This document shows, one piece after another, positions 1-50,138 of a DNA stretch of 50,138 nt. The notes under the pieces were generated by a model. The model had not been told where the DNA came from and ran no database searches. It worked only from the letters and a program-made list of their open reading frames with translations. The stretch lies in IMG/VR virus record IMGVR_UViG_3300029947_000009, positions 1-50,138 of that record, one strand, 5' to 3'. How positions within the stretch are numbered: position 1 is the stretch's first letter; every line of letters starts with the position of its first letter. The position numbers were made by a program, and so were the translations under genes. This DNA comes from a virus.

Positions 1-99
1 CGTCCAAGTCGCAAAATCCGAAATGGCGTTATCGTTGTCGTCGACGATTGCGTAGTCGCCGGTATAGGTGAATTCGGGGGTGTTTCTGGGGCTGGAAAA
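1..99. repeat. Terminal overlap; bases 1-99 are identical to 50040-50138 (circular closure or terminal redundancy)
   Basis: Both ends read cgtccaagtcgcaaaatccgaaatggcgttatcg...gtgtttctggggctggaaaa by direct comparison. Confidence 0.95.
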
Positions 100-465
100 C
101 TGCACCCAAGTATTGTTGTGGTAAACGTACGCATTCATGCTCTTCCACTGGGTAGCGCCGGGTACACCCAGATTCTGCCAGCAGCGGGTAGCTTTCAAAA
201 AGACGTTTCCAACGCTTCCCTTCGTGAATTTCACAAGGTTTGGCACCGTCCAGTCCGATGTATCCATCGTAAAATAGACGAATCCTGCGGGTGCCGTATC
301 CCATCCCGGGGCGGCAACACTGCTCATTTCCCACGAGGAAATAGGTGTACTGGTTTGCACCCAGACGGTATTGTCTTTCGGGTTACTGGGCTGCGTGGGC
401 GAGCCGATGACTTTAGGCCCCGTATAGCCACCGCCGCCATTGCCATACAAAAATGCTTTACCCAT
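1..465 (-). CDS. Glycine-rich tail fibre protein, 5' part of a gene that crosses the window ends (465->1, then 50039->49380; about 374 aa in total)
   Basis: ATG at 465 in a TAATG overlap with the upstream stop. GAGGTGA RBS lies 7 nt upstream. The frame (MGKAFLYGNGGGGYTGPKVIGSPTQ...) stays open to base 1 and joins in frame through the 99-bp overlap with the ORF ending at 49380. Confidence 0.8.
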   Translation of the reverse strand, partial: MGKAFLYGNGGGGYTGPKVIGSPTQPSNPKDNTVWVQTSTPISSWEMSSVAAPGWDTAPAGFVYFTMDTSDWTVPNLVKFTKGSVGNVFLKATRCWQNLGVPGATQWKSMNAYVYHNNTWVQFSSPRNTPEFTYTGDYAIVDDNDNAISDFATWT

Positions 466-1499
466 TATCGCATCACCTCAATCTGAATTGGAATAGCTAC
501 GGTAGGTTTATCCTCGAGGCACGTGAATTTGATACCACCCGCAACAGCCTCGGCGTAGCTGACCATGCTCCATGCCTCCCGCTGAGCCAGCGCCGTTGCA
601 AGGGTGGTGGAATAATCGGGCGTAACGTGTGGAGCATCCGTTGCCAAAACCTCTGATATGGATACGTTCTGTGTGTACGGTGCCGCACTTCCTACCCAGG
701 TTGCGCTAAGCGTAGCGGCGAATGTTTTCCGCTTATCATCCACGTATTTCTTATTTGCAGCATTGGTCTCCTCAGTAGGTGTAGATACACGAGGCTTATC
801 TGTCAACACGTATCCATCGCCTTGAGGATTGACTACCAAAGTAAAATCTTTGGTATCTACTGATGGAATCGGAATGCCAAGGTCACTTTGCACAGAATCA
901 AAAAATGCATCCCAAGCAGCCTTCTGCTCATCAAAATATTTGGTATAAGCATCCTGCCACTGTAGAAATAGGGTAGAGGTATCTACCTGATCAATTAGAG
1001 AAGTTACCCATCCACAAACGTTTGTGTTGGGTCGGGTATCAGTGATTAGACTCTGAGTAATTGAGGTAGTACCAGCCGAAACCTGAATAGAGGCTAGCTG
1101 TAGTTCCTTAATATCAGAGTTCCACTGGGGAGTTGGTGCCTGGGGGGATACCGCAGCCACACCTTTCTTTACCACAGTTTTGATGAGTCTATCTACTGCA
1201 CTCCAACGACATACTATGATATCTATTCTATTTAAGGAGCCATCAGCGTTGTCCAGGGAGAGCTGAAGCTCTGAGTCATTGTAGTAGAAATACCCGTCTA
1301 GCCAAGACATTCCTGAGGCCACAGTAACAGACATGCCCAGAGGACTACTCTGTATAACCTGTAGTTCATTGGATTTGTTGGCAAAAACCCCATTTCCTAT
1401 GAATGCTGCGAAGTACCTGGCAAAGTCTTCAGATACATAGGTTCGGTCCCATTCTCCACTGACTTTATGGGCATCAAAAAATCCACTCTTTTCAGACAT
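465..1499 (-). CDS. Tail fibre / receptor-binding-type structural protein
   Basis: 344 aa ORF in the tail module. It has an internal TNAANKKYVDD motif of the kind common in phage fibres. GC rises in its last ~90 codons. Confidence 0.6.
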   Translation of the reverse strand: MSEKSGFFDAHKVSGEWDRTYVSEDFARYFAAFIGNGVFANKSNELQVIQSSPLGMSVTVASGMSWLDGYFYYNDSELQLSLDNADGSLNRIDIIVCRWSAVDRLIKTVVKKGVAAVSPQAPTPQWNSDIKELQLASIQVSAGTTSITQSLITDTRPNTNVCGWVTSLIDQVDTSTLFLQWQDAYTKYFDEQKAAWDAFFDSVQSDLGIPIPSVDTKDFTLVVNPQGDGYVLTDKPRVSTPTEETNAANKKYVDDKRKTFAATLSATWVGSAAPYTQNVSISEVLATDAPHVTPDYSTTLATALAQREAWSMVSYAEAVAGGIKFTCLEDKPTVAIPIQIEVMR

Positions 1500-1519
1500 T
1501 GGGTTTCACCTCCTTTTAA

Positions 1520-2659
1520 TTAGTTCGATCTTCCTCTAGAGATTTTCTTCAAAAGGGTAGGGTAGGAATATCCAAAGGTTAAATCCATTTCATGAGATTC
1601 TCCCCAGCTATTGGTTACCTCCGTAATCCTTCCCACAACCTGCAGTCCTAAATCCAAATCCTGTATAACGATCTTATCCCCCTTAAAATAGTCTTCCCCA
1701 TAAGTGTACTGTCCCCCAGTAGTTCTAATGGTAGCCTCAAAGGTTTCGGTACGGGGGTAGTCGGCCAGCTTAACTAGTCCCCTACTCCTAAGAGTGGCTA
1801 GGTATTCCTCTTCTGTTAGTTCCGTGGTTGTTCCATCAGAGTTAGAGACTGAAGATTGAATATCCCTAGCATCTACATACAGTTCTCTTCGATCGAATCC
1901 TTTGATTTGGGTATTCTCCCCAGCAACTACTTCCTTTCGGGATTCTCCTTCTCCCTCTCCCTGAACCCAGGCTAGATTTCTTACATCCTGGGTATTAAGG
2001 TAATACTCACTAGCAAGTATATCTTCTAGATCGGTACTTAGGAGAACCGAGTTGAGGGACTGTAGATTGGTTCGGTCCGTTCCCTGGGTTACTACAAACC
2101 TTAGTTCCTGTTCTACGGGTAGAAATAGTACGTTAAATCCCAACTCAGACTCAGAGGATAGGTCCAGAATGTCATCGTAGATATACCCCCCAGTCTTTTG
2201 ATGGGATATTTTATTCCCCACCTTTAGGTCAGTCCCACAGGTAAGATAAGGAATCTTTCTATTAGAGTCAGAGGGGTTTACACAGTTCTGATCTACCAGC
2301 TCGTACATTATGGTAGAGACTGGCTTGTTATTAGCCGAATAGGTTCCCCATACTATCCTTGTGGAGAGTAGAAACTCCAGGGTTCTTCCCTTTATTACAT
2401 AGCTTTTTTGGCCTTTAGTATCAGTCTCCGAATTGATTATCTCTATGACTGCTGCGGTTGTTTCGCCAGTCCAAAGATAGTTTCCTTCCCGGAGTAGGGT
2501 CTGATTCTCTTCAGTTACTGGAGCCTGAAGTTCAAAGGTTCCATATCCAGCATAGTGATCTGGCCATAGGAGATGAGTAAACTCATTTATTTCCCCTATG
2601 GCCGCAAATACTGTTTCAGTAACCTCGAACACGGTAATAGTTACAGTATCTAGCAGCAT
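1520..2659 (-). CDS. Tail-tip/baseplate protein (siphovirus Gp37-like family, tentative)
   Basis: 379 aa ORF directly downstream of Dit, with a 10-nt overlap with the upstream gene. Confidence 0.55.
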   Translation of the reverse strand: MLLDTVTITVFEVTETVFAAIGEINEFTHLLWPDHYAGYGTFELQAPVTEENQTLLREGNYLWTGETTAAVIEIINSETDTKGQKSYVIKGRTLEFLLSTRIVWGTYSANNKPVSTIMYELVDQNCVNPSDSNRKIPYLTCGTDLKVGNKISHQKTGGYIYDDILDLSSESELGFNVLFLPVEQELRFVVTQGTDRTNLQSLNSVLLSTDLEDILASEYYLNTQDVRNLAWVQGEGEGESRKEVVAGENTQIKGFDRRELYVDARDIQSSVSNSDGTTTELTEEEYLATLRSRGLVKLADYPRTETFEATIRTTGGQYTYGEDYFKGDKIVIQDLDLGLQVVGRITEVTNSWGESHEMDLTFGYSYPTLLKKISRGRSN

Positions 2660-3561
2660 TTTTGTACCTCCAGATACTTATCCTGGAAATAGATAAACAC
2701 CTCAAGATTGTCTATCCCATCATCGGCATCGTATCTAAAGGAGTTTTTACCCGGGGATAGATTAAGCCACTTGCTACTCAAGGTACGATATATAAAGTAG
2801 TTGGTGTACTCCGAAGTTTCACTTAACCTACCTATAACGTACTTAGAGCCTATATTGGTGTTGATTTCTACTTCTTCTCCAGCAACCAGAACCTTTTGAA
2901 TACTGATGGTTTCTTGAGTATCTATCTTTATAAGCTTGGGATTTGTCAGAGTTCCCTTAGCCCTAAATACCACCCTTATTCCTGTGGATACGTCTCCCTT
3001 ATTCACAACATCTGCAATAAGACTATCCGTTCTAGCCCCAAATATAACCCCCCCCTCATCGAGATCTGGGGATATAATCAAGGGAAAATGGAACATCTCA
3101 TGGGTTGTAGCAAACAGGAGACTATTTTCAGCGGAATCCCTGAATAGAGGGTCATGAGCAACTCCAGTGATTTGGAACTTGCAAATGACCTCATTATTCT
3201 CAGAGATATTTACTGAGTACCTTACAGTACTGTCCGGACTAAACTGAAGAGTATAGTCCTGGTAGATTATTTCCATGGGTTCCTGGGGATTTATGAGACT
3301 GTTGAGTGTTTTCTTTAGGGAGGTCATTTCTAACTCGGTAGTAGCTACTACCCATCCCACAATTTTTATATCATCTCTGGTTCCTAGAGATGTACTCATG
3401 AGGGACTCTCCTACTTGTCCAGGATACTTATAGGTATAGTGGGTTCCTTCTATGGTTCCCCAATCTACTTCCTCGGGAATGTAGCCGGAGAACTGATCGG
3501 AGTCTATGGAAATCTCAAATGAGTCTGATACCCTTCTTAGGGTTATTTTATCCACAATCAT
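2650..3561 (-). CDS. Distal tail protein (Dit-like)
   Basis: 303 aa ORF immediately after the tape measure gene; the position and size are typical of Dit. Confidence 0.65.
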   Translation of the reverse strand: MIVDKITLRRVSDSFEISIDSDQFSGYIPEEVDWGTIEGTHYTYKYPGQVGESLMSTSLGTRDDIKIVGWVVATTELEMTSLKKTLNSLINPQEPMEIIYQDYTLQFSPDSTVRYSVNISENNEVICKFQITGVAHDPLFRDSAENSLLFATTHEMFHFPLIISPDLDEGGVIFGARTDSLIADVVNKGDVSTGIRVVFRAKGTLTNPKLIKIDTQETISIQKVLVAGEEVEINTNIGSKYVIGRLSETSEYTNYFIYRTLSSKWLNLSPGKNSFRYDADDGIDNLEVFIYFQDKYLEVQKCC

Positions 3562-3562
3562 A

Positions 3563-6500
3563 TTAGAATCCCTCCGCCAAGTCCCGTTTTGCCTTCTTCA
3601 TCTGTCTAGCTGCCTCTGCCTCCGTTATGGGCTTGGGACTGTAGAAATTGAAGGTATCACCAGTTCTCTGAGAATCAGATCCCTGTAGGGGAGTTTCATA
3701 GTCGGTACTTCCACTTATTCCTCTGGAGGAGACTCTGGACCTGGAGTATAGATTTTCATTATTCTGTACTCTAAGACCCTTGGATATAGCTGAGAGTTCC
3801 CGAATCTGAGATAGCAACTGACCATATAGTCCGATGGTTACAACGACCGTATCATTGTAAGACTCCATCTTAGATATGGCCTGCATCTCAGTGGTTAGTG
3901 CTTCGTCCATAGGTAGTTCCGGGACCATAGCATCAGCCAGACTTCTTACAGCCGGCTTCATCTTATATAGATTGGAGTATATACCCTTAGCCAGTCCCTG
4001 AATAAAGTCAGGCATCCAAGACTCGTAGGTAGTTAGAGGGCCTTCATCAGGTACGGAGAAATGCAGTCTAGCAGAAATGATATTGGCTGCATCATTTACC
4101 GCCGATTGTAGAACGGGGTATTTAGACCTCATACCATTGGCTAAACCTGTAATAATATCTTGACCCCAGGTATAGGCATCTGAAGATAGTCCACCTATTC
4201 CAGAGCTCATACTAGACCTAAAGGAATCCACAGATCTAGAACCCACAGTAGCCATCTGACCCGGGAGAGGAGCTAGTCCCGTATTGATACTGGTCACTAT
4301 GGCATTGGATAGAGCTAGGGATTCAGTCTTGGCGGGATTCTGGGTCTTCTTAATGGTATTGACGAACTTGTCCATAGCTCCGGATACCATAGCCTCTAGA
4401 CCACTTAACCCGGACTCTACTACATTTACAGAGTTCACCATCTGAGATAGGGCGTTGGAAGCATTGGTAGCCGAACCCTCTATGGTAGATACCGACTGAG
4501 CTGTGGAGGCCATAGCGATAGCCAGTAGTCCACAAGCAGCGGCAGACAGTCCTAGTTCCACAGTTAATAGACCGAGAGTTACTAGTCCTGTTACAACGGA
4601 GGCATCCAGGGCTATGATACCAGCGGATAGGGCAGCAACCCCAGCTACACTAGCTAGGGAGGCAGTTCCAAAGGCAGCCATTCCACTAGCAGCTGTGGAC
4701 GCACTAGCCGCTAGTAGGGTCATTCCAGCTCCACAGATAACGAGACCGGCCCCCAGAACTACTACTCCAGCCCCCAGAACTACTACAGCGGCTCCTAGGG
4801 CCACAACCCCAACTGCAGCTACCGCAGACCCAGTTCCTACCATTAGGAGACCAGCACCGAGAACAGTACATCCACTTCCAGCTACTAGGGCTCCTCCACC
4901 AAACTCTATTAGGCCTCCACTGAGAACTATTAGAGCAGAAGCTGCTGAGCTTCCGTAAGCCGAGATAGTGGGAAGCTGGGTAGCAAGTAGGGCTATTCCA
5001 GCTGTGGCAAGTCCGATTCCTGCTCCTACCAGGGCTACAGCTGCTCCGAAGGCAATCAAACCAACAGCACCTGCAGTGAGGGGGGCAGCAACCACAGTTG
5101 CTCCAGCCGCTAGTCCTACTAGGGCTACAACCATACCACCCATAACAGCTATAGCAGGTCCTCCAGCATTTGCCAACTGAATGGAGGCAAAAGCCAGTAA
5201 AGCCAAACCACTAGCGGCTAGAAGAATACCAGCACCAGCAGCCACAAGCCCCAGGGCATTTTTAGATAGAGAACCGACCGAGGAGCTAGCTTCACCCACA
5301 GGACCAGGGACTCCCTTAGAAGAACTACCCAGTTTTCCTATGGCCCCTACAGCTTTCTCTATACCTGATACCATCTTTCCAGCCCCACTTGTTAGCTTTC
5401 CAACCACAAGTATGACTGGACCGATGGCAGCAGCTATTCCAGCCCACTTTACAATTTGCTGCTGCTGCTTGGGGTCTAGGTTACTAAACCACTGAACTAC
5501 TTCCTGAATCTTTCCGACAAAGTCAGAAACATAGGGAAGGAGGATTTCTCCTATCTGCATAGCTGCTTCTGCCACGTTGGATTTTAGGATTTCTACCTGT
5601 CCAGAAAAATTGGCTAGCTGTATATCAGCCATAGTCTGGGCAGCACCCTCAGCATCATATATAGACTGGGTTAAACTGTTGTAGTCTTCCTCAGAAGTAT
5701 TGATGATGGCCAACATACCCGACATGGCCTCTTGACCAAATAGGGTAGCTGCTACCTGGGACTGCTCAGCTTCAGTAAGACCTCCGAGGTTAGTTCTCAG
5801 CATACCCATAACCTCTCCTAGGCTCTTCATAGACCCATCGGAATTGGTAAGACTTATATTATAGGCCTTCATCAGGGCAGCTGCATCATCTGTAGGTTTA
5901 ATAAGTCTGGATAGAGAGGCCCGAAGGGCAGTACCACCCTGACTCCCCTTAATACCAGCATTTGCCATAAGCCCTAGAGCGATAGAAGTATCTTCTACAC
6001 TATATCCCAAAGCACCAGCCACGGGGGCAACATACTTAAAGGACTCACCCAACATGGCAACGTTGGTGTTGGCCGAGGAACTAGCCTTAGCTAGCACATC
6101 AGCGAAATGGGAAGAATCACTAGCAGACAGTCCAAAGGCTGTTAGAGCATCGGTTACAATGTCAGAGGTGGTTGCTAGATCAAGTCCATCAGCAGCAGAC
6201 AGAGCCATGATGCCATCGATACCAGCGAGCATGTCTTCGGTCTTCCAACCAGCCATAGCCATGTAAGTAAAGGCATCCGCAGACTCCTTGGCGGTGAACT
6301 TAGTGGTATTTCCCATCTCTCTGGCCTTAGTTCTTAAGGCCTCAAAATCGTCTCCAGTAGCTCCAGATATGGCAGCCACCTTAGACATGGAGGAATCAAA
6401 GTCGGCTAGAGTTTTTATGGCCATAGTACCAACCCCAGCCAAGGGAGTAGTCACAGAGGCGGTAAGGGTTTTTCCTATTCCAGTCATCTTGTCTCCGACT

Positions 6501-6637
6501 GTGGATATCCTATCCCCCACACTTTGAATCTGAGCCTCAGTTTCTTTAGACTCTCTTAGAGCTGTAGCCAGTCCCTTTATAAATCCATCAATATCAAGAT
6601 CAAGGTATCCTACACCTTTACCAATCTCTATAGACAT
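3563..6637 (-). CDS. Tail tape measure protein
   Basis: 1024 aa. The N-terminal region is TP901-type TMP-like (GATGDDFEALRTKAREMGNTTKFTA..., MANAGIKGSQGGTALR). It follows the G/T chaperone pair and has a long Gly/Ala/Val/Leu hydrophobic core. Confidence 0.9.
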   Translation of the reverse strand: MSIEIGKGVGYLDLDIDGFIKGLATALRESKETEAQIQSVGDRISTVGDKMTGIGKTLTASVTTPLAGVGTMAIKTLADFDSSMSKVAAISGATGDDFEALRTKAREMGNTTKFTAKESADAFTYMAMAGWKTEDMLAGIDGIMALSAADGLDLATTSDIVTDALTAFGLSASDSSHFADVLAKASSSANTNVAMLGESFKYVAPVAGALGYSVEDTSIALGLMANAGIKGSQGGTALRASLSRLIKPTDDAAALMKAYNISLTNSDGSMKSLGEVMGMLRTNLGGLTEAEQSQVAATLFGQEAMSGMLAIINTSEEDYNSLTQSIYDAEGAAQTMADIQLANFSGQVEILKSNVAEAAMQIGEILLPYVSDFVGKIQEVVQWFSNLDPKQQQQIVKWAGIAAAIGPVILVVGKLTSGAGKMVSGIEKAVGAIGKLGSSSKGVPGPVGEASSSVGSLSKNALGLVAAGAGILLAASGLALLAFASIQLANAGGPAIAVMGGMVVALVGLAAGATVVAAPLTAGAVGLIAFGAAVALVGAGIGLATAGIALLATQLPTISAYGSSAASALIVLSGGLIEFGGGALVAGSGCTVLGAGLLMVGTGSAVAAVGVVALGAAVVVLGAGVVVLGAGLVICGAGMTLLAASASTAASGMAAFGTASLASVAGVAALSAGIIALDASVVTGLVTLGLLTVELGLSAAACGLLAIAMASTAQSVSTIEGSATNASNALSQMVNSVNVVESGLSGLEAMVSGAMDKFVNTIKKTQNPAKTESLALSNAIVTSINTGLAPLPGQMATVGSRSVDSFRSSMSSGIGGLSSDAYTWGQDIITGLANGMRSKYPVLQSAVNDAANIISARLHFSVPDEGPLTTYESWMPDFIQGLAKGIYSNLYKMKPAVRSLADAMVPELPMDEALTTEMQAISKMESYNDTVVVTIGLYGQLLSQIRELSAISKGLRVQNNENLYSRSRVSSRGISGSTDYETPLQGSDSQRTGDTFNFYSPKPITEAEAARQMKKAKRDLAEGF

Positions 6638-6649
6638 ATTCTCACCTCC

Positions 6650-6871
6650 TTATTTGGTATACTGTTTGTACATGTCAGAGAAGGAACTATATTTAGTAAC
6701 AAATATAGGCTTCTCATCCTGTTCTATCTTTGATAGAATGTATCCACAGGCCTCATCAAAGCAATAAGCGGTATAAGGGTCTGTAAGGTCCATTAAATTG
6801 CTGGGACGACACCCATACCGAGATGCCGTCCCAATGAGATTCAGAATTTCTTTACTTTTGACGAAAGTTTT
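6650..6871 (-). CDS. gpT-like frameshift extension of the tail assembly chaperone (no start of its own)
   Basis: The ORF (KTFVKSKEILNLIGTASRYGCRPSNLMDLTDPYTAYCFDEACGYILSKIEQDEKPIFVTKYSSFSDMYKQYTK*) opens 6 codons before the chaperone stop. It has no RBS/ATG at its 5' end and lies in the +1 frame relative to 6852..7280. Confidence 0.5.
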   Translation of the reverse strand, partial: KTFVKSKEILNLIGTASRYGCRPSNLMDLTDPYTAYCFDEACGYILSKIEQDEKPIFVTKYSSFSDMYKQYTK

Positions 6872-7280
6872 TCAGGGTAGAAACCCCCGCCTGAGTGTAG
6901 TTGAAGATGGCCATAATCTGTTCGTCGGACAGTTCCACCCCAGCGGATTCGATCTCCTTCAGGGTAGGCTCCATCAGGGCAGCCTCACAGATAACGTGGC
7001 AGGTATCGTAGAAATTGCTGAGCATGTTCTTGTCTTTAGGATCGAAGCTTCCACTTCCCTTAACAAACAGCTCTCCAGCTGTGGTTAGGAGCTGGTTGGG
7101 AATTCTTCCAGACTTGGCCAGAACCAACATACTGGGACGCTTCAGTCGGGCCACAAAGGGCTGACCGTTGGAGAAATCCGGGAGTCTTACCACCGTTCCT
7201 TCTTTATAGGACTGAAGGTCACTCAGAGTAGTGATTTTGAGAGCCTCATCACAATTGATGGGGGTGTTTTTGTTTGCCAT
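6852..7280 (-). CDS. Tail assembly chaperone (gpG-like)
   Basis: 142 aa ORF between the major tail protein and the tape measure gene. Confidence 0.7.
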   Translation of the reverse strand: MANKNTPINCDEALKITTLSDLQSYKEGTVVRLPDFSNGQPFVARLKRPSMLVLAKSGRIPNQLLTTAGELFVKGSGSFDPKDKNMLSNFYDTCHVICEAALMEPTLKEIESAGVELSDEQIMAIFNYTQAGVSTLKNFRQK

Positions 7281-7296
7281 GTGTATTTACCTCCAA

Positions 7297-7893
7297 TTAG
7301 GTCGAAGTGGGAAGGGCCGTAACGTAGCTGATACTGTAGGGGGGCTCGTTGCTCTTGGGTGCCGAGTTAATGGTATACTCGGGAGCCCGGAAAGCCCCGT
7401 CTTCAGAACCAAAGGCCACAGGAACGCCCTGGCAGTTGGGATAGGTAATCTTCTCATACTGGACGATCTGGCCGCTGGTATCATACTGGGCGGAGAATGC
7501 GTGCAGCTTGAAGACCTTTCCCTTTTCTCCAGAACCCGTTATGGGGGGGTCATATCCAGCGATGCCGAACTCAGTAGTAGAAGTACTGGTAGAAGTGTGC
7601 TCAGCACTAGACCAGTACTTAATGGTTCCACCTTGAAGCATCTTCACCAGCTCGGGGGAGAATACATTGTCGGTAAGGGTAATCTGGTTGCCGGTAATGG
7701 TACTCTCCTCAGGCTTCTGGGCAATCAGTCTTCCCTTTACAATGAGCTTTACCGCATCCGTAGTTTCGATCTGGGGTTCAACCTCGATCTTATTTGCGGT
7801 ATCTAGGATAAAAGACTCATCATCAGTTTCCACCATGACCATAGCAACGTCAATAGTGGGAATTTCAGTAATCTTCTTGGGGTTAGTAGCCAT
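7297..7893 (-). CDS. Major tail protein
   Basis: 198 aa ORF in the canonical position upstream of the chaperone, with a strong RBS. Confidence 0.7.
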   Translation of the reverse strand: MATNPKKITEIPTIDVAMVMVETDDESFILDTANKIEVEPQIETTDAVKLIVKGRLIAQKPEESTITGNQITLTDNVFSPELVKMLQGGTIKYWSSAEHTSTSTSTTEFGIAGYDPPITGSGEKGKVFKLHAFSAQYDTSGQIVQYEKITYPNCQGVPVAFGSEDGAFRAPEYTINSAPKSNEPPYSISYVTALPTST

Positions 7894-7905
7894 GTAAATA
7901 CCTCC

Positions 7906-8262
7906 TTAAGATATTTTTCGGTAGTTTTTGTACAGAACACTAATCATATGGGCCTTTACAGAATCATCATAATACGACTGAGTCTGGGTATAGGTGGGAA
8001 GTATCATGGGAACTAGTCCCTTCATAGACTCCTTAACCTTTTCCACAAAAGGCTCCAATTGACTGAAGTGGTCCTTAGGGATATAACATAGTATGTCATA
8101 ATATGTTACTGTACTGGAGTAGTCCAAATATTTGGAAGTGGTTGCATCCCTAACAACCACATAGGGAGAGATACACTCCCCCACTTTCTGGGCGGGGAAG
8201 TATACCTCAAATCCATCGTTTTTTAGGTGCAGGTATATGTCCTGCATTCTTCCATCAGCCAT
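7906..8262 (-). CDS. Tail terminator / tail completion protein (by position)
   Basis: 118 aa ORF in the head-tail joining block. Confidence 0.45.
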   Translation of the reverse strand: MADGRMQDIYLHLKNDGFEVYFPAQKVGECISPYVVVRDATTSKYLDYSSTVTYYDILCYIPKDHFSQLEPFVEKVKESMKGLVPMILPTYTQTQSYYDDSVKAHMISVLYKNYRKIS

Positions 8263-8611
8263 TTCCTAATTTCTCCAAAAGCTTACTAAGTCCAGCCATA
8301 ATCTCATTAGAGTTCACTAGAAGGGTGGGTTGAATTATGGAGTATTTTTTCTCATGGGCCAGTTCCAACCACTTACCATAGTCCACTCCATGGGCCAAGG
8401 TTATCCTATATCCCTTATCAATTCTAGAGACCGTTCCAGTAAGTCTCTGTCTGGCATGGCCAGTTCTATCAGTCCAGGGAGCATTATCCCGGGCATAGTT
8501 CTGAAGTTTCAGAGCTGCATTGGTGGCATATAGATTTAGGGCCATCTCAGCCTTCCCAGGGGCCGAGTTTAACCAGGAATATAACTCAGAGAAGTCAGTA
8601 CGAAAACTCAT
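8255..8611 (-). CDS. HK97 gp10-like head-tail joining protein
   Basis: 118 aa; contains NAPWTDRTGHARQRLTG, resembling the gp10-family TG.L motif. Confidence 0.5.
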   Translation of the reverse strand: MSFRTDFSELYSWLNSAPGKAEMALNLYATNAALKLQNYARDNAPWTDRTGHARQRLTGTVSRIDKGYRITLAHGVDYGKWLELAHEKKYSIIQPTLLVNSNEIMAGLSKLLEKLGNG

Positions 8612-8967
8612 TTAAGTACCAACTCCAGGGAAATGTCACAAGCTACTCCAAAATTGTTTACATCCCTTAAATCTACTATCTTATACTCCTTGTCCTGAAT
8701 AGTAGTGGACATGTCTCTTTCCAGGGAAAGGGAATCCTCCTTAAGACACATAATGAGAGAACTGGGCTTAGACTTAATATTTGAACCATCGGTTGCAGTA
8801 TTGGTCACATATCCCTGAGACTCGTGGTAAACCCCACTAACCTTCACAGTCTTAGTTTTCCCAGTAGGTTCTCCAAACTGATTTTTCTCAAAACCATTAA
8901 AGGAGTAGACCCTACCCTGGGATTTGATAAACCTAAGAAGCTTATGTTTCTCAAAGCTGGGATTCAT
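8608..8967 (-). CDS. Head closure / head-tail adaptor protein (by position)
   Basis: Start moved to the ATG at 8967 (MNPSFEKHK...), which has an AAGGGGTGA RBS. The longer track ORF would overlap the upstream gene by 89 nt. Confidence 0.5.
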   Translation of the reverse strand: MNPSFEKHKLLRFIKSQGRVYSFNGFEKNQFGEPTGKTKTVKVSGVYHESQGYVTNTATDGSNIKSKPSSLIMCLKEDSLSLERDMSTTIQDKEYKIVDLRDVNNFGVACDISLELVLK

Positions 8968-8971
8968 AATA

Positions 8972-9223
8972 TCACCCCTTAAGTATTCCAGAGTTAAAAG
9001 GCCTATACTGGGAAGCCAGTCTACGAAAGTACTTACTGGTATCAGCCGTGGAGAGACCATTCACAGAGAGAGTGGTATCCTCGGCTTTTACCAGTAAGCA
9101 CTGATAAGCTGTAGTCCTAAGATCTCCCCCATTTTGACTGAGGTAGAACTCCAACTGTTCATCGGTAAAGAAGGGTATGTCACCTTCACGAAGAATGATT
9201 TTTAGGTGGTCAAGGTTGGACAT
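8972..9223 (-). CDS. Head-tail connector protein (by position)
   Basis: 83 aa ORF after the capsid block. Confidence 0.4.
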   Translation of the reverse strand: MSNLDHLKIILREGDIPFFTDEQLEFYLSQNGGDLRTTAYQCLLVKAEDTTLSVNGLSTADTSKYFRRLASQYRPFNSGILKG

Positions 9224-9236
9224 AGGTATTCCCTCC

Positions 9237-9581
9237 TTACTCCCTGTGGGACCTAATAGCCTCCATTAGCCCTTCCCGGGTCTTCAGATTCTTGGTCTTG
9301 ATACCCAGTAGAGAGGCATACTGCTTAAGCTCCACCTCGGACATGTTCTGGAGTATACCTTCCTCGTCCAGGTTTTTATTGGACTCTGGGTCACTGGAGG
9401 GAGCGTCAGGGGGAGTTTCGGGGTCGGGGGTAGTATCCCCTTCCCCACTAACTCCCATATCGGGCCACTGCGAGGCTGTAGGAGAGCTTCCTTCCACTAC
9501 CCACCCCAGGGGGGAGTACAGTTCCTTAAAAGCCCCCTTGGGAACTAACAGAGTCTGTCCTCCCCTAGTAATTCTGAGCAT
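9237..9581 (-). CDS. Hypothetical protein with an acidic/Pro-rich centre and a C-terminal HeH/Rho-N-like motif
   Basis: C-terminus reads MSEVELKQYASLLGIKTKNLKTREGLMEAI. Confidence 0.6.
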   Translation of the reverse strand: MLRITRGGQTLLVPKGAFKELYSPLGWVVEGSSPTASQWPDMGVSGEGDTTPDPETPPDAPSSDPESNKNLDEEGILQNMSEVELKQYASLLGIKTKNLKTREGLMEAIRSHRE

Positions 9582-9594
9582 GGTGTATTCCTCC

Positions 9595-19201: not shown

Positions 19202-19684
19202 TCATTCACTATCTACCAAATACGAATCCACAGTGGACCGGGACAAGCTACTCCTTCCCAGCTTTTCCAGTTTTCCATGCTCCTCCTCAAATTTTTGGAG
19301 AGCATCCTTATATTCTTCCTGTTGAGTCTTAGAGAGCTTAGTCTCGATAGCCCGATTATCCTTCATCAGCTGTTTCATTCCAGCCTTCTTGTTCGAATCA
19401 GACTCCGAAGCTCCTCCACCGCTTCCTCTGTGCTTATCATCCAGATAACAGGACATCCAGTCCTCAAACTTTCCTCGATTCTGAGCCAGCTTAAACTCTC
19501 CAGCCTCAGCCAGCTCCATACCCAGTTCCCTCCTATCCTTCTTGGACTGGGCTCTACTCAGCAGACAGATCAGCAATTCGATCTTTTGATCGATCGTCTC
19601 TATCCGAGCCGAACACTCCTCCGAGCAGTTAGCCTCGTTGTAGGCCAAGCATCTTCCTTCCTTATCCCGATTAAAGCATACCAT
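19202..19684 (-). CDS. Hypothetical protein (Cys-rich N-terminus, coiled-coil C-terminus)
   Basis: 160 aa ORF with an AAGGAGG RBS. Confidence 0.6.
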   Translation of the reverse strand: MVCFNRDKEGRCLAYNEANCSEECSARIETIDQKIELLICLLSRAQSKKDRRELGMELAEAGEFKLAQNRGKFEDWMSCYLDDKHRGSGGGASESDSNKKAGMKQLMKDNRAIETKLSKTQQEEYKDALQKFEEEHGKLEKLGRSSLSRSTVDSYLVDSE

Positions 19685-19783
19685 CTCGATTTCCTCCTTA
19701 TAGAAATTTGATTCAAAACCTTGTGTAAACTAGGGTATAAGTATCCTTATCCCTCTGTTTTCGAAGTCGTTCCGTCGAACGCG

Positions 19784-20182
19784 TCACCATTTCTCTTGAT
19801 CTCTCTTCGACTTCGCTTCGAACGTAATCAGCTGAGCCACGAATTCGATGGGGTCTCTTCCATGAGCAGCACAAAGCTCCAACACTTTCCGAGTAAATAC
19901 CCGATCTTCGCCAGAGAGAGTATAAACTACTTCCACAGTAGCTGGAGGATAATTGGACTCCTGTGCTAGAGAACTTATGAGAATGGAGCGATCGATTTTT
20001 CGGGCTATCTCTTCGAGCTCTCTCCAAACCATAATAGTGGTTTCCTGAATCCCATATACCTCTCTTAGCTCATCAGAACTCTCATCAGTCCATTTTTCCA
20101 GCGCGTAGCAGTTGTATCTACTATCACAGCTTATGTACCCATCTTTTCGAGAAATGCAGCTATCACAGGGGAAATCAATCAT
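19784..20182 (-). CDS. Hypothetical protein
   Basis: 132 aa with an 8-nt overlap with the upstream deaminase gene. Preferred over the overlapping 19713..20027 ORF. Confidence 0.55.
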   Translation of the reverse strand: MIDFPCDSCISRKDGYISCDSRYNCYALEKWTDESSDELREVYGIQETTIMVWRELEEIARKIDRSILISSLAQESNYPPATVEVVYTLSGEDRVFTRKVLELCAAHGRDPIEFVAQLITFEAKSKRDQEKW

Positions 20183-20783
20183 TTAATATCACCTCCCCAC
20201 CCCAGAGCAGATCTAACTGCGTAACCTTAATTCCCGCCTTTTTCAGCAGTTCCAGTCCCGCAGAGTCTCTATAGTCCTCTAGATACTTCAGCTCCTTAAT
20301 ACCAGAGTTCACAATCACCTTAGCACAATTGATACAGGGTGACATAGTACAATACAGGATACAGTCTTCCACTGATACTCCAGCCCTGGCAGCAAAGGCA
20401 ATGGCATTAGTCTCAGCATGAAGACTCCTGGTACACCCCGGACCCATACAGACTCTCTGGTAATACTCCAGTCCTTCTCCCGAAGAGAAATAAGGATTCT
20501 TTACGTCCAGGCAGTCTATCAGGGGGTTAGGCTGTACACAGGGAGGCATGCCGGAGATAGGTCCATTGTATCCCATAGACACGATACGACCATCCTTCAC
20601 AACCACAGCTCCAACCTGGGACCGGAGACAGGTAGACCGTTGGGATACCAGCAGACAGGCCACAGAGAATAAGGTATCTCGAGACATCCTCTTTCGGGTT
20701 ATCAGGTTTTCAGTGTAGTCTTGATTCCTTTCTTGACACCCTGAGTTTTCTTGATAACACTGATTCTTGTCCTTGTTTTCCAT
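20175..20783 (-). CDS. dCMP deaminase (ComEB/T4 cd-like zinc deaminase)
   Basis: HAETNAI and SPCINCAK zinc-binding motifs, plus VSQRSTC. Confidence 0.85.
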   Translation of the reverse strand: MENKDKNQCYQENSGCQERNQDYTENLITRKRMSRDTLFSVACLLVSQRSTCLRSQVGAVVVKDGRIVSMGYNGPISGMPPCVQPNPLIDCLDVKNPYFSSGEGLEYYQRVCMGPGCTRSLHAETNAIAFAARAGVSVEDCILYCTMSPCINCAKVIVNSGIKELKYLEDYRDSAGLELLKKAGIKVTQLDLLWGGEVILND

Positions 20784-20950
20784 ATTATACCCACTTTCTT
20801 GATTTTGTGTGAGGTCGCTGGTGGCTCTGTATGACCTTTTTTAATCCCTGGGTATAAAACTATACCAGTAACCCCCTAAAGATGGCCCTTATAAGCCCCA
20901 GTGACCCCATGCAGGGATATATCTCTCTGGGGATAACCCCCAATATACAC

Positions 20951-21181
20951 TTATACAGGTGGGGTAATAATAAACCCAGGGGCATTCTTGACCACTTCCT
21001 TCACCCAGGCCAGAGTGTCCCACCATCTACAGCCAAAGCAATACACTGACCTTCCACAGATACATTTTTCAAGGAGAATATCCCTACAGTCATAAACGTT
21101 GTTTAGTACCTCCAGCAGGTACTCCTCACTAATATACTTTTTTCCTGGTTCCTTATGTTCCTTATGTTCATTAGGTTCCAT
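20951..21181 (-). CDS. Hypothetical Cys-rich protein
   Basis: 76 aa with a GGAAGGAGG RBS. Confidence 0.55.
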   Translation of the reverse strand: MEPNEHKEHKEPGKKYISEEYLLEVLNNVYDCRDILLEKCICGRSVYCFGCRWWDTLAWVKEVVKNAPGFIITPPV

Positions 21182-21208
21182 AAGTCTATACCTCCTTCCT
21201 ATACTCTT

Positions 21209-21237
21209 ATTATACCATATCCCAGGAAAAAGATAAA
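21209..21237 (-). promoter_or_regulatory. Putative extended -10 promoter
   Basis: Minus strand reads TTTATC-N17-(TGg)TATAAT. Confidence 0.4.
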
Positions 21238-21277
21238 CCCCCAGAACTCTTGATTCCAGGGATTTATTCTTTAGATC

Positions 21278-21607
21278 TTAACGAACCTGGAAATCAGAAC
21301 TTTTAGTCCGATGGTAGGTGGTATCCTCTCCCTCCAGGTGAACAGTCATATACTCCAGCTGTCTCTCCAGGAAAGGATGAGTTCCACAGGTAAAGACCAG
21401 CTTCACTCCACAGGAATGAGCAAAGTTAGTCATAATCTCTTCTACACAGTAGAGATGGCCTCGGTTCCACTGGAGAGTACCTTCGTCGAATTCAGGCTTC
21501 TCCTTCTTCTGTTCATAGTTGAGAGCCACGAGTTCGGAGTAGTCGTTGAAGTCAGCCATCAGCTTTTTCAGGAAAGCCATATCTTTCTTCGATACTTTTT
21601 TTTTCAT
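21278..21607 (-). CDS. Hypothetical protein
   Basis: 109 aa with an AAGGAGGAAC RBS. Confidence 0.6.
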   Translation of the reverse strand: MKKKVSKKDMAFLKKLMADFNDYSELVALNYEQKKEKPEFDEGTLQWNRGHLYCVEEIMTNFAHSCGVKLVFTCGTHPFLERQLEYMTVHLEGEDTTYHRTKSSDFQVR

Positions 21608-21642
21608 TTTTGAGTTCCTCCTTAAATTAGTTAGTTGAGAGA

Positions 21643-21756
21643 TTAGATGCAGCTCAGATAATACATATGCAGGGAAGAGTCGAACCAGATGGACTTGTAC
21701 TCGGGATTCTTCTTAGCGTAGGCCTTAGCGTCCTTGAGATTTTTGAAGTACTTCAT
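21643..21756 (-). CDS. Small hypothetical protein (37 aa, MKYFKNLKDAKAYAKKNPEYKSIWFDSSLHMYYLSCI)
   Basis: First ORF after the leftward promoter, with an AGGGGGT RBS. It falls below the ORF-track length cutoff. Confidence 0.4.
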   Translation of the reverse strand: MKYFKNLKDAKAYAKKNPEYKSIWFDSSLHMYYLSCI

Positions 21757-21788
21757 TTGAGTTAACCCCCTTTTTGATTTACACCCTT

Positions 21789-21817
21789 ATTATAAGAGAG
21801 AACTCTCGATTTGTAAA
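21789..21817 (-). promoter_or_regulatory. Leftward CCATTTACA-family promoter at the divergent junction
   Basis: Minus strand reads cccaTTTACAaatcgagagttctctctTATAAT. Confidence 0.6.
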
Positions 21818-21957
21818 TGGGTCTTTTGAACTTTTTTTTCAAACTCTCTCTTACATTTGCGGCGCCGTGGGTCCGGAGCCCCCAGCAGGGGCGGAGGCCC
21901 ACTGGCCCGCTATGATATATTTTATATATTACATATTCTATATAAGGTGCGGGAGGG

Positions 21958-22257
21958 TCGTATATGGCGTTTTGCTATATATGCATATACGGTTCTATTA
22001 AAACTACCGCATATGGTGCATTGCTATATATGCATATACGGGATTTTTACAAAAAGTTAAACCGTATATGCATATATACAGTTGCACATATACGGCCCAA
22101 AATTAAATTTCGTATATGCATATATAGCAATGCGCATATACGGGATTTTTTGTGGAGTCGTATATGCATATATACAGTTGCACATATACGGGAGTGATTT
22201 TTCTGGGTCGTATCTTATATATATTATAATACGGTCAGGCCATATTGCATATATATG
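21958..22257. repeat. Phased array of ~33-bp iteron-like units built on the palindrome CGTATATGCATATACG (putative origin or operator array)
   Basis: 22063-22095 and 22159-22191 are identical (cgtatatgcatatatacagttgcacatatacgg). 22111-22143 is a variant. 21958-21992 and 22008-22041 are inverted-orientation copies (21972-21992 = 22021-22041). 22209-22257 holds degenerate copies. Unit starts are spaced 48-55 bp. Confidence 0.8.
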
Positions 22258-22291
22258 TAATATAATATATATATGTCTAGAGTTTTACCCA

Positions 22292-22320
22292 TTTACAAAA
22301 CTCCTGGGAGGTGGTATACT
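22292..22320 (+). promoter_or_regulatory. Rightward CCATTTACA-family promoter
   Basis: acccaTTTACAaaactcctgggaggtggTATACT. Confidence 0.6.
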
Positions 22321-22342
22321 CCATAAGAAGGAAGGTGATAAC

Positions 22343-23338
22343 GTGTACAAGTTTTACTCAGCAGAGGAAAGCATCATGAGACTAAATCTTGTAAAAGGGG
22401 AAGATTTTCTCATTCAAGTCTTTTTCACCGATGACCTGAGATATGAGTTTATTCGGAGAGAAGGATATAATCCACTTCACAGATTGAGGGGAGCTCAAAA
22501 TATTTCCCAGTTTCTCATCTCGTCCATGAGAGAGAATAAGTTTGCTGTATTTGGGTATCATCCTGAATATAATGAGATATACTCATTTACCCCAGTCGAA
22601 GAGGTAGGACTGGTCTGCTTCGAGGAAGTAGAATTGATAAAAGGACCTTGCTCTAGGAATCCCCTACCGACTCTAAGATTCTCTTCACAGGTAGTCTGTG
22701 GCTCTTATTCTGAGTACCTAACCTATTTTGGGCTTGTGGATAACTATACCAACCGGGGGAAAGTGTTAACCCTGGTAACCAATTTGGCCAAAACAGCTAA
22801 AAAAGGAAGTTTGGAAAAAGTTCATAGTTACGATCCCTCTCTCGTTGAGAAGCTATATTATGGGGTATCCCGGTTTGGAAAAAATGTTCCAGTCCTTAGA
22901 TACCAGGGACTCTCAGATATCTTTGGCTTTACCAATATAATAAAAACCTTTCCAAATATCACAGAGAGCCAGATTGTTAAGCTATTTGAGTCTTATGGTA
23001 TGCCTCTCCCATCCACAGCCCAAAAATACCTCAGAGATCTAAAGAAGGGGGAGACTCAAAATAAGCCCAGGCCTCCGCGAAAGAAAAAGTCCCAGTCTGT
23101 GAATGGATTAGACCTTATTCAGTATATTGGAAAACACCATATTAAGAAGACCCGAAAAGAAGTAACTATATATTCTGAGAAACTGAGTTCGGATATTGTG
23201 GCCAAAAATCCCTTTGATCTAGTTCAGACTATTAGATCTAATGGGGATAATATAGAGACTGAATTAGGTCCTAAGATCTGGGAAGAGGTAACCGGACGGT
23301 CCTGGCGATCTAGAGAGAAAGGTGATGAGAACTTATGA
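22343..23338 (+). CDS. Hypothetical protein, first rightward gene next to the iteron array (candidate initiator or iteron-binding protein by position only)
   Basis: GTG at 22343 with a GAAGGAAGGTGA RBS. The track ORF start at 22082 runs through the repeat array and is rejected. Confidence 0.55.
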   Translation: MYKFYSAEESIMRLNLVKGEDFLIQVFFTDDLRYEFIRREGYNPLHRLRGAQNISQFLISSMRENKFAVFGYHPEYNEIYSFTPVEEVGLVCFEEVELIKGPCSRNPLPTLRFSSQVVCGSYSEYLTYFGLVDNYTNRGKVLTLVTNLAKTAKKGSLEKVHSYDPSLVEKLYYGVSRFGKNVPVLRYQGLSDIFGFTNIIKTFPNITESQIVKLFESYGMPLPSTAQKYLRDLKKGETQNKPRPPRKKKSQSVNGLDLIQYIGKHHIKKTRKEVTIYSEKLSSDIVAKNPFDLVQTIRSNGDNIETELGPKIWEEVTGRSWRSREKGDENL

Positions 23339-23679
23339 GGCCTTGGGAGCAGTTTACTAATCAAAAACAGTGGAAGGAATACCTACAAAATCTGGTAAAA
23401 ACCAATAAAAAAGCCCTTTATCGGGCCATAGTTCTTATATCCGACTTTCAAACTCCATGGGAAAAGGCTATGGGGGAGACCATGGACAAGAACAATATGG
23501 GTTTTGGAGCCGTCGATGCTCAATTTTTGACCTCTATGGCTCTTAGGATTAAGGGGGGAGGGGAATTAAGCCCTCGGGAATTGGCCATTTGCCAGAATAA
23601 AATGCCAAAATACTGGCGTCAACTTATGATGATTAGCAAGGAAAACATGAAAAAGGTAGAAAATCGACCCAAAGACTAG
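23335..23679 (+). CDS. Hypothetical protein
   Basis: 114 aa with an ATGA overlap with the upstream gene. Confidence 0.6.
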   Translation: MRPWEQFTNQKQWKEYLQNLVKTNKKALYRAIVLISDFQTPWEKAMGETMDKNNMGFGAVDAQFLTSMALRIKGGGELSPRELAICQNKMPKYWRQLMMISKENMKKVENRPKD

Positions 23680-23731
23680 ACTTTATGCTCTTCAACTTAT
23701 ATTATAATAGTGATAAGGGGGATGATTAAAA

Positions 23732-24121
23732 GTGGAAAAGGAATACAACTATATAAGATGTAGAGAAGTAGGAATCGAATATAAGAAGTTGGTCCGGTCC
23801 TATGGAGAGTTCCAGTGGGGACAGTCTACCCTATTCATCCATAAGGCCCATCCGGCCAAATGGCCTTACGTAATCTCGGATAAGAACTCAGGTCTAGCTG
23901 TACTTTGTGGACTAAAAACTCCCACTATAAAAGCCGCTAAGCTGTTTCTGGCCAAAAATCTTACTGATGAACAGGATGAGGCCTTAGACCGACTCCCCAG
24001 TCAAAGGTTATTGGGGGCTTATCACAGGAGGAGACTGGCCGACCTTCCCCACAGGAGAGAGGTAGCTCAAGATATACTCTTCGCATTGGAGGAACAAATA
24101 ACCTCTGGAGTTCCCTTCTAG
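23732..24121 (+). CDS. Hypothetical protein
   Basis: 129 aa with a GTG start after AAGGGGGA. Confidence 0.5.
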   Translation: MEKEYNYIRCREVGIEYKKLVRSYGEFQWGQSTLFIHKAHPAKWPYVISDKNSGLAVLCGLKTPTIKAAKLFLAKNLTDEQDEALDRLPSQRLLGAYHRRRLADLPHRREVAQDILFALEEQITSGVPF

Positions 24122-24136
24122 AGAACATATGTAGGG

Positions 24137-24167
24137 GAGGTCGAAAGGCCTCCTCAATTTTTTTTTT
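24137..24167 (+). terminator. Rho-independent terminator
   Basis: gaggtc-GAAA-ggcctc hairpin followed by a T10 run. Confidence 0.8.
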
Positions 24168-24187
24168 GAAAATTTTTAATTTACCCA

Positions 24188-24216
24188 TTTACAAACGCGT
24201 ACAAGAGTCTTATAAT
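24188..24216 (+). promoter_or_regulatory. CCATTTACA-family promoter
   Basis: aaaatttttaatttacccaTTTACAaacgcgtacaagagtctTATAAT. Confidence 0.65.
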
Positions 24217-24269
24217 ACTGGCATAAACAAACCCACTACCAACTACCAATTTCAAGGAGGAACATTAAA

Positions 24270-25166
24270 ATGACTACTACTCGTACTGCTACCTGGACCA
24301 ACATCGGTGCTAACATCACCAAAGCTACTACTGTGGAGGAAGCTCTGAAGCTCTCTCACCTGGACTACACTGTGGAGAAGGTTCCTGTATTTCTGCAGGA
24401 TGGAACTCCCATTCCTGGGGCCTTCTGCACCAAGAGAGAAGACTCCAACACCACTTACGGAGTGGTAGGCTCTCAATTCGAAATCGTTCAGAACATCGAG
24501 GGATTTGATTTCATCAACTCCATGGTTCCTGAGGGACTAAGGTTCCTGAAGGCTGGGGAGAATCACAGATTTATCTACATCATCGCTCAGCTTCCTGAGT
24601 TCGATCTGATGGGGGATAAGGTAGCTCCCCATATCATCTTCCAGAATTCTCACAGTGGTAGTACCACCCTGAAGGCTACCATCGCCCCCCTTAGAATCGT
24701 CTGTCAGAATCAGTTCAATCTGACTTTCCGAAAAGTGGCAAACAAGATTAGCCTCCGTCATACCAAATCCATCAAGGGGAAGCTCCACACTGCTCAGGAG
24801 GTCCTCATTCGGAGCAGTGACTATATCTCGGAATTTCAGAAGGAAGCTATTCTGATGGCTCAGAACCGGGTTTCTAAGACCCAGGTAGACCATTTGCTGG
24901 ATGAGATCTTCGAAGTCAAGGCTGAATTCAATCCCACTCAGGTTCGGAGAATGGAGGAAAAGAGGGATCGGTTTATGGCTGCTTACAAGGCTGAAGACAA
25001 TCAGAACTTCATCGGTACCCAGTGGGGACTGGTCAACGCCTATACCGACTTCGTTACCCACAAGCCCCTGAAGAAGGACACCCCTCAGGCTTTGGAGAAT
25101 CACTTCATCAAATCCACTCTGAAAGGTTCCATCAACGACTTCGTCAATCAGGTATCCAGACTCTAA
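24270..25166 (+). CDS. DUF932-family protein (phage/plasmid-like)
   Basis: 298 aa; YGVVGSQFEIVQN and the overall layout resemble DUF932/TIGR03299-type proteins. Confidence 0.6.
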   Translation: MTTTRTATWTNIGANITKATTVEEALKLSHLDYTVEKVPVFLQDGTPIPGAFCTKREDSNTTYGVVGSQFEIVQNIEGFDFINSMVPEGLRFLKAGENHRFIYIIAQLPEFDLMGDKVAPHIIFQNSHSGSTTLKATIAPLRIVCQNQFNLTFRKVANKISLRHTKSIKGKLHTAQEVLIRSSDYISEFQKEAILMAQNRVSKTQVDHLLDEIFEVKAEFNPTQVRRMEEKRDRFMAAYKAEDNQNFIGTQWGLVNAYTDFVTHKPLKKDTPQALENHFIKSTLKGSINDFVNQVSRL

Positions 25167-25170
25167 TAAA

Positions 25171-25186
25171 GGGGGCCGAAGCCCCC
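25171..25186 (+). terminator. GC hairpin (gggggc-cgaa-gccccc) without a clear U-tract
   Basis: Read directly. Confidence 0.35.
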
Positions 25187-25208
25187 CATAAAAATTTCAA
25201 CGAACCCA

Positions 25209-25237
25209 TTTACATTTCTATGACTATCTCTTATAAT
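25209..25237 (+). promoter_or_regulatory. CCATTTACA-family promoter
   Basis: aaaaatttcaacgaacccaTTTACAtttctatgactatctctTATAAT. Confidence 0.65.
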
Positions 25238-25269
25238 AAGGGTATAATTCAAAAGGGAGGAACCAAAAC

Positions 25270-25476
25270 ATGAACAATCAGAATCTTATTTACCTAGAGA
25301 CCTATGACCCGGACCGGGACGTAGAGAGAATGGTAAATTCCAAACAGCAGCAGGCCCGCAGGGAGGCTCGTAGGGAGGCTCAGAAGAGAGCCATAGTAAA
25401 GAAACAGCTCAAGTATATAGGTTGGGCTTTCCTGGCTGGAATGCTGTTCGAAAGAATCTTAATTCAGGTTCTCTAA
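25270..25476 (+). CDS. Small membrane protein
   Basis: 68 aa with a C-terminal hydrophobic helix (IGWAFLAGMLFERILIQVL). Confidence 0.55.
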   Translation: MNNQNLIYLETYDPDRDVERMVNSKQQQARREARREAQKRAIVKKQLKYIGWAFLAGMLFERILIQVL

Positions 25477-25489
25477 GGGAGGTTATATT

Positions 25490-26314
25490 ATGAAGAAAGA
25501 CAGAAATCGTATCCTGGGGTCTCTTCTGGGGTTTGCTATTGGAGATGCCATGGGAGCAACCACGGAGTTCATGACCCAGGAGAAAATCCATCAGGAGTAT
25601 GGGGAGGTCAACCAAATCATCGGGGGAGGCTGGCTTGACCTGATACCTGGAGAAGTTACCGACGACACTCAAATGATGATGATTGTGGCCAACGCCCGCA
25701 TGAAAGGTAAGTGTGAGTTCCTCCATAATTGCTGTACTGGTTTTGTGAAGTGGCTCAAAAGTAACCCTGTGGACGTAGGAGGAGCCTGTAGGCTCGCAAT
25801 AGTCCAGGGGGGTAGTAATCCTCCCCGTGAGTGGATGCGACTCTCTAAGAGACGTCAGGAGGTTCGTGGAGTGATGGACCTTGGGAACGGGGCTGTTATG
25901 AGGGCTCTATTCCTAGCTCTGAGTGGGGAGGTTGATCTGGCCATAAATCAGGGAAGGCTAACCCACAACAACTCGGAATCCGGTTATTACATTGATAAGT
26001 ACTGTCAGAGTGTATCTTCGGCTCTCTACTCTATTCCGATCTATGGGCCTTCTCTTATGGAGCCTACTGGACACGTGAAGAACTCCGTTAATAATGCCAT
26101 TTACTGGAGTTCTCACTCTACCAACTTTCGAGAGGCTGTTATTGGCCCTGTAAATCATGGGGGGGACGCTGATACTATAGCCGCTCTAACGGGGGGAATT
26201 GCTGGGGCCTGTTATGGGGCTGATAATATCCCCAGAGAATGGGTAGAGACTCTTGATTCTAACGTAGTGGGGGATTTAATGAACATGGCCAATTGGCTAA
26301 TGGATAATCCCTAA
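25490..26314 (+). CDS. ADP-ribosylglycohydrolase family protein (DraG/ARH-like)
   Basis: GFAIGDAMGATTEF, EVTDDTQMM and GGDADTIAALTGGIAGACYG...IPREW match the ARH family metal-site motifs. Confidence 0.85.
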   Translation: MKKDRNRILGSLLGFAIGDAMGATTEFMTQEKIHQEYGEVNQIIGGGWLDLIPGEVTDDTQMMMIVANARMKGKCEFLHNCCTGFVKWLKSNPVDVGGACRLAIVQGGSNPPREWMRLSKRRQEVRGVMDLGNGAVMRALFLALSGEVDLAINQGRLTHNNSESGYYIDKYCQSVSSALYSIPIYGPSLMEPTGHVKNSVNNAIYWSSHSTNFREAVIGPVNHGGDADTIAALTGGIAGACYGADNIPREWVETLDSNVVGDLMNMANWLMDNP

Positions 26315-26316
26315 AT

Positions 26317-26347
26317 AGAGGAGCCCTACGGGGCTCTTCTTTTTTTT
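26317..26347 (+). terminator. Rho-independent terminator
   Basis: gagccc-tacg-gggctc hairpin followed by ttcttttttttt. Confidence 0.8.
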
Positions 26348-26367
26348 AGAAAATTTCAAATTAGCCA

Positions 26368-26396
26368 TTTACAAATTTCGACGATTCTCTTATAAT
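26368..26396 (+). promoter_or_regulatory. CCATTTACA-family promoter
   Basis: gaaaatttcaaattagccaTTTACAaatttcgacgattctctTATAAT. Confidence 0.65.
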
Positions 26397-26438
26397 GTAA
26401 GTGTAATCAATCCACTACCAACACAGGAGGAAACCACA

Positions 26439-27104
26439 ATGACCGAAAGTAATATCATTTCCAAAATTGAAAAGCTGCTGGCCCTGGCTGGCAACAACCC
26501 GTCTGAGAATGAGGCCCAGGCTGCTATGCTAAAGGCTCAGAAGCTGATGGCCGAACATAACCTGAGTATGGCTCAGTTTCAGAATAAGCCCCAGGAGAAG
26601 AAGGAAGTTGCCACTGGATATTTTAAGGGGTATCACAATACCCACTGGGCCATCTCTCTGGCTAAAGTCATCAGTGACAACTTTCGCTGCAACCTCCTTC
26701 GGGTTCCTGGTTATGGCCTTCTCTTTGTGGGTCTCAAGGAAGATGTGGCTATCTGTAAAGCTGTTTTCACCTTCGCTTCTAGTACCCTGGACAAGAACAT
26801 GATGAAGCTTAGGAGACAGTATCGGAAGCAGGGTCTTCCTACAGATGGAATCTCAGGGGACTACACTGCTGGATTTGTGGCTGGTCTGAAGGCCAAGTAC
26901 AAGGAACAGGTAGAGAAGAATAGCTGGGGTTTAATCCTGGTTAAGGATGCCCTGGTGGAACAGAAGACTAAGGCCATTATGGACCCCAACAAGAGGGGTA
27001 CTTCTGGAAAAAGGCTCAATCGCTCTGGAAACCCTGAACTCTACGCTAAGGGTTATACTGATGGTAAAAATCTGGGGGCCGATCAGAAGGCCCTCACCAA
27101 ATAA
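26439..27104 (+). CDS. DUF2786-like protein
   Basis: The N-terminus IISKIEKLLALAGNNPSENEAQAAMLKAQKLMAEHNLS is the typical DUF2786 signature. Confidence 0.6.
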   Translation: MTESNIISKIEKLLALAGNNPSENEAQAAMLKAQKLMAEHNLSMAQFQNKPQEKKEVATGYFKGYHNTHWAISLAKVISDNFRCNLLRVPGYGLLFVGLKEDVAICKAVFTFASSTLDKNMMKLRRQYRKQGLPTDGISGDYTAGFVAGLKAKYKEQVEKNSWGLILVKDALVEQKTKAIMDPNKRGTSGKRLNRSGNPELYAKGYTDGKNLGADQKALTK

Positions 27105-27116
27105 GGAGGATACACC

Positions 27117-27338
27117 ATGAAGAAAAGATACCACTACTCAGACGAACAGATATTGGAGGAGGCTAGACTCCTAGCCTACACTCCAGGGGCATCTACCTAC
27201 ACTGTGGCTGATCAATTAAATAGACCTCAGTCCACGGTGTGGCATCACATGACCCACAGACTTCAAGACCTGAATGCTGAGCTTTTCCTTAAGGTTGGGA
27301 TTGTACTTAAGGAGAATCATAAAGGGGGGGGTAGGTAA
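27117..27338 (+). CDS. SpoIIID-like helix-turn-helix transcription regulator
   Basis: 73 aa. YTVADQLNRPQSTVWHHMTHRLQDLNAELFLKVGIVLKENHKGGG parallels B. subtilis SpoIIID RVIAKEFGVSKSTVHKDLTERLPEINPDLANEVKEILDYHKSIRHLRGG. Confidence 0.55.
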   Translation: MKKRYHYSDEQILEEARLLAYTPGASTYTVADQLNRPQSTVWHHMTHRLQDLNAELFLKVGIVLKENHKGGGR

Positions 27339-27374
27339 TCTAGAGGGCCTCCGGGCCCTCCAAGAATTTCGTCA

Positions 27375-27403
27375 TGGACAAAGGTTGGTTACTGTGGTAT
27401 TAT
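27375..27403 (+). promoter_or_regulatory. Sigma-A-type promoter (TGGACA-N17-TATTAT)
   Basis: Read directly. It is preceded by the gagggcc-tccg-ggccctc hairpin at 27343-27360. Confidence 0.5.
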
Positions 27404-27424
27404 TAGGTGTAAGGAGGGAGAGAT

Positions 27425-27859
27425 GTGGGTAGAAAACGTAGGGTAAAGGTAGAGGTTACTCGAATTCGGGGCACTTACTACCTTTCTCAGGTAGGTGTAG
27501 AGGAAGACGAAATTAGGGCCTTAATCCTTAGGAGAAGGCTTCAGGTTTTAATTCATTCCTGTATCTATTACGTATTCAACGAAAATATAGTTTCTGATTC
27601 CACATGGAGTGGGTGGGCTAGGGAACTGGCCGAGCTTCAGAAAGAAAATCCATCTATAGCTTCCAGAGTAGATTATGCTTGGGAGTTTCAAGATTTTGAT
27701 GGGAGCACTGGGTTTCATCTACCTACTCGTAATCCCGAAATTATGGCAAAGGCCCAGTATCTTCTAAAATTATATAAGGAGGAAAAATATGGATACGTTG
27801 GACACCAAACTAATAGAGCAAAGCCTGGAAGTGATGTCATTAGAATCAAGATTCCATAG
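27425..27859 (+). CDS. Hypothetical protein
   Basis: 144 aa with a GTG start 6 nt after AGGAGG. The 3' end overlaps the next gene by 71 nt out of frame. Confidence 0.5.
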   Translation: MGRKRRVKVEVTRIRGTYYLSQVGVEEDEIRALILRRRLQVLIHSCIYYVFNENIVSDSTWSGWARELAELQKENPSIASRVDYAWEFQDFDGSTGFHLPTRNPEIMAKAQYLLKLYKEEKYGYVGHQTNRAKPGSDVIRIKIP

Positions 27860-28337
27860 ACTGAGGTGGCTTCGCTTCACGGGAACTTGTCTTAGGGAGT
27901 GTGCTCCCATGGACTTCTTTCTACAACCTGCCAGTATGTCGGGCAAGTGGCATCAGGGATACGAGTTAGGTGTGGGAGGACTGGTTCGTCATACTATAGC
28001 CGCTATGGATGTGGCTAGAACCCTATTTCCCACATATTCCTTTACTGAGGAGGAAGAGGATGCCATAGTCTCCGCTTTGGCCCTACATGATTTGGCTAAA
28101 CCCAGTAAGACCCATCCCCTTGAGGTAGAAGCTATTCTGGAGCCAATGAGAGACCAGTGGTATCTTGAAGTGGCAACTGTGGTATCTCTAATAGAGACTC
28201 ATCATGGTCAGTGGGACTACTATGGAAAGATGCCTCGTCCTAAAACTCCCAGCCAGCAGTTTGTTCATCTCTGTGACTACATATCCTCCCGCAAGAATAT
28301 TGCGGTGGATATATTTTATAAGGGGGAAACTAAATGA
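27789..28337 (+). CDS. HD-domain phosphohydrolase
   Basis: VRHTIAAMDVA ... ALALHDLAKP ... ETHHGQWDY (H...HD...H pattern), with an AAGGAGG RBS. Confidence 0.7.
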   Translation: MDTLDTKLIEQSLEVMSLESRFHRLRWLRFTGTCLRECAPMDFFLQPASMSGKWHQGYELGVGGLVRHTIAAMDVARTLFPTYSFTEEEEDAIVSALALHDLAKPSKTHPLEVEAILEPMRDQWYLEVATVVSLIETHHGQWDYYGKMPRPKTPSQQFVHLCDYISSRKNIAVDIFYKGETK

Positions 28338-28993
28338 AGGTTATTAAGTCCACAGTTGAGCCCCTGTTCTTTCCTGATCGGGAAACCCTGTATGGACTCA
28401 TCGAAACCGCAGGGAGAACCTGCTACCAGTCTGAAAAAGTAGAAGGGGATACCACTGAGAAATTCATCCAAAGACTTATGAAAAGAAAGCACTGGTCGGT
28501 ACTGGAGCATGCCAACCTTTCTATTCGCTTTACCTGTGATCGGGGTGTAACTCATGAGCTGGTTCGTCATCGAATTGCTTCCTACTCCCAGGAAAGCACT
28601 CGGTATTGTAATTATGCTGGGGATAAGTTTGGGGGGGGGGAGATCAAGTTCATTGATCTGGCCACCGGGTTCAATTATGACCTGAGTAACCCTGGGGACC
28701 TAGCCAAGTACGGGGTCTGGGCGAGAGCTATGGAGGATGCCGAGAAGTACTATATGGAGATGCTGAAGATTGGGGCTACCCCCCAGGAGGCTCGTTCGGT
28801 ACTTCCCAACAGTACCAAAACCGAGATTGTAGTAACTATGAATGTAAGGGAGTGGAGACACTTCTTGGAAATGAGGTGGGTCGGTGTAGCTGGCACTCCC
28901 CATCCCCAGATGGTAGAAGTGGCTGAAGAGGTTTATAACCTATTGAACTACTATTATCCCGCCCTCTTTGGGGATATCAAGAAGGCTAAATAA
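28334..28993 (+). CDS. thyX: Flavin-dependent thymidylate synthase ThyX
   Basis: Perfect ThyX motif RHRIASYSQESTR (RHRxxSxxxxSxR). Confidence 0.9.
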   Translation: MKVIKSTVEPLFFPDRETLYGLIETAGRTCYQSEKVEGDTTEKFIQRLMKRKHWSVLEHANLSIRFTCDRGVTHELVRHRIASYSQESTRYCNYAGDKFGGGEIKFIDLATGFNYDLSNPGDLAKYGVWARAMEDAEKYYMEMLKIGATPQEARSVLPNSTKTEIVVTMNVREWRHFLEMRWVGVAGTPHPQMVEVAEEVYNLLNYYYPALFGDIKKAK

Positions 28994-29011
28994 AGCTCAA
29001 GAATTTACACA

Positions 29012-29040
29012 TTTACAACTGCTTCTTTTTGTGATAGTAT
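29012..29040 (+). promoter_or_regulatory. Promoter (TTTACA-N17-TAGTAT with an upstream TG)
   Basis: gaatttacacaTTTACAactgcttctttttgTGaTAGTATataaacatcc. Confidence 0.5.
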
Positions 29041-29098
29041 ATAAACATCCCATAAGGGAACTGAAAAGGTCCCACAATAATATAAGGAGGAAATTATA

Positions 29099-29674
29099 AT
29101 GGCAAAGAACAAGAGACCCAAATTTCTGGAGGCTGATACCCCCGATCTGCTGAATCTGTTGAAGGAAACCCTGTCCGGTGATGAGGTTGACGATAAGGCT
29201 ACCTCCAAGGCCCTGAAGATCGCTGATGAGCTGATCTCTCGCCAGCCCGGCGATGAAGGCCCCATTTCTGTGGACGAAGCCCTGAGAGCTGCCGCTGATA
29301 CCATGACGGAGGCCCTGAACAAGATCAAGGGTGCCTACGAAAATGAGATCGCTATGATGGAGGATTCTGAAGGCTCCGATGAGTCTGAGGATGATGAGCC
29401 TGAGGAAGAGGCCCCCAAGTCCAAGAAGGCTGCCAAGGCTGAGAAGCCGACCAAGAAGTCCAAGAAGAAGGCTGAACCCGAGGAGGAAGAGGAAGATGAG
29501 GAAGAGGTGGAAGGAGATTCCGAAGAGGAAGATTCCGATGAGGATGAGGAAGACTACTCCGATTGGTCTATCAAGGACCTGAAGAAGGAGTGCCGCACCC
29601 GGGGAATCAAGGTAACCAAGGGAATGGCCAAGGCTGACCTGGTCAAAGCTCTGGAGGCAGATGATAAGGAGTAA
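29099..29674 (+). CDS. Highly acidic protein with a C-terminal HeH/SAP-like motif
   Basis: Long E/D/K runs and a C-terminus WSIKDLKKECRTRGIKVTKGMAKADLVKAL. Confidence 0.65.
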   Translation: MAKNKRPKFLEADTPDLLNLLKETLSGDEVDDKATSKALKIADELISRQPGDEGPISVDEALRAAADTMTEALNKIKGAYENEIAMMEDSEGSDESEDDEPEEEAPKSKKAAKAEKPTKKSKKKAEPEEEEEDEEEVEGDSEEEDSDEDEEDYSDWSIKDLKKECRTRGIKVTKGMAKADLVKALEADDKE

Positions 29675-29755
29675 GTCCACTCCTTTAGTCAAAGATACCA
29701 AGGGGGGGATGGGTATAAGTCCATCCTCCTTTTCTCTATTAAGGAGAAGTAATTC

Positions 29756-31720
29756 ATGAGAGAAGCAATCAAGTTTCTAAGCCGTATCTTCTCCCAACAG
29801 TGTGAACCTGGTGACTATATTATTCTGGCGGCTAGGGGGGAGAAATCCTGGAAGGATGTACCCATCAAGTTTGGGGGAGATTTTAAGGAGAAGCTTGGGG
29901 AATTTTTTGATACATACCCCCCACAGAATTATGACCTGTATTGGTCTCCTATGCCATTCAGTAAACCCAAGAGACAGAATCAATATTCGGTTGATACCAA
30001 GTTTATGGCTCAAGATATAGATGAGTGTGAGGACCCATCCATTCTAGACCCAAAGCCTAGTTATATTTGGGAAAGTTCCCCCAACAAGTATCAGGGATTA
30101 TGGGAACTAGACCGATATATAGACGAGCAGGAATACACTCCCCTCAATAAGGCCCTGGCTACTCATATAGGATGTGATGATTGTTTTGACTTCGCCCATG
30201 TCTATAGAATACCAGGAACCATAAACCACAAATACAAGAACTCCCCCCGAGTAGGACTTCCCAAGGCCACAAAGGCTGTCTATAAGCCTAAAAACCTACG
30301 TAAGTTTGTGGGGGGTGTAACTACTACCCCTACCTGGGAAAAAGCCCATAGCGAGCCTTCAGCGACTTCTAACAAGGGTACACTAGCTGAGCGGAAGATA
30401 TATGCCAAGTATTCTATTCCCAAGAAGATAAGAGATCTTTTAGCCCTGGAGTCTCTAGATGGGGTGGATAGGTCCGGGACTATCTGGTATGTAGAAAACT
30501 CCCTACATGAGTTGGGCATGACTCCTCAGGAAATTATCTACCTTATTAAAAATAGTGTATTTAATAAGTATAAGGGTAGAAGAGATGAAGACTCTAGAAT
30601 TCAAAAGGAATTGGAAAAGATTATTTCCGGGGAGATAGAGGACCCAAAGGAAGGAAATATAGGACTCATGAAAACCTCTAACTACGAAGAGGTTATGGGA
30701 AACTGTAATACCTTTGAGGGGTGGTTAGTAAAGGGGTTTTGGGGGAGAAGATCTCACGGAATAGTAGCCGGAATGCCCAAATGCTTCAAGTCTACTCTAG
30801 TCCATGATTTGGTAGTCTCAGTAGCCAGTGGTCAGCCATTTCTGGGGAAATTTCCAGTTCTGGAACCGGGTCCGGTGATAGTAGTTCAGAATGAGAATGC
30901 TGACTATATCATGAAGGACAGAACGGAAAAGATTATTCTAGACCGGGGATTAGTGGGGGAGGCTGAGAGGATAACCTCTAAAAAACTCCATGTAGAATTC
31001 CCCCCCGACCTACCTATAACTTTTCTCAACCAGCAGGGATTTACCCTCAGTAATGAGGACCACAGGAAGCAGATTGAATCCCTCATAAGGGATATAAAAC
31101 CGGTACTTGTGGTGTTTGACCCCCTCTATCTTATGTTTGATGGGGACTTAAATTCCTCCAAGGAACTCAACCCCATATTGAATTGGTTACTGAGTCTTAA
31201 AACCCAGTACAAAACTAGTGTTATGGTGATTCACCACTACAATAAAGGTAGTAATCAGCAGGCACTTCGTGGAGGAGCTAGAATGGCTGGCTCTGTAATG
31301 TTATATGGTTGGGTTGAGTCTGCCTGGTATCTTACCAAAACCGACGAGGATGAGGAGCTTCCCCCCAATCAGAGAGTAGATTTAGCTGAGTCCTCTGGAT
31401 CGTCCACCATAACTCTTACTAGAGAATTTCGAATGGCTGGTAGTTACCCGGATTTGGATATACACTTTGAGATGGGAGAAATAGGAAACCCCAGTTATAG
31501 GGTTACTGTGGGGGCTGCTGGAGAACCCCATGTTACTATTAAGACTCTGGAAGATGAAATTCTGGGAATACTTCGAAATTCCAATGTTCCTGTTACCAAG
31601 AGAGCTCTAAGGGAGAGTTTGGGGATGGATATAGGGGCTATTCGTAAGGCCCTTGAGAATCTGGTAAAATCCAAGAAAATAGTTTCTATGGACAAGGGTT
31701 ATACCATTCCCAAACGCTGA
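29756..31720 (+). CDS. Primase (RepB'/prim-pol-like N-domain) fused to a RecA-fold AAA_25-type helicase
   Basis: N-terminus has the acidic motif AQDIDECED and VYRIPGTINHKY. The centre has Walker A-like AGMPKCFKST and Walker B VLVVFDPLYLMF. Confidence 0.7.
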   Translation: MREAIKFLSRIFSQQCEPGDYIILAARGEKSWKDVPIKFGGDFKEKLGEFFDTYPPQNYDLYWSPMPFSKPKRQNQYSVDTKFMAQDIDECEDPSILDPKPSYIWESSPNKYQGLWELDRYIDEQEYTPLNKALATHIGCDDCFDFAHVYRIPGTINHKYKNSPRVGLPKATKAVYKPKNLRKFVGGVTTTPTWEKAHSEPSATSNKGTLAERKIYAKYSIPKKIRDLLALESLDGVDRSGTIWYVENSLHELGMTPQEIIYLIKNSVFNKYKGRRDEDSRIQKELEKIISGEIEDPKEGNIGLMKTSNYEEVMGNCNTFEGWLVKGFWGRRSHGIVAGMPKCFKSTLVHDLVVSVASGQPFLGKFPVLEPGPVIVVQNENADYIMKDRTEKIILDRGLVGEAERITSKKLHVEFPPDLPITFLNQQGFTLSNEDHRKQIESLIRDIKPVLVVFDPLYLMFDGDLNSSKELNPILNWLLSLKTQYKTSVMVIHHYNKGSNQQALRGGARMAGSVMLYGWVESAWYLTKTDEDEELPPNQRVDLAESSGSSTITLTREFRMAGSYPDLDIHFEMGEIGNPSYRVTVGAAGEPHVTIKTLEDEILGILRNSNVPVTKRALRESLGMDIGAIRKALENLVKSKKIVSMDKGYTIPKR

Positions 31721-31735
31721 AAGTCGTGATATAAT
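31707..31735 (+). promoter_or_regulatory. Extended -10 promoter (TGaTATAAT) for the nucleotide-metabolism/polymerase cassette
   Basis: gtcgTGaTATAATataaacatcc; it shares the downstream TATAAACATCC with the promoter at 29012. Confidence 0.45.
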
Positions 31736-31767
31736 ATAAACATCCTAAATACAAGGAGGAGTAAACA

Positions 31768-32304
31768 ATGTTAATCTTTACTGGAATGGACAACTCGGGA
31801 AAGACTACCCTGGCTGTTAAGGTCTCTCAAAAACTAGGCCTTCCCCTGGTTAAGTCCATGGGACCTAACCACACAAAGGATGAGAAGCACCTCTGGTTTT
31901 TGGACCAGATGACCCGGGAGACAGCTTTTCCAGATTCTGTCATTTTTGATCGATTCCTTCCCTTTGAGGAGATGGTATATGGGAAGGTTCTGAGGGGAGA
32001 CCCCATCTACTCTCTGGATGACCCCTACATGAGATCTTTGAAAGATCTCGATCCCACCATTATTTATACTCGACCCTCCTCTGAGGTTATCTTCAATTTT
32101 GGTGATCGGGAACAGATGGCCGGGGTAGTAGAAACCCGGGAGAAACTCCTGATTGCCTGGGATGACCTGATGTGGAAGCTGCTCAATTCCGGATGGAACG
32201 TCCAGATCTACGATTATACTATGGACTCGGATTTCGAAGAAAAATTCAAGTCCACCTCAGAAGTTCTGAAAGAGTTTTTCGAAAATCACAAGGAGGAAGA
32301 ATAA
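31768..32304 (+). CDS. P-loop (deoxy)nucleoside monophosphate kinase-like protein
   Basis: The N-terminal P-loop FTGMDNSGKTTLA resembles the dTMP-kinase GxDGxGKTT motif. Confidence 0.6.
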   Translation: MLIFTGMDNSGKTTLAVKVSQKLGLPLVKSMGPNHTKDEKHLWFLDQMTRETAFPDSVIFDRFLPFEEMVYGKVLRGDPIYSLDDPYMRSLKDLDPTIIYTRPSSEVIFNFGDREQMAGVVETREKLLIAWDDLMWKLLNSGWNVQIYDYTMDSDFEEKFKSTSEVLKEFFENHKEEE

Positions 32305-32957
32305 TGAATATCAACCATGCTGTGGAAGAAAAGGTCGAGGGTGACCTGCTGAAGGCCATCTTTGATCGGCAGAAATCCCTGATGAGAAAGTATCACGACA
32401 TCGAACTGAAGTCTGGATTGCTTCAGACTGGGGACTGCCCTGTGAACCTGGATGACAAGAGAGGTCAGGCCCGAATCAAGGATTTCTCCTGGAGAGTTAC
32501 CGAGGAGCTTGGAGAGGCTCTGGATGCCAAGACCAGTAAGGAACACTATCAGGAGGAGCTTATCGATGGTCTTCATTTCCTGACTGAGCTGACTATCCTG
32601 GCCGGCAAGGACTACGATACTATTCTTCCCCAGGGCATTCCTGTATACGATGAGGACCATCTGAAAGACCTGGTAGAGAATGCCAGAGATATCCTTCACT
32701 CCAATGACCGTTCCCTCAACTATTGGGTTTCTCACTTCATTGAGCAGCTGGCTATGATGTGCAACTGCCTGAAGAACAAGCCCTGGAAGCAGTCCATGAT
32801 GAAGACTGACCAGGAAGCTTTCTATCGCCGACTGATGGAAGTTTGGATTTGTTATATTACAATTCTGGTAACTTCTGGACTATCGGCTGAGGACATTGCC
32901 AGTGTGTACCTAAAGAAGTCCCAGGTTAATCAGTTCCGTCAACGTTCTAACTACTAA
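32304..32957 (+). CDS. All-alpha NTP pyrophosphatase (dimeric dUTPase / MazG-like family)
   Basis: Start at the ATG at 32304 (TAATG overlap, AAGGAGGAAG RBS). Contains RVTEELGEALDA...EELIDGLHFLTEL and a C-terminal YLKKSQVNQFRQRSNY, typical of dUTPase_2-type enzymes. Confidence 0.6.
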   Translation: MNINHAVEEKVEGDLLKAIFDRQKSLMRKYHDIELKSGLLQTGDCPVNLDDKRGQARIKDFSWRVTEELGEALDAKTSKEHYQEELIDGLHFLTELTILAGKDYDTILPQGIPVYDEDHLKDLVENARDILHSNDRSLNYWVSHFIEQLAMMCNCLKNKPWKQSMMKTDQEAFYRRLMEVWICYITILVTSGLSAEDIASVYLKKSQVNQFRQRSNY

Positions 32958-32967
32958 GGGGGGGAAT

Positions 32968-33711
32968 ATGCTTCACAAGCACTATAAAGACTTCAGTGAA
33001 GCTTACTTCGAACTCAATCGGGACATTCTTCTCCATCCAGAACAACTTGACTATTTGGAAAATACCAGGGGAGTCATAGAAGACCTTTTTATCACTATCG
33101 ACAATATAGCCTGTGACAAGGTGGACTTGGCTCCCCTGGGATACTCCCCCAAAAAATGGGACCATCTTGTAAAAACCTATATTGACCTGGATAAACTCAG
33201 GGAGTTTTATCATCTCTGTGAAATATCCAAGGGAATATCCATAGCCTTCGATTTTAATCGAAAAAAGGTTGGAAATGGGTCTTGTATGAGGGAGGTAATC
33301 CTTACTCGTAACAATAGAAAGAGGCCTTGGCAAAAAGTTAGAGTAGTCTGGAGGGCCACAGAGCTACAAAAAAGATGGGCGGCAGATTTAATTCTGCTTC
33401 ATCACCTTATTTCCAAAATTCCCCATAGTCAAATTACAGAGATTGAGTTTTATGTGGTAAGTGCCTATCAATCGGCGATGTACATTATACCCTTGGTGGA
33501 GTCGGTTTTTGGTATTCCTATGGAATCTCTAGACCCCACAAAGAGTCCCTACTGGAAGGTCATTCGGTATAGAAATCAGAAGTACTTCCAGCCAGACTCC
33601 CCCAGGCAAAAGCTTAGTCCTGCTTGGAGAATGCAGGATGTAGCCAATGCTGTTAGGGAGGGGAAGAAGTTCGAACCCATAACCTATAAAAATTTTGAAT
33701 TGGAGGTATAA
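32968..33711 (+). CDS. Divergent thymidylate-synthase-fold protein (paralogue A)
   Basis: NGSCMREVIL...VRVVWRATELQKRWAADLILLHHLISKI parallels the TS core PCH..QFYV...YQRSxDxxLGxPFNIASYALL. The Cys is kept; the RS.D motif is altered. Confidence 0.45.
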   Translation: MLHKHYKDFSEAYFELNRDILLHPEQLDYLENTRGVIEDLFITIDNIACDKVDLAPLGYSPKKWDHLVKTYIDLDKLREFYHLCEISKGISIAFDFNRKKVGNGSCMREVILTRNNRKRPWQKVRVVWRATELQKRWAADLILLHHLISKIPHSQITEIEFYVVSAYQSAMYIIPLVESVFGIPMESLDPTKSPYWKVIRYRNQKYFQPDSPRQKLSPAWRMQDVANAVREGKKFEPITYKNFELEV

Positions 33712-33714
33712 TTC

Positions 33715-34446
33715 ATGAGAATCTACATCAACGCAGAAGAGATGATCGAGGAGACAAAGAGGGATCTCGCTGAGATGGGTATTGTGGTAAGACCTGCAAC
33801 CATGCAGGACAAATACGTCAAGGGAGATCCCGACTATGAAACCCGGGAGCTTCAGAACTATTCCTACTGCCTGTTGGATGCCAAGAGTCAGGATATTCCG
33901 GGGGTATCCCAGCCCTGGGCGGATGCTGAGTTTGGGGAGAGAGTTACGGACCCCTGGTATCGTACTCCTGATGGAAAAGTTGATCCTCTCCACACTCCAG
34001 AATACCTCAACCCCGGAAGTGCCTGGAGACTACGTAAGGAGGTATGGACTGAGTACCTGCACGAGGGTAAGATGGCCTATACCTACAACGAGCTTATCTG
34101 GAATAATGACCAGGCAGTTAAGGTCATCAATCGCCTGAAGGAGGACCCCGACTCCCGTCAGCTGTGGATTAGTCTTTGGAATCCTGATAAGGACCCGGAC
34201 TTTCTAGGGGGTATTTCCCGAGTTCCCTGTTCCCTGGGGTATGGCCTCCAGGTTCGTGATGGGAAGCTCAATCTGCACTATGTAATGAGGTCCTGTGACT
34301 TCGCTACCCATTTCCGAAACGATGTCTACCTGGCCATTCGGTTCTTGGAGTGGGTAGCTGAGAAAACCGGCTATCCTGTGGGAAGCTTTACCCACACTAT
34401 CTTCTCCCTGCATGTGTACAACAAGGACGTGGAAGGAGTATTCTAA
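33715..34446 (+). CDS. Thymidylate synthase-fold enzyme (dNMP C5-methylase/hydroxymethylase-like, paralogue B)
   Basis: SRQLWISLWNP, VPCSLGYGLQVRDGKLNLHYVMRSCDFATHFRNDVYLA and FTHTIFSLHVY align with ThyA SRR..vs.WNP, PPCH..fQFYV.dGkLs..lyQRSCDvFLG.PFNIASY and H..GD.HiY. Confidence 0.8.
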   Translation: MRIYINAEEMIEETKRDLAEMGIVVRPATMQDKYVKGDPDYETRELQNYSYCLLDAKSQDIPGVSQPWADAEFGERVTDPWYRTPDGKVDPLHTPEYLNPGSAWRLRKEVWTEYLHEGKMAYTYNELIWNNDQAVKVINRLKEDPDSRQLWISLWNPDKDPDFLGGISRVPCSLGYGLQVRDGKLNLHYVMRSCDFATHFRNDVYLAIRFLEWVAEKTGYPVGSFTHTIFSLHVYNKDVEGVF

Positions 34447-36890
34447 TGACCTGTAATAACTGCAACCTCTGTTCTTTCTCGGACCCATCCTGCATATGGG
34501 GATCTGGAAACCCCAAGGCCAAAGTTATGGTGGTTAATAGCTACGCCAGTGAACAGGATGAGGAAAGGGGGGCGGCAGTAATGCCGTCCTCCCTCGTAGA
34601 AAGACTTCAGGGAATAGGAATAGACCCCGAAAAGGTCTACTATACCAACGCTATTAAATGTGCCTGTCCCAGAGGTACCAAATTTAAGGCTGGGGACATT
34701 AAGAAATGTAAAGTTCATCTAGATCAAGAGATTGCCCAGGTAAAACCACAGTTCATTTTAGTTTTAGGAGCTCAGGCTCTAAAAGCCACAGTAGACGGCT
34801 CTATTACAGAATTAAACGGAGTAATGGTGGAGAGGGATGGGGTTAAGTATATGCCCTCCTATAGCCCGGGAATAGTGTACCGAGATCCAGGTAAGGCTCC
34901 CTTTGTGGATAAGGCTATGAACAATTTTAAGTCGATGGTGAAAGGGGACCTGGATGGACCTCCTGAGCTGGACGTTAGAGTCATAGCTAATATGAGACAA
35001 CTTAAAAGGGCCTTTCAGTATCTGACCGAAAATGGCTACCTTCACCTTAGCTATGATATAGAAACCACAGGTCTAGTAAGGTTCGAGGACGAGGTAAATC
35101 TATTTGGATTTGGAAATGACCAGGTTCAGTATATTATACCCCTGGAGGCTCCCCTGAGCCCGCTGAAGGGCCTAAGGATGGCACAACATAAACTTATAAC
35201 CACTGCCATAAAGTGGTTAAATAGGAACGCTAAGGACCTAGTAGCAGGCAATGGAAAGTTCGATGATCTATTCCTGGAGTATAAGTTTGGGGTGAAGCCC
35301 CATATAACCTTTGACGTAGTATTGGCCTCCCATATTCTAAATGAGAATACCCCAAACGGAGTCAAGGAGAATGCCGTTCAGGAGTGCAATGCCCCCAACT
35401 GGGATGTGGATAAAAACCTAAAGACTGGCCAGTACAGTTCCCCTGAAAAGTATCAGGAGTATTTAACCTACCTCGGATATGATATCTATTATGAATACAA
35501 GCTTTTTAGGGTATTCCGAAAGAAATTAAAACAGGATAAGGCCCTGATGAAACTCTTCTACCACTTATATATGCCGGGAATAATATCCTATGAGACTGTG
35601 GAACAACATGGGGTATTTATCTATCCCCAGCAGTTTAAGGAGGTAAGGAAGCATCTGGAATCTGAGAAATCCAAGATTGAGAAACAGCTCCTTAAACTGG
35701 CTGGGCATGAGGTAAACTGGAACTCCCCAGCTCAAATTCAAAAACTACTCTATGAAGAACTAAAATTGCCTATTCTGGAGAGAACTGAGTCAGGAGCCCC
35801 CTCCACAAGTGAGGCTACTATGATGCAGTTACGAGAGGAGCACCCCATAGTAGAACTAATCCTTAAATACCGGGGGGTAAATATTCAGATTTCCCATTTT
35901 ATAGATGGATGGATAAATCGAATGTGGGGAAGGAGATTGTTTCCCAATTTCAAACTTCACGGAACTGTAACGGGAAGAACCTCCTGTACTGACCCCAACC
36001 TTCAGCAGGTCCCTAGAGACCCCATCATTCGGAATTTGGTAGGAGCTCCAGAAGGTTGGTCTGTGGTTGAGATAGACTATTCTCAGGCTGAACTTCGTAT
36101 TGCTGCCATAATGTCCGGGGACGAGACCATGACCCGGATATATCAAACTGGGGGAGATATCCATACCCACACTTACGAGATGATAACGGGAGAAAAGGTC
36201 TCAGATGATAAGTATATCCGGAAAGAGCAAAGAAAGAAAGCCAAGGCCGTTAATTTTGGATTTGTTTATGGAATGGGCTGGAAGAAGTTCAAGATATATG
36301 CTAGAGATAACTATGGGGTTGATCTTACTGATAAGGAAGCCGAACAGTGGCGGGAGAAGTTTTTTGATACCTACCATTCCCTACCCAAATGGCACTCTAA
36401 GCAAAGGAGAATAGTCCAGTCTATGGGACAGGTAAGAAGTCCTATAGGGAGAATAAGAAGACTTCCTGATATTTATTCCACAGATAAATCTAAAAAGGCT
36501 GAAGCTGAGAGACAGAGTATAAACTCCCCCGTTCAAGGATTTGGTTCAGACCTTACTATTTTGGGGATGTCTGAAATTATGGGCAATGCCCAGTACTATG
36601 ACCCTGACTATGTATTGGATAAGGATAAGTTCTTTGTCATAGGAACCGTGCACGATGCTACTTTGTTCGAGGTAAGGAATGACTATTTAATGGAATTTTG
36701 CCCAAGGGCTAAGCATATTTTGGAACATCCAAAGGCACTTGAGGAAGTATTCCACTTCGAGACTGATGTACCCATTATAGCCGATGTGGCCGTTGGTAGA
36801 TCCTGGGGGGCTGGTAAGGAACTTCACATGGACCCTGGGGATGAAACCTGGAAACAAGAAATACAGGAGTATCTAGATAGTCTAAAATAA
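34446..36890 (+). CDS. Family A DNA polymerase with 3'-5' exonuclease and an N-terminal degenerate UDG (family 4)-like domain
   Basis: Exo motifs: LSYDIETTGL, NGKFDDLFL, YLGYDIYYEY. Pol motifs: VVEIDYSQAELRIAA (A), RKKAKAVNFGFVYGMG (B), IGTVHDA (C). The N-terminus CNNCNLC...GSGNPKAKVMVVNSYASEQDEERG...YYTNAIKCACP has a UDG4 layout, but GEAPG is replaced by NSYAS. Confidence 0.9.
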   Translation: MTCNNCNLCSFSDPSCIWGSGNPKAKVMVVNSYASEQDEERGAAVMPSSLVERLQGIGIDPEKVYYTNAIKCACPRGTKFKAGDIKKCKVHLDQEIAQVKPQFILVLGAQALKATVDGSITELNGVMVERDGVKYMPSYSPGIVYRDPGKAPFVDKAMNNFKSMVKGDLDGPPELDVRVIANMRQLKRAFQYLTENGYLHLSYDIETTGLVRFEDEVNLFGFGNDQVQYIIPLEAPLSPLKGLRMAQHKLITTAIKWLNRNAKDLVAGNGKFDDLFLEYKFGVKPHITFDVVLASHILNENTPNGVKENAVQECNAPNWDVDKNLKTGQYSSPEKYQEYLTYLGYDIYYEYKLFRVFRKKLKQDKALMKLFYHLYMPGIISYETVEQHGVFIYPQQFKEVRKHLESEKSKIEKQLLKLAGHEVNWNSPAQIQKLLYEELKLPILERTESGAPSTSEATMMQLREEHPIVELILKYRGVNIQISHFIDGWINRMWGRRLFPNFKLHGTVTGRTSCTDPNLQQVPRDPIIRNLVGAPEGWSVVEIDYSQAELRIAAIMSGDETMTRIYQTGGDIHTHTYEMITGEKVSDDKYIRKEQRKKAKAVNFGFVYGMGWKKFKIYARDNYGVDLTDKEAEQWREKFFDTYHSLPKWHSKQRRIVQSMGQVRSPIGRIRRLPDIYSTDKSKKAEAERQSINSPVQGFGSDLTILGMSEIMGNAQYYDPDYVLDKDKFFVIGTVHDATLFEVRNDYLMEFCPRAKHILEHPKALEEVFHFETDVPIIADVAVGRSWGAGKELHMDPGDETWKQEIQEYLDSLK

Positions 36891-36907
36891 AACAAGAATG
36901 ACCCCCA

Positions 36908-36936
36908 TTTACGGGGGGTCTTCTTTATGGTATAAT
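36908..36936 (+). promoter_or_regulatory. Promoter whose -35 box lies in the loop of the polymerase terminator hairpin (36900-36920)
   Basis: gaccccc-aTTTACg-gggggtc ttctttatgg TATAAT, with a 17-nt spacer. Confidence 0.55.
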
Positions 36937-36966
36937 AGGGGTAATAAAGGGAAGGAGGTGAATATC

Positions 36967-37146
36967 ATGAGTAACGTGGTCATCAAGTGTATGGACTGCA
37001 ATAAACCCTTTACCCTTACCTCTAGTCATGCAAAGTGGTTTTTGGATAGGGGTCTAGAACTTCCCAAGAGGTGTAAAGAGTGCAGAACCCGAAGACGTAA
37101 TGAGAAGGAGGAAAACCACAATGGCAGAGACCCTAAAGCTGTCTAA
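36967..37146 (+). CDS. Zinc-ribbon protein
   Basis: 59 aa from the ATG at 36967 (GAAGGAGGTGA RBS). Contains CMDCNKPF...LPKRCKECR, i.e. CxxC...CxxC. Confidence 0.6.
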   Translation: MSNVVIKCMDCNKPFTLTSSHAKWFLDRGLELPKRCKECRTRRRNEKEENHNGRDPKAV

Positions 37147-38095
37147 CTCCAAGGTTACTACTTGGAGAAAATGTCACATGGCCTATCATTACAAGTATCA
37201 CCTCAAACTTCGTCCTAGAAAAAAGGGAATAGCCCTGAGGAGAGGCTCCATAATTCACGAGTGCATAGAGGCCTATGATTCAGGAAGGTCTTGGAGAAAA
37301 CCTTTTAACTCCTTTGCTAAGCAATTCTACGAGGAGACTTTTAAGGAAGAGATCGTAGAGATAGGTGATATTCCCCGAATGGTGGAAGAACTGATGGAAA
37401 ACTATCAGGCCCTGTATGAGGACGATGGACTCACTTATCTGGGAAACGAACTCCATTTTGAATTCTCCCTGATGCCTGGAGTAATTATTGAAGGGTATCT
37501 AGATGCACTGGTAGAGGATGAAACTGGGGCCATATGGCCAAAGGAAACCAAAACCTATAAGAGAAATCCTGATTATGATTTCCTGCTTCTCAATACCCAG
37601 TCAGCCCTCTATACCTGGGCCGTTATGGAGATGGGATACTCCCCCAAAGGAACCCTGTGGGATATTATTAGGGCCAAGGAACCTGGTAGGCCCCAGCTAC
37701 TCAAGGATGGAACCATCTCTAAAAGGGGAATTGATTCTACTCCTTATACAGTCAAGAAGGCCCTGAGGGAGCTAGGTCAAAATCCTGAGGACTATAAGGA
37801 CCTACTAGCCAAAGTATCCTATGATGACTACTTTAGACGTTATTCGGTAAGGGTAAACCATACTGTAGTTAAGGGGATTATGGAGGACTTCAAATCCACA
37901 GCTAAGGAGATCATAAAGTCTGGAGACCAACTCTGTGACAGGAACCTTGGAAAAGGGTGCGCCTGGTGTGACTATAAACCCCTATGCCAAGCTGACCTAA
38001 TGGGATTAGATACTGATTTCATTAGGAAAAAACAATTTGAAGTAGTAGAAAAGGAGGGAAGGCCTGATGGCAACGAAGGAGAAGAAAACCCCTAA
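37121..38095 (+). CDS. PD-(D/E)XK exonuclease, Cas4/RecB-like, with a C-terminal Cys cluster
   Basis: Start at the ATG at 37121 (AAGGAGGAAAA RBS). Contains EGYLDALVED...ETKTYK (D..ExK-like), an N-terminal C in WRKCH, and a C-terminal CAWCDYKPLC. Confidence 0.7.
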   Translation: MAETLKLSNSKVTTWRKCHMAYHYKYHLKLRPRKKGIALRRGSIIHECIEAYDSGRSWRKPFNSFAKQFYEETFKEEIVEIGDIPRMVEELMENYQALYEDDGLTYLGNELHFEFSLMPGVIIEGYLDALVEDETGAIWPKETKTYKRNPDYDFLLLNTQSALYTWAVMEMGYSPKGTLWDIIRAKEPGRPQLLKDGTISKRGIDSTPYTVKKALRELGQNPEDYKDLLAKVSYDDYFRRYSVRVNHTVVKGIMEDFKSTAKEIIKSGDQLCDRNLGKGCAWCDYKPLCQADLMGLDTDFIRKKQFEVVEKEGRPDGNEGEENP

Positions 38096-38918
38096 GAAGT
38101 TCGGTTTAGAGGATCGTTTCAAGGACCTGTTGGACATGGACACCCCTACCATAATCACTCTATATGGGAGACCTGGCACTGGTAAGACCACCATATCCTG
38201 TACTCTACCCAAGCCCCTGCTCCTGATTGATGTAAAGGATAAGGGTACCGACTCGGGTAAGAGGGAAGACCTGGAACCTGGAGACATCACTGTTTTTGAA
38301 CTGGAAAGCTTCGATGAGATTTATGACCTCTATGACTACATAGAGGAAAATCCCAACAAATTCAAGTCTGTGGTAATAGACCATATGACTGCCCTTCAGG
38401 ATTTTTGCTATGAGAAGGTCATGGATGAGGAAGGCAAAAGTAGAATGTCCCAGGGTATGTATGGAACCGCTGGGGGATATCTGAAAGAGGTAATCAACCT
38501 TTATAAGGGACTAACTGATCTGGGCATCACCCCCTGTTTTAACTGCCAGGACCGTATGGAGTCCGGAGACGGGGAGGGGGAGGACCAGTTGCTCCCGGAG
38601 GTAGGACCCAGTCTCATGCCCTCTGTGGCCCGTACTCTATGTGCTGCTTCTAGAGTGATTGGCCATACCTATCAGTTTGAGAATGTGGAAAAGCTGGATG
38701 GAGCTAAGGTTAGGAGAAATATTGAATTTCGCCTAAGACTGGGGCCAAACCCCTACTATATAACCAAGGTTACCCGTCCTTTCGGAACTCCCTGTCCCCA
38801 GTTCTTGGTAAATGCCAACTACTCTGACATCATGAAAGTGGTTCGGGGAAAGTGGGTAGAATCCACAGGAACCAAGAAAAAAGGTTCTAATGTCAAGAAG
38901 AAACTGGCTAGTAGGTGA
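38067..38918 (+). CDS. Sak4-like RecA-fold ATPase (recombination)
   Basis: Walker A YGRPGTGKTT and Walker B-like SVVIDHMT; adjacent to SSB-like and nuclease genes. Confidence 0.65.
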   Translation: MATKEKKTPKKFGLEDRFKDLLDMDTPTIITLYGRPGTGKTTISCTLPKPLLLIDVKDKGTDSGKREDLEPGDITVFELESFDEIYDLYDYIEENPNKFKSVVIDHMTALQDFCYEKVMDEEGKSRMSQGMYGTAGGYLKEVINLYKGLTDLGITPCFNCQDRMESGDGEGEDQLLPEVGPSLMPSVARTLCAASRVIGHTYQFENVEKLDGAKVRRNIEFRLRLGPNPYYITKVTRPFGTPCPQFLVNANYSDIMKVVRGKWVESTGTKKKGSNVKKKLASR

Positions 38919-38947
38919 TTTACAAAATGGGCCATATCTGGTATAAT
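38919..38947 (+). promoter_or_regulatory. TTTACA-N17-TATAAT promoter
   Basis: gaTTTACAaaatgggccatatctggTATAAT. Confidence 0.55.
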
Positions 38948-38984
38948 GAATATGACCCTAAAAATTTAAGGAGGTATATTTTAT

Positions 38985-39761
38985 ATGGCTACCAAATCCA
39001 GAAAGGGCCGAAGCCCCAGTTCTATCAATGTAGATCTCTCCGGAGTAGAGGCCTCCCGTAAGGCTATTCCCGAGGGTACCTATGAAGTAGTGGTTAACGA
39101 GGCCACCCAGAAGAACTCCCGGGATGGTAATCCCATGATCTCTTTTGAGTTCGAGGTTCAGGAAGGACCCCACAAGGGGGCTAAGCTTTATGAGAATTGT
39201 TCCCTGCAGCCTCAGGCACTGTTCAAGCTGAAGTCCGTCCTGCTGGCCCTGGGGATTGACATTCCCAATAAGGCCTTTGACCTTAACCTGAGAGACCTTA
39301 TTGGCCTTACCTGTGAAGTGGAGGTTGGTCATGAGGTCTACGAGGGTAAGAAGAGAGCCAGAATCCTTCAGTACAATGACCCTGAAGACTCTGAGGAAGA
39401 AGAAGAAGAAGAAGATTCCGATGATGGCGATGAGTCTGTGGAGGACAAGCTGGCTGAACTGGACTTCGATGAACTGAAGGACCTGGCCAAGGAACTGGAC
39501 ATCTCTTCTTCGGATATTAAGAAGGCCAAAAAGGCCAAGGCTCTGATTGATCTCATCATGGACTCTGCTGAAGAGGATGATATCCGGGAGGCCATGGGGG
39601 AGGACTCCGATGACGATGAAGAAGAGGAGGAGGAACAGGACTATTCCAAGATGTCTCTCTCCGAACTGAAGGCTGAGTGTAAGGACCGGGGCCTGAAGGT
39701 TAAGAAGGATATGAACAAGGATGATCTCATTGAGATGTTGGAGGAGGACGATGAGGAGTGA
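38985..39761 (+). CDS. DUF669-like ssDNA-binding-type protein with an acidic tail and two HeH/SAP-like motifs
   Basis: The N-domain (IPEGTYEVVVNEATQKNSRDGNPMISFEFEV...) resembles DUF669. The C-half has EEEEEEDSDD runs plus DFDELKDLAKELDISSSDIKKAKKAKALIDLI and MSLSELKAECKDRGLKVKKDMNKDDLIEML. Confidence 0.6.
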   Translation: MATKSRKGRSPSSINVDLSGVEASRKAIPEGTYEVVVNEATQKNSRDGNPMISFEFEVQEGPHKGAKLYENCSLQPQALFKLKSVLLALGIDIPNKAFDLNLRDLIGLTCEVEVGHEVYEGKKRARILQYNDPEDSEEEEEEEDSDDGDESVEDKLAELDFDELKDLAKELDISSSDIKKAKKAKALIDLIMDSAEEDDIREAMGEDSDDDEEEEEEQDYSKMSLSELKAECKDRGLKVKKDMNKDDLIEMLEEDDEE

Positions 39762-39779
39762 AATACTCCTCCCTTCTAA

Positions 39780-40211
39780 ATGGGAAGTAAGCCAGAGACC
39801 GGAGTAGTCAAGTCCATAATGGACCTTCTAAAATCTTCCTTTCCAGGACTATATTTCAAGACCCATGGGGGACTATACCAGAGAATTGGACTTCCCGATA
39901 TACTGGGAGTACATAGGGGTAGGTTCATAGGAATTGAGGTAAAATATCCTGGAAAGGAGGATACTCTCTCTAAACTCCAGGAAAGGACCCTGGACCTAAT
40001 CAATCTATATGGCGGGGTAGGATTTATGTCCACCTCACCTGAGGATACAAACCACAAACTTAAGGAGGAAATGAAAACATGGCCAGTACCAATGAAAAGC
40101 TCAAAAAGCTCAAGGAAATCCATCAGCAGGAAGAAGCTCTCTACTCCGAGAGAAATGAGAAGTACGGAGACAGCTTCGCAAAAACCTTCAAGGAGTACGG
40201 GAAGCCGGTAG
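39780..40211 (+). CDS. VRR-NUC domain nuclease
   Basis: GLPDILGVHRGRFIGIEVKYPGKEDTLSKLQERTL matches the VRR-NUC core (PD...E.K...Q). The RBS is weak. The last ~44 codons overlap the next gene out of frame. Confidence 0.6.
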   Translation: MGSKPETGVVKSIMDLLKSSFPGLYFKTHGGLYQRIGLPDILGVHRGRFIGIEVKYPGKEDTLSKLQERTLDLINLYGGVGFMSTSPEDTNHKLKEEMKTWPVPMKSSKSSRKSISRKKLSTPREMRSTETASQKPSRSTGSR

Positions 40212-40666
40212 CCCTGATTCGCCTGGAGGACAAGCTCAATCGGGCTAAAAACCTGATTTCCCTGGGGATGGAAGGTTCTGATGGGGAATCTCTCATCGAT
40301 ACTCTGAAGGATCTGTCCAACTACGCCAACATGACCATCATCGAGCTGACGCTCAATCCTGAAGTGAAGGATGAGACTGCCCAGGAAGCTCCCAAGAAGA
40401 AGAGAAAGAAGGTCAAGGGTGAGGCTGCCCCGGCCATGGAGACTGAGACTCCCAAGGAGAAAGGTCCCCTGGACGATCTGACCAAGAAGCAGCTCACTGA
40501 GATCATCTCCCAGCTGGGGGGAACAGTTCCCAAGAAAGCCAACCGGGAAAAGCTGACCTCCCTGATCAATGGCTTCCCCAAGGCCAAGGTAGCTGTGGCT
40601 ATCACCTCCCTGAAGTCCTCTACTGAGACCTCTGAGGAGAAGACTGAAAATGGTGAAGAGGAATAA
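40079..40666 (+). CDS. DUF1599-like protein with a C-terminal HeH-like motif
   Basis: ERNEKYGDSFAKTFKEYGKPVALIRLEDKLNRAKNL resembles DUF1599. The C-terminus reads LTKKQLTEIISQLGGTVPKKANREKLTSLI. Confidence 0.55.
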   Translation: MASTNEKLKKLKEIHQQEEALYSERNEKYGDSFAKTFKEYGKPVALIRLEDKLNRAKNLISLGMEGSDGESLIDTLKDLSNYANMTIIELTLNPEVKDETAQEAPKKKRKKVKGEAAPAMETETPKEKGPLDDLTKKQLTEIISQLGGTVPKKANREKLTSLINGFPKAKVAVAITSLKSSTETSEEKTENGEEE

Positions 40667-42197
40667 CCTTTATCCCCACCAAAAAGAAGGCGTAAGGAGG
40701 GCTTTACAAGAGCCCTTCTTCGCTTTGTTTATGGACCAGGGGACAGGAAAAACTGCAGTGGCCATAAGAGCTACTGTGGAAAGATTCAAGCAGATGGGAC
40801 TCCACAGAGTAGTAATATTTGCCCCCAATAATCTTCTCTATAACTGGACTCTTGAGCTCAAGGAGTGGGCCTGGCTTCCCAAAAATGAAATTAAGATTTT
40901 AAGGTTAAAGGGAAAGGGGAAGCAAAACTGGATATCCCAGCTTAATGACTTCCTAAAGTATGACTATGAACTAAGAACTCTAGATGAACTTAAAGAGTTG
41001 GGACTGGGAACCAAAAAGGGGGATATCCTAAAACAGCACAAAGCCCCCTTGATGATACTCCTGATGAACTATGAAAAAGCCCGAATATTAGAACCCCAGC
41101 TCCGGAAAATGAAAATACAATCTCTCATTGTGGATGAAAGCCAAAGAGTTAAGAGTAGAAATGCCCAGGTTTCCAAAGCTATTTATAGACTTACCCGGGG
41201 TTGCTCTACCCGACTCCTAATGAGTGGAACTCCCGTAGGAAAAGGGTATGAAGACTTATTCATGCAGTATAAAATTATGAATCCCGAAATCCTCGGAGAA
41301 AACTATAGAGACTTTGAGTCCCAGTATATCCAAAAAGGGGGATACATGGGAAAGGAGATAGTGGGGTATCAAAACATAGATGAACTTAGGGAGATAGTGG
41401 CCAAGACCTCCTACCGCGTGGAGATTGAGGACTGCATAGACCTTCCCCCATTGGATATCCACTACCTTACCTGTGAGCTTACTGGGGATGCTCAGAAGTC
41501 CTATGAGGAGCTCTATGAGGATTTATATACCCAGATACCCCTAGAGGCCACCAGAGAGAGACTAAAGGCCCTCCTGAGGCAAAATTACATAGAGTATTCC
41601 AGTAGGGAGAGTTATCTGTCCCTCCTTCTAAAAGCTGAGCCCTTTTTGAATGTAGTTTCCTGTGATTTAACAATCATTAAACTCATAAGGCTTCATCAAC
41701 TTACAGGGGGATTCCTAAAACTGGATAGCGGAGAGCTTGTTCCCCTGGGAAGAAGCAAATTGGATTTAGCTATAGACTATCTCAGGGGGAGAAACCTCCC
41801 CACAGTGGTTTTTTGTAACTTTGTGGATGAGATAAGACTACTGGAGAGGGAGTTAAAGAAGGCCTTTCCCAAGAAGAGAGTGGAAAACTATAGGGACTCC
41901 AAAAATAAAGAAAAGATTGAAAGTGACTTCAAAAAGGGAAAGGTGGACATAGTTATACTTCAGATACACTCTGGAAGTACTGGACTAAATTTCCAAGCTG
42001 CAAATGCAATCATGTTCTACAGTACTAACCACAGTGCAGATGATTATTGGCAGGCCATTTCTCGAATCAAAAGGCCTGGGCAGAAAAATCGAATGGAAGT
42101 TGTAGTTTTGATGTGTGAGGGAACAGTGGATGAGGATATAGCCGAAAGTATAAGGATTAAAACTAAGCTTATGAAAGAGCTGTGGAAAAAATCTTAA
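40650..42197 (+). CDS. SNF2-family helicase
   Basis: Motif I DQGTGKT, motif II DESQRVK, motif III SGTP, motif VI QAISRIKRPGQ. Confidence 0.85.
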   Translation: MVKRNNLYPHQKEGVRRALQEPFFALFMDQGTGKTAVAIRATVERFKQMGLHRVVIFAPNNLLYNWTLELKEWAWLPKNEIKILRLKGKGKQNWISQLNDFLKYDYELRTLDELKELGLGTKKGDILKQHKAPLMILLMNYEKARILEPQLRKMKIQSLIVDESQRVKSRNAQVSKAIYRLTRGCSTRLLMSGTPVGKGYEDLFMQYKIMNPEILGENYRDFESQYIQKGGYMGKEIVGYQNIDELREIVAKTSYRVEIEDCIDLPPLDIHYLTCELTGDAQKSYEELYEDLYTQIPLEATRERLKALLRQNYIEYSSRESYLSLLLKAEPFLNVVSCDLTIIKLIRLHQLTGGFLKLDSGELVPLGRSKLDLAIDYLRGRNLPTVVFCNFVDEIRLLERELKKAFPKKRVENYRDSKNKEKIESDFKKGKVDIVILQIHSGSTGLNFQAANAIMFYSTNHSADDYWQAISRIKRPGQKNRMEVVVLMCEGTVDEDIAESIRIKTKLMKELWKKS

Positions 42198-42205
42198 TTT
42201 ACCCA

Positions 42206-42234
42206 TTTACAAACTCTTGAGAGTGTGGTATATT
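42206..42234 (+). promoter_or_regulatory. CCATTTACA-family promoter
   Basis: aatcttaatttacccaTTTACAaactcttgagagtgtggTATATT. Confidence 0.6.
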
Positions 42235-42273
42235 ATAAGCATACCAAACAACACTTCTTAGGAGGAACCAATC

Positions 42274-42450
42274 ATGACTACCACTTACACTGTTATCCCC
42301 CAGGGCCTGGTCTATAATAACCCTCTTAATAGGGATAAAACTTTCCCCTCCCGAAAGGAAGCCCAGAAATACATTAAAAAAGTTCTAAAGCCCCAGGGAG
42401 TTCACGGAGTACTCTCTACCGATTCTAAAGGATGGGGTAGATACTTTTAA
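42274..42450 (+). CDS. Small hypothetical protein (58 aa, MTTTYTVIPQGLVYNNPLNRDKTFPSRKEAQKYIKKVLKPQGVHGVLSTDSKGWGRYF)
   Basis: TAGGAGGAAC RBS; sits between a promoter and a terminator-promoter hairpin; below the ORF-track cutoff. Confidence 0.55.
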   Translation: MTTTYTVIPQGLVYNNPLNRDKTFPSRKEAQKYIKKVLKPQGVHGVLSTDSKGWGRYF

Positions 42451-42469
42451 TTCCCAAGAAAGGTCCCCA

Positions 42470-42498
42470 TTTACAGGGGGCCTTTTCTATGATATAAT
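42470..42498 (+). promoter_or_regulatory. Promoter with its -35 box in the loop of a terminator hairpin (42462-42482)
   Basis: ggtcccc-aTTTACa-gggggcc ttttctatga TATAAT. Confidence 0.55.
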
Positions 42499-42518
42499 TT
42501 AATTAAGGAGGTAGACCT

Positions 42519-42986
42519 ATGGAATATGTAAAACACAAATACTCAAAGAGAGTGTATAGGGTAATGACCGACCATGGACCTGAGCACCCTTATTTATCTA
42601 GTTTCCCCTACGTTAGAAATATATCCACAGGAATGTTGGAAAGATTTTTTTTTTCCTGTGGGAAGCCCCAGGTAGAGTATGAATCCCCTGTGCCAGTGGG
42701 TAAGGAGATAGAGTGGGAGAAGCGTCAACTAAGACGTGAGGAGCCAATAGTGGTGAAATCCCCCCAGGTAATATCCAAATCTAGAGCCAGGAATAAAAGA
42801 CCCCCCCAGGTCAAGCAGGGGCCTAGGGAATATACCTTAAAAGACCTTTGTTCTGAATTGGGGATTTCTCCCACTGTAGCCAGAAAGGTTCTTAGGTCTA
42901 AGGGGATGACAGCTCCCGAAGGAGGATGGAGATGGCCTAGTCCTGAAGCTGCCAAAGACATAAAAGAAATTTTGAAAAATTTTTAA
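42519..42986 (+). CDS. Hypothetical protein; its C-terminal domain is paralogous to that of 43079..43567
   Basis: YTLKDLCSELGISPTVARKVLRSKGMTAPEGGWRW compared with ITLKELAAEFHMKGTKARRLLRNASISRPYGGNRWEW. Confidence 0.6.
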   Translation: MEYVKHKYSKRVYRVMTDHGPEHPYLSSFPYVRNISTGMLERFFFSCGKPQVEYESPVPVGKEIEWEKRQLRREEPIVVKSPQVISKSRARNKRPPQVKQGPREYTLKDLCSELGISPTVARKVLRSKGMTAPEGGWRWPSPEAAKDIKEILKNF

Positions 42987-42994
42987 TTTACCCA

Positions 42995-43023
42995 TTTACA
43001 AATCTCGAATTATCTCTTATAAT
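42995..43023 (+). promoter_or_regulatory. CCATTTACA-family promoter
   Basis: aaaaatttttaatttacccaTTTACAaatctcgaattatctctTATAATgtaaatgtaaatc. Confidence 0.65.
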
Positions 43024-43078
43024 GTAAATGTAAATCAAACAACACTCTACCAACCAAACATTATAGGAGGAACATAAC

Positions 43079-43567
43079 ATGACTAACCTGACCAACATCA
43101 ATCTGGAGACCCTGACTGCTACTGAACTCAAGACTCTGGCTAAGGAGTTCAAGGTAAAGAACTGGTGGAATCTGAAGAAGACTGACCTTATCACTGAGCT
43201 GACCAATATTAGACTGGACCTGGAAGACAAAGCTGCTGTCCAAAGGGCCAACGAGAAATATAAGGAGGAGCTCGAGAAGATGGCCAATAAGGTTTATCAG
43301 GAAGAAAAAATCCCCCAGAAGCCCAAGACCTCTTCTACTTCCAAAAAGACTTCTAAGGCTCCTAAGGTGGAGAAGGATGAGGAAAACCTGATAACCCTGA
43401 AAGAACTAGCTGCTGAGTTCCACATGAAGGGAACTAAGGCTCGGAGACTTCTTAGGAATGCTTCCATCTCCCGTCCCTATGGGGGCAATCGCTGGGAGTG
43501 GGATAAAAACCTTCACGTCGACGAACTGAATATGGCCAGGGAATATCTGAAGGCTCACATCAAGTAA
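43079..43567 (+). CDS. Hypothetical protein with an N-terminal HeH/Rho-N-like motif and a conserved C-terminal domain
   Basis: LTATELKTLAKEFKVKNWWNLKKTDLITEL at the N-terminus. Confidence 0.6.
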   Translation: MTNLTNINLETLTATELKTLAKEFKVKNWWNLKKTDLITELTNIRLDLEDKAAVQRANEKYKEELEKMANKVYQEEKIPQKPKTSSTSKKTSKAPKVEKDEENLITLKELAAEFHMKGTKARRLLRNASISRPYGGNRWEWDKNLHVDELNMAREYLKAHIK

Positions 43568-43580
43568 AAACAAGAAAAAG

Positions 43581-43608
43581 CCCCTCTAGTCTATTCAGAC
43601 TAGAGGGG
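43581..43608. terminator. Convergent-junction terminator (12-bp stem)
   Basis: cccctctagtct-attc-agactagagggg. The U-tract is present only for the minus-strand transcript (ctttttcttgttttt). Confidence 0.8.
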
Positions 43609-43621
43609 AATCCTTGAACTC

Positions 43622-44233
43622 TTAGCAGATATCCACTCCAATGGATTTGGTCTTCTCCCGATAGTATTCATGGAGTTCTTCCTGCATGTCCATAACTCCC
43701 ACAGCATCGAAAGATATAGCCTTAAGCTTTAAGAATAGACGGTCTAAATATTTGAGTTCCCGGTCGACATCCTTGACGTATTCGTTGATCTTAAGGGCAT
43801 CAGCCACACAGTCCAGATTCATAAGGGCCTTAGAGTATCCCGAGTAGGTCTCCTTGGTTTCGGACTCCCACTCCCTGTACTCATTGAAAGCCTTCTCTAT
43901 AGCCTGTTTCCGAACCTGGGGGGTTACATCAAAGCGAGTATACTGAACCCACTCAGTTGGTATGACCTCAGGCTCCTGGGGGTGTTCCCCAACCAGAAGT
44001 CTATTGTGGTGATTTATATAATATCTACACAGTCCCCGGTGCTCAGCAGACTCAGCCAGATACTGGTACTCATGCATTCTCTTGAATCCCATCAGACCCA
44101 GGAAGTCAAACAGGTCGGCCATCTGAGAGTGAAACATGAGAGCTGTAATTTGTCTGTCATGGATAGCCTTGAATATGTCTTCACTGGTCATTTCTTCAAG
44201 GGCCAGTGAGCTATACCTGTTCTTCCCCATCAT
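43622..44233 (-). CDS. All-alpha protein, possibly ferritin-like fold (weak call)
   Basis: 203 aa. ALMFHSQMADLFDFLGLMGFKRMHEYQYLAESAEHRGL loosely recalls ferritin-like helices. Confidence 0.3.
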   Translation of the reverse strand: MMGKNRYSSLALEEMTSEDIFKAIHDRQITALMFHSQMADLFDFLGLMGFKRMHEYQYLAESAEHRGLCRYYINHHNRLLVGEHPQEPEVIPTEWVQYTRFDVTPQVRKQAIEKAFNEYREWESETKETYSGYSKALMNLDCVADALKINEYVKDVDRELKYLDRLFLKLKAISFDAVGVMDMQEELHEYYREKTKSIGVDIC

Positions 44234-44405
44234 GTAAAAGTCTCCTTTCCAGAATTTCTAGTTTGTTGAGTATGCTATCCAACTTCTTCTGCATCTGGTC
44301 CTGTTCCTGATGTTGGGAGGTGTTCTTATCATAGTTTAAGAGTCCCAAGAAGGTATTAAACAGGGCTATGACATCAAAGGGGTCATACTCATTGGGATTG
44401 ATCAT
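44211..44405 (-). CDS. Small hypothetical protein
   Basis: 64 aa with an ATGA overlap with the upstream gene. Confidence 0.5.
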   Translation of the reverse strand: MINPNEYDPFDVIALFNTFLGLLNYDKNTSQHQEQDQMQKKLDSILNKLEILERRLLHDGEEQV

Positions 44406-44824
44406 GCCAGCTTGACCATACCTACACAGGTATGATTGACCGTACCAGCTACACCACTGATGTCAAGAGTAATCAGGGGACGGTTGACACAACAGGTAGT
44501 TAGGCACAGGTCAGTCTCAATGTGATCGGTATATACACTTCCAGCTACCACGGTATGCTGAGAGATAGCACAGGGAAGAGCGACCCCATCCTTGTAGAGC
44601 TGAATGATAGCTACTCCTGCAGCTGTGGGAGTATAGGTGACATCAGCGGAGAGGTGGTATAGACCAGACTTATTTACCCGAATACTGGCCGTATTCAGGG
44701 TCATGGAGCAGCCACTCTGAACTACGGGGGTGCCTTCCAGGTTCAGAGGGGTTAGGGCTGCTGTAAAAGCCTGAGCGGCATTGTTATAAACCCGAATGCA
44801 GGATTTAGCGTACTGATTGTTCAT
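44402..44824 (-). CDS. C1q/TNF-like jelly-roll protein resembling the BclA exosporium C-terminal domain (tentative)
   Basis: 140 aa. IRVNKSGLYHLSADVTYTPTAAGVAIIQLYKDGVALP ... VGMVKLA follows the beta-strand pattern of BclA-CTD (ETGFYKITVIANTA..LTIQVNGVPVPG...IIIEKVA). AAGGAG RBS. Confidence 0.4.
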   Translation of the reverse strand: MNNQYAKSCIRVYNNAAQAFTAALTPLNLEGTPVVQSGCSMTLNTASIRVNKSGLYHLSADVTYTPTAAGVAIIQLYKDGVALPCAISQHTVVAGSVYTDHIETDLCLTTCCVNRPLITLDISGVAGTVNHTCVGMVKLA

Positions 44825-44909
44825 ATCAAAATCTCCTTTTCATAGTGTAAGAGGGGGACTTACGCCCCCCTTCAGAGTGAGGCATAATTATATGCCAAAG
44901 TTTCAGGAA

Positions 44910-45620
44910 TTAGCAGCCGCAGCCGTTGCCACAGCCATAGGAGCCATAGCCATTAGCCGCCGTATAGGGACTGCAGGTAATATAGCTCGGAGTGGGGAAG
45001 GGTCTTACTGCGTTGATGATGGTCTGAGTCTGAGACAGGTTACCAAGCTGAAGCTGGGCAGCCTGCAGGTTGTCACGCAGCTCCTGGATGGTGTTCTGAG
45101 TCATCAGGGCCCGGGTAGCAGCACCATCTTCCCGGATGGCATTTACGATATCGCAGGTGTTGCGGGCATTTTCATACCGGACCGAGTCGATGTTGCGGTT
45201 GGTCTCACAGCAGCACTGCTGAGAGTCAAACCGAGCCTGGTTGATGTTCTGGTTGATTCCGTTGAAGCCCTGGCACAGGTCCCTCTGGACTCCGTTGAAC
45301 CCATTCAGCATGCCAGTGTTCATGGCGTAGAAGCCATCACACAGGCCGTTCTCCAGGCCATTGAGTTTGCCCATGACGTTCTGGTTGTCGAATCCCCTCT
45401 GGACCTCAGCGCTAGTAGCAAGCTGTTCACCGAAGTTCCGGTTTCCGAAGCCACCCCATCCGCCGTTTCCCCAGGCCAGAAGGAAGAACAGGAAGAACAC
45501 CCACATTCCGTTCCCCCCGAACAGACCATCGTTATCATAACCACGATTGCGGTCAGATACCAGGATAGCCTCGGAGGGGGTCATGCCACAGCCAGTGGCG
45601 CCAGTCATTTCCATACCCAT
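44910..45620 (-). CDS. Single-pass membrane protein rich in Gly/Asn/Cys, with internal repeats and a C-terminal GCGNGCGC tail
   Basis: 236 aa with a GGAGGT RBS. The TM segment MWVFFLFFLLAW is flanked by G-rich runs. ~20-aa repeats include NGLENGLCDGF, NGVQRDLCQGF, NQARFDSQQCCCET and VRYENARNTCDI. Confidence 0.6.
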   Translation of the reverse strand: MGMEMTGATGCGMTPSEAILVSDRNRGYDNDGLFGGNGMWVFFLFFLLAWGNGGWGGFGNRNFGEQLATSAEVQRGFDNQNVMGKLNGLENGLCDGFYAMNTGMLNGFNGVQRDLCQGFNGINQNINQARFDSQQCCCETNRNIDSVRYENARNTCDIVNAIREDGAATRALMTQNTIQELRDNLQAAQLQLGNLSQTQTIINAVRPFPTPSYITCSPYTAANGYGSYGCGNGCGC

Positions 45621-45645
45621 TTTGTTTTACCTCCATAATTTGAAT

Positions 45646-45861
45646 TTATTTCATCCCAGAGAACTGAGATTGAAACTGGTTCCAAGCGGCATCGAGGTCT
45701 ATTCCCCCTTGCCTACACAGATTGATGCAGGTCTGCTTGATTTGCTCCTCACTTTTCCCCTGGGCCATCTGTTGAGCCTGACGAAATAGGGGATGGTTCT
45801 GAAACTGAGACCTCATCATATTTTGCATCATATGTCCCATCTGAGCTCCAAAGTTCATCAT
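45646..45861 (-). CDS. Small Met/Gln-rich hypothetical protein
   Basis: 71 aa with an ATGA overlap with the upstream gene. Confidence 0.5.
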   Translation of the reverse strand: MMNFGAQMGHMMQNMMRSQFQNHPLFRQAQQMAQGKSEEQIKQTCINLCRQGGIDLDAAWNQFQSQFSGMK

Positions 45862-46328
45862 ACCTTTCCTCCTGTGGGATTAGTTAGTTGATCGAGTTGC
45901 TGAGAAAGATAGGACTTAATACCCTCTAGACCCCTAGAGAGTTCCTCCCGGGTTGCATATTTGCTGAGATCAATATCCTGAGATTTCTTATCTACCCGGG
46001 GAGACTCCACAGGGGTAGGAGAATCCAGGGAATATTTGCAGAATACAATGTTTCCATCTAGGCCTAACTGCTTAGTATAAATCTTGTTGTGGGCCTTATC
46101 AGGAAAGACAAACAGGGAGCCATCGAAGTCGATCATGGCTGCATTGGCCTCTTCTTCGTTTGATACAGGTCTTCCCTTAACCACAGGAAGCTGAGTCCCC
46201 ATATAAGAATTGGGGGAGGGTGTCTGAGGATATCCCTGAGAGTATTGGGGATATTGATTCTCAAGCTGGGTTAGTCTCTGCTGAGCAAAGACATTCGGGG
46301 GATTGTATCCATATGGAGTATAGTTCAT
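45858..46328 (-). CDS. Hypothetical protein with a Q/P/Y-rich N-terminus
   Basis: 156 aa with an AAGGAGG RBS; first gene after its own promoter. Confidence 0.6.
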   Translation of the reverse strand: MNYTPYGYNPPNVFAQQRLTQLENQYPQYSQGYPQTPSPNSYMGTQLPVVKGRPVSNEEEANAAMIDFDGSLFVFPDKAHNKIYTKQLGLDGNIVFCKYSLDSPTPVESPRVDKKSQDIDLSKYATREELSRGLEGIKSYLSQQLDQLTNPTGGKV

Positions 46329-46356
46329 CAGTTCCAGACCTCCTTTTTTTTATTAT

Positions 46357-46365
46357 ATTATAACA
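46357..46365 (-). promoter_or_regulatory. Extended -10 promoter (TGtTATAAT) for the accessory cassette
   Basis: Minus strand reads gactgTGtTATAATataataaaaaaaaGGAGGtctggaactgATG. Confidence 0.4.
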
Positions 46366-46432
46366 CAGTCTGAAGCTTTTATGGTCTAGATAAATGACCA
46401 GAAAGGTTCTGGTAAAGTTCAAAAATTGCGCA

Positions 46433-46462
46433 AAAAAAAAGGTAGTCCCGAAGGACTACCTC
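46433..46462 (-). terminator. Rho-independent terminator after the sigma-like gene
   Basis: aggtagtcc-ttcg-ggactacct followed by T9 on the minus strand. Confidence 0.8.
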
Positions 46463-46473
46463 TTGATATATAC

Positions 46474-46704
46474 TTAGATTATCTTGTTTAGCTTCTTCAG
46501 TATCTTTCTATGTTTCTTCTTTATGGAACTTTCACTATACCCCAGAAGATCTCCTATGTAGGAGAAATTCTTTCCTCTAAGATAGTGTAGTTTCATAATT
46601 TCTCTTTCTTCATCGGACAAAATGCATTTATCTAGAAGCTCAGAGAAGGTTTGGATTTCTACTATTTCCTTAACCTTATTTCGGGTCTCAATGTGTTCAG
46701 TCAT
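46474..46704 (-). CDS. Sigma-70 region-4-like HTH protein (candidate late transcription regulator)
   Basis: LSDEEREIMKLHYLRGKNFSYIGDLLGYSESSIKKKHRKILKKL. The start is set at the ATG at 46704 (MTEHIE...) because the upstream small ORF ends at 46715. Confidence 0.65.
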   Translation of the reverse strand: MTEHIETRNKVKEIVEIQTFSELLDKCILSDEEREIMKLHYLRGKNFSYIGDLLGYSESSIKKKHRKILKKLNKII

Positions 46705-46714
46705 AGGAAGTTCC

Positions 46715-46855
46715 TCAGGGTTTATTGGTATACTTCCCACAGGTTGGGCAGCGATAGGGATTTCCACCCTTAGAGGAAGTATTTCCAGAGCTTGTAGTGG
46801 ATTTCCTAACCCGGGTAGTTTTCACTACCGTGGTAGTTTGCTTGGCCTTCCCCAT
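46715..46855 (-). CDS. Small basic protein (46 aa, MGKAKQTTTVVKTTRVRKSTTSSGNTSSKGGNPYRCPTCGKYTNKP)
   Basis: Strong AAGGGGGTGA RBS 7 nt upstream of the ATG at 46855; below the ORF-track cutoff. Confidence 0.45.
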   Translation of the reverse strand: MGKAKQTTTVVKTTRVRKSTTSSGNTSSKGGNPYRCPTCGKYTNKP

Positions 46856-46858
46856 CTA

Positions 46859-47167
46859 TTATTCACCCCCTTCGTTATGGATAGCTTGATCATTGTATTG
46901 ATTTCCTTGAACGTTGTTTATACTAGAACCTTCTCCTTCCACTTCTTGAGTAGTAGTGGTTGTAGTAGTAACATACTCCCACTGAGACTCATACCACAAG
47001 AAGGAGAATGCCAGGGCCAGGTTTATCAGGATACTGATGATGAGAGCTATCCATAGTTTCTTGAAATACCCATTCCTCTCTTTCAAGAGTTCCAGGGATA
47101 TTTTAGCCAGGGCCAGATTTTCATCTTCCTCTGTGGTTAAGACCTCTCCTGGAATATGATCATTCAT
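46859..47167 (-). CDS. Membrane protein of the lysis cassette
   Basis: 102 aa with the TM helix LWIALIISILINLALAFSFLW. Confidence 0.55.
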   Translation of the reverse strand: MNDHIPGEVLTTEEDENLALAKISLELLKERNGYFKKLWIALIISILINLALAFSFLWYESQWEYVTTTTTTTQEVEGEGSSINNVQGNQYNDQAIHNEGGE

Positions 47168-47579
47168 TAGAATTCTCCCCCGATTCTCCCTTAAGCTGAT
47201 TGATAAAAGATTCTCCCGCAGAGGTAATCAGTCCAGATATATCTACTCCACTGGAGATGAGAAGATTAGTAGCCGTTCCAGAAAGGTTCTTTAGGGTCTT
47301 TTCAATTAGGAGCTTTTTCAGGTACTCAATCTCTTCAGGGGTAAGTTTTCCATCAGAAGCTGCAGCTTTCAAATTTTCCACCAGGGTCTGCTGGAGTTCA
47401 CCCACCGTTAGCTGAGTGGCCCGAATGGCCTCTTCTGTGGCTTTCTTAATGTTTTCCAGCTTGTGAGAATTTCCCATCTTCACAAGCAGCCAGGTGCCTG
47501 CCATACCTAATAGGGTTAGAACCACAGTTCCCAGAATCTGGGAGACGGTTTCAATAAGAGCGTTTACAAGAGCATCCAT
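47160..47579 (-). CDS. Holin (LL-H-type: N-terminal TM plus a long charged helical tail)
   Basis: ILGTVVLTLLGMAGTWLLV transmembrane segment, lying near the endolysin gene. Confidence 0.6.
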   Translation of the reverse strand: MDALVNALIETVSQILGTVVLTLLGMAGTWLLVKMGNSHKLENIKKATEEAIRATQLTVGELQQTLVENLKAAASDGKLTPEEIEYLKKLLIEKTLKNLSGTATNLLISSGVDISGLITSAGESFINQLKGESGENSNE

Positions 47580-47594
47580 ATTAAATTTTCCTCC

Positions 47595-47957
47595 TTAATT
47601 TTGATGGTCAAAAAGTGAACTTACGCCTAGTTTGGTTAGGAAGGTCTTTTGTTCCCCCTTTACTTTGGTAACATACTCTAGAGCTGAGTGCATATCCCCA
47701 TTGCAGTGAGCATCTGGAATTCGTTGAACCGCTCTGGCAGTAGCCTCTCCAAGGGTTAAGGAAGCTGAGATGGATTGAATCAAAATCAACCCCAACTCAG
47801 TTCTTTGCTTGGCCCTTTCTTCCTCTATGGATAGTCTAATAGCCTCCCTTCTGTCCATTTTCTTTTCAAGTCGGTGAGTGATTATGGGGGGGATACCCAC
47901 AGCCACTAGAAACAGCCACCAGGGACTGGACAAAACTGAACTCAGAAGTTCTTTCAA
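47595..47957 (-). CDS. Membrane protein of the lysis cassette (second holin or antiholin candidate)
   Basis: N-terminal TM segment WWLFLVAVGIPPIIT. Confidence 0.45.
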   Translation of the reverse strand: MKELLSSVLSSPWWLFLVAVGIPPIITHRLEKKMDRREAIRLSIEEERAKQRTELGLILIQSISASLTLGEATARAVQRIPDAHCNGDMHSALEYVTKVKGEQKTFLTKLGVSSLFDHQN

Positions 47958-47970
47958 TACTTATTCCCCC

Positions 47971-48558
47971 TTAATCCACATCCATATGGACGTAAGTATT
48001 ATCGATGGCATAAGCATAGTGTACCACTGATTGCTTACGCACTAGAGCCAGGGTCTGGGTACTAGTCCAGCCCCCCAGGCGGAAGTCCATGGCCCTACCA
48101 CTTAGATGTCTAGAGTTTTTTGCCGAGCCCGAGAGTTCATCATTATGGGCCTGACACCGAACAGTACTGGAGGGATACATAGGAACTCCAGCTTGTTCTC
48201 TAACCCCATCCGCCAGTTTCATAAGTCTTTCGGTCGGCTCTACTGGGAAACCACCACAACGGGGGCAGGGGCAGCGAATTCCAGGGTCAGTACGCTTAAA
48301 GTACTTGATCTCACTCCACCAAGAGGGGGATTGGTCATTGGGGGATACATTTTTGGAGGGTGTATATATCCTTCCAGCTGATACAGCTGATAGGAGGGCC
48401 TTTTGGGTCTCAGAACCCGCTACACCATCTGGGGAGAGTTTTTCCTGCTGCTGGAATGTTAATATGGCCGAAGTGGTTTTAGGCCCGCTAAGGCCATCCA
48501 CGGGGCCGGGGGAGTATCCCAGATAGGTCAATAGGGCTTGAATCTGTTTGATATTCAT
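47971..48558 (-). CDS. Endolysin: PG_binding_1 domain plus peptidase M15A (zinc D-Ala-D-Ala carboxypeptidase-like)
   Basis: Start at the ATG at 48558 (GAAGGTGA RBS). Contains LGYSPGPVDGLSGPKTTSAILTFQQQEKLSPDGVAG, SRHLSGRAMDF and YVHMDV. Confidence 0.8.
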   Translation of the reverse strand: MNIKQIQALLTYLGYSPGPVDGLSGPKTTSAILTFQQQEKLSPDGVAGSETQKALLSAVSAGRIYTPSKNVSPNDQSPSWWSEIKYFKRTDPGIRCPCPRCGGFPVEPTERLMKLADGVREQAGVPMYPSSTVRCQAHNDELSGSAKNSRHLSGRAMDFRLGGWTSTQTLALVRKQSVVHYAYAIDNTYVHMDVD

Positions 48559-49004
48559 TCTATCACCTTCTCCCAGGCCATGGATAACTCTCCAGGCTCC
48601 CAAATATTGTCATCAACAAGGGATCTATAGACAATCCCACCTTTGGAACAACAGTCCCCCTTATTGTAGGGACTGGTGGCTAGTTTTACAAAGGGAAGGG
48701 CTTTCGCCGGGTTGGTACTCCACGCAAAGCCCCACTGGGCAGATAATTCCTCAGGTTCCTGGGTGTAGATGGTGCTGTCATAGGGCTGCACCAGCCGCAC
48801 CACACGTCCGGCGGGAGACCGGCACACGAACCCCGCCGCACGTTCCAGCATGTTCTTGTTGGCCACTGCGGCCGTGAAGGACGGGATATCCCCATCCGCC
48901 GCATTCAGCTCCGTGCCGTTCATGGCAGGGGCTTCTTCCTGAAGCTTCAGGGCGTTCGCCCTGCCCTGGGCATACATGATGCTTTTTCTTTCCTCTTGGG
49001 TCAC
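48555..49004 (-). CDS. Hypothetical fibre-associated protein with a possible CBM5/12-like C-terminus
   Basis: 149 aa with a GTG start (GTGA overlap). The GC composition changes inside the gene. Confidence 0.45.
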   Translation of the reverse strand: MTQEERKSIMYAQGRANALKLQEEAPAMNGTELNAADGDIPSFTAAVANKNMLERAAGFVCRSPAGRVVRLVQPYDSTIYTQEPEELSAQWGFAWSTNPAKALPFVKLATSPYNKGDCCSKGGIVYRSLVDDNIWEPGELSMAWEKVIE

Positions 49005-49123
49005 AGACTGTTCACCCCTTCCCGGTAGGCGGCGTCCAGCTCCTGAAGCTGTTCCTCGCCGCCACTGGCCTTGATCTCGGCGATTTTCGCCAGAATCGCG
49101 TTTTTGCGTTCTTCGATCGTCAT
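49001..49123 (-). CDS. Small hypothetical protein (40 aa, MTIEERKNAILAKIAEIKASGGEEQLQELDAAYREGVNSL)
   Basis: ATGA and GTGA overlaps couple it to both neighbouring genes. Confidence 0.45.
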   Translation of the reverse strand: MTIEERKNAILAKIAEIKASGGEEQLQELDAAYREGVNSL

Positions 49124-49368
49124 ACGTCTAAAGCCTCCTCGATTTCAGATAGGGCAGCTTCGTACTCGGCATTTTGCTTCTGGGCGGCTTCCAGCGGGGT
49201 GAGAATTTCCACCCCATCCCGGTAGAATTTACCGTCGCTATAGGTGTCGCCGATGCCAACCGGGCGGTCTGCGGGGTCGATGAGGGATTCCGTTTCCGGC
49301 TCAGAATCGGAACACCATAGCATGTTGGCCACGGTGCCGTTTTCAATAAGTGCCATTGATTTTGCCAT
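49120..49368 (-). CDS. Small fibre-associated protein (possible fibre assembly chaperone)
   Basis: 82 aa. The N-terminal LIENGTVANMLW motif is common in small ORFs next to fibre genes. Confidence 0.4.
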   Translation of the reverse strand: MAKSMALIENGTVANMLWCSDSEPETESLIDPADRPVGIGDTYSDGKFYRDGVEILTPLEAAQKQNAEYEAALSEIEEALDV

Positions 49369-49379
49369 TGTGTTCCCTC

Positions 49380-50138
49380 CTATCGCTTGTTGCGGATGAT
49401 GACGATGCCTGAACCGCCTGCTGTTCCGGTACTAGCGTTAACGTGATCTGTACCGCCGCCGCCTCCACCACGGTTTGCGGGTGGGGAAGTCTTTGGCGCT
49501 CCTGCGGTTTCATCAATCGGCGGTTTTGAAGCCCCTACAGTCGTCAGTTGTCCGCTGCTGCCGCCACCGGAATACAATCGGCCAGAAGATTCACCAAATT
49601 CTCTTGTCGTGGAGCCTTGTCCTTTTCCACGAGAATTATCAGGGCCTTCGCCATCGCTACCATCTGTTCCGCCATAACGGGCGCCATTTGACCCATATGC
49701 ACCGCCACCAGAACCGCCATCTCCGCCTTTGCCATCATTAGATCCATATCCTGCGCCCGGTTTTCCACCACTAGCGGAAGCACCAAAGATGGAGGATTCA
49801 CCGCCAGGGGATTCCTTCCCCCCACCAGCGCCGACAACAATCGTATACGTAGTATTCGCATGCACCGCAACGGCTTTTATTGTCTTGGTATATCCACCAC
49901 CACCACCGCCGCCGTAGGTTCCGGAAGATCCGCCTCCCCCTCCTCCCCCAACGAGGAAGACGTCGATACCGCCCTCCGCACCGTTGAGGTTGGTAAACGT
50001 CAGCGTGCCGGAGGTAAGGAAGCGGATTTTCCAGTTGCCCGTCCAAGTCGCAAAATCCGAAATGGCGTTATCGTTGTCGTCGACGATTGCGTAGTCGCCG
50101 GTATAGGTGAATTCGGGGGTGTTTCTGGGGCTGGAAAA
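49380..50138 (-). CDS. Glycine-rich tail fibre protein, 3' part of the gene that starts at 465
   Basis: The frame is open from the window end: FSSPRNTPEFTYTGDYAIVDDNDNAISDFATWTGNWKIRFLTSGTLTFTNLNGAEGGIDVFLVGGGGGGGSSGTYGGGGGGGYTKTIKAVAVHANTTYTIVVGAGGG... The M shown by the track at 49865 is an internal GTG. Confidence 0.8.
   Translation of the reverse strand, partial: FSSPRNTPEFTYTGDYAIVDDNDNAISDFATWTGNWKIRFLTSGTLTFTNLNGAEGGIDVFLVGGGGGGGSSGTYGGGGGGGYTKTIKAVAVHANTTYTIVVGAGGGKESPGGESSIFGASASGGKPGAGYGSNDGKGGDGGSGGGAYGSNGARYGGTDGSDGEGPDNSRGKGQGSTTREFGESSGRLYSGGGSSGQLTTVGASKPPIDETAGAPKTSPPANRGGGGGGTDHVNASTGTAGGSGIVIIRNKR
50040..50138. repeat. Second copy of the 99-bp terminal overlap
   Basis: Identical to 1-99. 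Confidence 0.95.

Follow-up and report, generated by a model that had tools for sequence, protein, structure and literature searches.

A DraG-type ADP-ribosylarginine hydrolase in the early arm of a phage genome, a probable eraser of the phage's own head-packaged ADP-ribosyltransferase

We propose that the ADP-ribosyl(arginine) hydrolase (ARH) encoded in the early arm of this phage genome probably acts as the enzymatic eraser, or antidote, of the phage's own head-packaged ADP-ribosyltransferase (ART), and thereby forms the third part of a system that also comprises MuF-ART, the putative writer, and orf67, a small Cys4 protein encoded beside the toxin. The window, that is, the whole stretch of 50,138 nucleotides analysed here, is a complete and circular genome of ~50 kb (99-bp terminal overlap); its relevant features are collected in Table 1. 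The pairing of a MuF-ART toxin with an ARH antidote is already known from the Bacteroides stercoris prophage PhiBxa (Alexei et al. 2024, PMC11699363), where BAH removes the arginine ADP-ribosylation made by the MuF-ART Bxa and rescues the cells, and a second protein, Bsi, is a toxin-binding inhibitor. What is new here is that ARH stands in an early unit under a host-type promoter, in a genome with no detected integrase, and that orf67, which has kept its place next to the toxin, co-varies with the ART domain and also occurs fused to ARH. The role of MuF-fused toxins in phage infection is a stated open question (PMC10083569, PMC11699363), and the examples characterised so far come from prophages, whose cassettes have been interpreted as self-protection of the toxin-producing lysogen. 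The present phage family offers a natural experiment, both because its eraser gene lies apart from that of the toxin, under an early host-type promoter and in a genome without detectable lysogeny genes, and because sister phages have lost the eraser and kept the toxin with its small partner protein.

Table 1. Positions of the features discussed, numbered along the window
Feature	Position	Strand	Remarks
orf67, 67 aa	11906..12109	-	four invariant Cys (CxxC...C...C); 57 bp downstream of MuF-ART
MuF-ART, MuF (SPP1 gp7-like) minor head protein with C-terminal ART; putative writer	12167..14005	-	from Pfam domains
ART domain of MuF-ART	about 12170-12802	-	residues ~400-611
Promoter element, 47 nt	25191..25237	+	-35 TTTACA, 17-nt spacer, -10 TATAAT; ahead of orf68 and ARH
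Sigma-70-type promoter within this element	25209-25237	+	
Further copies of the 47-nt element	24170-24216, 26350-26396, 42977-43023		
orf68, 68 aa	25270..25476	+	C-terminal hydrophobic segment; apparently co-transcribed with ARH
ARH, DraG-type ADP-ribosyl(arginine) hydrolase, 274 aa; putative eraser	25490..26314	+	from PF03747, DraG 2woc and AF2 model
Intrinsic-terminator-like hairpin	26317..26349	+	10 pairs (6 GC), then T-run; begins 3 nt past the ARH stop codon
Solo Nlig-Ia NAD+-binding protein	27425-27859		downstream of ARH
HD phosphohydrolase	27789-28337		next to Nlig-Ia, downstream of ARH

The assignment of ARH to the ARH/DraG family, made in the preliminary description of this DNA, is borne out by profile, motif and fold comparisons. 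ARH matches PF03747 (ADP_ribosyl_GH) at 158.5 bits (cut-off 26.2) in two stretches that together cover both domain ends, has phrog_6572 as its PHROG match, and contains in its translation all three motifs named for it, GDAMGATTEF, TDDTQM and GGDADTIAALTGGIAGACYG. Among solved structures it is closest to DraG (2woc, E=2e-41), Tri1 (6dre) and Lmo0067 (8za7_A). Residues E26, T57-D58-D59-T60, D95 and D226/D228/T229 are invariant across 23 homologues; E28, D60 and D97 of DraG, in which the roles of the catalytic and metal residues have been described (PMC8120803), align with E26, D58 and D95, and the C-terminal D-x-D-T motif corresponds to D226/D228/T229. The AF2 model (pLDDT 96, pTM 0.94) comprises 15 helices in the all-alpha-helical ARH fold and is matched by Foldseek to DraG 2woc with TM 0.84 and E=2e-18. 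At a dN/dS of 0.09-0.12 the gene is under purifying selection, and by alignment its metal and catalytic site is complete and of the DraG/Tri1 type. Since DraG and Tri1 are both classed as Protein-R-ADPr hydrolases (PMC8120803), we infer from the nearest similarity of ARH to these two enzymes that its predicted substrate is the Arg-ADP-ribose linkage.

The presence of an ART on a virion protein, likewise claimed beforehand, is confirmed by an open reading frame in the head-morphogenesis module that carries Phage_Mu_F and ADPrib_exo_Tox (71 bits) and lies beside the genes for portal, TerL and TerS. The ART retains intact R (LRRG), STS and ExE (GEGE) motifs, and by this R-S-ExE signature it is of the arginine type. 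The best PDB match of the ART domain is Lmo0066 (8za7_B, E=5.5e-6), and ARH matches chain A of the same entry (E=1.3e-14, plus a fold match), so that both halves have counterparts in one solved Bacillota complex, that of Listeria monocytogenes Lmo0066/Lmo0067, which the title of PDB entry 8ZA7 calls an 'ART-ARH type toxin effector-immunity protein pair'. Within the window, ARH and the toxin gene are 11.5 kb apart, on opposite strands and in separate modules.

That the two genes nonetheless belong together is suggested by their arrangement in relatives. MuF-ART lies immediately upstream in 30/33 ARH-anchored viral loci (counted with at least 3 kb of upstream sequence and an ARH scoring 290 bits or more), the remaining three being of the early-arm type. 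Of 14 MuF proteins sampled next to an ARH, 13 have ADPrib_exo_Tox according to Pfam. In a TerL-anchored set, picked by terminase similarity alone and thus blind to ART or ARH, an adjacent ARH was found in five of ten MuF-ART lineages versus none of 13 non-ART lineages, and three of the five MuF-ART lineages without an adjacent ARH belong to the window phage's own clade. Since flanks were at most 10 kb and no single locus anchored on ARH or MuF spanned the two genes, loci anchored on primase and on TerL were pooled by contig name to cover both. The late operon of related phages has the cassette order MuF-ART, orf67, ARH, and in a neighbour-joining tree the early-arm ARHs group together in 179/200 replicates, with a sister group made up of cassette ARHs alone in 176/200, which supports a single early-arm clade nested among cassette ARHs (bootstrap about 88-90%). 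Judged from this tree, the location of ARH away from the toxin is a derived and unusual state, with cassette ARHs as ancestors. A second complete genome holds all three parts. The pairing of ARH with the virion ART as eraser and writer, which the preliminary description had put forward as one of two options, is therefore supported both by the ARH homologues directly downstream of MuF-ART and by the descent of the early-arm ARHs from cassettes; the chemistry also fits, given an ExE arginine-specific ART, a DraG/Tri1-like Arg-ADPr-specific ARH, and the Bxa/BAH precedent (PMC11699363).

The viral-contig relatives of ARH used in these comparisons were obtained with an alignment query, a scan of the same kind with the single ARH protein having found nothing. 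Against 50,697 phage records, megablast with 8 kb around ARH gave no match, and tblastn with ARH matched Bacillus phage G alone (33% identity), so that the phage has no cultured relative. Bacillota chromosomes carry many ARH relatives without a nearby MuF-ART.

The other option of the preliminary description was counter-defence, in which early ARH would erase ADP-ribosylation placed on phage or host proteins by host ART-based immunity. The locus is compatible with such a role, as ARH occupies an accessory hot-spot of the early region, flanked by conserved genes, of a sort where counter-defence genes are often found, and is patchy among family members in the manner of host-range accessory genes; orphan de-ADP-ribosylating enzymes directed against DarT1 are also known in phages (PMC11825919). 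The comparative data nevertheless point elsewhere: the ancestry of ARH is a MuF-ART cassette, the TerL-anchored lineages with an ART-less MuF have no ARH beside the MuF gene, and contig 141547, the sole ART-less phage in which the early-arm slot was seen, has no ARH there either. Moreover, the known ART defences considered here modify DNA (DarT) or mRNA (CmdT), the marks of DarT are reversed by macro and NADAR folds rather than DraG-type enzymes (PMC9503650, PMC8120803, and general knowledge), and the fold of ARH is neither of the two. PADLOC returned no match for any component (ARH, the ART domain, orf67, Nlig-Ia, DUF932, DUF2786 and orf68). With neither a PADLOC hit nor a comparative signal in its favour, the counter-defence option found no support, and we regard it as unlikely.

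The preliminary description had also placed ARH in a promoter/terminator cassette of its own; a promoter and a terminator-like hairpin were both found, but the unit they delimit has two genes, orf68 and ARH. The sigma-70-type promoter matches the consensus at 11/12 positions and belongs to a 47-nt element present in four copies in the genome, versus none in 100 shuffles (0 expected by chance). orf68 has no Pfam, PHROG or PADLOC match, and we rejected it as an ARH-specific partner because its homologues occur not only in relative L264 but also in relative L099, which has no ARH. From the host-type promoters and the place in the replication arm we infer that ARH is expressed early, and the early-arm placement is kept in relatives down to 56% ARH identity.

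This neighbourhood also bears on a metabolic reading, in which ARH would cleave a free ADP-ribose derivative (O-acetyl-ADPr, OAADPr) or a signalling nucleotide together with the Nlig-Ia and HD proteins encoded 1.1 kb downstream. Solo Nlig-Ia proteins are predicted NAD+ sensors (Iyer et al., PMC9503650) and OAADPr is a substrate of some ARH-family enzymes (PMC9503650), but the nearest relatives of ARH are protein-Arg-ADPr hydrolases. A link of ARH with the two genes was rejected on two grounds: both are conserved throughout the relatives, whether or not these carry ARH or ART, and hence show no co-variation with either, and a terminator and a new promoter intervene, which puts them in a separate transcription unit. 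We accordingly give a role in NAD+/ADPr metabolism very little credence.

Two close relatives have intact ART and orf67 and no working ARH. In one of them (contig 055661) the early-arm slot is devoid of ARH, and in the other (contig 3300013947_000375) ARH is frameshifted and internally deleted, ~7 kb lying outside view in each contig; ARH is thus dispensable, at least in some hosts. Inactivation of the ART as a cause of these losses was rejected, the R, STS and ExE motifs being intact in both. Across relatives, ARH and ART similarity do not co-vary (rho -0.10; sequences not phylogenetically independent), which is expected of a product-directed eraser, yet is no positive evidence of pairing. 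As an enzyme acting on the product and not on the toxin, ARH would need neither co-evolution with the toxin gene nor adjacency to it, and this product-directed action would account for its move away from the toxin as well as for its loss in some relatives. The same uncoupling of ARH from ART similarity could be turned towards competitors, with early ARH serving as a broad-spectrum orphan immunity against the MuF-ARTs of superinfecting or competing phages: MuF-ARTs occur widely in this group of phages, a product-directed hydrolase would be effective against any Arg-specific ART, and polymorphic toxin systems are known to include polyimmunity loci and orphan immunity genes (PMC11699363). We hold such a use to be improbable as the main role, since it leaves unexplained the restriction of ARH to genomes with their own MuF-ART; it is at the same time compatible with, and does not mutually exclude, erasure of the phage's own toxin.

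In the scheme favoured here, MuF-ART would be built in at the portal and pass into the cell together with the DNA, a route proposed for SPP1 gp7-like MuF proteins, and the injected ART would mono-ADP-ribosylate arginines of host proteins. ARH would then take the Arg-ADP-ribose off these proteins; because its promoter is of host type and lies in the early/replication arm, the enzyme should be present soon after injection and again during late toxin synthesis, and could thus limit the injected toxin to a short window and shield the cell while virions are built. orf67, made from the late operon alongside the toxin, would restrain newly synthesised toxin.

MuF toxins have been found in temperate phages only (Jamet 2017), and the Bxa/BAH type leads one to expect a temperate phage or a prophage, whereas no lysogeny genes were detected here: Pfam and PHROGs comparisons of the larger ORFs gave no integrase, recombinase or repressor, a non-detection that leaves a virulent lifestyle unproven, and 185,579 species genomes held no close prophage copy (46% ARH identity at best). 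For a non-temperate lineage we tentatively raise a timed pulse, in which injected ART would mark host arginines in the first minutes, early ARH would erase the marks, and late orf67 would silence new toxin; we put this forward as a possibility and with some doubt. If true, it would represent a phage-encoded write-then-erase takeover of the host, with needed host machinery restored, and would imply a function for MuF toxins in lytic infection. The phage family makes three ideas testable: toxin action on the host at injection, timed erasure, and an immunity split between a toxin-specific, co-evolving binder and an enzyme that is specific to the product and evolves independently of the toxin.

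Among known systems, Bxa/BAH is alike in that this phage, too, has a MuF minor-capsid domain fused to an Arg-type ART and an ARH-family hydrolase, as well as a small ORF beside the toxin where the Bxa locus has a small non-enzymatic protein (compared by description); the counterpart of orf67 there may be either Bsi or the inactive RS09440. The cassette-type relatives, with ARH and small ORFs beside MuF-ART, resemble PhiBxa in layout, whereas ARH of the window is far from the toxin, on the other strand, in the replication arm and under a host-type promoter, in a complete genome without a detected integrase whose host clade is Bacillota, not Bacteroides, with gut Clostridia as the indicated hosts. 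ARH is also nearest to DraG, while BAH, set against ARH here by description, was compared with human ARH1. The Serratia T6SS pair Tre1/Tri1, in which Tri1 not only occludes Tre1 but also removes the modification that Tre1 makes (PDB 6DRE/6DRH; PMC8120803), likewise combines an R-S-E arginine ART with a DraG-like hydrolase, and ARH matches Tri1 by sequence (E=4e-23) and by fold. ARH differs in having no counterpart of the N-terminal occluding extension of Tri1, as it begins 9 residues ahead of the first invariant position, G10; delivery would also be by the capsid, not by a T6SS as for Tre1. Lmo0066/Lmo0067 is, going by its entry title, a cellular effector-immunity pair, neither MuF-fused nor phage-packaged.

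DraT/DraG is a writer/eraser pair as well, and DraG, the nearest ARH by sequence and fold, is an Arg-ADPr mono-hydrolase with the same E-D-D catalytic residues and dimetal site. In nitrogenase regulation, however, DraG has one substrate, Arg101 of the Fe protein, and is under the control of PII proteins and of sequestration at the membrane; its gene lies in one operon with that of DraT. The writer of this phage, by contrast, is a packaged toxin domain. Apk2/Aph1/Tis1 parallels the proposed system in logic, in that a toxin fused to MuF is opposed by a hydrolase acting on the toxin's product and by an inhibitor that binds the toxin, but differs in chemistry ((p)ppApp synthesis and hydrolysis), in having all genes adjacent, and in belonging to a temperate phage (PMC10083569). 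T4 Alt offers a precedent for a virion-packaged ART delivered at infection with no lysogeny required, as described in PMC5576092 and PMC10083569. It is not MuF-fused, in contrast to MuF-ART. To our knowledge, no phage-encoded eraser is known for T4.

orf67 defines an uncharacterised Cys4 family tied to ART toxins, which comprises 138 clusters at 50% identity and has no Pfam, PHROG or PADLOC family; its AF2 model (pLDDT 49.7) is unusable. The gene directly follows MuF-ART in ART-bearing relatives and is absent from loci without ART, and its similarity follows that of the ART domain (rho 0.75; sequences not phylogenetically independent). In P0140 a natural fusion places orf67 N-terminal to ARH, in a Tri1-like layout. 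Its gene order and co-variation make orf67 a candidate toxin-binding partner or second immunity protein, and by analogy with Tri1 the occluding role that resides there in the N-terminal extension may have been split off into orf67. Both orf67 and the derived location of ARH had been missed in the preliminary description.

Comparative and structural evidence, together with experimental precedent in homologous systems, supports the proposal of the preliminary description that the DraG-type ADP-ribosylhydrolase (ARH) and the ADP-ribosyltransferase fused to a MuF head protein (MuF-ART) form an eraser/writer pair, a reading that we consider rather likely. The ARH open reading frame (274 aa) exists and contains every motif quoted in that description, scores 158.5 bits on Pfam ADP_ribosyl_GH (cut-off 26.2) and matches phrog_6572. 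By sequence, its nearest solved structure is that of the dinitrogenase-reductase-activating glycohydrolase DraG (2woc, E=2e-41; 3g9d, 3e-33), followed by Tri1 (6dre, 4e-23) and Lmo0067 (8za7_A, 1.3e-14). An AlphaFold2 model with 23 homologues as input is all-helical (pLDDT 96, pTM 0.94), and Foldseek places it closest to DraG (TM 0.84), then Tri1, then 8za7_A, an entry whose title reads 'ART-ARH type toxin effector-immunity protein pair of Listeria monocytogenes'. Residues E26, D58 and D95 align with catalytic E28, D60 and D97 of DraG (PMC8120803); neither these nor the C-terminal D226-x-D228-T229 vary among homologues with identities as low as 48%. The virion ART is likewise real: its ORF, which adjoins the portal, large terminase and small terminase genes, couples a Phage_Mu_F domain to a C-terminal ADPrib_exo_Tox domain with intact R (LRRG), STS and ExE (GEGE) catalytic motifs. 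The ExE variant of R-S-E ARTs is the type seen in arginine-specific toxins, and both of the closest characterised relatives discussed, Bxa and Tre1, modify arginine (PMC11699363; PMC8120803).

Coordinates of features in the window and in related viral loci (L-numbers)
Feature	Locus	Position	Strand
Identical ends	window	1-99 = 50040-50138	
orf67	window	11906-12109	-
MuF-ART	window	12167-14005	-
Spo0A_C (DNA-binding) domain protein	window	18681-19100	-
dCMP deaminase	window	20175-20783	-
47-nt promoter element, four copies	window	24170-24216, 25191-25237, 26350-26396, 42977-43023	+
Promoter of the orf68-ARH unit	window	25209-25237	
orf68	window	25270-25476	+
ARH	window	25490-26314	+
Solo Nlig-Ia	window	27425-27859	
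HD-domain gene	window	27789-28337	
ThyX	window	28334-28993	
dUTPase_2	window	32172-32957	
Second thymidylate-synthase-like protein	window	33715-34446	
PolA with N-terminal UDG-superfamily domain	window	34446-36890	
DUF1599 ('nucleotide modification associated domain 1')	window	40079-40666	
Rho_N/SAP-domain gene	window	at 43079	
ARH pseudogene	L093	3770-4308	
Pyr_excise instead of ARH	L099	5742-6179	
Pyr_excise alongside ARH	L261	9585-9980	
Diverged/swapped ART domain	L108 (contig 072473)	12408-14576	
Diverged/swapped ART domain	L109 (contig 045134)	7067-9235	

We pooled 181 viral loci anchored on MuF-ART, ARH, primase and TerL and profile-searched their ORFs. Beyond the window clade, the MuF gene is directly followed on its own strand by an ARH homologue, in a cassette ordered TerL, portal, MuF, small ORF, ARH, and MuF-ART is directly upstream of ARH in 30 of 33 ARH-anchored loci (≥3 kb of upstream sequence, ARH score ≥290 bits), the remaining three being of the early-arm type, with ARH in the replication arm. 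Pfam detected ADPrib_exo_Tox in 13/14 sampled ARH-adjacent MuF proteins, including ones barely similar to the window ART. In the TerL-anchored set, selected on neither ART nor ARH and collapsed into lineages at 90% MuF identity, ARH is adjacent in five of ten MuF-ART lineages versus none of the 13 with a short MuF or a non-ART extension, and three of the five ART lineages lacking an adjacent ARH belong to the window's clade. There, ARH occupies a variable slot immediately upstream of a conserved DUF2786 gene, a position retained in more contigs of ~50 kb with ARH identity down to 56%; one of these, a second complete genome, combines MuF-ART, early-arm ARH and orf67, the small Cys4 ORF beside MuF-ART. 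Neighbour-joining groups the early-arm ARHs in one clade (179/200 bootstrap replicates) with a sister group made up only of cassette ARHs (176/200), and a single relocation of a cassette ARH into the early arm would be the simplest reading. Purifying selection acts on the relocated gene, with a dN/dS of 0.09-0.12, comparable with ThyX and DUF2786. Descent from a toxin cassette also speaks against the other option raised initially, namely counter-defence in which ARH acts against host ARTs; this option, which we consider unlikely, has no positive evidence in its favour, PADLOC returned no match, and ARH was not seen in the ART-less phages examined.

A Pyr_excise gene, for a pyrimidine-dimer DNA glycosylase, can also occupy the slot upstream of DUF2786, in place of ARH in L099 and next to it in L261, so that the slot behaves as an accessory-gene hot-spot. 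Cellular-genome relatives of ARH are mostly from Bacillota (Ruminococcus, Lachnospiraceae, Peptoniphilaceae), at up to 46% identity. Chromosomal ARHs of Peptoniphilaceae (L187-L200, L203, L208-L210 and L239, from Anaerococcus, Parvimonas, Finegoldia, Helcococcus, Ezakiella and related genomes) fall inside the phage-cassette radiation in the neighbour-joining tree, with neither MuF-ART nor orf67 nearby.

ARH had been described as sitting in its own promoter/terminator cassette. A promoter (TTTACA...TATAAT, 11/12 matches to TTGACA-17-TATAAT) and a terminator-like 10-bp GC-rich hairpin, 3 nt past the ARH stop and followed by a T-run, are indeed present, but the unit comprises two genes rather than ARH alone, since the promoter precedes the 68-aa orf68 and then ARH, both with a GGAGG-type ribosome-binding site. 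The promoter is part of a 47-nt element with the pattern AAATTTCAA-N6-CCATTTACA-N15-CTTATAAT that occurs four times on the plus strand of the replication arm, with no match expected by chance (0 in 100 shuffles), and the copies define a small, putatively co-regulated set of DUF932, orf68-ARH, DUF2786 with its following genes, and the Rho_N/SAP-domain gene. Host-type promoters and gene position suggest that ARH is expressed early.

Beside the toxin, orf67 begins 57 bp past the MuF-ART stop and encodes 67 aa with four invariant cysteines; we infer with moderate confidence that it is a candidate toxin binder. Its homologues come after MuF-ART in ART-bearing relatives, between toxin and ARH in the cassette type, and none was found in those pooled viral loci whose MuF lacks an ART. 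Similarity of orf67 to the window copy follows that of the ART domain (Spearman 0.75, p=3e-8; partial 0.74 when controlling for the MuF N-domain) and correlates far more weakly with that of the MuF N-domain (0.37) and ARH (0.22, not significant), ARH and ART similarities being unrelated (-0.10). Contigs 072473 and 045134 have a packaging module near-identical to that of the window (TerL 89%, MuF N-domain >500 bits), an early-arm ARH 65% identical, an ART domain at 32% identity and orf67 at E about 1e-5, and in both the ART domain and orf67 have either diverged jointly or been swapped in one block, in polymorphic-toxin-style cassette exchange. An exhaustive profile search recovered 138 clusters of the orf67 family. 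In one of them, P0140, orf67 is seamlessly fused to the N-terminus of a same-subfamily ARH, a layout reminiscent of Tri1, in which an N-terminal extension occludes the toxin and a DraG-like domain reverses the modification (PMC8120803). DUF1643, DUF6508 and, with weak scores, GNAT-acetyltransferase proteins (P0152, P0141, P0253, P0254) also carry an orf67-like Cys4 module at the C-terminus, so that this may be a small zinc-binding module of broader use; the single-chain structure model of orf67 was unusable.

Jamet et al. 2017 (PMC5576092) described toxins fused to MuF whose immunity genes lie downstream, Iyer et al. 2022 (PMC9503650) noted fusions of MuF to Alt/VIP2-type ARTs and a phage ART-ARG pair, and ARH genes beside Bxa homologues are mentioned where PMC10083569 cites Brown et al. 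2021. Bxa promiscuously ADP-ribosylates arginine and kills bacteria (Alexei et al. 2024, PMC11699363), BAH enzymatically reverses this modification, and Bsi binds and blocks Bxa (PMC11699363). The window system belongs to this kind but differs from it in that ARH, rather than adjoining the toxin, is unlinked from it within an early host-type-promoter unit, in that its small partner (orf67) belongs to an uncharacterised family of Cys4 proteins, and in that the host clade is Bacillota. Furthermore, whereas MuF toxins were reported from temperate phages alone, this genome is a complete circular assembly of ~50,039 bp, its ends being identical over 99 bp, and Pfam and PHROGs detected no lysogeny gene (integrase, recombinase or repressor) among its larger ORFs.

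Two relatives carry ARTs with intact R/STS/ExE motifs and orf67 without a working ARH, which is hence dispensable in some settings: in contig 055661 (ART domain 78% identical) the slot is occupied by a Pyr_excise gene with no ARH, and in contig IMGVR_UViG_3300013947_000375 (L093) ARH is a pseudogene that is frameshifted past the GGG(W) motif and lacks ~90 internal residues (~7 kb of each contig lies outside view). Such dispensability would fit redundancy between ARH and another protective protein, as for Bxa, where rescue is full with BAH alone and moderate with Bsi alone (PMC11699363). It is plausible that ARH, as an enzyme directed at the product, protects against ARTs injected by other phages, a role that would be compatible with self-protection. 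Overall, relocation, split immunity and natural ARH-loss variants make it feasible to study by experiment what MuF toxins do during infection.

The genome as a whole, for which no similar cultured phage was found, is divided into a minus-strand arm with packaging, head, tail and lysis genes and a plus-strand arm with DUF932, ARH, DUF2786/DUF7168, a small HTH protein, solo Nlig-Ia, HD, ThyX, a primase-helicase, dUTPase, a thymidylate-synthase-like protein, PolA, a nuclease, a recombination-type ATPase and an SNF2 helicase. Solo Nlig-Ia corresponds to the NAD+-binding domain of NAD-dependent ligase; its gene overlaps the HD-domain gene, and solo Nlig-Ia proteins are predicted NAD+ sensors (Iyer et al. 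2022, PMC9503650). A role of ARH alongside these two in small-molecule NAD+/ADPr metabolism is nonetheless unlikely, as all relatives retain the pair, with or without ARH or ART, and as it belongs to a separate transcription unit. Genes for pyrimidine metabolism and modification are densely represented (dCMP deaminase, ThyX, dUTPase_2, the second thymidylate-synthase-like protein, PolA with its UDG-superfamily domain, and DUF1599), which suggests that the phage DNA contains a modified pyrimidine. Finally, the Spo0A_C protein, conserved in relatives L261-L263 and L265, is a hint of a spore-forming Clostridia host whose control of sporulation the phage may interfere with.

What the first reader, a model, noticed from the sequence alone, without database searches (positions are those of the whole stretch)
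31768..34446. Kinase / all-alpha NTPase / two thymidylate-synthase-fold genes directly upstream of the polymerase: a candidate pyrimidine-replacement (DNA hypermodification) pathway
One promoter drives five consecutive genes. They are a P-loop dNMP-kinase-like gene (GMDNSGKTT), a dimeric-dUTPase/MazG-like NTP pyrophosphatase, two TS-fold proteins, and then the DNA polymerase. The same genome already has a canonical ThyX (28334..28993) with a perfect RHRIASYSQESTR motif. It also has a dCMP deaminase (20175..20783), an HD hydrolase (27789..28337) and a DUF1599-like protein (40079..40666). One thymidylate synthase is enough to supply dTMP. ThyX plus extra TS-fold enzymes, a dedicated NTPase and a dedicated kinase reproduces the gene logic of T4 (gp42 dCMP hydroxymethylase, gp56 dCTPase, gp1 kinase, next to td and cd). 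It also resembles the hydroxymethyl-dU phages such as SPO1. Paralogue B keeps the catalytic Cys (VPCSLGY) and RSCD. The substrate-specificity region reads FRNDV, so dUMP versus dCMP cannot be decided by eye. No glycosyltransferase or other post-replicative modifier was recognised, so the end product may be a simple C5-modified base or something new.
Basis: partly seen in the sequence, partly recalled or inferred. Interest (0 to 1): 0.75.

Follow-up and report, generated by a model that had tools for sequence, protein, structure and literature searches.

The report
Phage cytosine-replacement gene module
Just upstream of its DNA polymerase this gut phage carries a kinase, an NTP pyrophosphatase and two thymidylate-synthase-fold enzymes that both look built for cytosine nucleotides, a module shared by phages of three bacterial phyla (including the therapeutic phage Muddy) that most likely swaps C for a C5-modified C whose identity is unknown.

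Summary
Five tightly packed + strand genes (31768-36890) encode a TMPK-like P-loop kinase, an all-alpha NTP pyrophosphatase (PF08761), two thymidylate-synthase (TS)-fold proteins, and a UDG-exonuclease-PolA polymerase.

ORF4 is a TS homologue by sequence. ORF3 has no Pfam match, but a confident AlphaFold model (pLDDT 94) and profile searches place it in the TS fold.

ORF4 has Asp at the E. coli ThyA Asn177 position, so it is cytosine-directed (T4/Xp12 logic), not SPO1-like. It keeps Cys146, Arg166 and Asp169.

ORF4 does not fit any characterised TS specificity class. It belongs to a large clade with invariant Arg143, His173, Gln/Lys127 and a truncated C-terminus.

The ORF3 family keeps the equivalent Cys, Arg and Asp. 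Its closest solved relative is the flavin-dependent dCMP 5-hydroxylase AfhB.

The order kinase, NTP-PPase, ORF3-like, TS, polymerase recurs in phages of Firmicutes, Actinobacteria (Muddy) and Proteobacteria, and in 72 of 79 IMG/VR loci.

Published MetaGPA work links TS(Asp177)/PRA-PH/deaminase/PolA neighbourhoods to C5-modified cytosine DNA.

The product, the role of ORF3 and the actual virion base composition are untested. I rate this a new variant of a known kind.

The parts
31707..31735 (+). Promoter-like site (TTCCCA, 17 nt, TG-extended TATAAT) in the 47-nt gap between the primase-helicase gene and ORF1
   Evidence: Best-scoring site in 29000-38500 (10/12 matches plus TG). Sequence read. 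The number of such sites in the region is no higher than in shuffles, so this is a consensus match only.
31768..32304 (+). ORF1: small P-loop dNMP (thymidylate-kinase-like) kinase, 178 aa
   Evidence: phrog_761 'thymidylate kinase' 3.6e-15. Weak PDB match to SPbeta YorR (0.004) and vaccinia TMPK. The sequence shows the TMPK-type P-loop GMDNSGKTT and a DRF motif (motif knowledge is my own). No Pfam family is above cut-off. No 5-HMUDK-encoding phage (ViI, M6, SP10) appears in the organism tally or the 50 listed of 87 tblastn hits.
32304..32957 (+). ORF2: all-alpha NTP pyrophosphatase (dimeric dUTPase / MazG / T4 gp56 superfamily), 217 aa; proposed dCTPase (possibly also dUTPase)
   Evidence: PF08761, 46.6 bits against cut-off 22.9. 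phrog_12184 'nucleotide pyrophosphohydrolase' 2.8e-47. EELGEALD and EELIDGLHF acidic motifs are present. Local similarity to T4 gp56 ELVDIFHF. In 36 related loci a canonical trimeric dUTPase (PF00692) sits beside the homologue.
32968..33711 (+). ORF3 ('X'): uncharacterised TS-fold protein with conserved Cys106, Arg129 and Asp140; no Pfam family
   Evidence: AF2 pLDDT 94.4. Foldseek PDB top hits are AfhB dCMP hydroxylase 9iqu (1.3e-7), MilA and T4 dCH. BFVD top hits are uncharacterised phage proteins, including one from PMBT14. hhalign aligns C106=C146, R129=R166, E132=D169 and D140=N177. The family profile hits 9iqu at 5.6e-7. Cys, Arg, Asp and Tyr71 are invariant across 10 deep lineages. There are 294 cluster representatives at E<=1e-3.
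33715..34446 (+). ORF4: TS homologue of a distinct clade (Asp177, Arg143, His173, Gln127, Ser147, truncated C-terminus); proposed dCMP C5-modifying enzyme
   Evidence: PF00303 1.2e-18 covering profile positions 78-218 of 266. Below every NCBIfam TS equivalog cut-off. Alignments to ThyA, T4 gp42 and Xp12 TS. The signature is invariant in 135/135 clade members and in 78/79 IMG/VR loci. AF2 pLDDT 83. Foldseek top hits are MilA (TM 0.73), AfhB and TS N229D with dCMP. The clade profile's best solved relative is AfhB at 5.9e-14.
34446..36890 (+). ORF5: DNA polymerase with an N-terminal UDG-superfamily domain, a 3'-5' exonuclease and a family A polymerase domain
   Evidence: PF00476 3e-82, PF03167 1.8e-13, PF01612 8.8e-6. 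phrog_17 4e-134.
36900..36920 (+). Terminator-like hairpin (GACCCCC-loop-GGGGGTC followed by a T-rich run) 10 nt after the polymerase stop codon
   Evidence: Consensus match only.
28334..28993 (+). ThyX (flavin-dependent thymidylate synthase), the genome's ordinary dTMP route
   Evidence: PF02511 5.2e-47. RHRIASYSQESTR motif seen in translation.
20175..20783 (-). dCMP/cytidine deaminase-family protein, 202 aa
   Evidence: PF00383 2.2e-23. phrog_174 2.6e-48. Below the NCBIfam ComEB cut-off. Whether it prefers dCMP or a 5-substituted dC nucleotide is untested.
27789..28337 (+). HD-domain phosphohydrolase next to ThyX (function unknown)
   Evidence: PF01966 2e-8. phrog_5889, unknown function.

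Best explanation
The cluster is a pre-replicative deoxycytidine-replacement module, transcribed with the polymerase that uses its product.

Proposed steps, all inferred by analogy with T4 gp56/gp42/gp1 and with Xp12:
1. ORF2, an all-alpha NTP pyrophosphatase, hydrolyses dCTP (and perhaps dUTP) to the monophosphate. This empties the dCTP pool and feeds dCMP forward.
2. ORF4, a TS homologue with the catalytic Cys, Arg166 and folate-contacting Asp169, carries Asp in place of Asn177. It attacks C6 of dCMP and installs a one-carbon group at C5. Hydroxymethyl is more likely than methyl, because the enzyme lacks the ThyA/Xp12 C-terminal lid and the genome has no DHFR.
3. ORF3, a second and very divergent TS-fold enzyme with the same Cys/Arg/Asp triad, acts on the same nucleotide or on ORF4's product. 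It could be a partner subunit or perform a second C5 step. Its nearest characterised relative is the flavin-dependent dCMP 5-hydroxylase AfhB.
4. ORF1, a TMPK-like kinase, phosphorylates the modified dCMP. Host NDP kinase makes the triphosphate, and the UDG-PolA polymerase incorporates it.

ThyX and the deaminase elsewhere in the genome keep dTTP supply independent.

Shown: the gene identities, folds, active-site residues and conserved synteny. Inferred: the substrates, the product, and that virion DNA is modified.
For: - Cytosine signature. ORF4 Asp203 aligns with ThyA Asn177, L. casei N229D and T4 gp42 Asp179. It is invariant in 135/135 clade members and 79/79 IMG/VR loci. N177D as the dCMP determinant comes from PMC13326640 and PMC8670742.
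- ORF4 is not a bona fide thymidylate synthase. It falls below all NCBIfam equivalog cut-offs, and ThyX is present.
- ORF3 has a TS fold with Cys, Arg and Asp conserved across all lineages.
- The module order is conserved in C. perfringens phages, Muddy, Serbin, Manatee Spring, CherryonLim, KimJongPhill, Polewnik and three metagenome contigs (74-76). In 79 IMG/VR loci the NTP-PPase is present in 77, X in 72 and the kinase in 42.
- The X and TS genes overlap or lie within a few nt of each other in most isolates, which suggests translational coupling.
- In 36 loci a trimeric dUTPase sits next to the all-alpha NTP-PPase, so that enzyme is not needed as a dUTPase there.
- Three loci insert IspD-like and LicD genes between TS and PolA, which would fit a hydroxyl-bearing base as acceptor.
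- Literature: in MetaGPA, contigs from restriction-resistant or APOBEC-resistant DNA carry deaminase neighbourhoods of Thymidylat_synt, PRA-PH, DNA_pol_A and DNA_pol_A_exo1, with TS homologues bearing Asp177 (bioRxiv 10.1101/2024.12.05.627091; PMC8670742).
- Locus L022 shows exactly those Pfam families around a clade member.
Against: - There is no chemical evidence for any member. I found no report of modified DNA in the cultured phages that carry the module.
- GATC is strongly under-represented in the window (121 observed against 210 expected, z = -6.2), as expected if the DNA stays exposed to some restriction enzymes.
- In this genome ORF1 and ORF2 could simply be the TMP kinase and dUTPase of the ThyX route.
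- ORF4 fits none of the residue rules for a known product. Position 143 is Arg, not Leu (methyl) or Asp/Glu (hydroxymethyl). Position 169 is Asp, not Asn (hydroxy). So the product call is weak.
- Seven of 79 loci have the TS clade without X, so X is not obligatory.
- No glycosyltransferase, carbamoyltransferase or DNA methyltransferase was found among the non-structural ORFs of the window that I scanned; the structural-gene block (about 465-17100) was not scanned.
Confidence: 0.55

Rival explanations
1. This is a canonical nucleotide-supply module with no modified base in the virion. ORF2 is a house-cleaning dUTPase and ORF1 a thymidylate kinase. The TS-fold pair provides an alternative route to thymidylate, for example dCMP to 5-methyl-dCMP and then deamination to dTMP/dTTP. 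ORF3 might even catalyse deamination through a covalent 5,6-dihydro intermediate. All modified intermediates are consumed before incorporation.
For: - Isolate genomes annotate these genes as thymidylate kinase, dUTPase and thymidylate synthase.
- A deaminase lies directly after the TS in many relatives.
- The mSCD preprint shows 5mdCTP being deaminated to dTTP in Xp12-like phages.
- The polymerase carries a UDG domain, which fits an anti-uracil strategy.
- GATC avoidance is strong.
- No modification has been reported for Muddy or the C. perfringens phages.
Against: - This genome and several relatives already encode ThyX plus a deaminase, so a second thymidylate route would be redundant.
- In Xp12 the same chemistry leaves 5mC fully replacing C (PMC7653180).
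- 36 loci have a separate trimeric dUTPase next to the NTP-PPase.
- In MetaGPA, this kind of neighbourhood was enriched in the modified-DNA fraction.
Confidence: 0.2
2. The pathway modifies cytosine, but ORF3 is not a second catalyst. It is a non-catalytic or regulatory TS-fold partner, such as a heterodimer subunit that completes or gates ORF4's active site. The product is then simply 5-hydroxymethyl- or 5-methyl-dCMP, as in T4 or Xp12.
For: - The X and TS genes are adjacent and overlapping in most lineages.
- TS enzymes are obligate dimers that share phosphate-binding arginines across the interface (established knowledge).
- The clade has lost Arg127 (Gln or Lys), and X has no conserved equivalent of Arg126/127.
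- Five of seven Asp177 TS homologues tested alone by NEB made 5mdCMP, so single TS homologues can suffice.
Against: - The nucleophile Cys, Arg166-equivalent and Asp177-equivalent are invariant in X across lineages that share under 20% identity, which is unusual for a pseudoenzyme.
- Some loci carry two X genes in tandem.
- Seven loci have the same TS clade with no X, so X cannot be an obligate subunit.
Confidence: 0.2
3. This is a thymidine/uracil-directed pathway of the SPO1, ViI or M6 type: dUMP hydroxymethylase, then 5-hmdU in DNA, then post-replicative hypermodification, with ORF1 acting as a 5-hmU DNA kinase.
For: A sub-threshold DUF1599/Nmad1 match at 40079-40666. CherryonLim and KimJongPhill annotate the kinase as 'polynucleotide kinase'.
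Against: - Asp, not Asn, occupies position 177 in ORF4 and its whole clade, and in ORF3.
- No aGPT-Pplase or related Pfam family appears among the non-structural ORFs I scanned.
- ORF1 has TMPK-type motifs, and its listed tblastn hits include no ViI, M6 or SP10-type phage.
- ThyX would work against T replacement.
Confidence: 0.03

Closest known systems
T4 dC-replacement set: gp56 dCTPase/dUTPase, gp42 dCMP hydroxymethylase, gp1 dNMP kinase (with td and cd)
   Same: Same three activities by family: an all-alpha NTP-PPase, a TS homologue with Asp at the Asn177 position and no ThyA C-terminal lid, and a small dNMP kinase. A separate thymidylate synthase and a dCMP deaminase are present in the genome. 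ORF4 shares the FRND motif with gp42.
   Different: - Position 143 is Arg, not Asp. Position 173 is His, not Gly. Position 127 is Gln, not Arg.
- The clade profile scores T4 dCH only 2.6e-7, against 5.9e-14 for AfhB.
- There is an extra TS-fold gene (ORF3).
- The genes are contiguous and lie next to a family A polymerase.
- No glucosyltransferase is present.
- The kinase is TMPK-like and not a gp1 homologue.
Xp12 / PaMx74 5-methylcytosine phages (TS homologue making 5mdCMP plus a 5mdCTP-selective deaminase; bioRxiv 10.1101/2024.12.05.627091)
   Same: An Asp177 TS homologue near a deaminase and a family A polymerase, with complete C replacement made before replication. Many relatives of this window have the deaminase directly after the TS.
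   Different: The Xp12 TS is full length (289 aa, with the ThyA-like C-terminus), has Asn143, Gly173 and Arg127, and sits beside a DHFR. No X homologue was detected in Xp12-type phages by tblastn. In the window, the deaminase is 11 kb away on the other strand, and ThyX is present.
AfhB / RB69 gp48 / DLP3 gp80 5-hydroxy-dCMP synthases (flavin-dependent TS-fold monooxygenases; PDB 9iqu/9iqc; PMC13326640)
   Same: AfhB is the best solved relative of both ORF3 (Foldseek 1.3e-7; profile 5.6e-7) and ORF4 (5.3e-12; clade profile 5.9e-14). They share a similar length, a truncated C-terminus, and the Cys, Arg and Asp177 residues.
   Different: The diagnostic D169N substitution is absent. ORF4 keeps Asp, and ORF3 and its relatives have Glu or Tyr. 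No arabinosyl- or glycosyltransferase genes are present. Cofactor use is unknown.
MetaGPA 'modified-cytosine' contig neighbourhoods (PMC8670742; bioRxiv 10.1101/2024.12.05.627091)
   Same: The Pfam neighbourhood is Thymidylat_synt + PRA-PH (all-alpha NTP-PPase) + dCMP_cyt_deam_1/MafB19-deam + DNA_pol_A_exo1 + DNA_pol_A, with Asp177 and a non-His residue at 147. Locus L022, a clade member, has exactly these families.
   Different: Those studies work from Pfam domains, so the Pfam-less ORF3 family was invisible to them. I could not check whether the tested TS homologues belong to the Arg143/His173 clade, because no supplements are held.
SPO1 / ViI / M6 thymidine (5-hmdU) replacement and hypermodification systems
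   Same: A TS homologue plus a kinase plus an NTPase near replication genes.
   Different: Those need an Asn177 dUMP hydroxymethylase, a 5-HMUDK DNA kinase and aGPT-Pplase. None of these is present here.

Membership tests
Thymidylate synthase ThyA (EC 2.1.1.45) | TS fold / PF00303 match with the catalytic Cys146 and Arg166-Ser167 | tested here: met
   ORF4: PF00303, 67.7 bits. Cys172 and Arg192-Ser193 align.
Thymidylate synthase ThyA (EC 2.1.1.45) | Asn177 (dUMP specificity), full C-terminal segment, score above curated equivalog cut-offs | tested here: not met
   Asp203 occupies position 177. The protein ends about 10 residues after His207/Tyr209. The best NCBIfam score is 64.7 against a cut-off of 174.55.
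T4 gp42-type dCMP hydroxymethylase | Asp at ThyA position 177 and absence of the ThyA C-terminal lid | tested here: met
   FRND motif is shared with gp42.
T4 gp42-type dCMP hydroxymethylase | Acidic residue (Asp/Glu) at ThyA position 143, the rule given in PMC13326640 | tested here: not met
   Arg169 in ORF4. Arg in 135/135 clade members.
T4 gp42-type dCMP hydroxymethylase | Product is 5-hydroxymethyl-dCMP | not testable with these tools
   Needs an enzyme assay or LC-MS.
Xp12-type dCMP methyltransferase (5mdCMP synthase) | Asp177 together with a full-length ThyA-like C-terminus (reductive methyl transfer); DHFR in the neighbourhood | tested here: not met
   Asp177 is present, but the C-terminus is truncated and no DHFR was found in the window. 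Xp12 has both features.
5-hydroxy-dCMP synthase (AfhB / RB69 gp48) | D169N substitution (PMC13326640) | tested here: not met
   ORF4 has Asp195. ORF3 has Glu132, and other X lineages have Glu or Tyr.
5-hydroxy-dCMP synthase (AfhB / RB69 gp48) | Significant sequence or structure similarity to AfhB | tested here: met
   ORF3. ORF4.
5-hydroxy-dCMP synthase (AfhB / RB69 gp48) | Bound flavin cofactor | not testable with these tools
   Needs purified protein.
All-alpha NTP pyrophosphatase superfamily (dimeric dUTPase / MazG / HisE / T4 gp56) | Profile match above the curated threshold and acidic metal-binding helix motifs | tested here: met
   ORF2: PF08761, 46.6 bits against 22.9. EELGEALD and EELIDGLHF motifs. 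Relatives hit PRA-PH or dUTPase_2.
All-alpha NTP pyrophosphatase superfamily (dimeric dUTPase / MazG / HisE / T4 gp56) | dCTP as substrate (gp56-like role) | not testable with these tools
   There is only indirect support: a trimeric dUTPase co-occurs in 36 related loci.
Thymidylate/dNMP kinase family | P-loop GxDxxGK[ST]T plus DR[YFH] motif; profile match | tested here: inconclusive
   Both motifs are present in ORF1. phrog_761 3.6e-15. No Pfam or NCBIfam model is above cut-off. PDB YorR at 0.004.
5-hmU DNA kinase / aGPT-Pplase thymidine hypermodification systems | Asn177 dUMP hydroxymethylase, 5-HMUDK and aGPT-Pplase genes | tested here: not met
   Asp177. No aGPT-Pplase Pfam hit among the non-structural ORFs scanned. 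No ViI, M6 or SP10-type phage in the organism tally or the listed ORF1 tblastn hits.

The most novel reading that the evidence does not exclude
The ORF3/ORF4 pair may be a two-component TS-fold system. It would combine a folate-type C5 one-carbon transferase carrying Arg143 and His173 with an AfhB-like, possibly flavin-dependent, partner. At the nucleotide level it would make a cytosine derivative that is none of 5mC, 5hmC or 5hoC, for example an oxidised or further substituted C5 one-carbon group. That derivative would then replace C in the DNA of a very widespread siphophage lineage that includes abundant human-gut phages and the therapeutic mycobacteriophage Muddy.
Probability: 0.22. Interest if true: 0.85.

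Novelty: new variant of a known kind. Interest (0 to 1): 0.62.

Why it matters
TS homologues are the entry point of nearly all known pyrimidine replacements in phage DNA. Only five product classes have been demonstrated: dTMP, 5hmdUMP, 5hmdCMP, 5mdCMP and 5hodCMP.

This window shows a sixth sequence class: Asp177 with invariant Arg143, His173 and Gln/Lys127. It has thousands of metagenomic members. It is almost always preceded by a Pfam-less second TS-fold enzyme with its own Cys/Arg/Asp triad.

If the pair makes modified cytosine, three things follow:
- A large, cross-phylum phage lineage, including abundant gut phages, C. perfringens biocontrol phages and the clinically used Muddy, carries non-canonical DNA. 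That matters for restriction and CRISPR evasion, for sequencing bias and for innate immune sensing in phage therapy.
- The residue rules now used to predict TS-homologue products need a new category.
- ORF3 would be a new enzyme family of possible use for nucleotide and epigenetic tool development.

The prediction is directly testable with cultured phages and the established E. coli co-expression/LC-MS assay.

Tried and rejected
- Direct ORF3 against ORF4 BLASTP shows no similarity. Single-sequence PDB, Pfam and NCBIfam searches of ORF3 are empty. Only structure prediction and profiles reveal the fold.
- Muddy gp47 against the close ORF3 family by hhalign is weak (34% probability). The link was established only with the wider profile.
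- The search for related loci with the broad alignment A2 failed because it has no conserved stretch. With A1 it found only 9 close loci.
- Literature searches for modification data on the carriers (C. perfringens phages, Muddy, Gordonia and Streptomyces phages, Serbin, PMBT14, P744) found nothing. The PDB code 9IQC and 'AfhB' retrieved no primary paper. No supplements are held for the two key NEB papers, so I could not check whether an Arg143/His173-clade enzyme has already been assayed.
- Pseudomonas phage Almagne is not covered in PMC11780129.
- Palindrome and dinucleotide statistics give GATC avoidance and CpG depletion (0.45) without TpG excess. This is suggestive against blanket protection but not decisive.
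- I considered and rejected four readings: ORF3+ORF4 as a split ThyA (both are complete TS folds), a 5-hoC pathway (no D169N), an hmU pathway (Asp177), and ORF1 as a 5-HMUDK.
- I looked for X-TS fusion proteins among the hits and saw none.
- Heterodimer modelling was not possible with the tools.
- Neighbours of X-less loci (L042, L045, L063, L066) gave no modification enzyme except a C5 DNA methylase in L066.

Full report
**What is there**

The window is a roughly 50-kb phage genome. An identical 50,158-bp ENA metagenome contig carries the same genes. Its closest cultured relatives are about 52-kb Clostridium perfringens phages: P21, CPD4, CP3, CPAS-15 and Clo-PEP-1. A Spo0A C-terminal-domain gene also points to a spore-forming Firmicute host.

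Five + strand genes run almost without gaps between 31768 and 36890. The spacings are a 1-nt overlap, 10 nt, 3 nt and a 1-nt overlap, and each start has a Shine-Dalgarno sequence.

A promoter-like site (TTCCCA, 17 nt, TG-TATAAT) lies in the 47-nt gap before ORF1. A GC-rich hairpin with a T-rich tail follows the polymerase stop codon. These are consensus matches, and their number is not above the shuffled expectation. A single transcription unit is therefore plausible but not shown.

**Gene identities**

- **ORF1 (178 aa).** It matches phrog_761 'thymidylate kinase' at 3.6e-15. It weakly matches SPbeta YorR and vaccinia thymidylate kinase. No Pfam or NCBIfam model is above cut-off. The sequence shows the thymidylate-kinase-type P-loop GMDNSGKTT and a DRF motif (motif knowledge is my own).
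- **ORF2 (217 aa from the ATG at 32304).** It is an all-alpha NTP pyrophosphatase: PF08761 scores 46.6 bits against a cut-off of 22.9, and phrog_12184 scores 2.8e-47. It has EELGEALD and EELIDGLHF acidic motifs.
- **ORF4 (243 aa).** It matches PF00303 at 1.2e-18, but only over profile positions 78-218 of 266. It lies far below all NCBIfam thymidylate-synthase equivalog cut-offs.
- **ORF3 (247 aa).** It has no hit in Pfam, NCBIfam or a single-sequence PDB search and no BLASTP similarity to ORF4.
  - A model built on 30 homologues is confident (pLDDT 94.4, pTM 0.91).
  - Its best PDB matches are all TS-fold enzymes acting on cytosine nucleotides: phage HY126 dCMP hydroxylase AfhB (9iqu, E 1.3e-7), CMP hydroxymethylase MilA and T4 dCMP hydroxymethylase. 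Thymidylate synthases follow.
- **ORF5.** It is a UDG / 3'-5' exonuclease / family A polymerase fusion.
- **Elsewhere in the genome.** ThyX, a dCMP deaminase and an HD protein are confirmed. The DUF1599 (Nmad1) match is below Pfam's threshold.

**Which base?**

Alignment with E. coli ThyA, T4 gp42, Xp12 TS and the L. casei N229D mutant places ORF4 residues as follows:

| ThyA position | ORF4 residue |
|---|---|
| Cys146 | Cys172 |
| Arg166-Ser167-Cys168-Asp169 | Arg192-Ser193-Cys194-Asp195 |
| His207 | His233 |
| Asn177 (T4 gp42 Asp179) | Asp203 |

Asn177 to Asp is the established switch from dUMP to dCMP (PMC13326640; PMC8670742).

hhalign of the ORF3 family against a TS alignment gives E 5e-5. 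It aligns ORF3 Cys106, Arg129, Glu132 and Asp140 with ThyA Cys146, Arg166, Asp169 and Asn177. An independent profile search of PDB sequences reproduces the Arg and Asp register against AfhB at E 5.6e-7.

The Cys, Arg, Asp and one Tyr are the only residues invariant across ten ORF3-like proteins from very distant phages. They are nearly invariant in 47 diverse family members. ORF3 therefore looks like a working enzyme that also binds a cytosine nucleotide.

**A distinct TS clade**

ORF4 does not fit the residue rules for any of the five demonstrated products. Compared with the characterised enzymes:

| Enzyme | Position 143 | Position 173 | Position 127 | C-terminus |
|---|---|---|---|---|
| ThyA | Leu | Gly | Arg | full |
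| T4 gp42 | Asp | Gly | Arg | truncated |
| Xp12 5mdCMP synthase | Asn | Gly | Arg | full, with a DHFR next door |

The 5hodCMP synthases are defined by Asp169 to Asn (PMC13326640).

ORF4 has Arg143, His173, Gln127, Ser147 and Asp169, and it ends just after His207/Tyr209. This signature is invariant in 135 of 135 homologues sampled from two database searches. It also holds in 78 of 79 IMG/VR loci, where position 127 is Gln or Lys.

The family is very large. There are at least 6,416 proteins at E <= 1e-10, though this count may include other TS types. The top 120 all score below 1e-105 and lie mostly on 40-80 kb contigs.

Among solved structures the clade profile is closest to AfhB (5.9e-14). 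This is ahead of L. casei TS N229D (9e-12), MilA (6e-10) and T4 dCH (2.6e-7). The ORF4 model (pLDDT 83) superposes best on MilA (TM 0.73).

Two features make a folate-dependent hydroxymethylase my best guess for ORF4. Asp169, which contacts the folate pterin in ThyA (established knowledge), is retained. The C-terminal lid needed for hydride transfer is missing. This remains an inference.

**A conserved module**

The same gene order recurs widely: kinase, all-alpha NTP-PPase, ORF3-like, TS clade, often a dCMP deaminase and/or ThyX, then UDG/PolA, a PD-(D/E)XK nuclease and an AAA_24 (Sak4-like) protein. It is found in:
- C. perfringens phage P21;
- mycobacteriophage Muddy gp49-gp44;
- Serratia phage Serbin;
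- a Manatee Spring phage, where the ORF3-like gene is unannotated;
- Gordonia phage CherryonLim;
- Streptomyces phage KimJongPhill;
- Brevundimonas phage Polewnik;
- three unrelated metagenome contigs.

The ORF3-like proteins of Serbin and CherryonLim were not used to build the profile, yet they hit it at about 1e-24.

I scanned 79 IMG/VR loci recovered with the TS clade, using home-made HMMs:

| Gene | Loci with it (of 79) |
|---|---|
| NTP-PPase | 77 |
| ORF3-like, always between the NTP-PPase and the TS | 72 |
| Kinase | 42 |

The ORF3-like stop and the TS start overlap or lie within a few nucleotides in most isolates, which suggests translational coupling. Seven loci have the same TS signature with no ORF3-like gene. 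Some loci have two ORF3-like genes in tandem. ORF3 is therefore a frequent but not obligatory companion.

**Evidence that the module concerns modified cytosine**

1. In 36 related loci a canonical trimeric dUTPase (PF00692) lies next to the all-alpha NTP-PPase. The latter is then not needed as a dUTPase, and a gp56-like dCTPase role becomes more attractive.
2. In three loci (L078, L086, L090) an IspD-like nucleotidyltransferase and a LicD phospho-alcohol transferase sit between the TS and the polymerase. LicD enzymes need a hydroxyl acceptor (my own knowledge), which would fit a hydroxymethylated base. This is only a lead.
3. Published MetaGPA screens selected metaviromic DNA that resists restriction enzymes blocked by C5-modified cytosine, or that resists APOBEC deamination.
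   - In the selected contigs, dCMP-deaminase genes are flanked by Thymidylat_synt, PRA-PH, DNA_pol_A_exo1 and DNA_pol_A.
   - Their TS homologues carry Asp177 and a non-His residue at position 147.
   - Five of seven tested TS homologues made 5mdCMP (bioRxiv 10.1101/2024.12.05.627091; PMC8670742).
   - Locus L022, a member of the present clade, has exactly that Pfam neighbourhood.
   - Because those analyses are Pfam-based, the ORF3 family could not have been seen.

**Evidence against, and limits**

- No chemical data exist for this phage. I found no report of modified DNA for any cultured carrier.
- GATC is strongly avoided in the window (121 observed against 210 expected, z = -6.2). That would be unnecessary if all restriction were blocked.
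- CpG is depleted (observed/expected 0.45) without TpG excess.
- In this particular genome ORF1 and ORF2 could serve the ThyX route: dUTP to dUMP to dTMP to dTDP.
- I found no glycosyltransferase, carbamoyltransferase or DNA methyltransferase among the non-structural ORFs I scanned; the structural-gene block (about 465-17100) was not scanned. Any modification is therefore probably small.
- The ease with which these genomes assemble from ordinary metagenomes points the same way (inference).
- I could not model an ORF3-ORF4 complex, and I could not check whether NEB has already assayed a member of this clade.

**Verdict**

The cluster is best read as a cytosine-directed, T4/Xp12-like pre-replicative replacement module (confidence about 0.55). 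It has two features not described in the literature I could search: a TS subfamily with an Arg143/His173/Gln127 active site, and a Pfam-less AfhB-related TS-fold partner.

The main rivals are:
- a purely canonical nucleotide-supply role (0.2);
- ORF3 as a non-catalytic partner, with an ordinary 5hmC or 5mC product (0.2);
- a thymidine-directed pathway, which is essentially excluded (0.03).

I rate it a new variant of a known kind, with interest 0.62. The interest comes from the module's breadth, which includes gut phages, C. perfringens biocontrol phages and Muddy, and from the fact that cultured phages make a decisive LC-MS test easy.

Noticed in passing
L078 6169-7789; L086 and L090 6154-7774 (IMG/VR relatives): Between the TS-clade gene and a split PolA, three related contigs carry an IspD-like nucleotidyltransferase (PF01128) and a LicD-family phospho-alcohol transferase (PF04991). 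This may be a phospho-alcohol hypermodification of a hydroxyl-bearing base, a type I have not seen described for DNA.
   Followed up: partly
L069-L090 group, e.g. L078 3186-4953: Many relatives have two ORF3-like (TS-fold) genes in tandem before the TS homologue, giving three TS-fold genes in a row. They also have a canonical trimeric dUTPase directly upstream of the all-alpha NTP-PPase.
   Followed up: partly
L003 (Mycobacterium phage Muddy) 3108-8639: The therapeutic phage Muddy carries the whole module. gp49 is annotated 'thymidylate kinase', gp48 'dUTPase', gp47 is hypothetical (an ORF3-family TS-fold protein), gp46 'thymidylate synthase' has Asp177/Arg143/His173, and gp44 is PolA. Its annotation as an ordinary thymidylate synthase is probably wrong.
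   Followed up: partly
window, whole sequence: GATC is strongly under-represented (121 against 210 expected, z = -6.2). GTAC, CTAG and CATG are moderately so. TTTAAA and ATTAAT are absent (11 and 9 expected). The CpG observed/expected ratio is 0.45, with CC/GG at 1.36 and no TpG/CpA excess.
   Followed up: partly
window 34446-34920 (N-terminus of ORF5): The family A polymerase has an N-terminal UDG-superfamily domain (PF03167, 1.8e-13). The same fusion is present in many relatives. Whether the domain is an active uracil glycosylase, as in the SP15/SPO1-like polymerases described in bioRxiv 10.1101/2025.03.26.645540, was not examined.
   Followed up: no
window 18681-19100 (-): A phage-encoded Spo0A C-terminal (DNA-binding) domain protein (PF08769, 1.2e-22). 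It suggests a sporulating Firmicute host and possible interference with sporulation control.
   Followed up: no
window 25490-26314 (+) and 27425-27859 (+): There is an ADP-ribosylglycohydrolase (PF03747, 3.8e-46). There is also a stand-alone DNA-ligase-like N-terminal NAD+-binding domain protein (PF22745, 3.2e-27) just upstream of the HD/ThyX pair. Both may relate to NAD+/ADP-ribosylation counter-defence.
   Followed up: no
window 36898-37146 (+): A small treble-clef zinc-finger protein (PF13451) starts 8 nt after the polymerase stop. The terminator-like hairpin (36900-36920) and a second strong promoter-like site (36908-36936) lie inside its 5' end, so its true start may be further downstream. 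The ENA gene call gives 59 aa rather than 82.
   Followed up: no
L007 (MW202777.1) about 4070-4856: The ORF3-family gene is unannotated in this GenBank record, leaving a gap between 'hypothetical protein' and 'pyrimidine hmase'. In CPAS-15 the ORF3 homologue is annotated 'colanic acid biosynthesis glycosyltransferase', which looks spurious.
   Followed up: partly
ORF1 homologues: ORF1-like kinases also occur in about 52-kb Salmonella and Escherichia phages (BP63, UPF_BP2, ZCSE2, swi3; Rosemountvirus- and Loughboroughvirus-like). I did not check whether these carry a TS homologue or modified DNA.
   Followed up: no

Follow-up and report, generated by a model that had tools for sequence, protein, structure and literature searches.

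Genes g1 to g6, located on the minus strand of a viral DNA sequence of 50,138 nt (the window, from whose first nucleotide all positions are counted), and the regulator gene upstream of them were found to be part of a module that is very common in phages of gut anaerobes but has not been described. In a survey of co-occurrence the set was collinear in about 160 related loci, on one strand and in the order sigma-region-4 regulator, g1, g2, g3, g4 or an alternative Cys-rich protein, and variable end genes; its linkage is decisively conserved. The sequence-only reading had taken the unit to consist of six genes only, which did not stand, as the regulator travels with them and g4, g5 and g6 are replaceable by c2, DUF7841 and c9. 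The favoured explanation, held tentatively and with somewhat less than even confidence, is that the cassette may be an autonomous, separately regulated operon which builds a non-enzymatic, disulfide-linked fibre or appendage consisting of a shaft and a knob.

The family of g3, which is the signature protein of the module, falls into at least 7,659 clusters when grouped at 90% identity, and into 2,025 at 50%, and has neither a Pfam family nor a name. The view that the products lack a described function was borne out more generally: neither Pfam nor NCBIfam has a family for them, PADLOC gave no hit, and the PHROG families matched were all of unknown function. No enzyme domain or defence family was detected in any component of the module with Pfam, NCBIfam, PHROG or PADLOC; in PADLOC, g1 to g6 gave no match, and the sole hit of the regulator, to an HTH, was weak and non-specific. 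The module is carried alike by sipho-, myo- and podovirus-labelled contigs, and all carriers are from anaerobic gut samples. Among them are phages of C. perfringens (the cultured carriers, among them CPD1, 17DYC and HMD-PC1), Lachnospiraceae and Oscillospiraceae, many Clostridia bins, bins labelled Treponema, Gastranaerophilales and Bacteroidales, and prophages of a Dialister isolate, a Phascolarctobacterium MAG, Vescimonas fastidiosa MM35 and Flintibacter muris DSM 110149. Dialister and Phascolarctobacterium are non-sporulating diderm Negativicutes.

All six minus-strand ORFs claimed for positions 43622-46328 were found: g1 (45858-46328, 156 aa), g2 (45646-45861, 71 aa), g3 (44910-45620, 236 aa), g4 (44402-44824, 140 aa), g5 (44211-44405, 64 aa) and g6 (43622-44233, 203 aa). 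The overlaps of g1/g2 (4 nt, with the g2 start over the g1 stop), g4/g5 (4 nt) and g5/g6 (23 nt) suggest translational coupling. Because g1 to g6 each have a conserved protein family at other loci, a 273-aa ORF on the plus strand (44817-45638) was rejected as non-coding and regarded as an antisense shadow of g3. The cassette lies downstream of the genes for an endolysin (47971-48603, PG_binding_1 and Peptidase_M15_3) and a holin-like protein (47160-47579). Both of the terminators proposed to flank it are present on the minus strand, although the upstream one, originally placed at 46433-46462, was 2-4 nt off. This intrinsic terminator (46437..46464; 12-bp stem, 4-nt loop, T9 tail) marks the end of the late/lysis operon and sits directly ahead of the cassette promoter. 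The intrinsic terminator closing the cassette (43581..43608; 12-bp stem with 7 GC pairs, tail CTTTTTCTTG) is directed towards the end of the replication genes, which converge on it from the plus strand. The extended -10 promoter ascribed to the cassette is directly visible on the minus strand as TGTTATAAT at 46365-46357 with a second, overlapping TATAAT (together 46352..46365), and an AGGAGG ribosome-binding site can be read at 46344-46339. Inspection of the promoter revealed no good -35 element, and the poor -35 accounts for its absence from a consensus promoter scan. With this promoter and the terminators bounding it, the cassette can be considered a self-contained unit.

The seventh conserved partner of the unit is the minus-strand gene at 46474..46767, the product of which matched Pfam Sigma70_r4 (2.6e-9, 36.9 bits, cut-off 24.1), more weakly GerE and HTH_38, and PHROG 36, annotated 'transcriptional regulator' (9.5e-14). 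Its true start is likely to be Met22 at about 46704, giving a protein of about 76 aa; homologues have about 79 aa, and one is found immediately upstream of g1 in 86 loci. As only region 4 was matched, with region 2 not encountered, and the protein has at most 97 aa, it was classed as a stand-alone HTH regulator and not as a sigma factor, and it is proposed to be dedicated to the cassette. Homologous spacers between regulator and g1 contain a terminator-like hairpin in 51 of 75 cases. In the window, the inverted repeat ACCAGAA-CCT-TTCTGGT (46397..46413, minus strand, read from the sequence), whose midpoint is some 55 nt ahead of the expected start site, is a candidate operator. Related loci have direct repeats at the same place, many about 11 or 22 nt apart and others at other spacings, which differ in sequence from locus to locus; the mean best-repeat score of these spacers was 6.35, compared with 2.80 in shuffles.

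The layout had been called moron-like, and integrated prophages agree with this, the module there being the last block past holin and lysin and adjoining host genes. Such a terminal block was seen in Phascolarctobacterium (L089), Clostridia (L103) and Vescimonas prophages and in part in a Flintibacter prophage (L159). The Dialister prophage has the module flanked by the tail genes on one side and, on the other, by an 88-aa membrane/coiled-coil ORF which looks XhlA-like; no separate endolysin gene was seen in its map. The lysin-proximal prophage end is the classical place of conversion genes in Firmicute prophages, and one alternative is that the cassette is a lysogenic-conversion or superinfection-exclusion moron, transcribed from its own promoter in the lysogen as well as late, with g3 and its partners at the cytoplasmic membrane blocking other phages or altering the host surface. 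The promoter and terminators of the cassette, its terminal position beside host genes in the prophages named above and the conserved hydrophobic helix of g3 all favour this explanation. However, of the two marks of a moron that were considered, the cassette has its own promoter and terminator between functional blocks but not a deviant base composition, its GC content being 0.45-0.52 versus 0.38-0.57 elsewhere in the window, and the lack of a PADLOC hit also speaks against such a role. Furthermore, no integrase or repressor was found among the ORFs of the window phage that were scanned, and the phage carries genes for a DNA polymerase and for nucleotide metabolism of its own, making a purely lysogenic-conversion reading doubtful. 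The exclusion proteins known so far each consist of one small membrane protein or lipoprotein, rather than of sets of five to seven genes with beta-sandwich and coiled-coil parts, and if the regulator is an activator made from the late operon, lysogens would not express the cassette. Conversion or exclusion was judged unlikely.

Residue counting upheld the compositions attributed to g1 (Q/P/Y-rich), g2 (Met/Gln-rich; Q 20%, M 13%) and g3 (Gly/Asn/Cys-rich; G 14%, N 12%, 11 Cys and one hydrophobic helix). From its N-terminus, g3 consists of an acidic tail, a conserved hydrophobic helix (WVFFLFFLLAW) between Gly-rich runs and a set of 11-residue repeats. After these come the QQCCCETNRNID...NTC motif, which is invariant, a coiled coil with heptad periodicity, the motif P.PAYITCSPY and, at the C-terminus, a tail rich in Cys. 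Alignment of the family revealed indels of 11, 7, 11 and 7 residues. The protein falls into PHROG 16490 (annotated function unknown) and had no sequence match in the PDB, and AF2 gave long helices at low confidence (pLDDT 40.7). The predicted long helices, the 11- and 7-residue indels, the invariant CCC...C motif and the Cys-rich tail are the grounds on which g3 is viewed as a probable coiled-coil shaft with a hydrophobic anchor; the periodicity is observed and the AF2 model is unreliable. One relative, P0440, has the shaft, CCC motif and PxPAY end of g3 fused to a 410-aa N-terminal region which replaces the hydrophobic helix and which had no Pfam, PDB or close IMG/VR match. Its gene, known from one assembled contig of 2.9 kb, follows a PblB-like tail-protein gene without g1 or g2 upstream and is itself followed by c2 and DUF7841. 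The assertion that none of the products resembles virion functions is challenged by this single relative, in which the shaft occupies a tail-fibre position.

The architecture of g3 also resembles that of an i-spanin, with an N-terminal membrane helix, two coiled coils, conserved cysteines and a Pro-rich C-terminus, and the module directly follows endolysin and holin genes in many loci. A second alternative is a late lysis accessory of a spanin- or fusogen-like kind, in which g3, helped by its partners, would remodel or fuse membranes as the last step of release. The diderm hosts of several carriers, and the XhlA-looking ORF next to the module of a Dialister prophage in whose map no separate endolysin gene appears, are in keeping with this. 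The module is, however, equally conserved in C. perfringens, Lachnospiraceae and Oscillospiraceae, monoderm hosts which have no outer membrane, and no lipoprotein partner was found, reading of the six proteins revealing no lipobox. On the same two grounds, identity with a two-component spanin was rejected. A separate terminator, promoter and regulator would not be expected of a lysis gene, and the beta-sandwich and ferritin-like partners would go unexplained. This alternative was regarded as quite improbable.

The spacer between g3 and g4 contains two further elements on the minus strand. The palindrome GGCATA-TAAT-TATGCC (44881..44896) is unique in the window, where 0.06 copies would be expected by chance, and is identical in 7 related loci. 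A GC-rich hairpin (44852..44871), identified by folding (spacer z-score -2.5) and comparison, shows compensatory changes; such a hairpin was present in 84 of 99 distinct spacers between g3 and the next gene, compared with 17.7 expected. It is proposed to be a leaky terminator or an mRNA stabiliser.

The position after g3 is always occupied by a Cys-rich beta protein, g4 in 72 loci and c2 in 57. The proposal that g4 is like the C-terminal domain (CTD) of BclA and C1q was supported, as the family profile matched PDB entry 9H38 (E=1.4e-5), BclA (about 2e-3) and, weakly, C1q, and a relative in locus L165 has a Pfam BclA_C hit (precomputed, E≤1e-5); the BclA_C score of g4 itself was 19.7 bits (E=7.9e-4), below the cut-off of 38. 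Entry 9H38 is F-BclA-CTD, the domain at the tip of a spore appendage (Sleutel et al. 2025, PMC12357932). Positions 8-139 of the 144 in the g4 profile align with residues 14-143 of the 148-residue chain, covering the whole jelly-roll domain. Judged from its sequence, g4 is a Cys-rich beta-sandwich of the BclA C-terminal-domain/C1q-TNF-like type. It was not accepted as a BclA-type collagen-like exosporium glycoprotein, having neither GXX repeats nor an exosporium leader, and its domain begins about 10 residues in. Nor were ENA or F-ENA subunits recognised, as no Pfam hit to DUF3992 or DUF4183, the latter being the F-ENA subunit family (PMC12357932), was obtained for g1 to g6 or the alternative position-4 proteins.

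An exosporium or sporulation theme had also been suggested, and of this the domain match of g4 stood, whereas the wider link proved weak. As a full explanation, it would have the proteins made in sporulating cells and joining the coat or exosporium, thereby tagging or modifying phage-carrying spores; a BclA-like knob would be combined with cross-linkers rich in Cys, a protein rich in Q and Y and, as in coat catalases, one resembling ferritin. In its favour are the match of g4 to exosporium or spore-appendage tip domains (BclA and F-BclA), the Cys-, Q- and Y-rich compositions, a Spo0A_C protein also encoded by the window phage, the weak GerE-type hit of the regulator, the many Clostridia bins and the infection of C. 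perfringens by the cultured carriers. No signal peptide could be read in any of the proteins, and mother-cell coat proteins likewise lack one. Against it, the module occurs in non-sporulating Dialister and Phascolarctobacterium and in bins labelled Treponema, Gastranaerophilales and Bacteroidales, the extended -10 promoter is of a housekeeping and not a sigmaE or sigmaK type, g4 has no collagen repeats or exosporium leader, no coat or exosporium family was matched in Pfam or NCBIfam, and g4 and g6 are the very parts that can be replaced. A spore-surface role was given a low probability.

The remaining products were characterised from family alignments and profile searches. The g1 protein begins with a conserved helix, continues through a disordered linker rich in Q, P and Y into a small alpha+beta domain with the motif KGRPVS..EEA..A.ID.DGS...F.D....IYTKQ..LDG, and ends in a coiled-coil helix. 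Its AF2 model had a mean pLDDT of 63, with values of 88-95 at residues 121-150, C-terminal helix included. It has no Pfam family or PDB analogue, and its BFVD matches were to uncharacterised phage proteins only. Found in 79 of 82 and 72 of 80 loci in two locus sets, it is possibly an adaptor or scaffold. In g2, NPM/NPL repeats precede a conserved helical C-terminal half, and the family gave weak hits only, to SurA_N (4 members, best E 0.002) and Trigger_C; a role as chaperone for the hydrophobic helix of g3 is possible. The g5 family, present in 17 loci, combines an N-terminal hydrophobic helix with a coiled-coil tail and gave only weak DUF4083 and NSP4 hits. The all-alpha g6, many members of which have Cys at the C-terminal end, had no Pfam hit; of its 273 relatives in the protein database, the 120 listed included no Pfam family. 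It is present in a minority of loci, being replaced elsewhere by DUF7841 or an RG/Y-rich protein.

The suggestion that g6 might be ferritin-like held only in part. Its profile matched archaeal and bacterial ferritins weakly (E=8e-4 to 0.08), over helices A-B only and with about 2 bits for the second stretch, but the iron-binding residues are absent: the helix-A Glu corresponds to Gln28 (Q or others), the His of the helix-B Glu-x-x-His motif to the variable position 64, and Glu61 is the sole near-invariant ferroxidase position. A metal or redox set, in which Cys-rich proteins and a ferritin-like or His/Cys-rich DUF7841 protein bind iron or another metal in strict anaerobes, would draw on this relationship, on the cysteine content (median per protein 9 in g3, 4 in g4 and 5 in g6) and on the anaerobic gut origin of all samples. 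Since every partner lacks a signal peptide, the proteins may moreover be cytoplasmic, where their cysteines would be reduced. Nevertheless, the ferroxidase ligands are not conserved, most loci have no g6, matches to known metal-binding families and Fe-S motifs were absent, and the coiled-coil periodicity and tail-fibre fusion of g3 point to a structural role. A metal or redox function was judged highly improbable.

The favoured fibre explanation takes as its observations the gene order, the regulatory anatomy, the g4 fold, the g3 coiled-coil periodicity, the lack of enzyme domains, the family size and the position behind the lysis genes. The sigma-region-4 HTH protein, made from the last gene of the late/lysis operon, would bind the repeats between the terminator and the -35-less promoter and so control the cassette. 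Products g1, g2 and g3 would be made in excess, with the hairpin after g3 passing only part of transcription on to g4-g6. The g3 protein would oligomerise into a long alpha-helical coiled-coil shaft, anchored through its N-terminal hydrophobic helix to the cell membrane or within a hydrophobic socket; Met/Gln-rich g2 would shield or insert that helix, and g1 would act as adaptor or scaffold. The BclA-CTD-like knob formed by g4 would then cap the Pro/Cys-rich C-terminus of g3 and be locked by disulfides, with g5 and g6 serving as assembly or accessory factors. The contacts between partners, the direction of regulation, the site of the fibre (infected-cell envelope or virion) and its ligand are what we infer. 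The absence of a signal peptide from g4 is a difficulty, since an extracellular shaft would be within its reach only once the cell has lysed; a cytoplasmic shaft would avoid this. Two further features run counter to the fibre explanation: so strongly hydrophobic an anchor is unusual in a virion fibre, and a shaft and knob in a 1:1 ratio would need no attenuating hairpin. As unrelated families can replace g4 and g6, the core may be able to do without the 'knob'. A bolder version, which we consider possible but on balance doubtful, is that of a very widespread, undescribed phage organelle system, comprising the regulator, g1-g3 and exchangeable Cys-rich tip or helper proteins, which would form, on infected gut anaerobes, released virions or debris, a fibre or coat that is anchored in the membrane and locked by disulfides. 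If true, this would be a surface structure of a new class, phage-encoded and without a characterised member, serving attachment, aggregation or exclusion.

Among known systems, the lambda Rz/Rz1 spanins share with the module a place right after holin and endolysin genes and, with g3, a membrane helix at the N-terminus, a pair of coiled-coil segments and conserved cysteines, but the module lacks an outer-membrane lipoprotein partner, is conserved in monoderm hosts, and has regulation of its own as well as additional partners. In pilus operons such as pap, a hairpin after the abundant major-subunit gene is reported to attenuate expression of the downstream minor components. The hairpin after g3 in 84 of 99 spacers is reminiscent of this, as a regulatory analogy only, since the module has no usher, periplasmic chaperone, signal peptides or sequence relationship in common with the pap/fim chaperone-usher operons. 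Morons and conversion cassettes of Firmicute prophages are likewise independent units with a promoter and terminator, forming the last block by host DNA; the module differs in its 5-7 collinear genes across thousands of phages, its dedicated regulator, its non-deviant base composition and its occurrence in a phage without recognisable lysogeny genes. The BclA and F-BclA tip fibrils of the Bacillus exosporium and of F-ENA spore appendages (9H38, 1WCK; PMC12357932) are similar in that g4 aligns over almost its full length with the F-BclA C-terminal domain, and also with BclA, and both systems combine an elongated stalk, a C1q/TNF-like knob, many cysteines and no signal peptide. The module, however, has no GXX repeats, exosporium leader or DUF4183, its stalk g3 is a separate alpha-helical coiled-coil polypeptide with a hydrophobic anchor, and it is encoded by phages, including those of non-sporulating hosts. 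Cassettes of phage tail fibres and their assembly chaperones differ from the module in that canonical g3 begins with a membrane-like hydrophobic helix instead of a virion-binding domain, and in that the module lies behind the lysis genes with a terminator, promoter and regulator of its own, on sipho-, myo- and podovirus contigs alike. They resemble it in a shaft whose length varies by whole repeats, a distal beta-sandwich, small downstream helper genes and, for one g3 relative, a tail-fibre position after a PblB-like tail protein; fibre-with-knob spikes are found in PRD1 (P5) and in the adenovirus fibre.

All six minus-strand open reading frames proposed in the sequence-only reading were present precisely where it had placed them, namely g1 (45858-46328), g2 (45646-45861), g3 (44910-45620), g4 (44402-44824), g5 (44211-44405) and g6 (43622-44233), and its description of the amino-acid composition of their products was borne out. 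Neighbouring genes overlap by 4 nt at g1/g2, by 4 nt at g4/g5 (stop/start codons) and by 23 nt at g5/g6. The cassette is flanked upstream by an intrinsic terminator with a 12-bp stem followed by T9 (46464-46437, minus strand) and downstream by a second with a 12-bp stem (43608-43581, minus strand), and between the upstream terminator and g1 lie an extended -10 promoter, TGTTATAAT (46365-46357), which is without a usable -35 element, and a strong AGGAGG site. As a holin-like protein and an endolysin with PG_binding_1 and Peptidase_M15_3 domains are encoded upstream, the cassette had been correctly placed after the lysis genes. The layout, with its own promoter and terminators and, in integrated relatives, a prophage-end position, is moron-like as proposed. 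No RNA family was found within the cassette by an Rfam scan. On the plus strand a 273-aa ORF runs antisense to g3; it was not accepted as a gene, since the conservation lies in the minus-strand frame. The plus-strand neighbours facing the cassette (42519-42986 and 43079-43567) encode products with similar C-terminal segments (KDLCSELGISPTVARKVLRSKGMTAPEGGWRWP and KELAAEFHMKGTKARRLLRNASISRPYGGNRWEW), one with a Rho_N/SAP-like N-terminus, and these may be paralogous DNA-binding proteins. A further family (c5) is encoded in 22 loci within the lysis region that precedes the module (L019 4490-4921, L026 4384-4845 and L095 3489-3980 among them); its proteins combine a signal peptide with a long coiled coil and a membrane helix at the C-terminus, and their only Pfam match is to a CENP-H-type coiled coil.

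To assess conservation of the gene set, the ORFs of 82 loci from viruses and phages were searched iteratively with HMMs. Homologues of g1, g2, g3, g4, g5 and g6 were present in 79, 63, 81, 49, 14 and 19 of these, respectively, and a homologue of the gene at 46474-46767 in 66, with gene order and strand identical in every case. The same picture was obtained for 80 additional loci from species-representative genomes and in the contexts around distant g3-family representatives; conserved linkage of the genes, on which the original proposal depended, is therefore clearly established. A g3 scan of IMG/VR gave at least 598 confirmed contigs, and the g3 family comprises at least 7,659 clusters at 90% identity and 2,025 at 50% identity, 1,012 of the latter at E<=1e-10. 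No Pfam domain is recorded among the family matches listed, and the names, where the source supplies any, are 'hypothetical protein'. The g1, g2 and g3 core is among the larger wholly unannotated phage protein families. The sequence-only interpretation was borne out in part: the unit is real, conserved, moron-like and undescribed, and its BclA-like protein was called correctly, but the regulator had been missed and the link to spores proved weak.

The regulator (46474-46767) is a stand-alone sigma-70 region-4 helix-turn-helix protein of about 76-97 aa (Pfam 2.6e-9), which also matched a PHROG 'transcriptional regulator' (9.5e-14). By clustering, its homologues form one family, located directly 5' of g1 in 86 loci. 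The spacer between regulator and g1 contains a terminator-like hairpin in 51 of 75 cases and, in many, a pair of direct repeats, often spaced by 11 or about 22 nt, whose sequence varies by locus (for example CTTTTCGTATA twice, TATACTTTTAGTAT twice, AGGGAAT twice or AAGTCATAGAA three times); the best-repeat score of these spacers was 6.35 versus 2.80 in shuffles. In the window's own promoter region a direct repeat failed the test, and only an inverted repeat, ACCAGAA-CCT-TTCTGGT (46413-46397, minus strand), was found, at the same place as the relatives' repeats. A dedicated regulator co-evolving with its operator would look like this. A 46-aa product with a zinc-ribbon-like CPTCG motif at its C-terminal end is encoded at 46715-46855 (minus strand); its ORF overlaps the regulator's annotated GTG start and has relatives at the same place in four loci, which supports a later regulator start (Met22).

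The g3 protein begins with an acidic N-tail and a hydrophobic helix of unusually conserved sequence with glycine runs on either side, followed by 11-residue repeats, an invariant QQCCCETNRNID...NTC motif and a heptad coiled coil, and ends with a P.PAYITCSPY motif and a Cys-rich tail. In the family alignment, indels occur in units of 11, 7, 11 and 7 residues, a periodicity typical of a fibrous coiled-coil shaft. Its AF2 model consists of long helices with a pLDDT of 40.7, too poor for a structure search; sequence and profile searches against the PDB gave no matches, and a member-by-member Pfam scan of the family returned only scattered weak matches to Flg_hook. In the g1 protein a conserved helix at the N-terminus is joined by a Q/P/Y-rich linker to a small alpha+beta domain, after which comes a C-terminal helix that falls inside a confidently modelled stretch (AF2 block pLDDT 88-95). 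No analogue of this model was found in the PDB (best E 0.44), only uncharacterised homologues were matched in BFVD, and sequence and profile searches against the PDB gave coiled-coil noise only. The Met/Gln-rich g2 protein contains NPM/NPL repeats, and the member-by-member Pfam scan of its family gave only weak matches to the chaperone domains SurA_N and Trigger_C. Scans of g1-g6 against Pfam, NCBIfam, PHROGs and PADLOC gave nothing beyond matches that were below threshold or of 'unknown function'; no enzyme or defence family was matched by any module component, and nucleotide searches against phage genomes reached a coverage of only 3-5%.

Directly after g3, a GC-rich hairpin with a T-containing tail was found in 84 of 99 distinct spacers among the related loci L001-L162, versus 17.7 expected; its sequence is variable, with compensatory changes among close relatives. 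In the window it lies at 44852-44871 (minus strand) in the g3-g4 spacer and is preceded by the palindrome GGCATATAATTATGCC (44881-44896, minus strand), which occurs once in the window and recurs unchanged in seven relatives. The hairpin is probably an internal attenuator or mRNA-stabilising element. The genes beyond this point are exchangeable. The position after g3 is occupied by g4 in 72 loci or, in 57, by c2, a Cys-rich family of about 128 aa not related to g4, and the final gene is g6 in 26 loci, a DUF7841 protein in 54 and an RG/Y-rich disordered protein in 12. That c2 might be a diverged g4, or DUF7841 or c9 (an alternative end-gene family) a diverged g6, was rejected at hhalign probabilities of <=1.1%, and the three were therefore treated as unrelated alternatives. 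Pfam DUF7841 proteins, which take the last module position in place of g6 (for example L089 9199-9663, L026 6964-7425 and L103 9208-9777), carry the conserved motifs HCVAYGPHF and NVDG..GEHW; the literature searched for this domain contained no mention of it and nothing bearing on the cassette proteins. The core order is regulator, terminator, operator, promoter, g1, g2, g3, hairpin, Cys-rich beta protein, helpers and terminator.

The C1q/BclA-CTD-like assignment of g4 was right at the level of fold. The window protein alone fell below threshold for Pfam BclA_C, and the family profile matched PDB 9H38 over nearly its full length (E=1.4e-5); it also matched BclA structures (about 2e-3) and, weakly, C1q-type domains. 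One relative has a firm precomputed BclA_C match. The 9H38 entry represents F-BclA's C-terminal domain; F-BclA is the fibrillum at the tip of F-ENA spore appendages (PMC12357932). The g4 family has conserved cysteines, some N-terminal, and no collagen repeats, leader or signal peptide were found in its sequence or alignment. For g6, the suggested ferritin likeness was upheld in part: the family profile matched ferritins (E ~8e-4) via helices A-B only, but a single Glu of the ferroxidase ligands is retained there, so that by sequence g6 may be ferritin-like in fold at best and not a ferritin. That the genes form a metal or redox set is considered highly improbable.

The module is spread over many gut-anaerobe phage lineages, both as integrated prophages and in phages without recognisable lysogeny genes. 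Dialister and Phascolarctobacterium are non-sporulating diderms. The module lies at the extreme prophage end, past holin and lysin and adjoining host genes, in a Phascolarctobacterium contig, a Clostridia contig and Vescimonas fastidiosa MM35; in Flintibacter muris it is 3' of the endolysin with a recombinase beyond it, and in the chromosome of a Dialister isolate it comes after tail genes. Many further matches come from contigs of phage size that were binned into MAGs from several phyla, and those bin labels are unreliable. A spore-surface module is considered improbable: given its occurrence in Dialister and Phascolarctobacterium, the module cannot have a function restricted to spores as its general role. 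Literature on phage sporulation genes yielded nothing bearing on the module proteins. The phage of the window encodes a family-A DNA polymerase, a primase-helicase, ThyX and a deaminase, and no integrase was found among its ORFs scanned. That the module is carried by this phage, which is without recognisable lysogeny genes, speaks against a role confined to expression from a prophage, and a membrane exclusion or conversion complex is regarded as rather unlikely. Cultured carriers include six C. perfringens phages, in which all module genes are annotated as hypothetical; literature on virion proteomics of these carriers gave nothing bearing on the module proteins.

Other genes of the window were also recorded. 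Nucleotide-metabolism and related genes (34446-36890, plus strand; 28334-28993; 33715-34446; 20175-20783, minus strand; 25490-26314) include the family-A polymerase, which has an N-terminal uracil-DNA-glycosylase-superfamily domain, ThyX, a second thymidylate synthase-related protein, dCMP deaminase and an ADP-ribosylglycohydrolase, a set that suggests modified nucleotide metabolism. A 139-aa protein (18681-19100, minus strand) clearly contains the DNA-binding domain found at the C-terminus of Spo0A (Pfam Spo0A_C 1.2e-22), and its gene adjoins three tRNA genes (Leu-tag, Gly-tcc and Met-cat, 18191-18532). Spo0A is the master regulator of sporulation, and a phage with its own copy of the effector domain could interfere with sporulation of the host.

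Among the 150 best g3-family representatives, one fusion protein, P0440 (557 aa, L163 263-1936), stands out. It retains the g3 shaft, a CCC motif and the PxPAY end, and an N-terminal region of about 410 aa replaces the hydrophobic helix. Its gene, on a single 2.9-kb contig, lies directly 3' of the C-terminus of a PblB-like 'tail protein' and is followed by c2 and DUF7841 genes, with no g1 or g2 upstream. A BppU-like N-terminal domain was suspected; the region found no support in Pfam, the PDB or IMG/VR, and P0440 is therefore described only by its place beside the tail-protein gene. Weighted modestly, as befits a single short contig, this arrangement suggests that the part made up of shaft, tip and helpers is able to serve as a virion fibre, and that g1, g2 and the hydrophobic helix are an alternative anchoring of the shaft. 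The earlier view that none of the products is virion-like is challenged by this shaft beside a tail-protein gene, and a virion-fibre role is possible.

The reading we favour, tentatively and at less than even confidence, is that the cassette is a separately regulated operon assembling a non-enzymatic, disulfide-linked fibre. The helix-turn-helix protein would control the -35-less promoter via the upstream repeats, and, owing to the post-g3 hairpin, more g1, g2 and g3 would be produced than g4, g5 and g6. The g3 protein would form a coiled-coil shaft anchored through its hydrophobic helix, which g2 would handle; g1 would link or scaffold, the Cys-rich beta protein (g4 in the window) would cap the Pro/Cys-rich end of g3, and g5 and g6 would assist assembly. 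The analysis shows the gene anatomy, folds, periodicities and distribution; the contacts between the parts, the location in cell envelope or virion, and the target are what we infer. Specific contrary evidence stands against each of the rival readings (exclusion or conversion complex, spore-surface module, spanin-like lysis accessory, and metal or redox set). The structure may serve in adhesion, aggregation, exclusion, spore association or release, and its role is directly testable, as cultivable carriers exist: the C. perfringens phages CPD1, 17DYC and HMD-PC1, and the prophages of Vescimonas fastidiosa MM35, Flintibacter muris DSM 110149 and a Dialister isolate. Finding it would give thousands of 'hypothetical' gut-virome genes a role.

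As none of the core proteins g1, g2 and g3 falls into a described family, the module is rated, on the absence of homology and of literature, as apparently outside the known kinds of system, and the proposed conserved non-enzymatic multi-protein structure at the end of the late programme would have no counterpart in current phage biology. A spanin-like lysis accessory is given little probability: the module resembles spanins in g3 architecture and position, but has no lipoprotein partner and is conserved in monoderms. Like morons it has its own promoter and terminator and a prophage-end position, whereas its composition is not foreign and it is present in a phage without recognisable lysogeny genes. 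It shares the knob fold and cysteines of BclA/F-BclA fibrils, yet is without their collagen repeats or leader. With phage fibre-plus-chaperone cassettes it has in common a shaft built in repeat lengths, helper genes and, in one case, a fusion at the tail position, and it differs from them by its hydrophobic anchor and its autonomous, post-lysis regulation.
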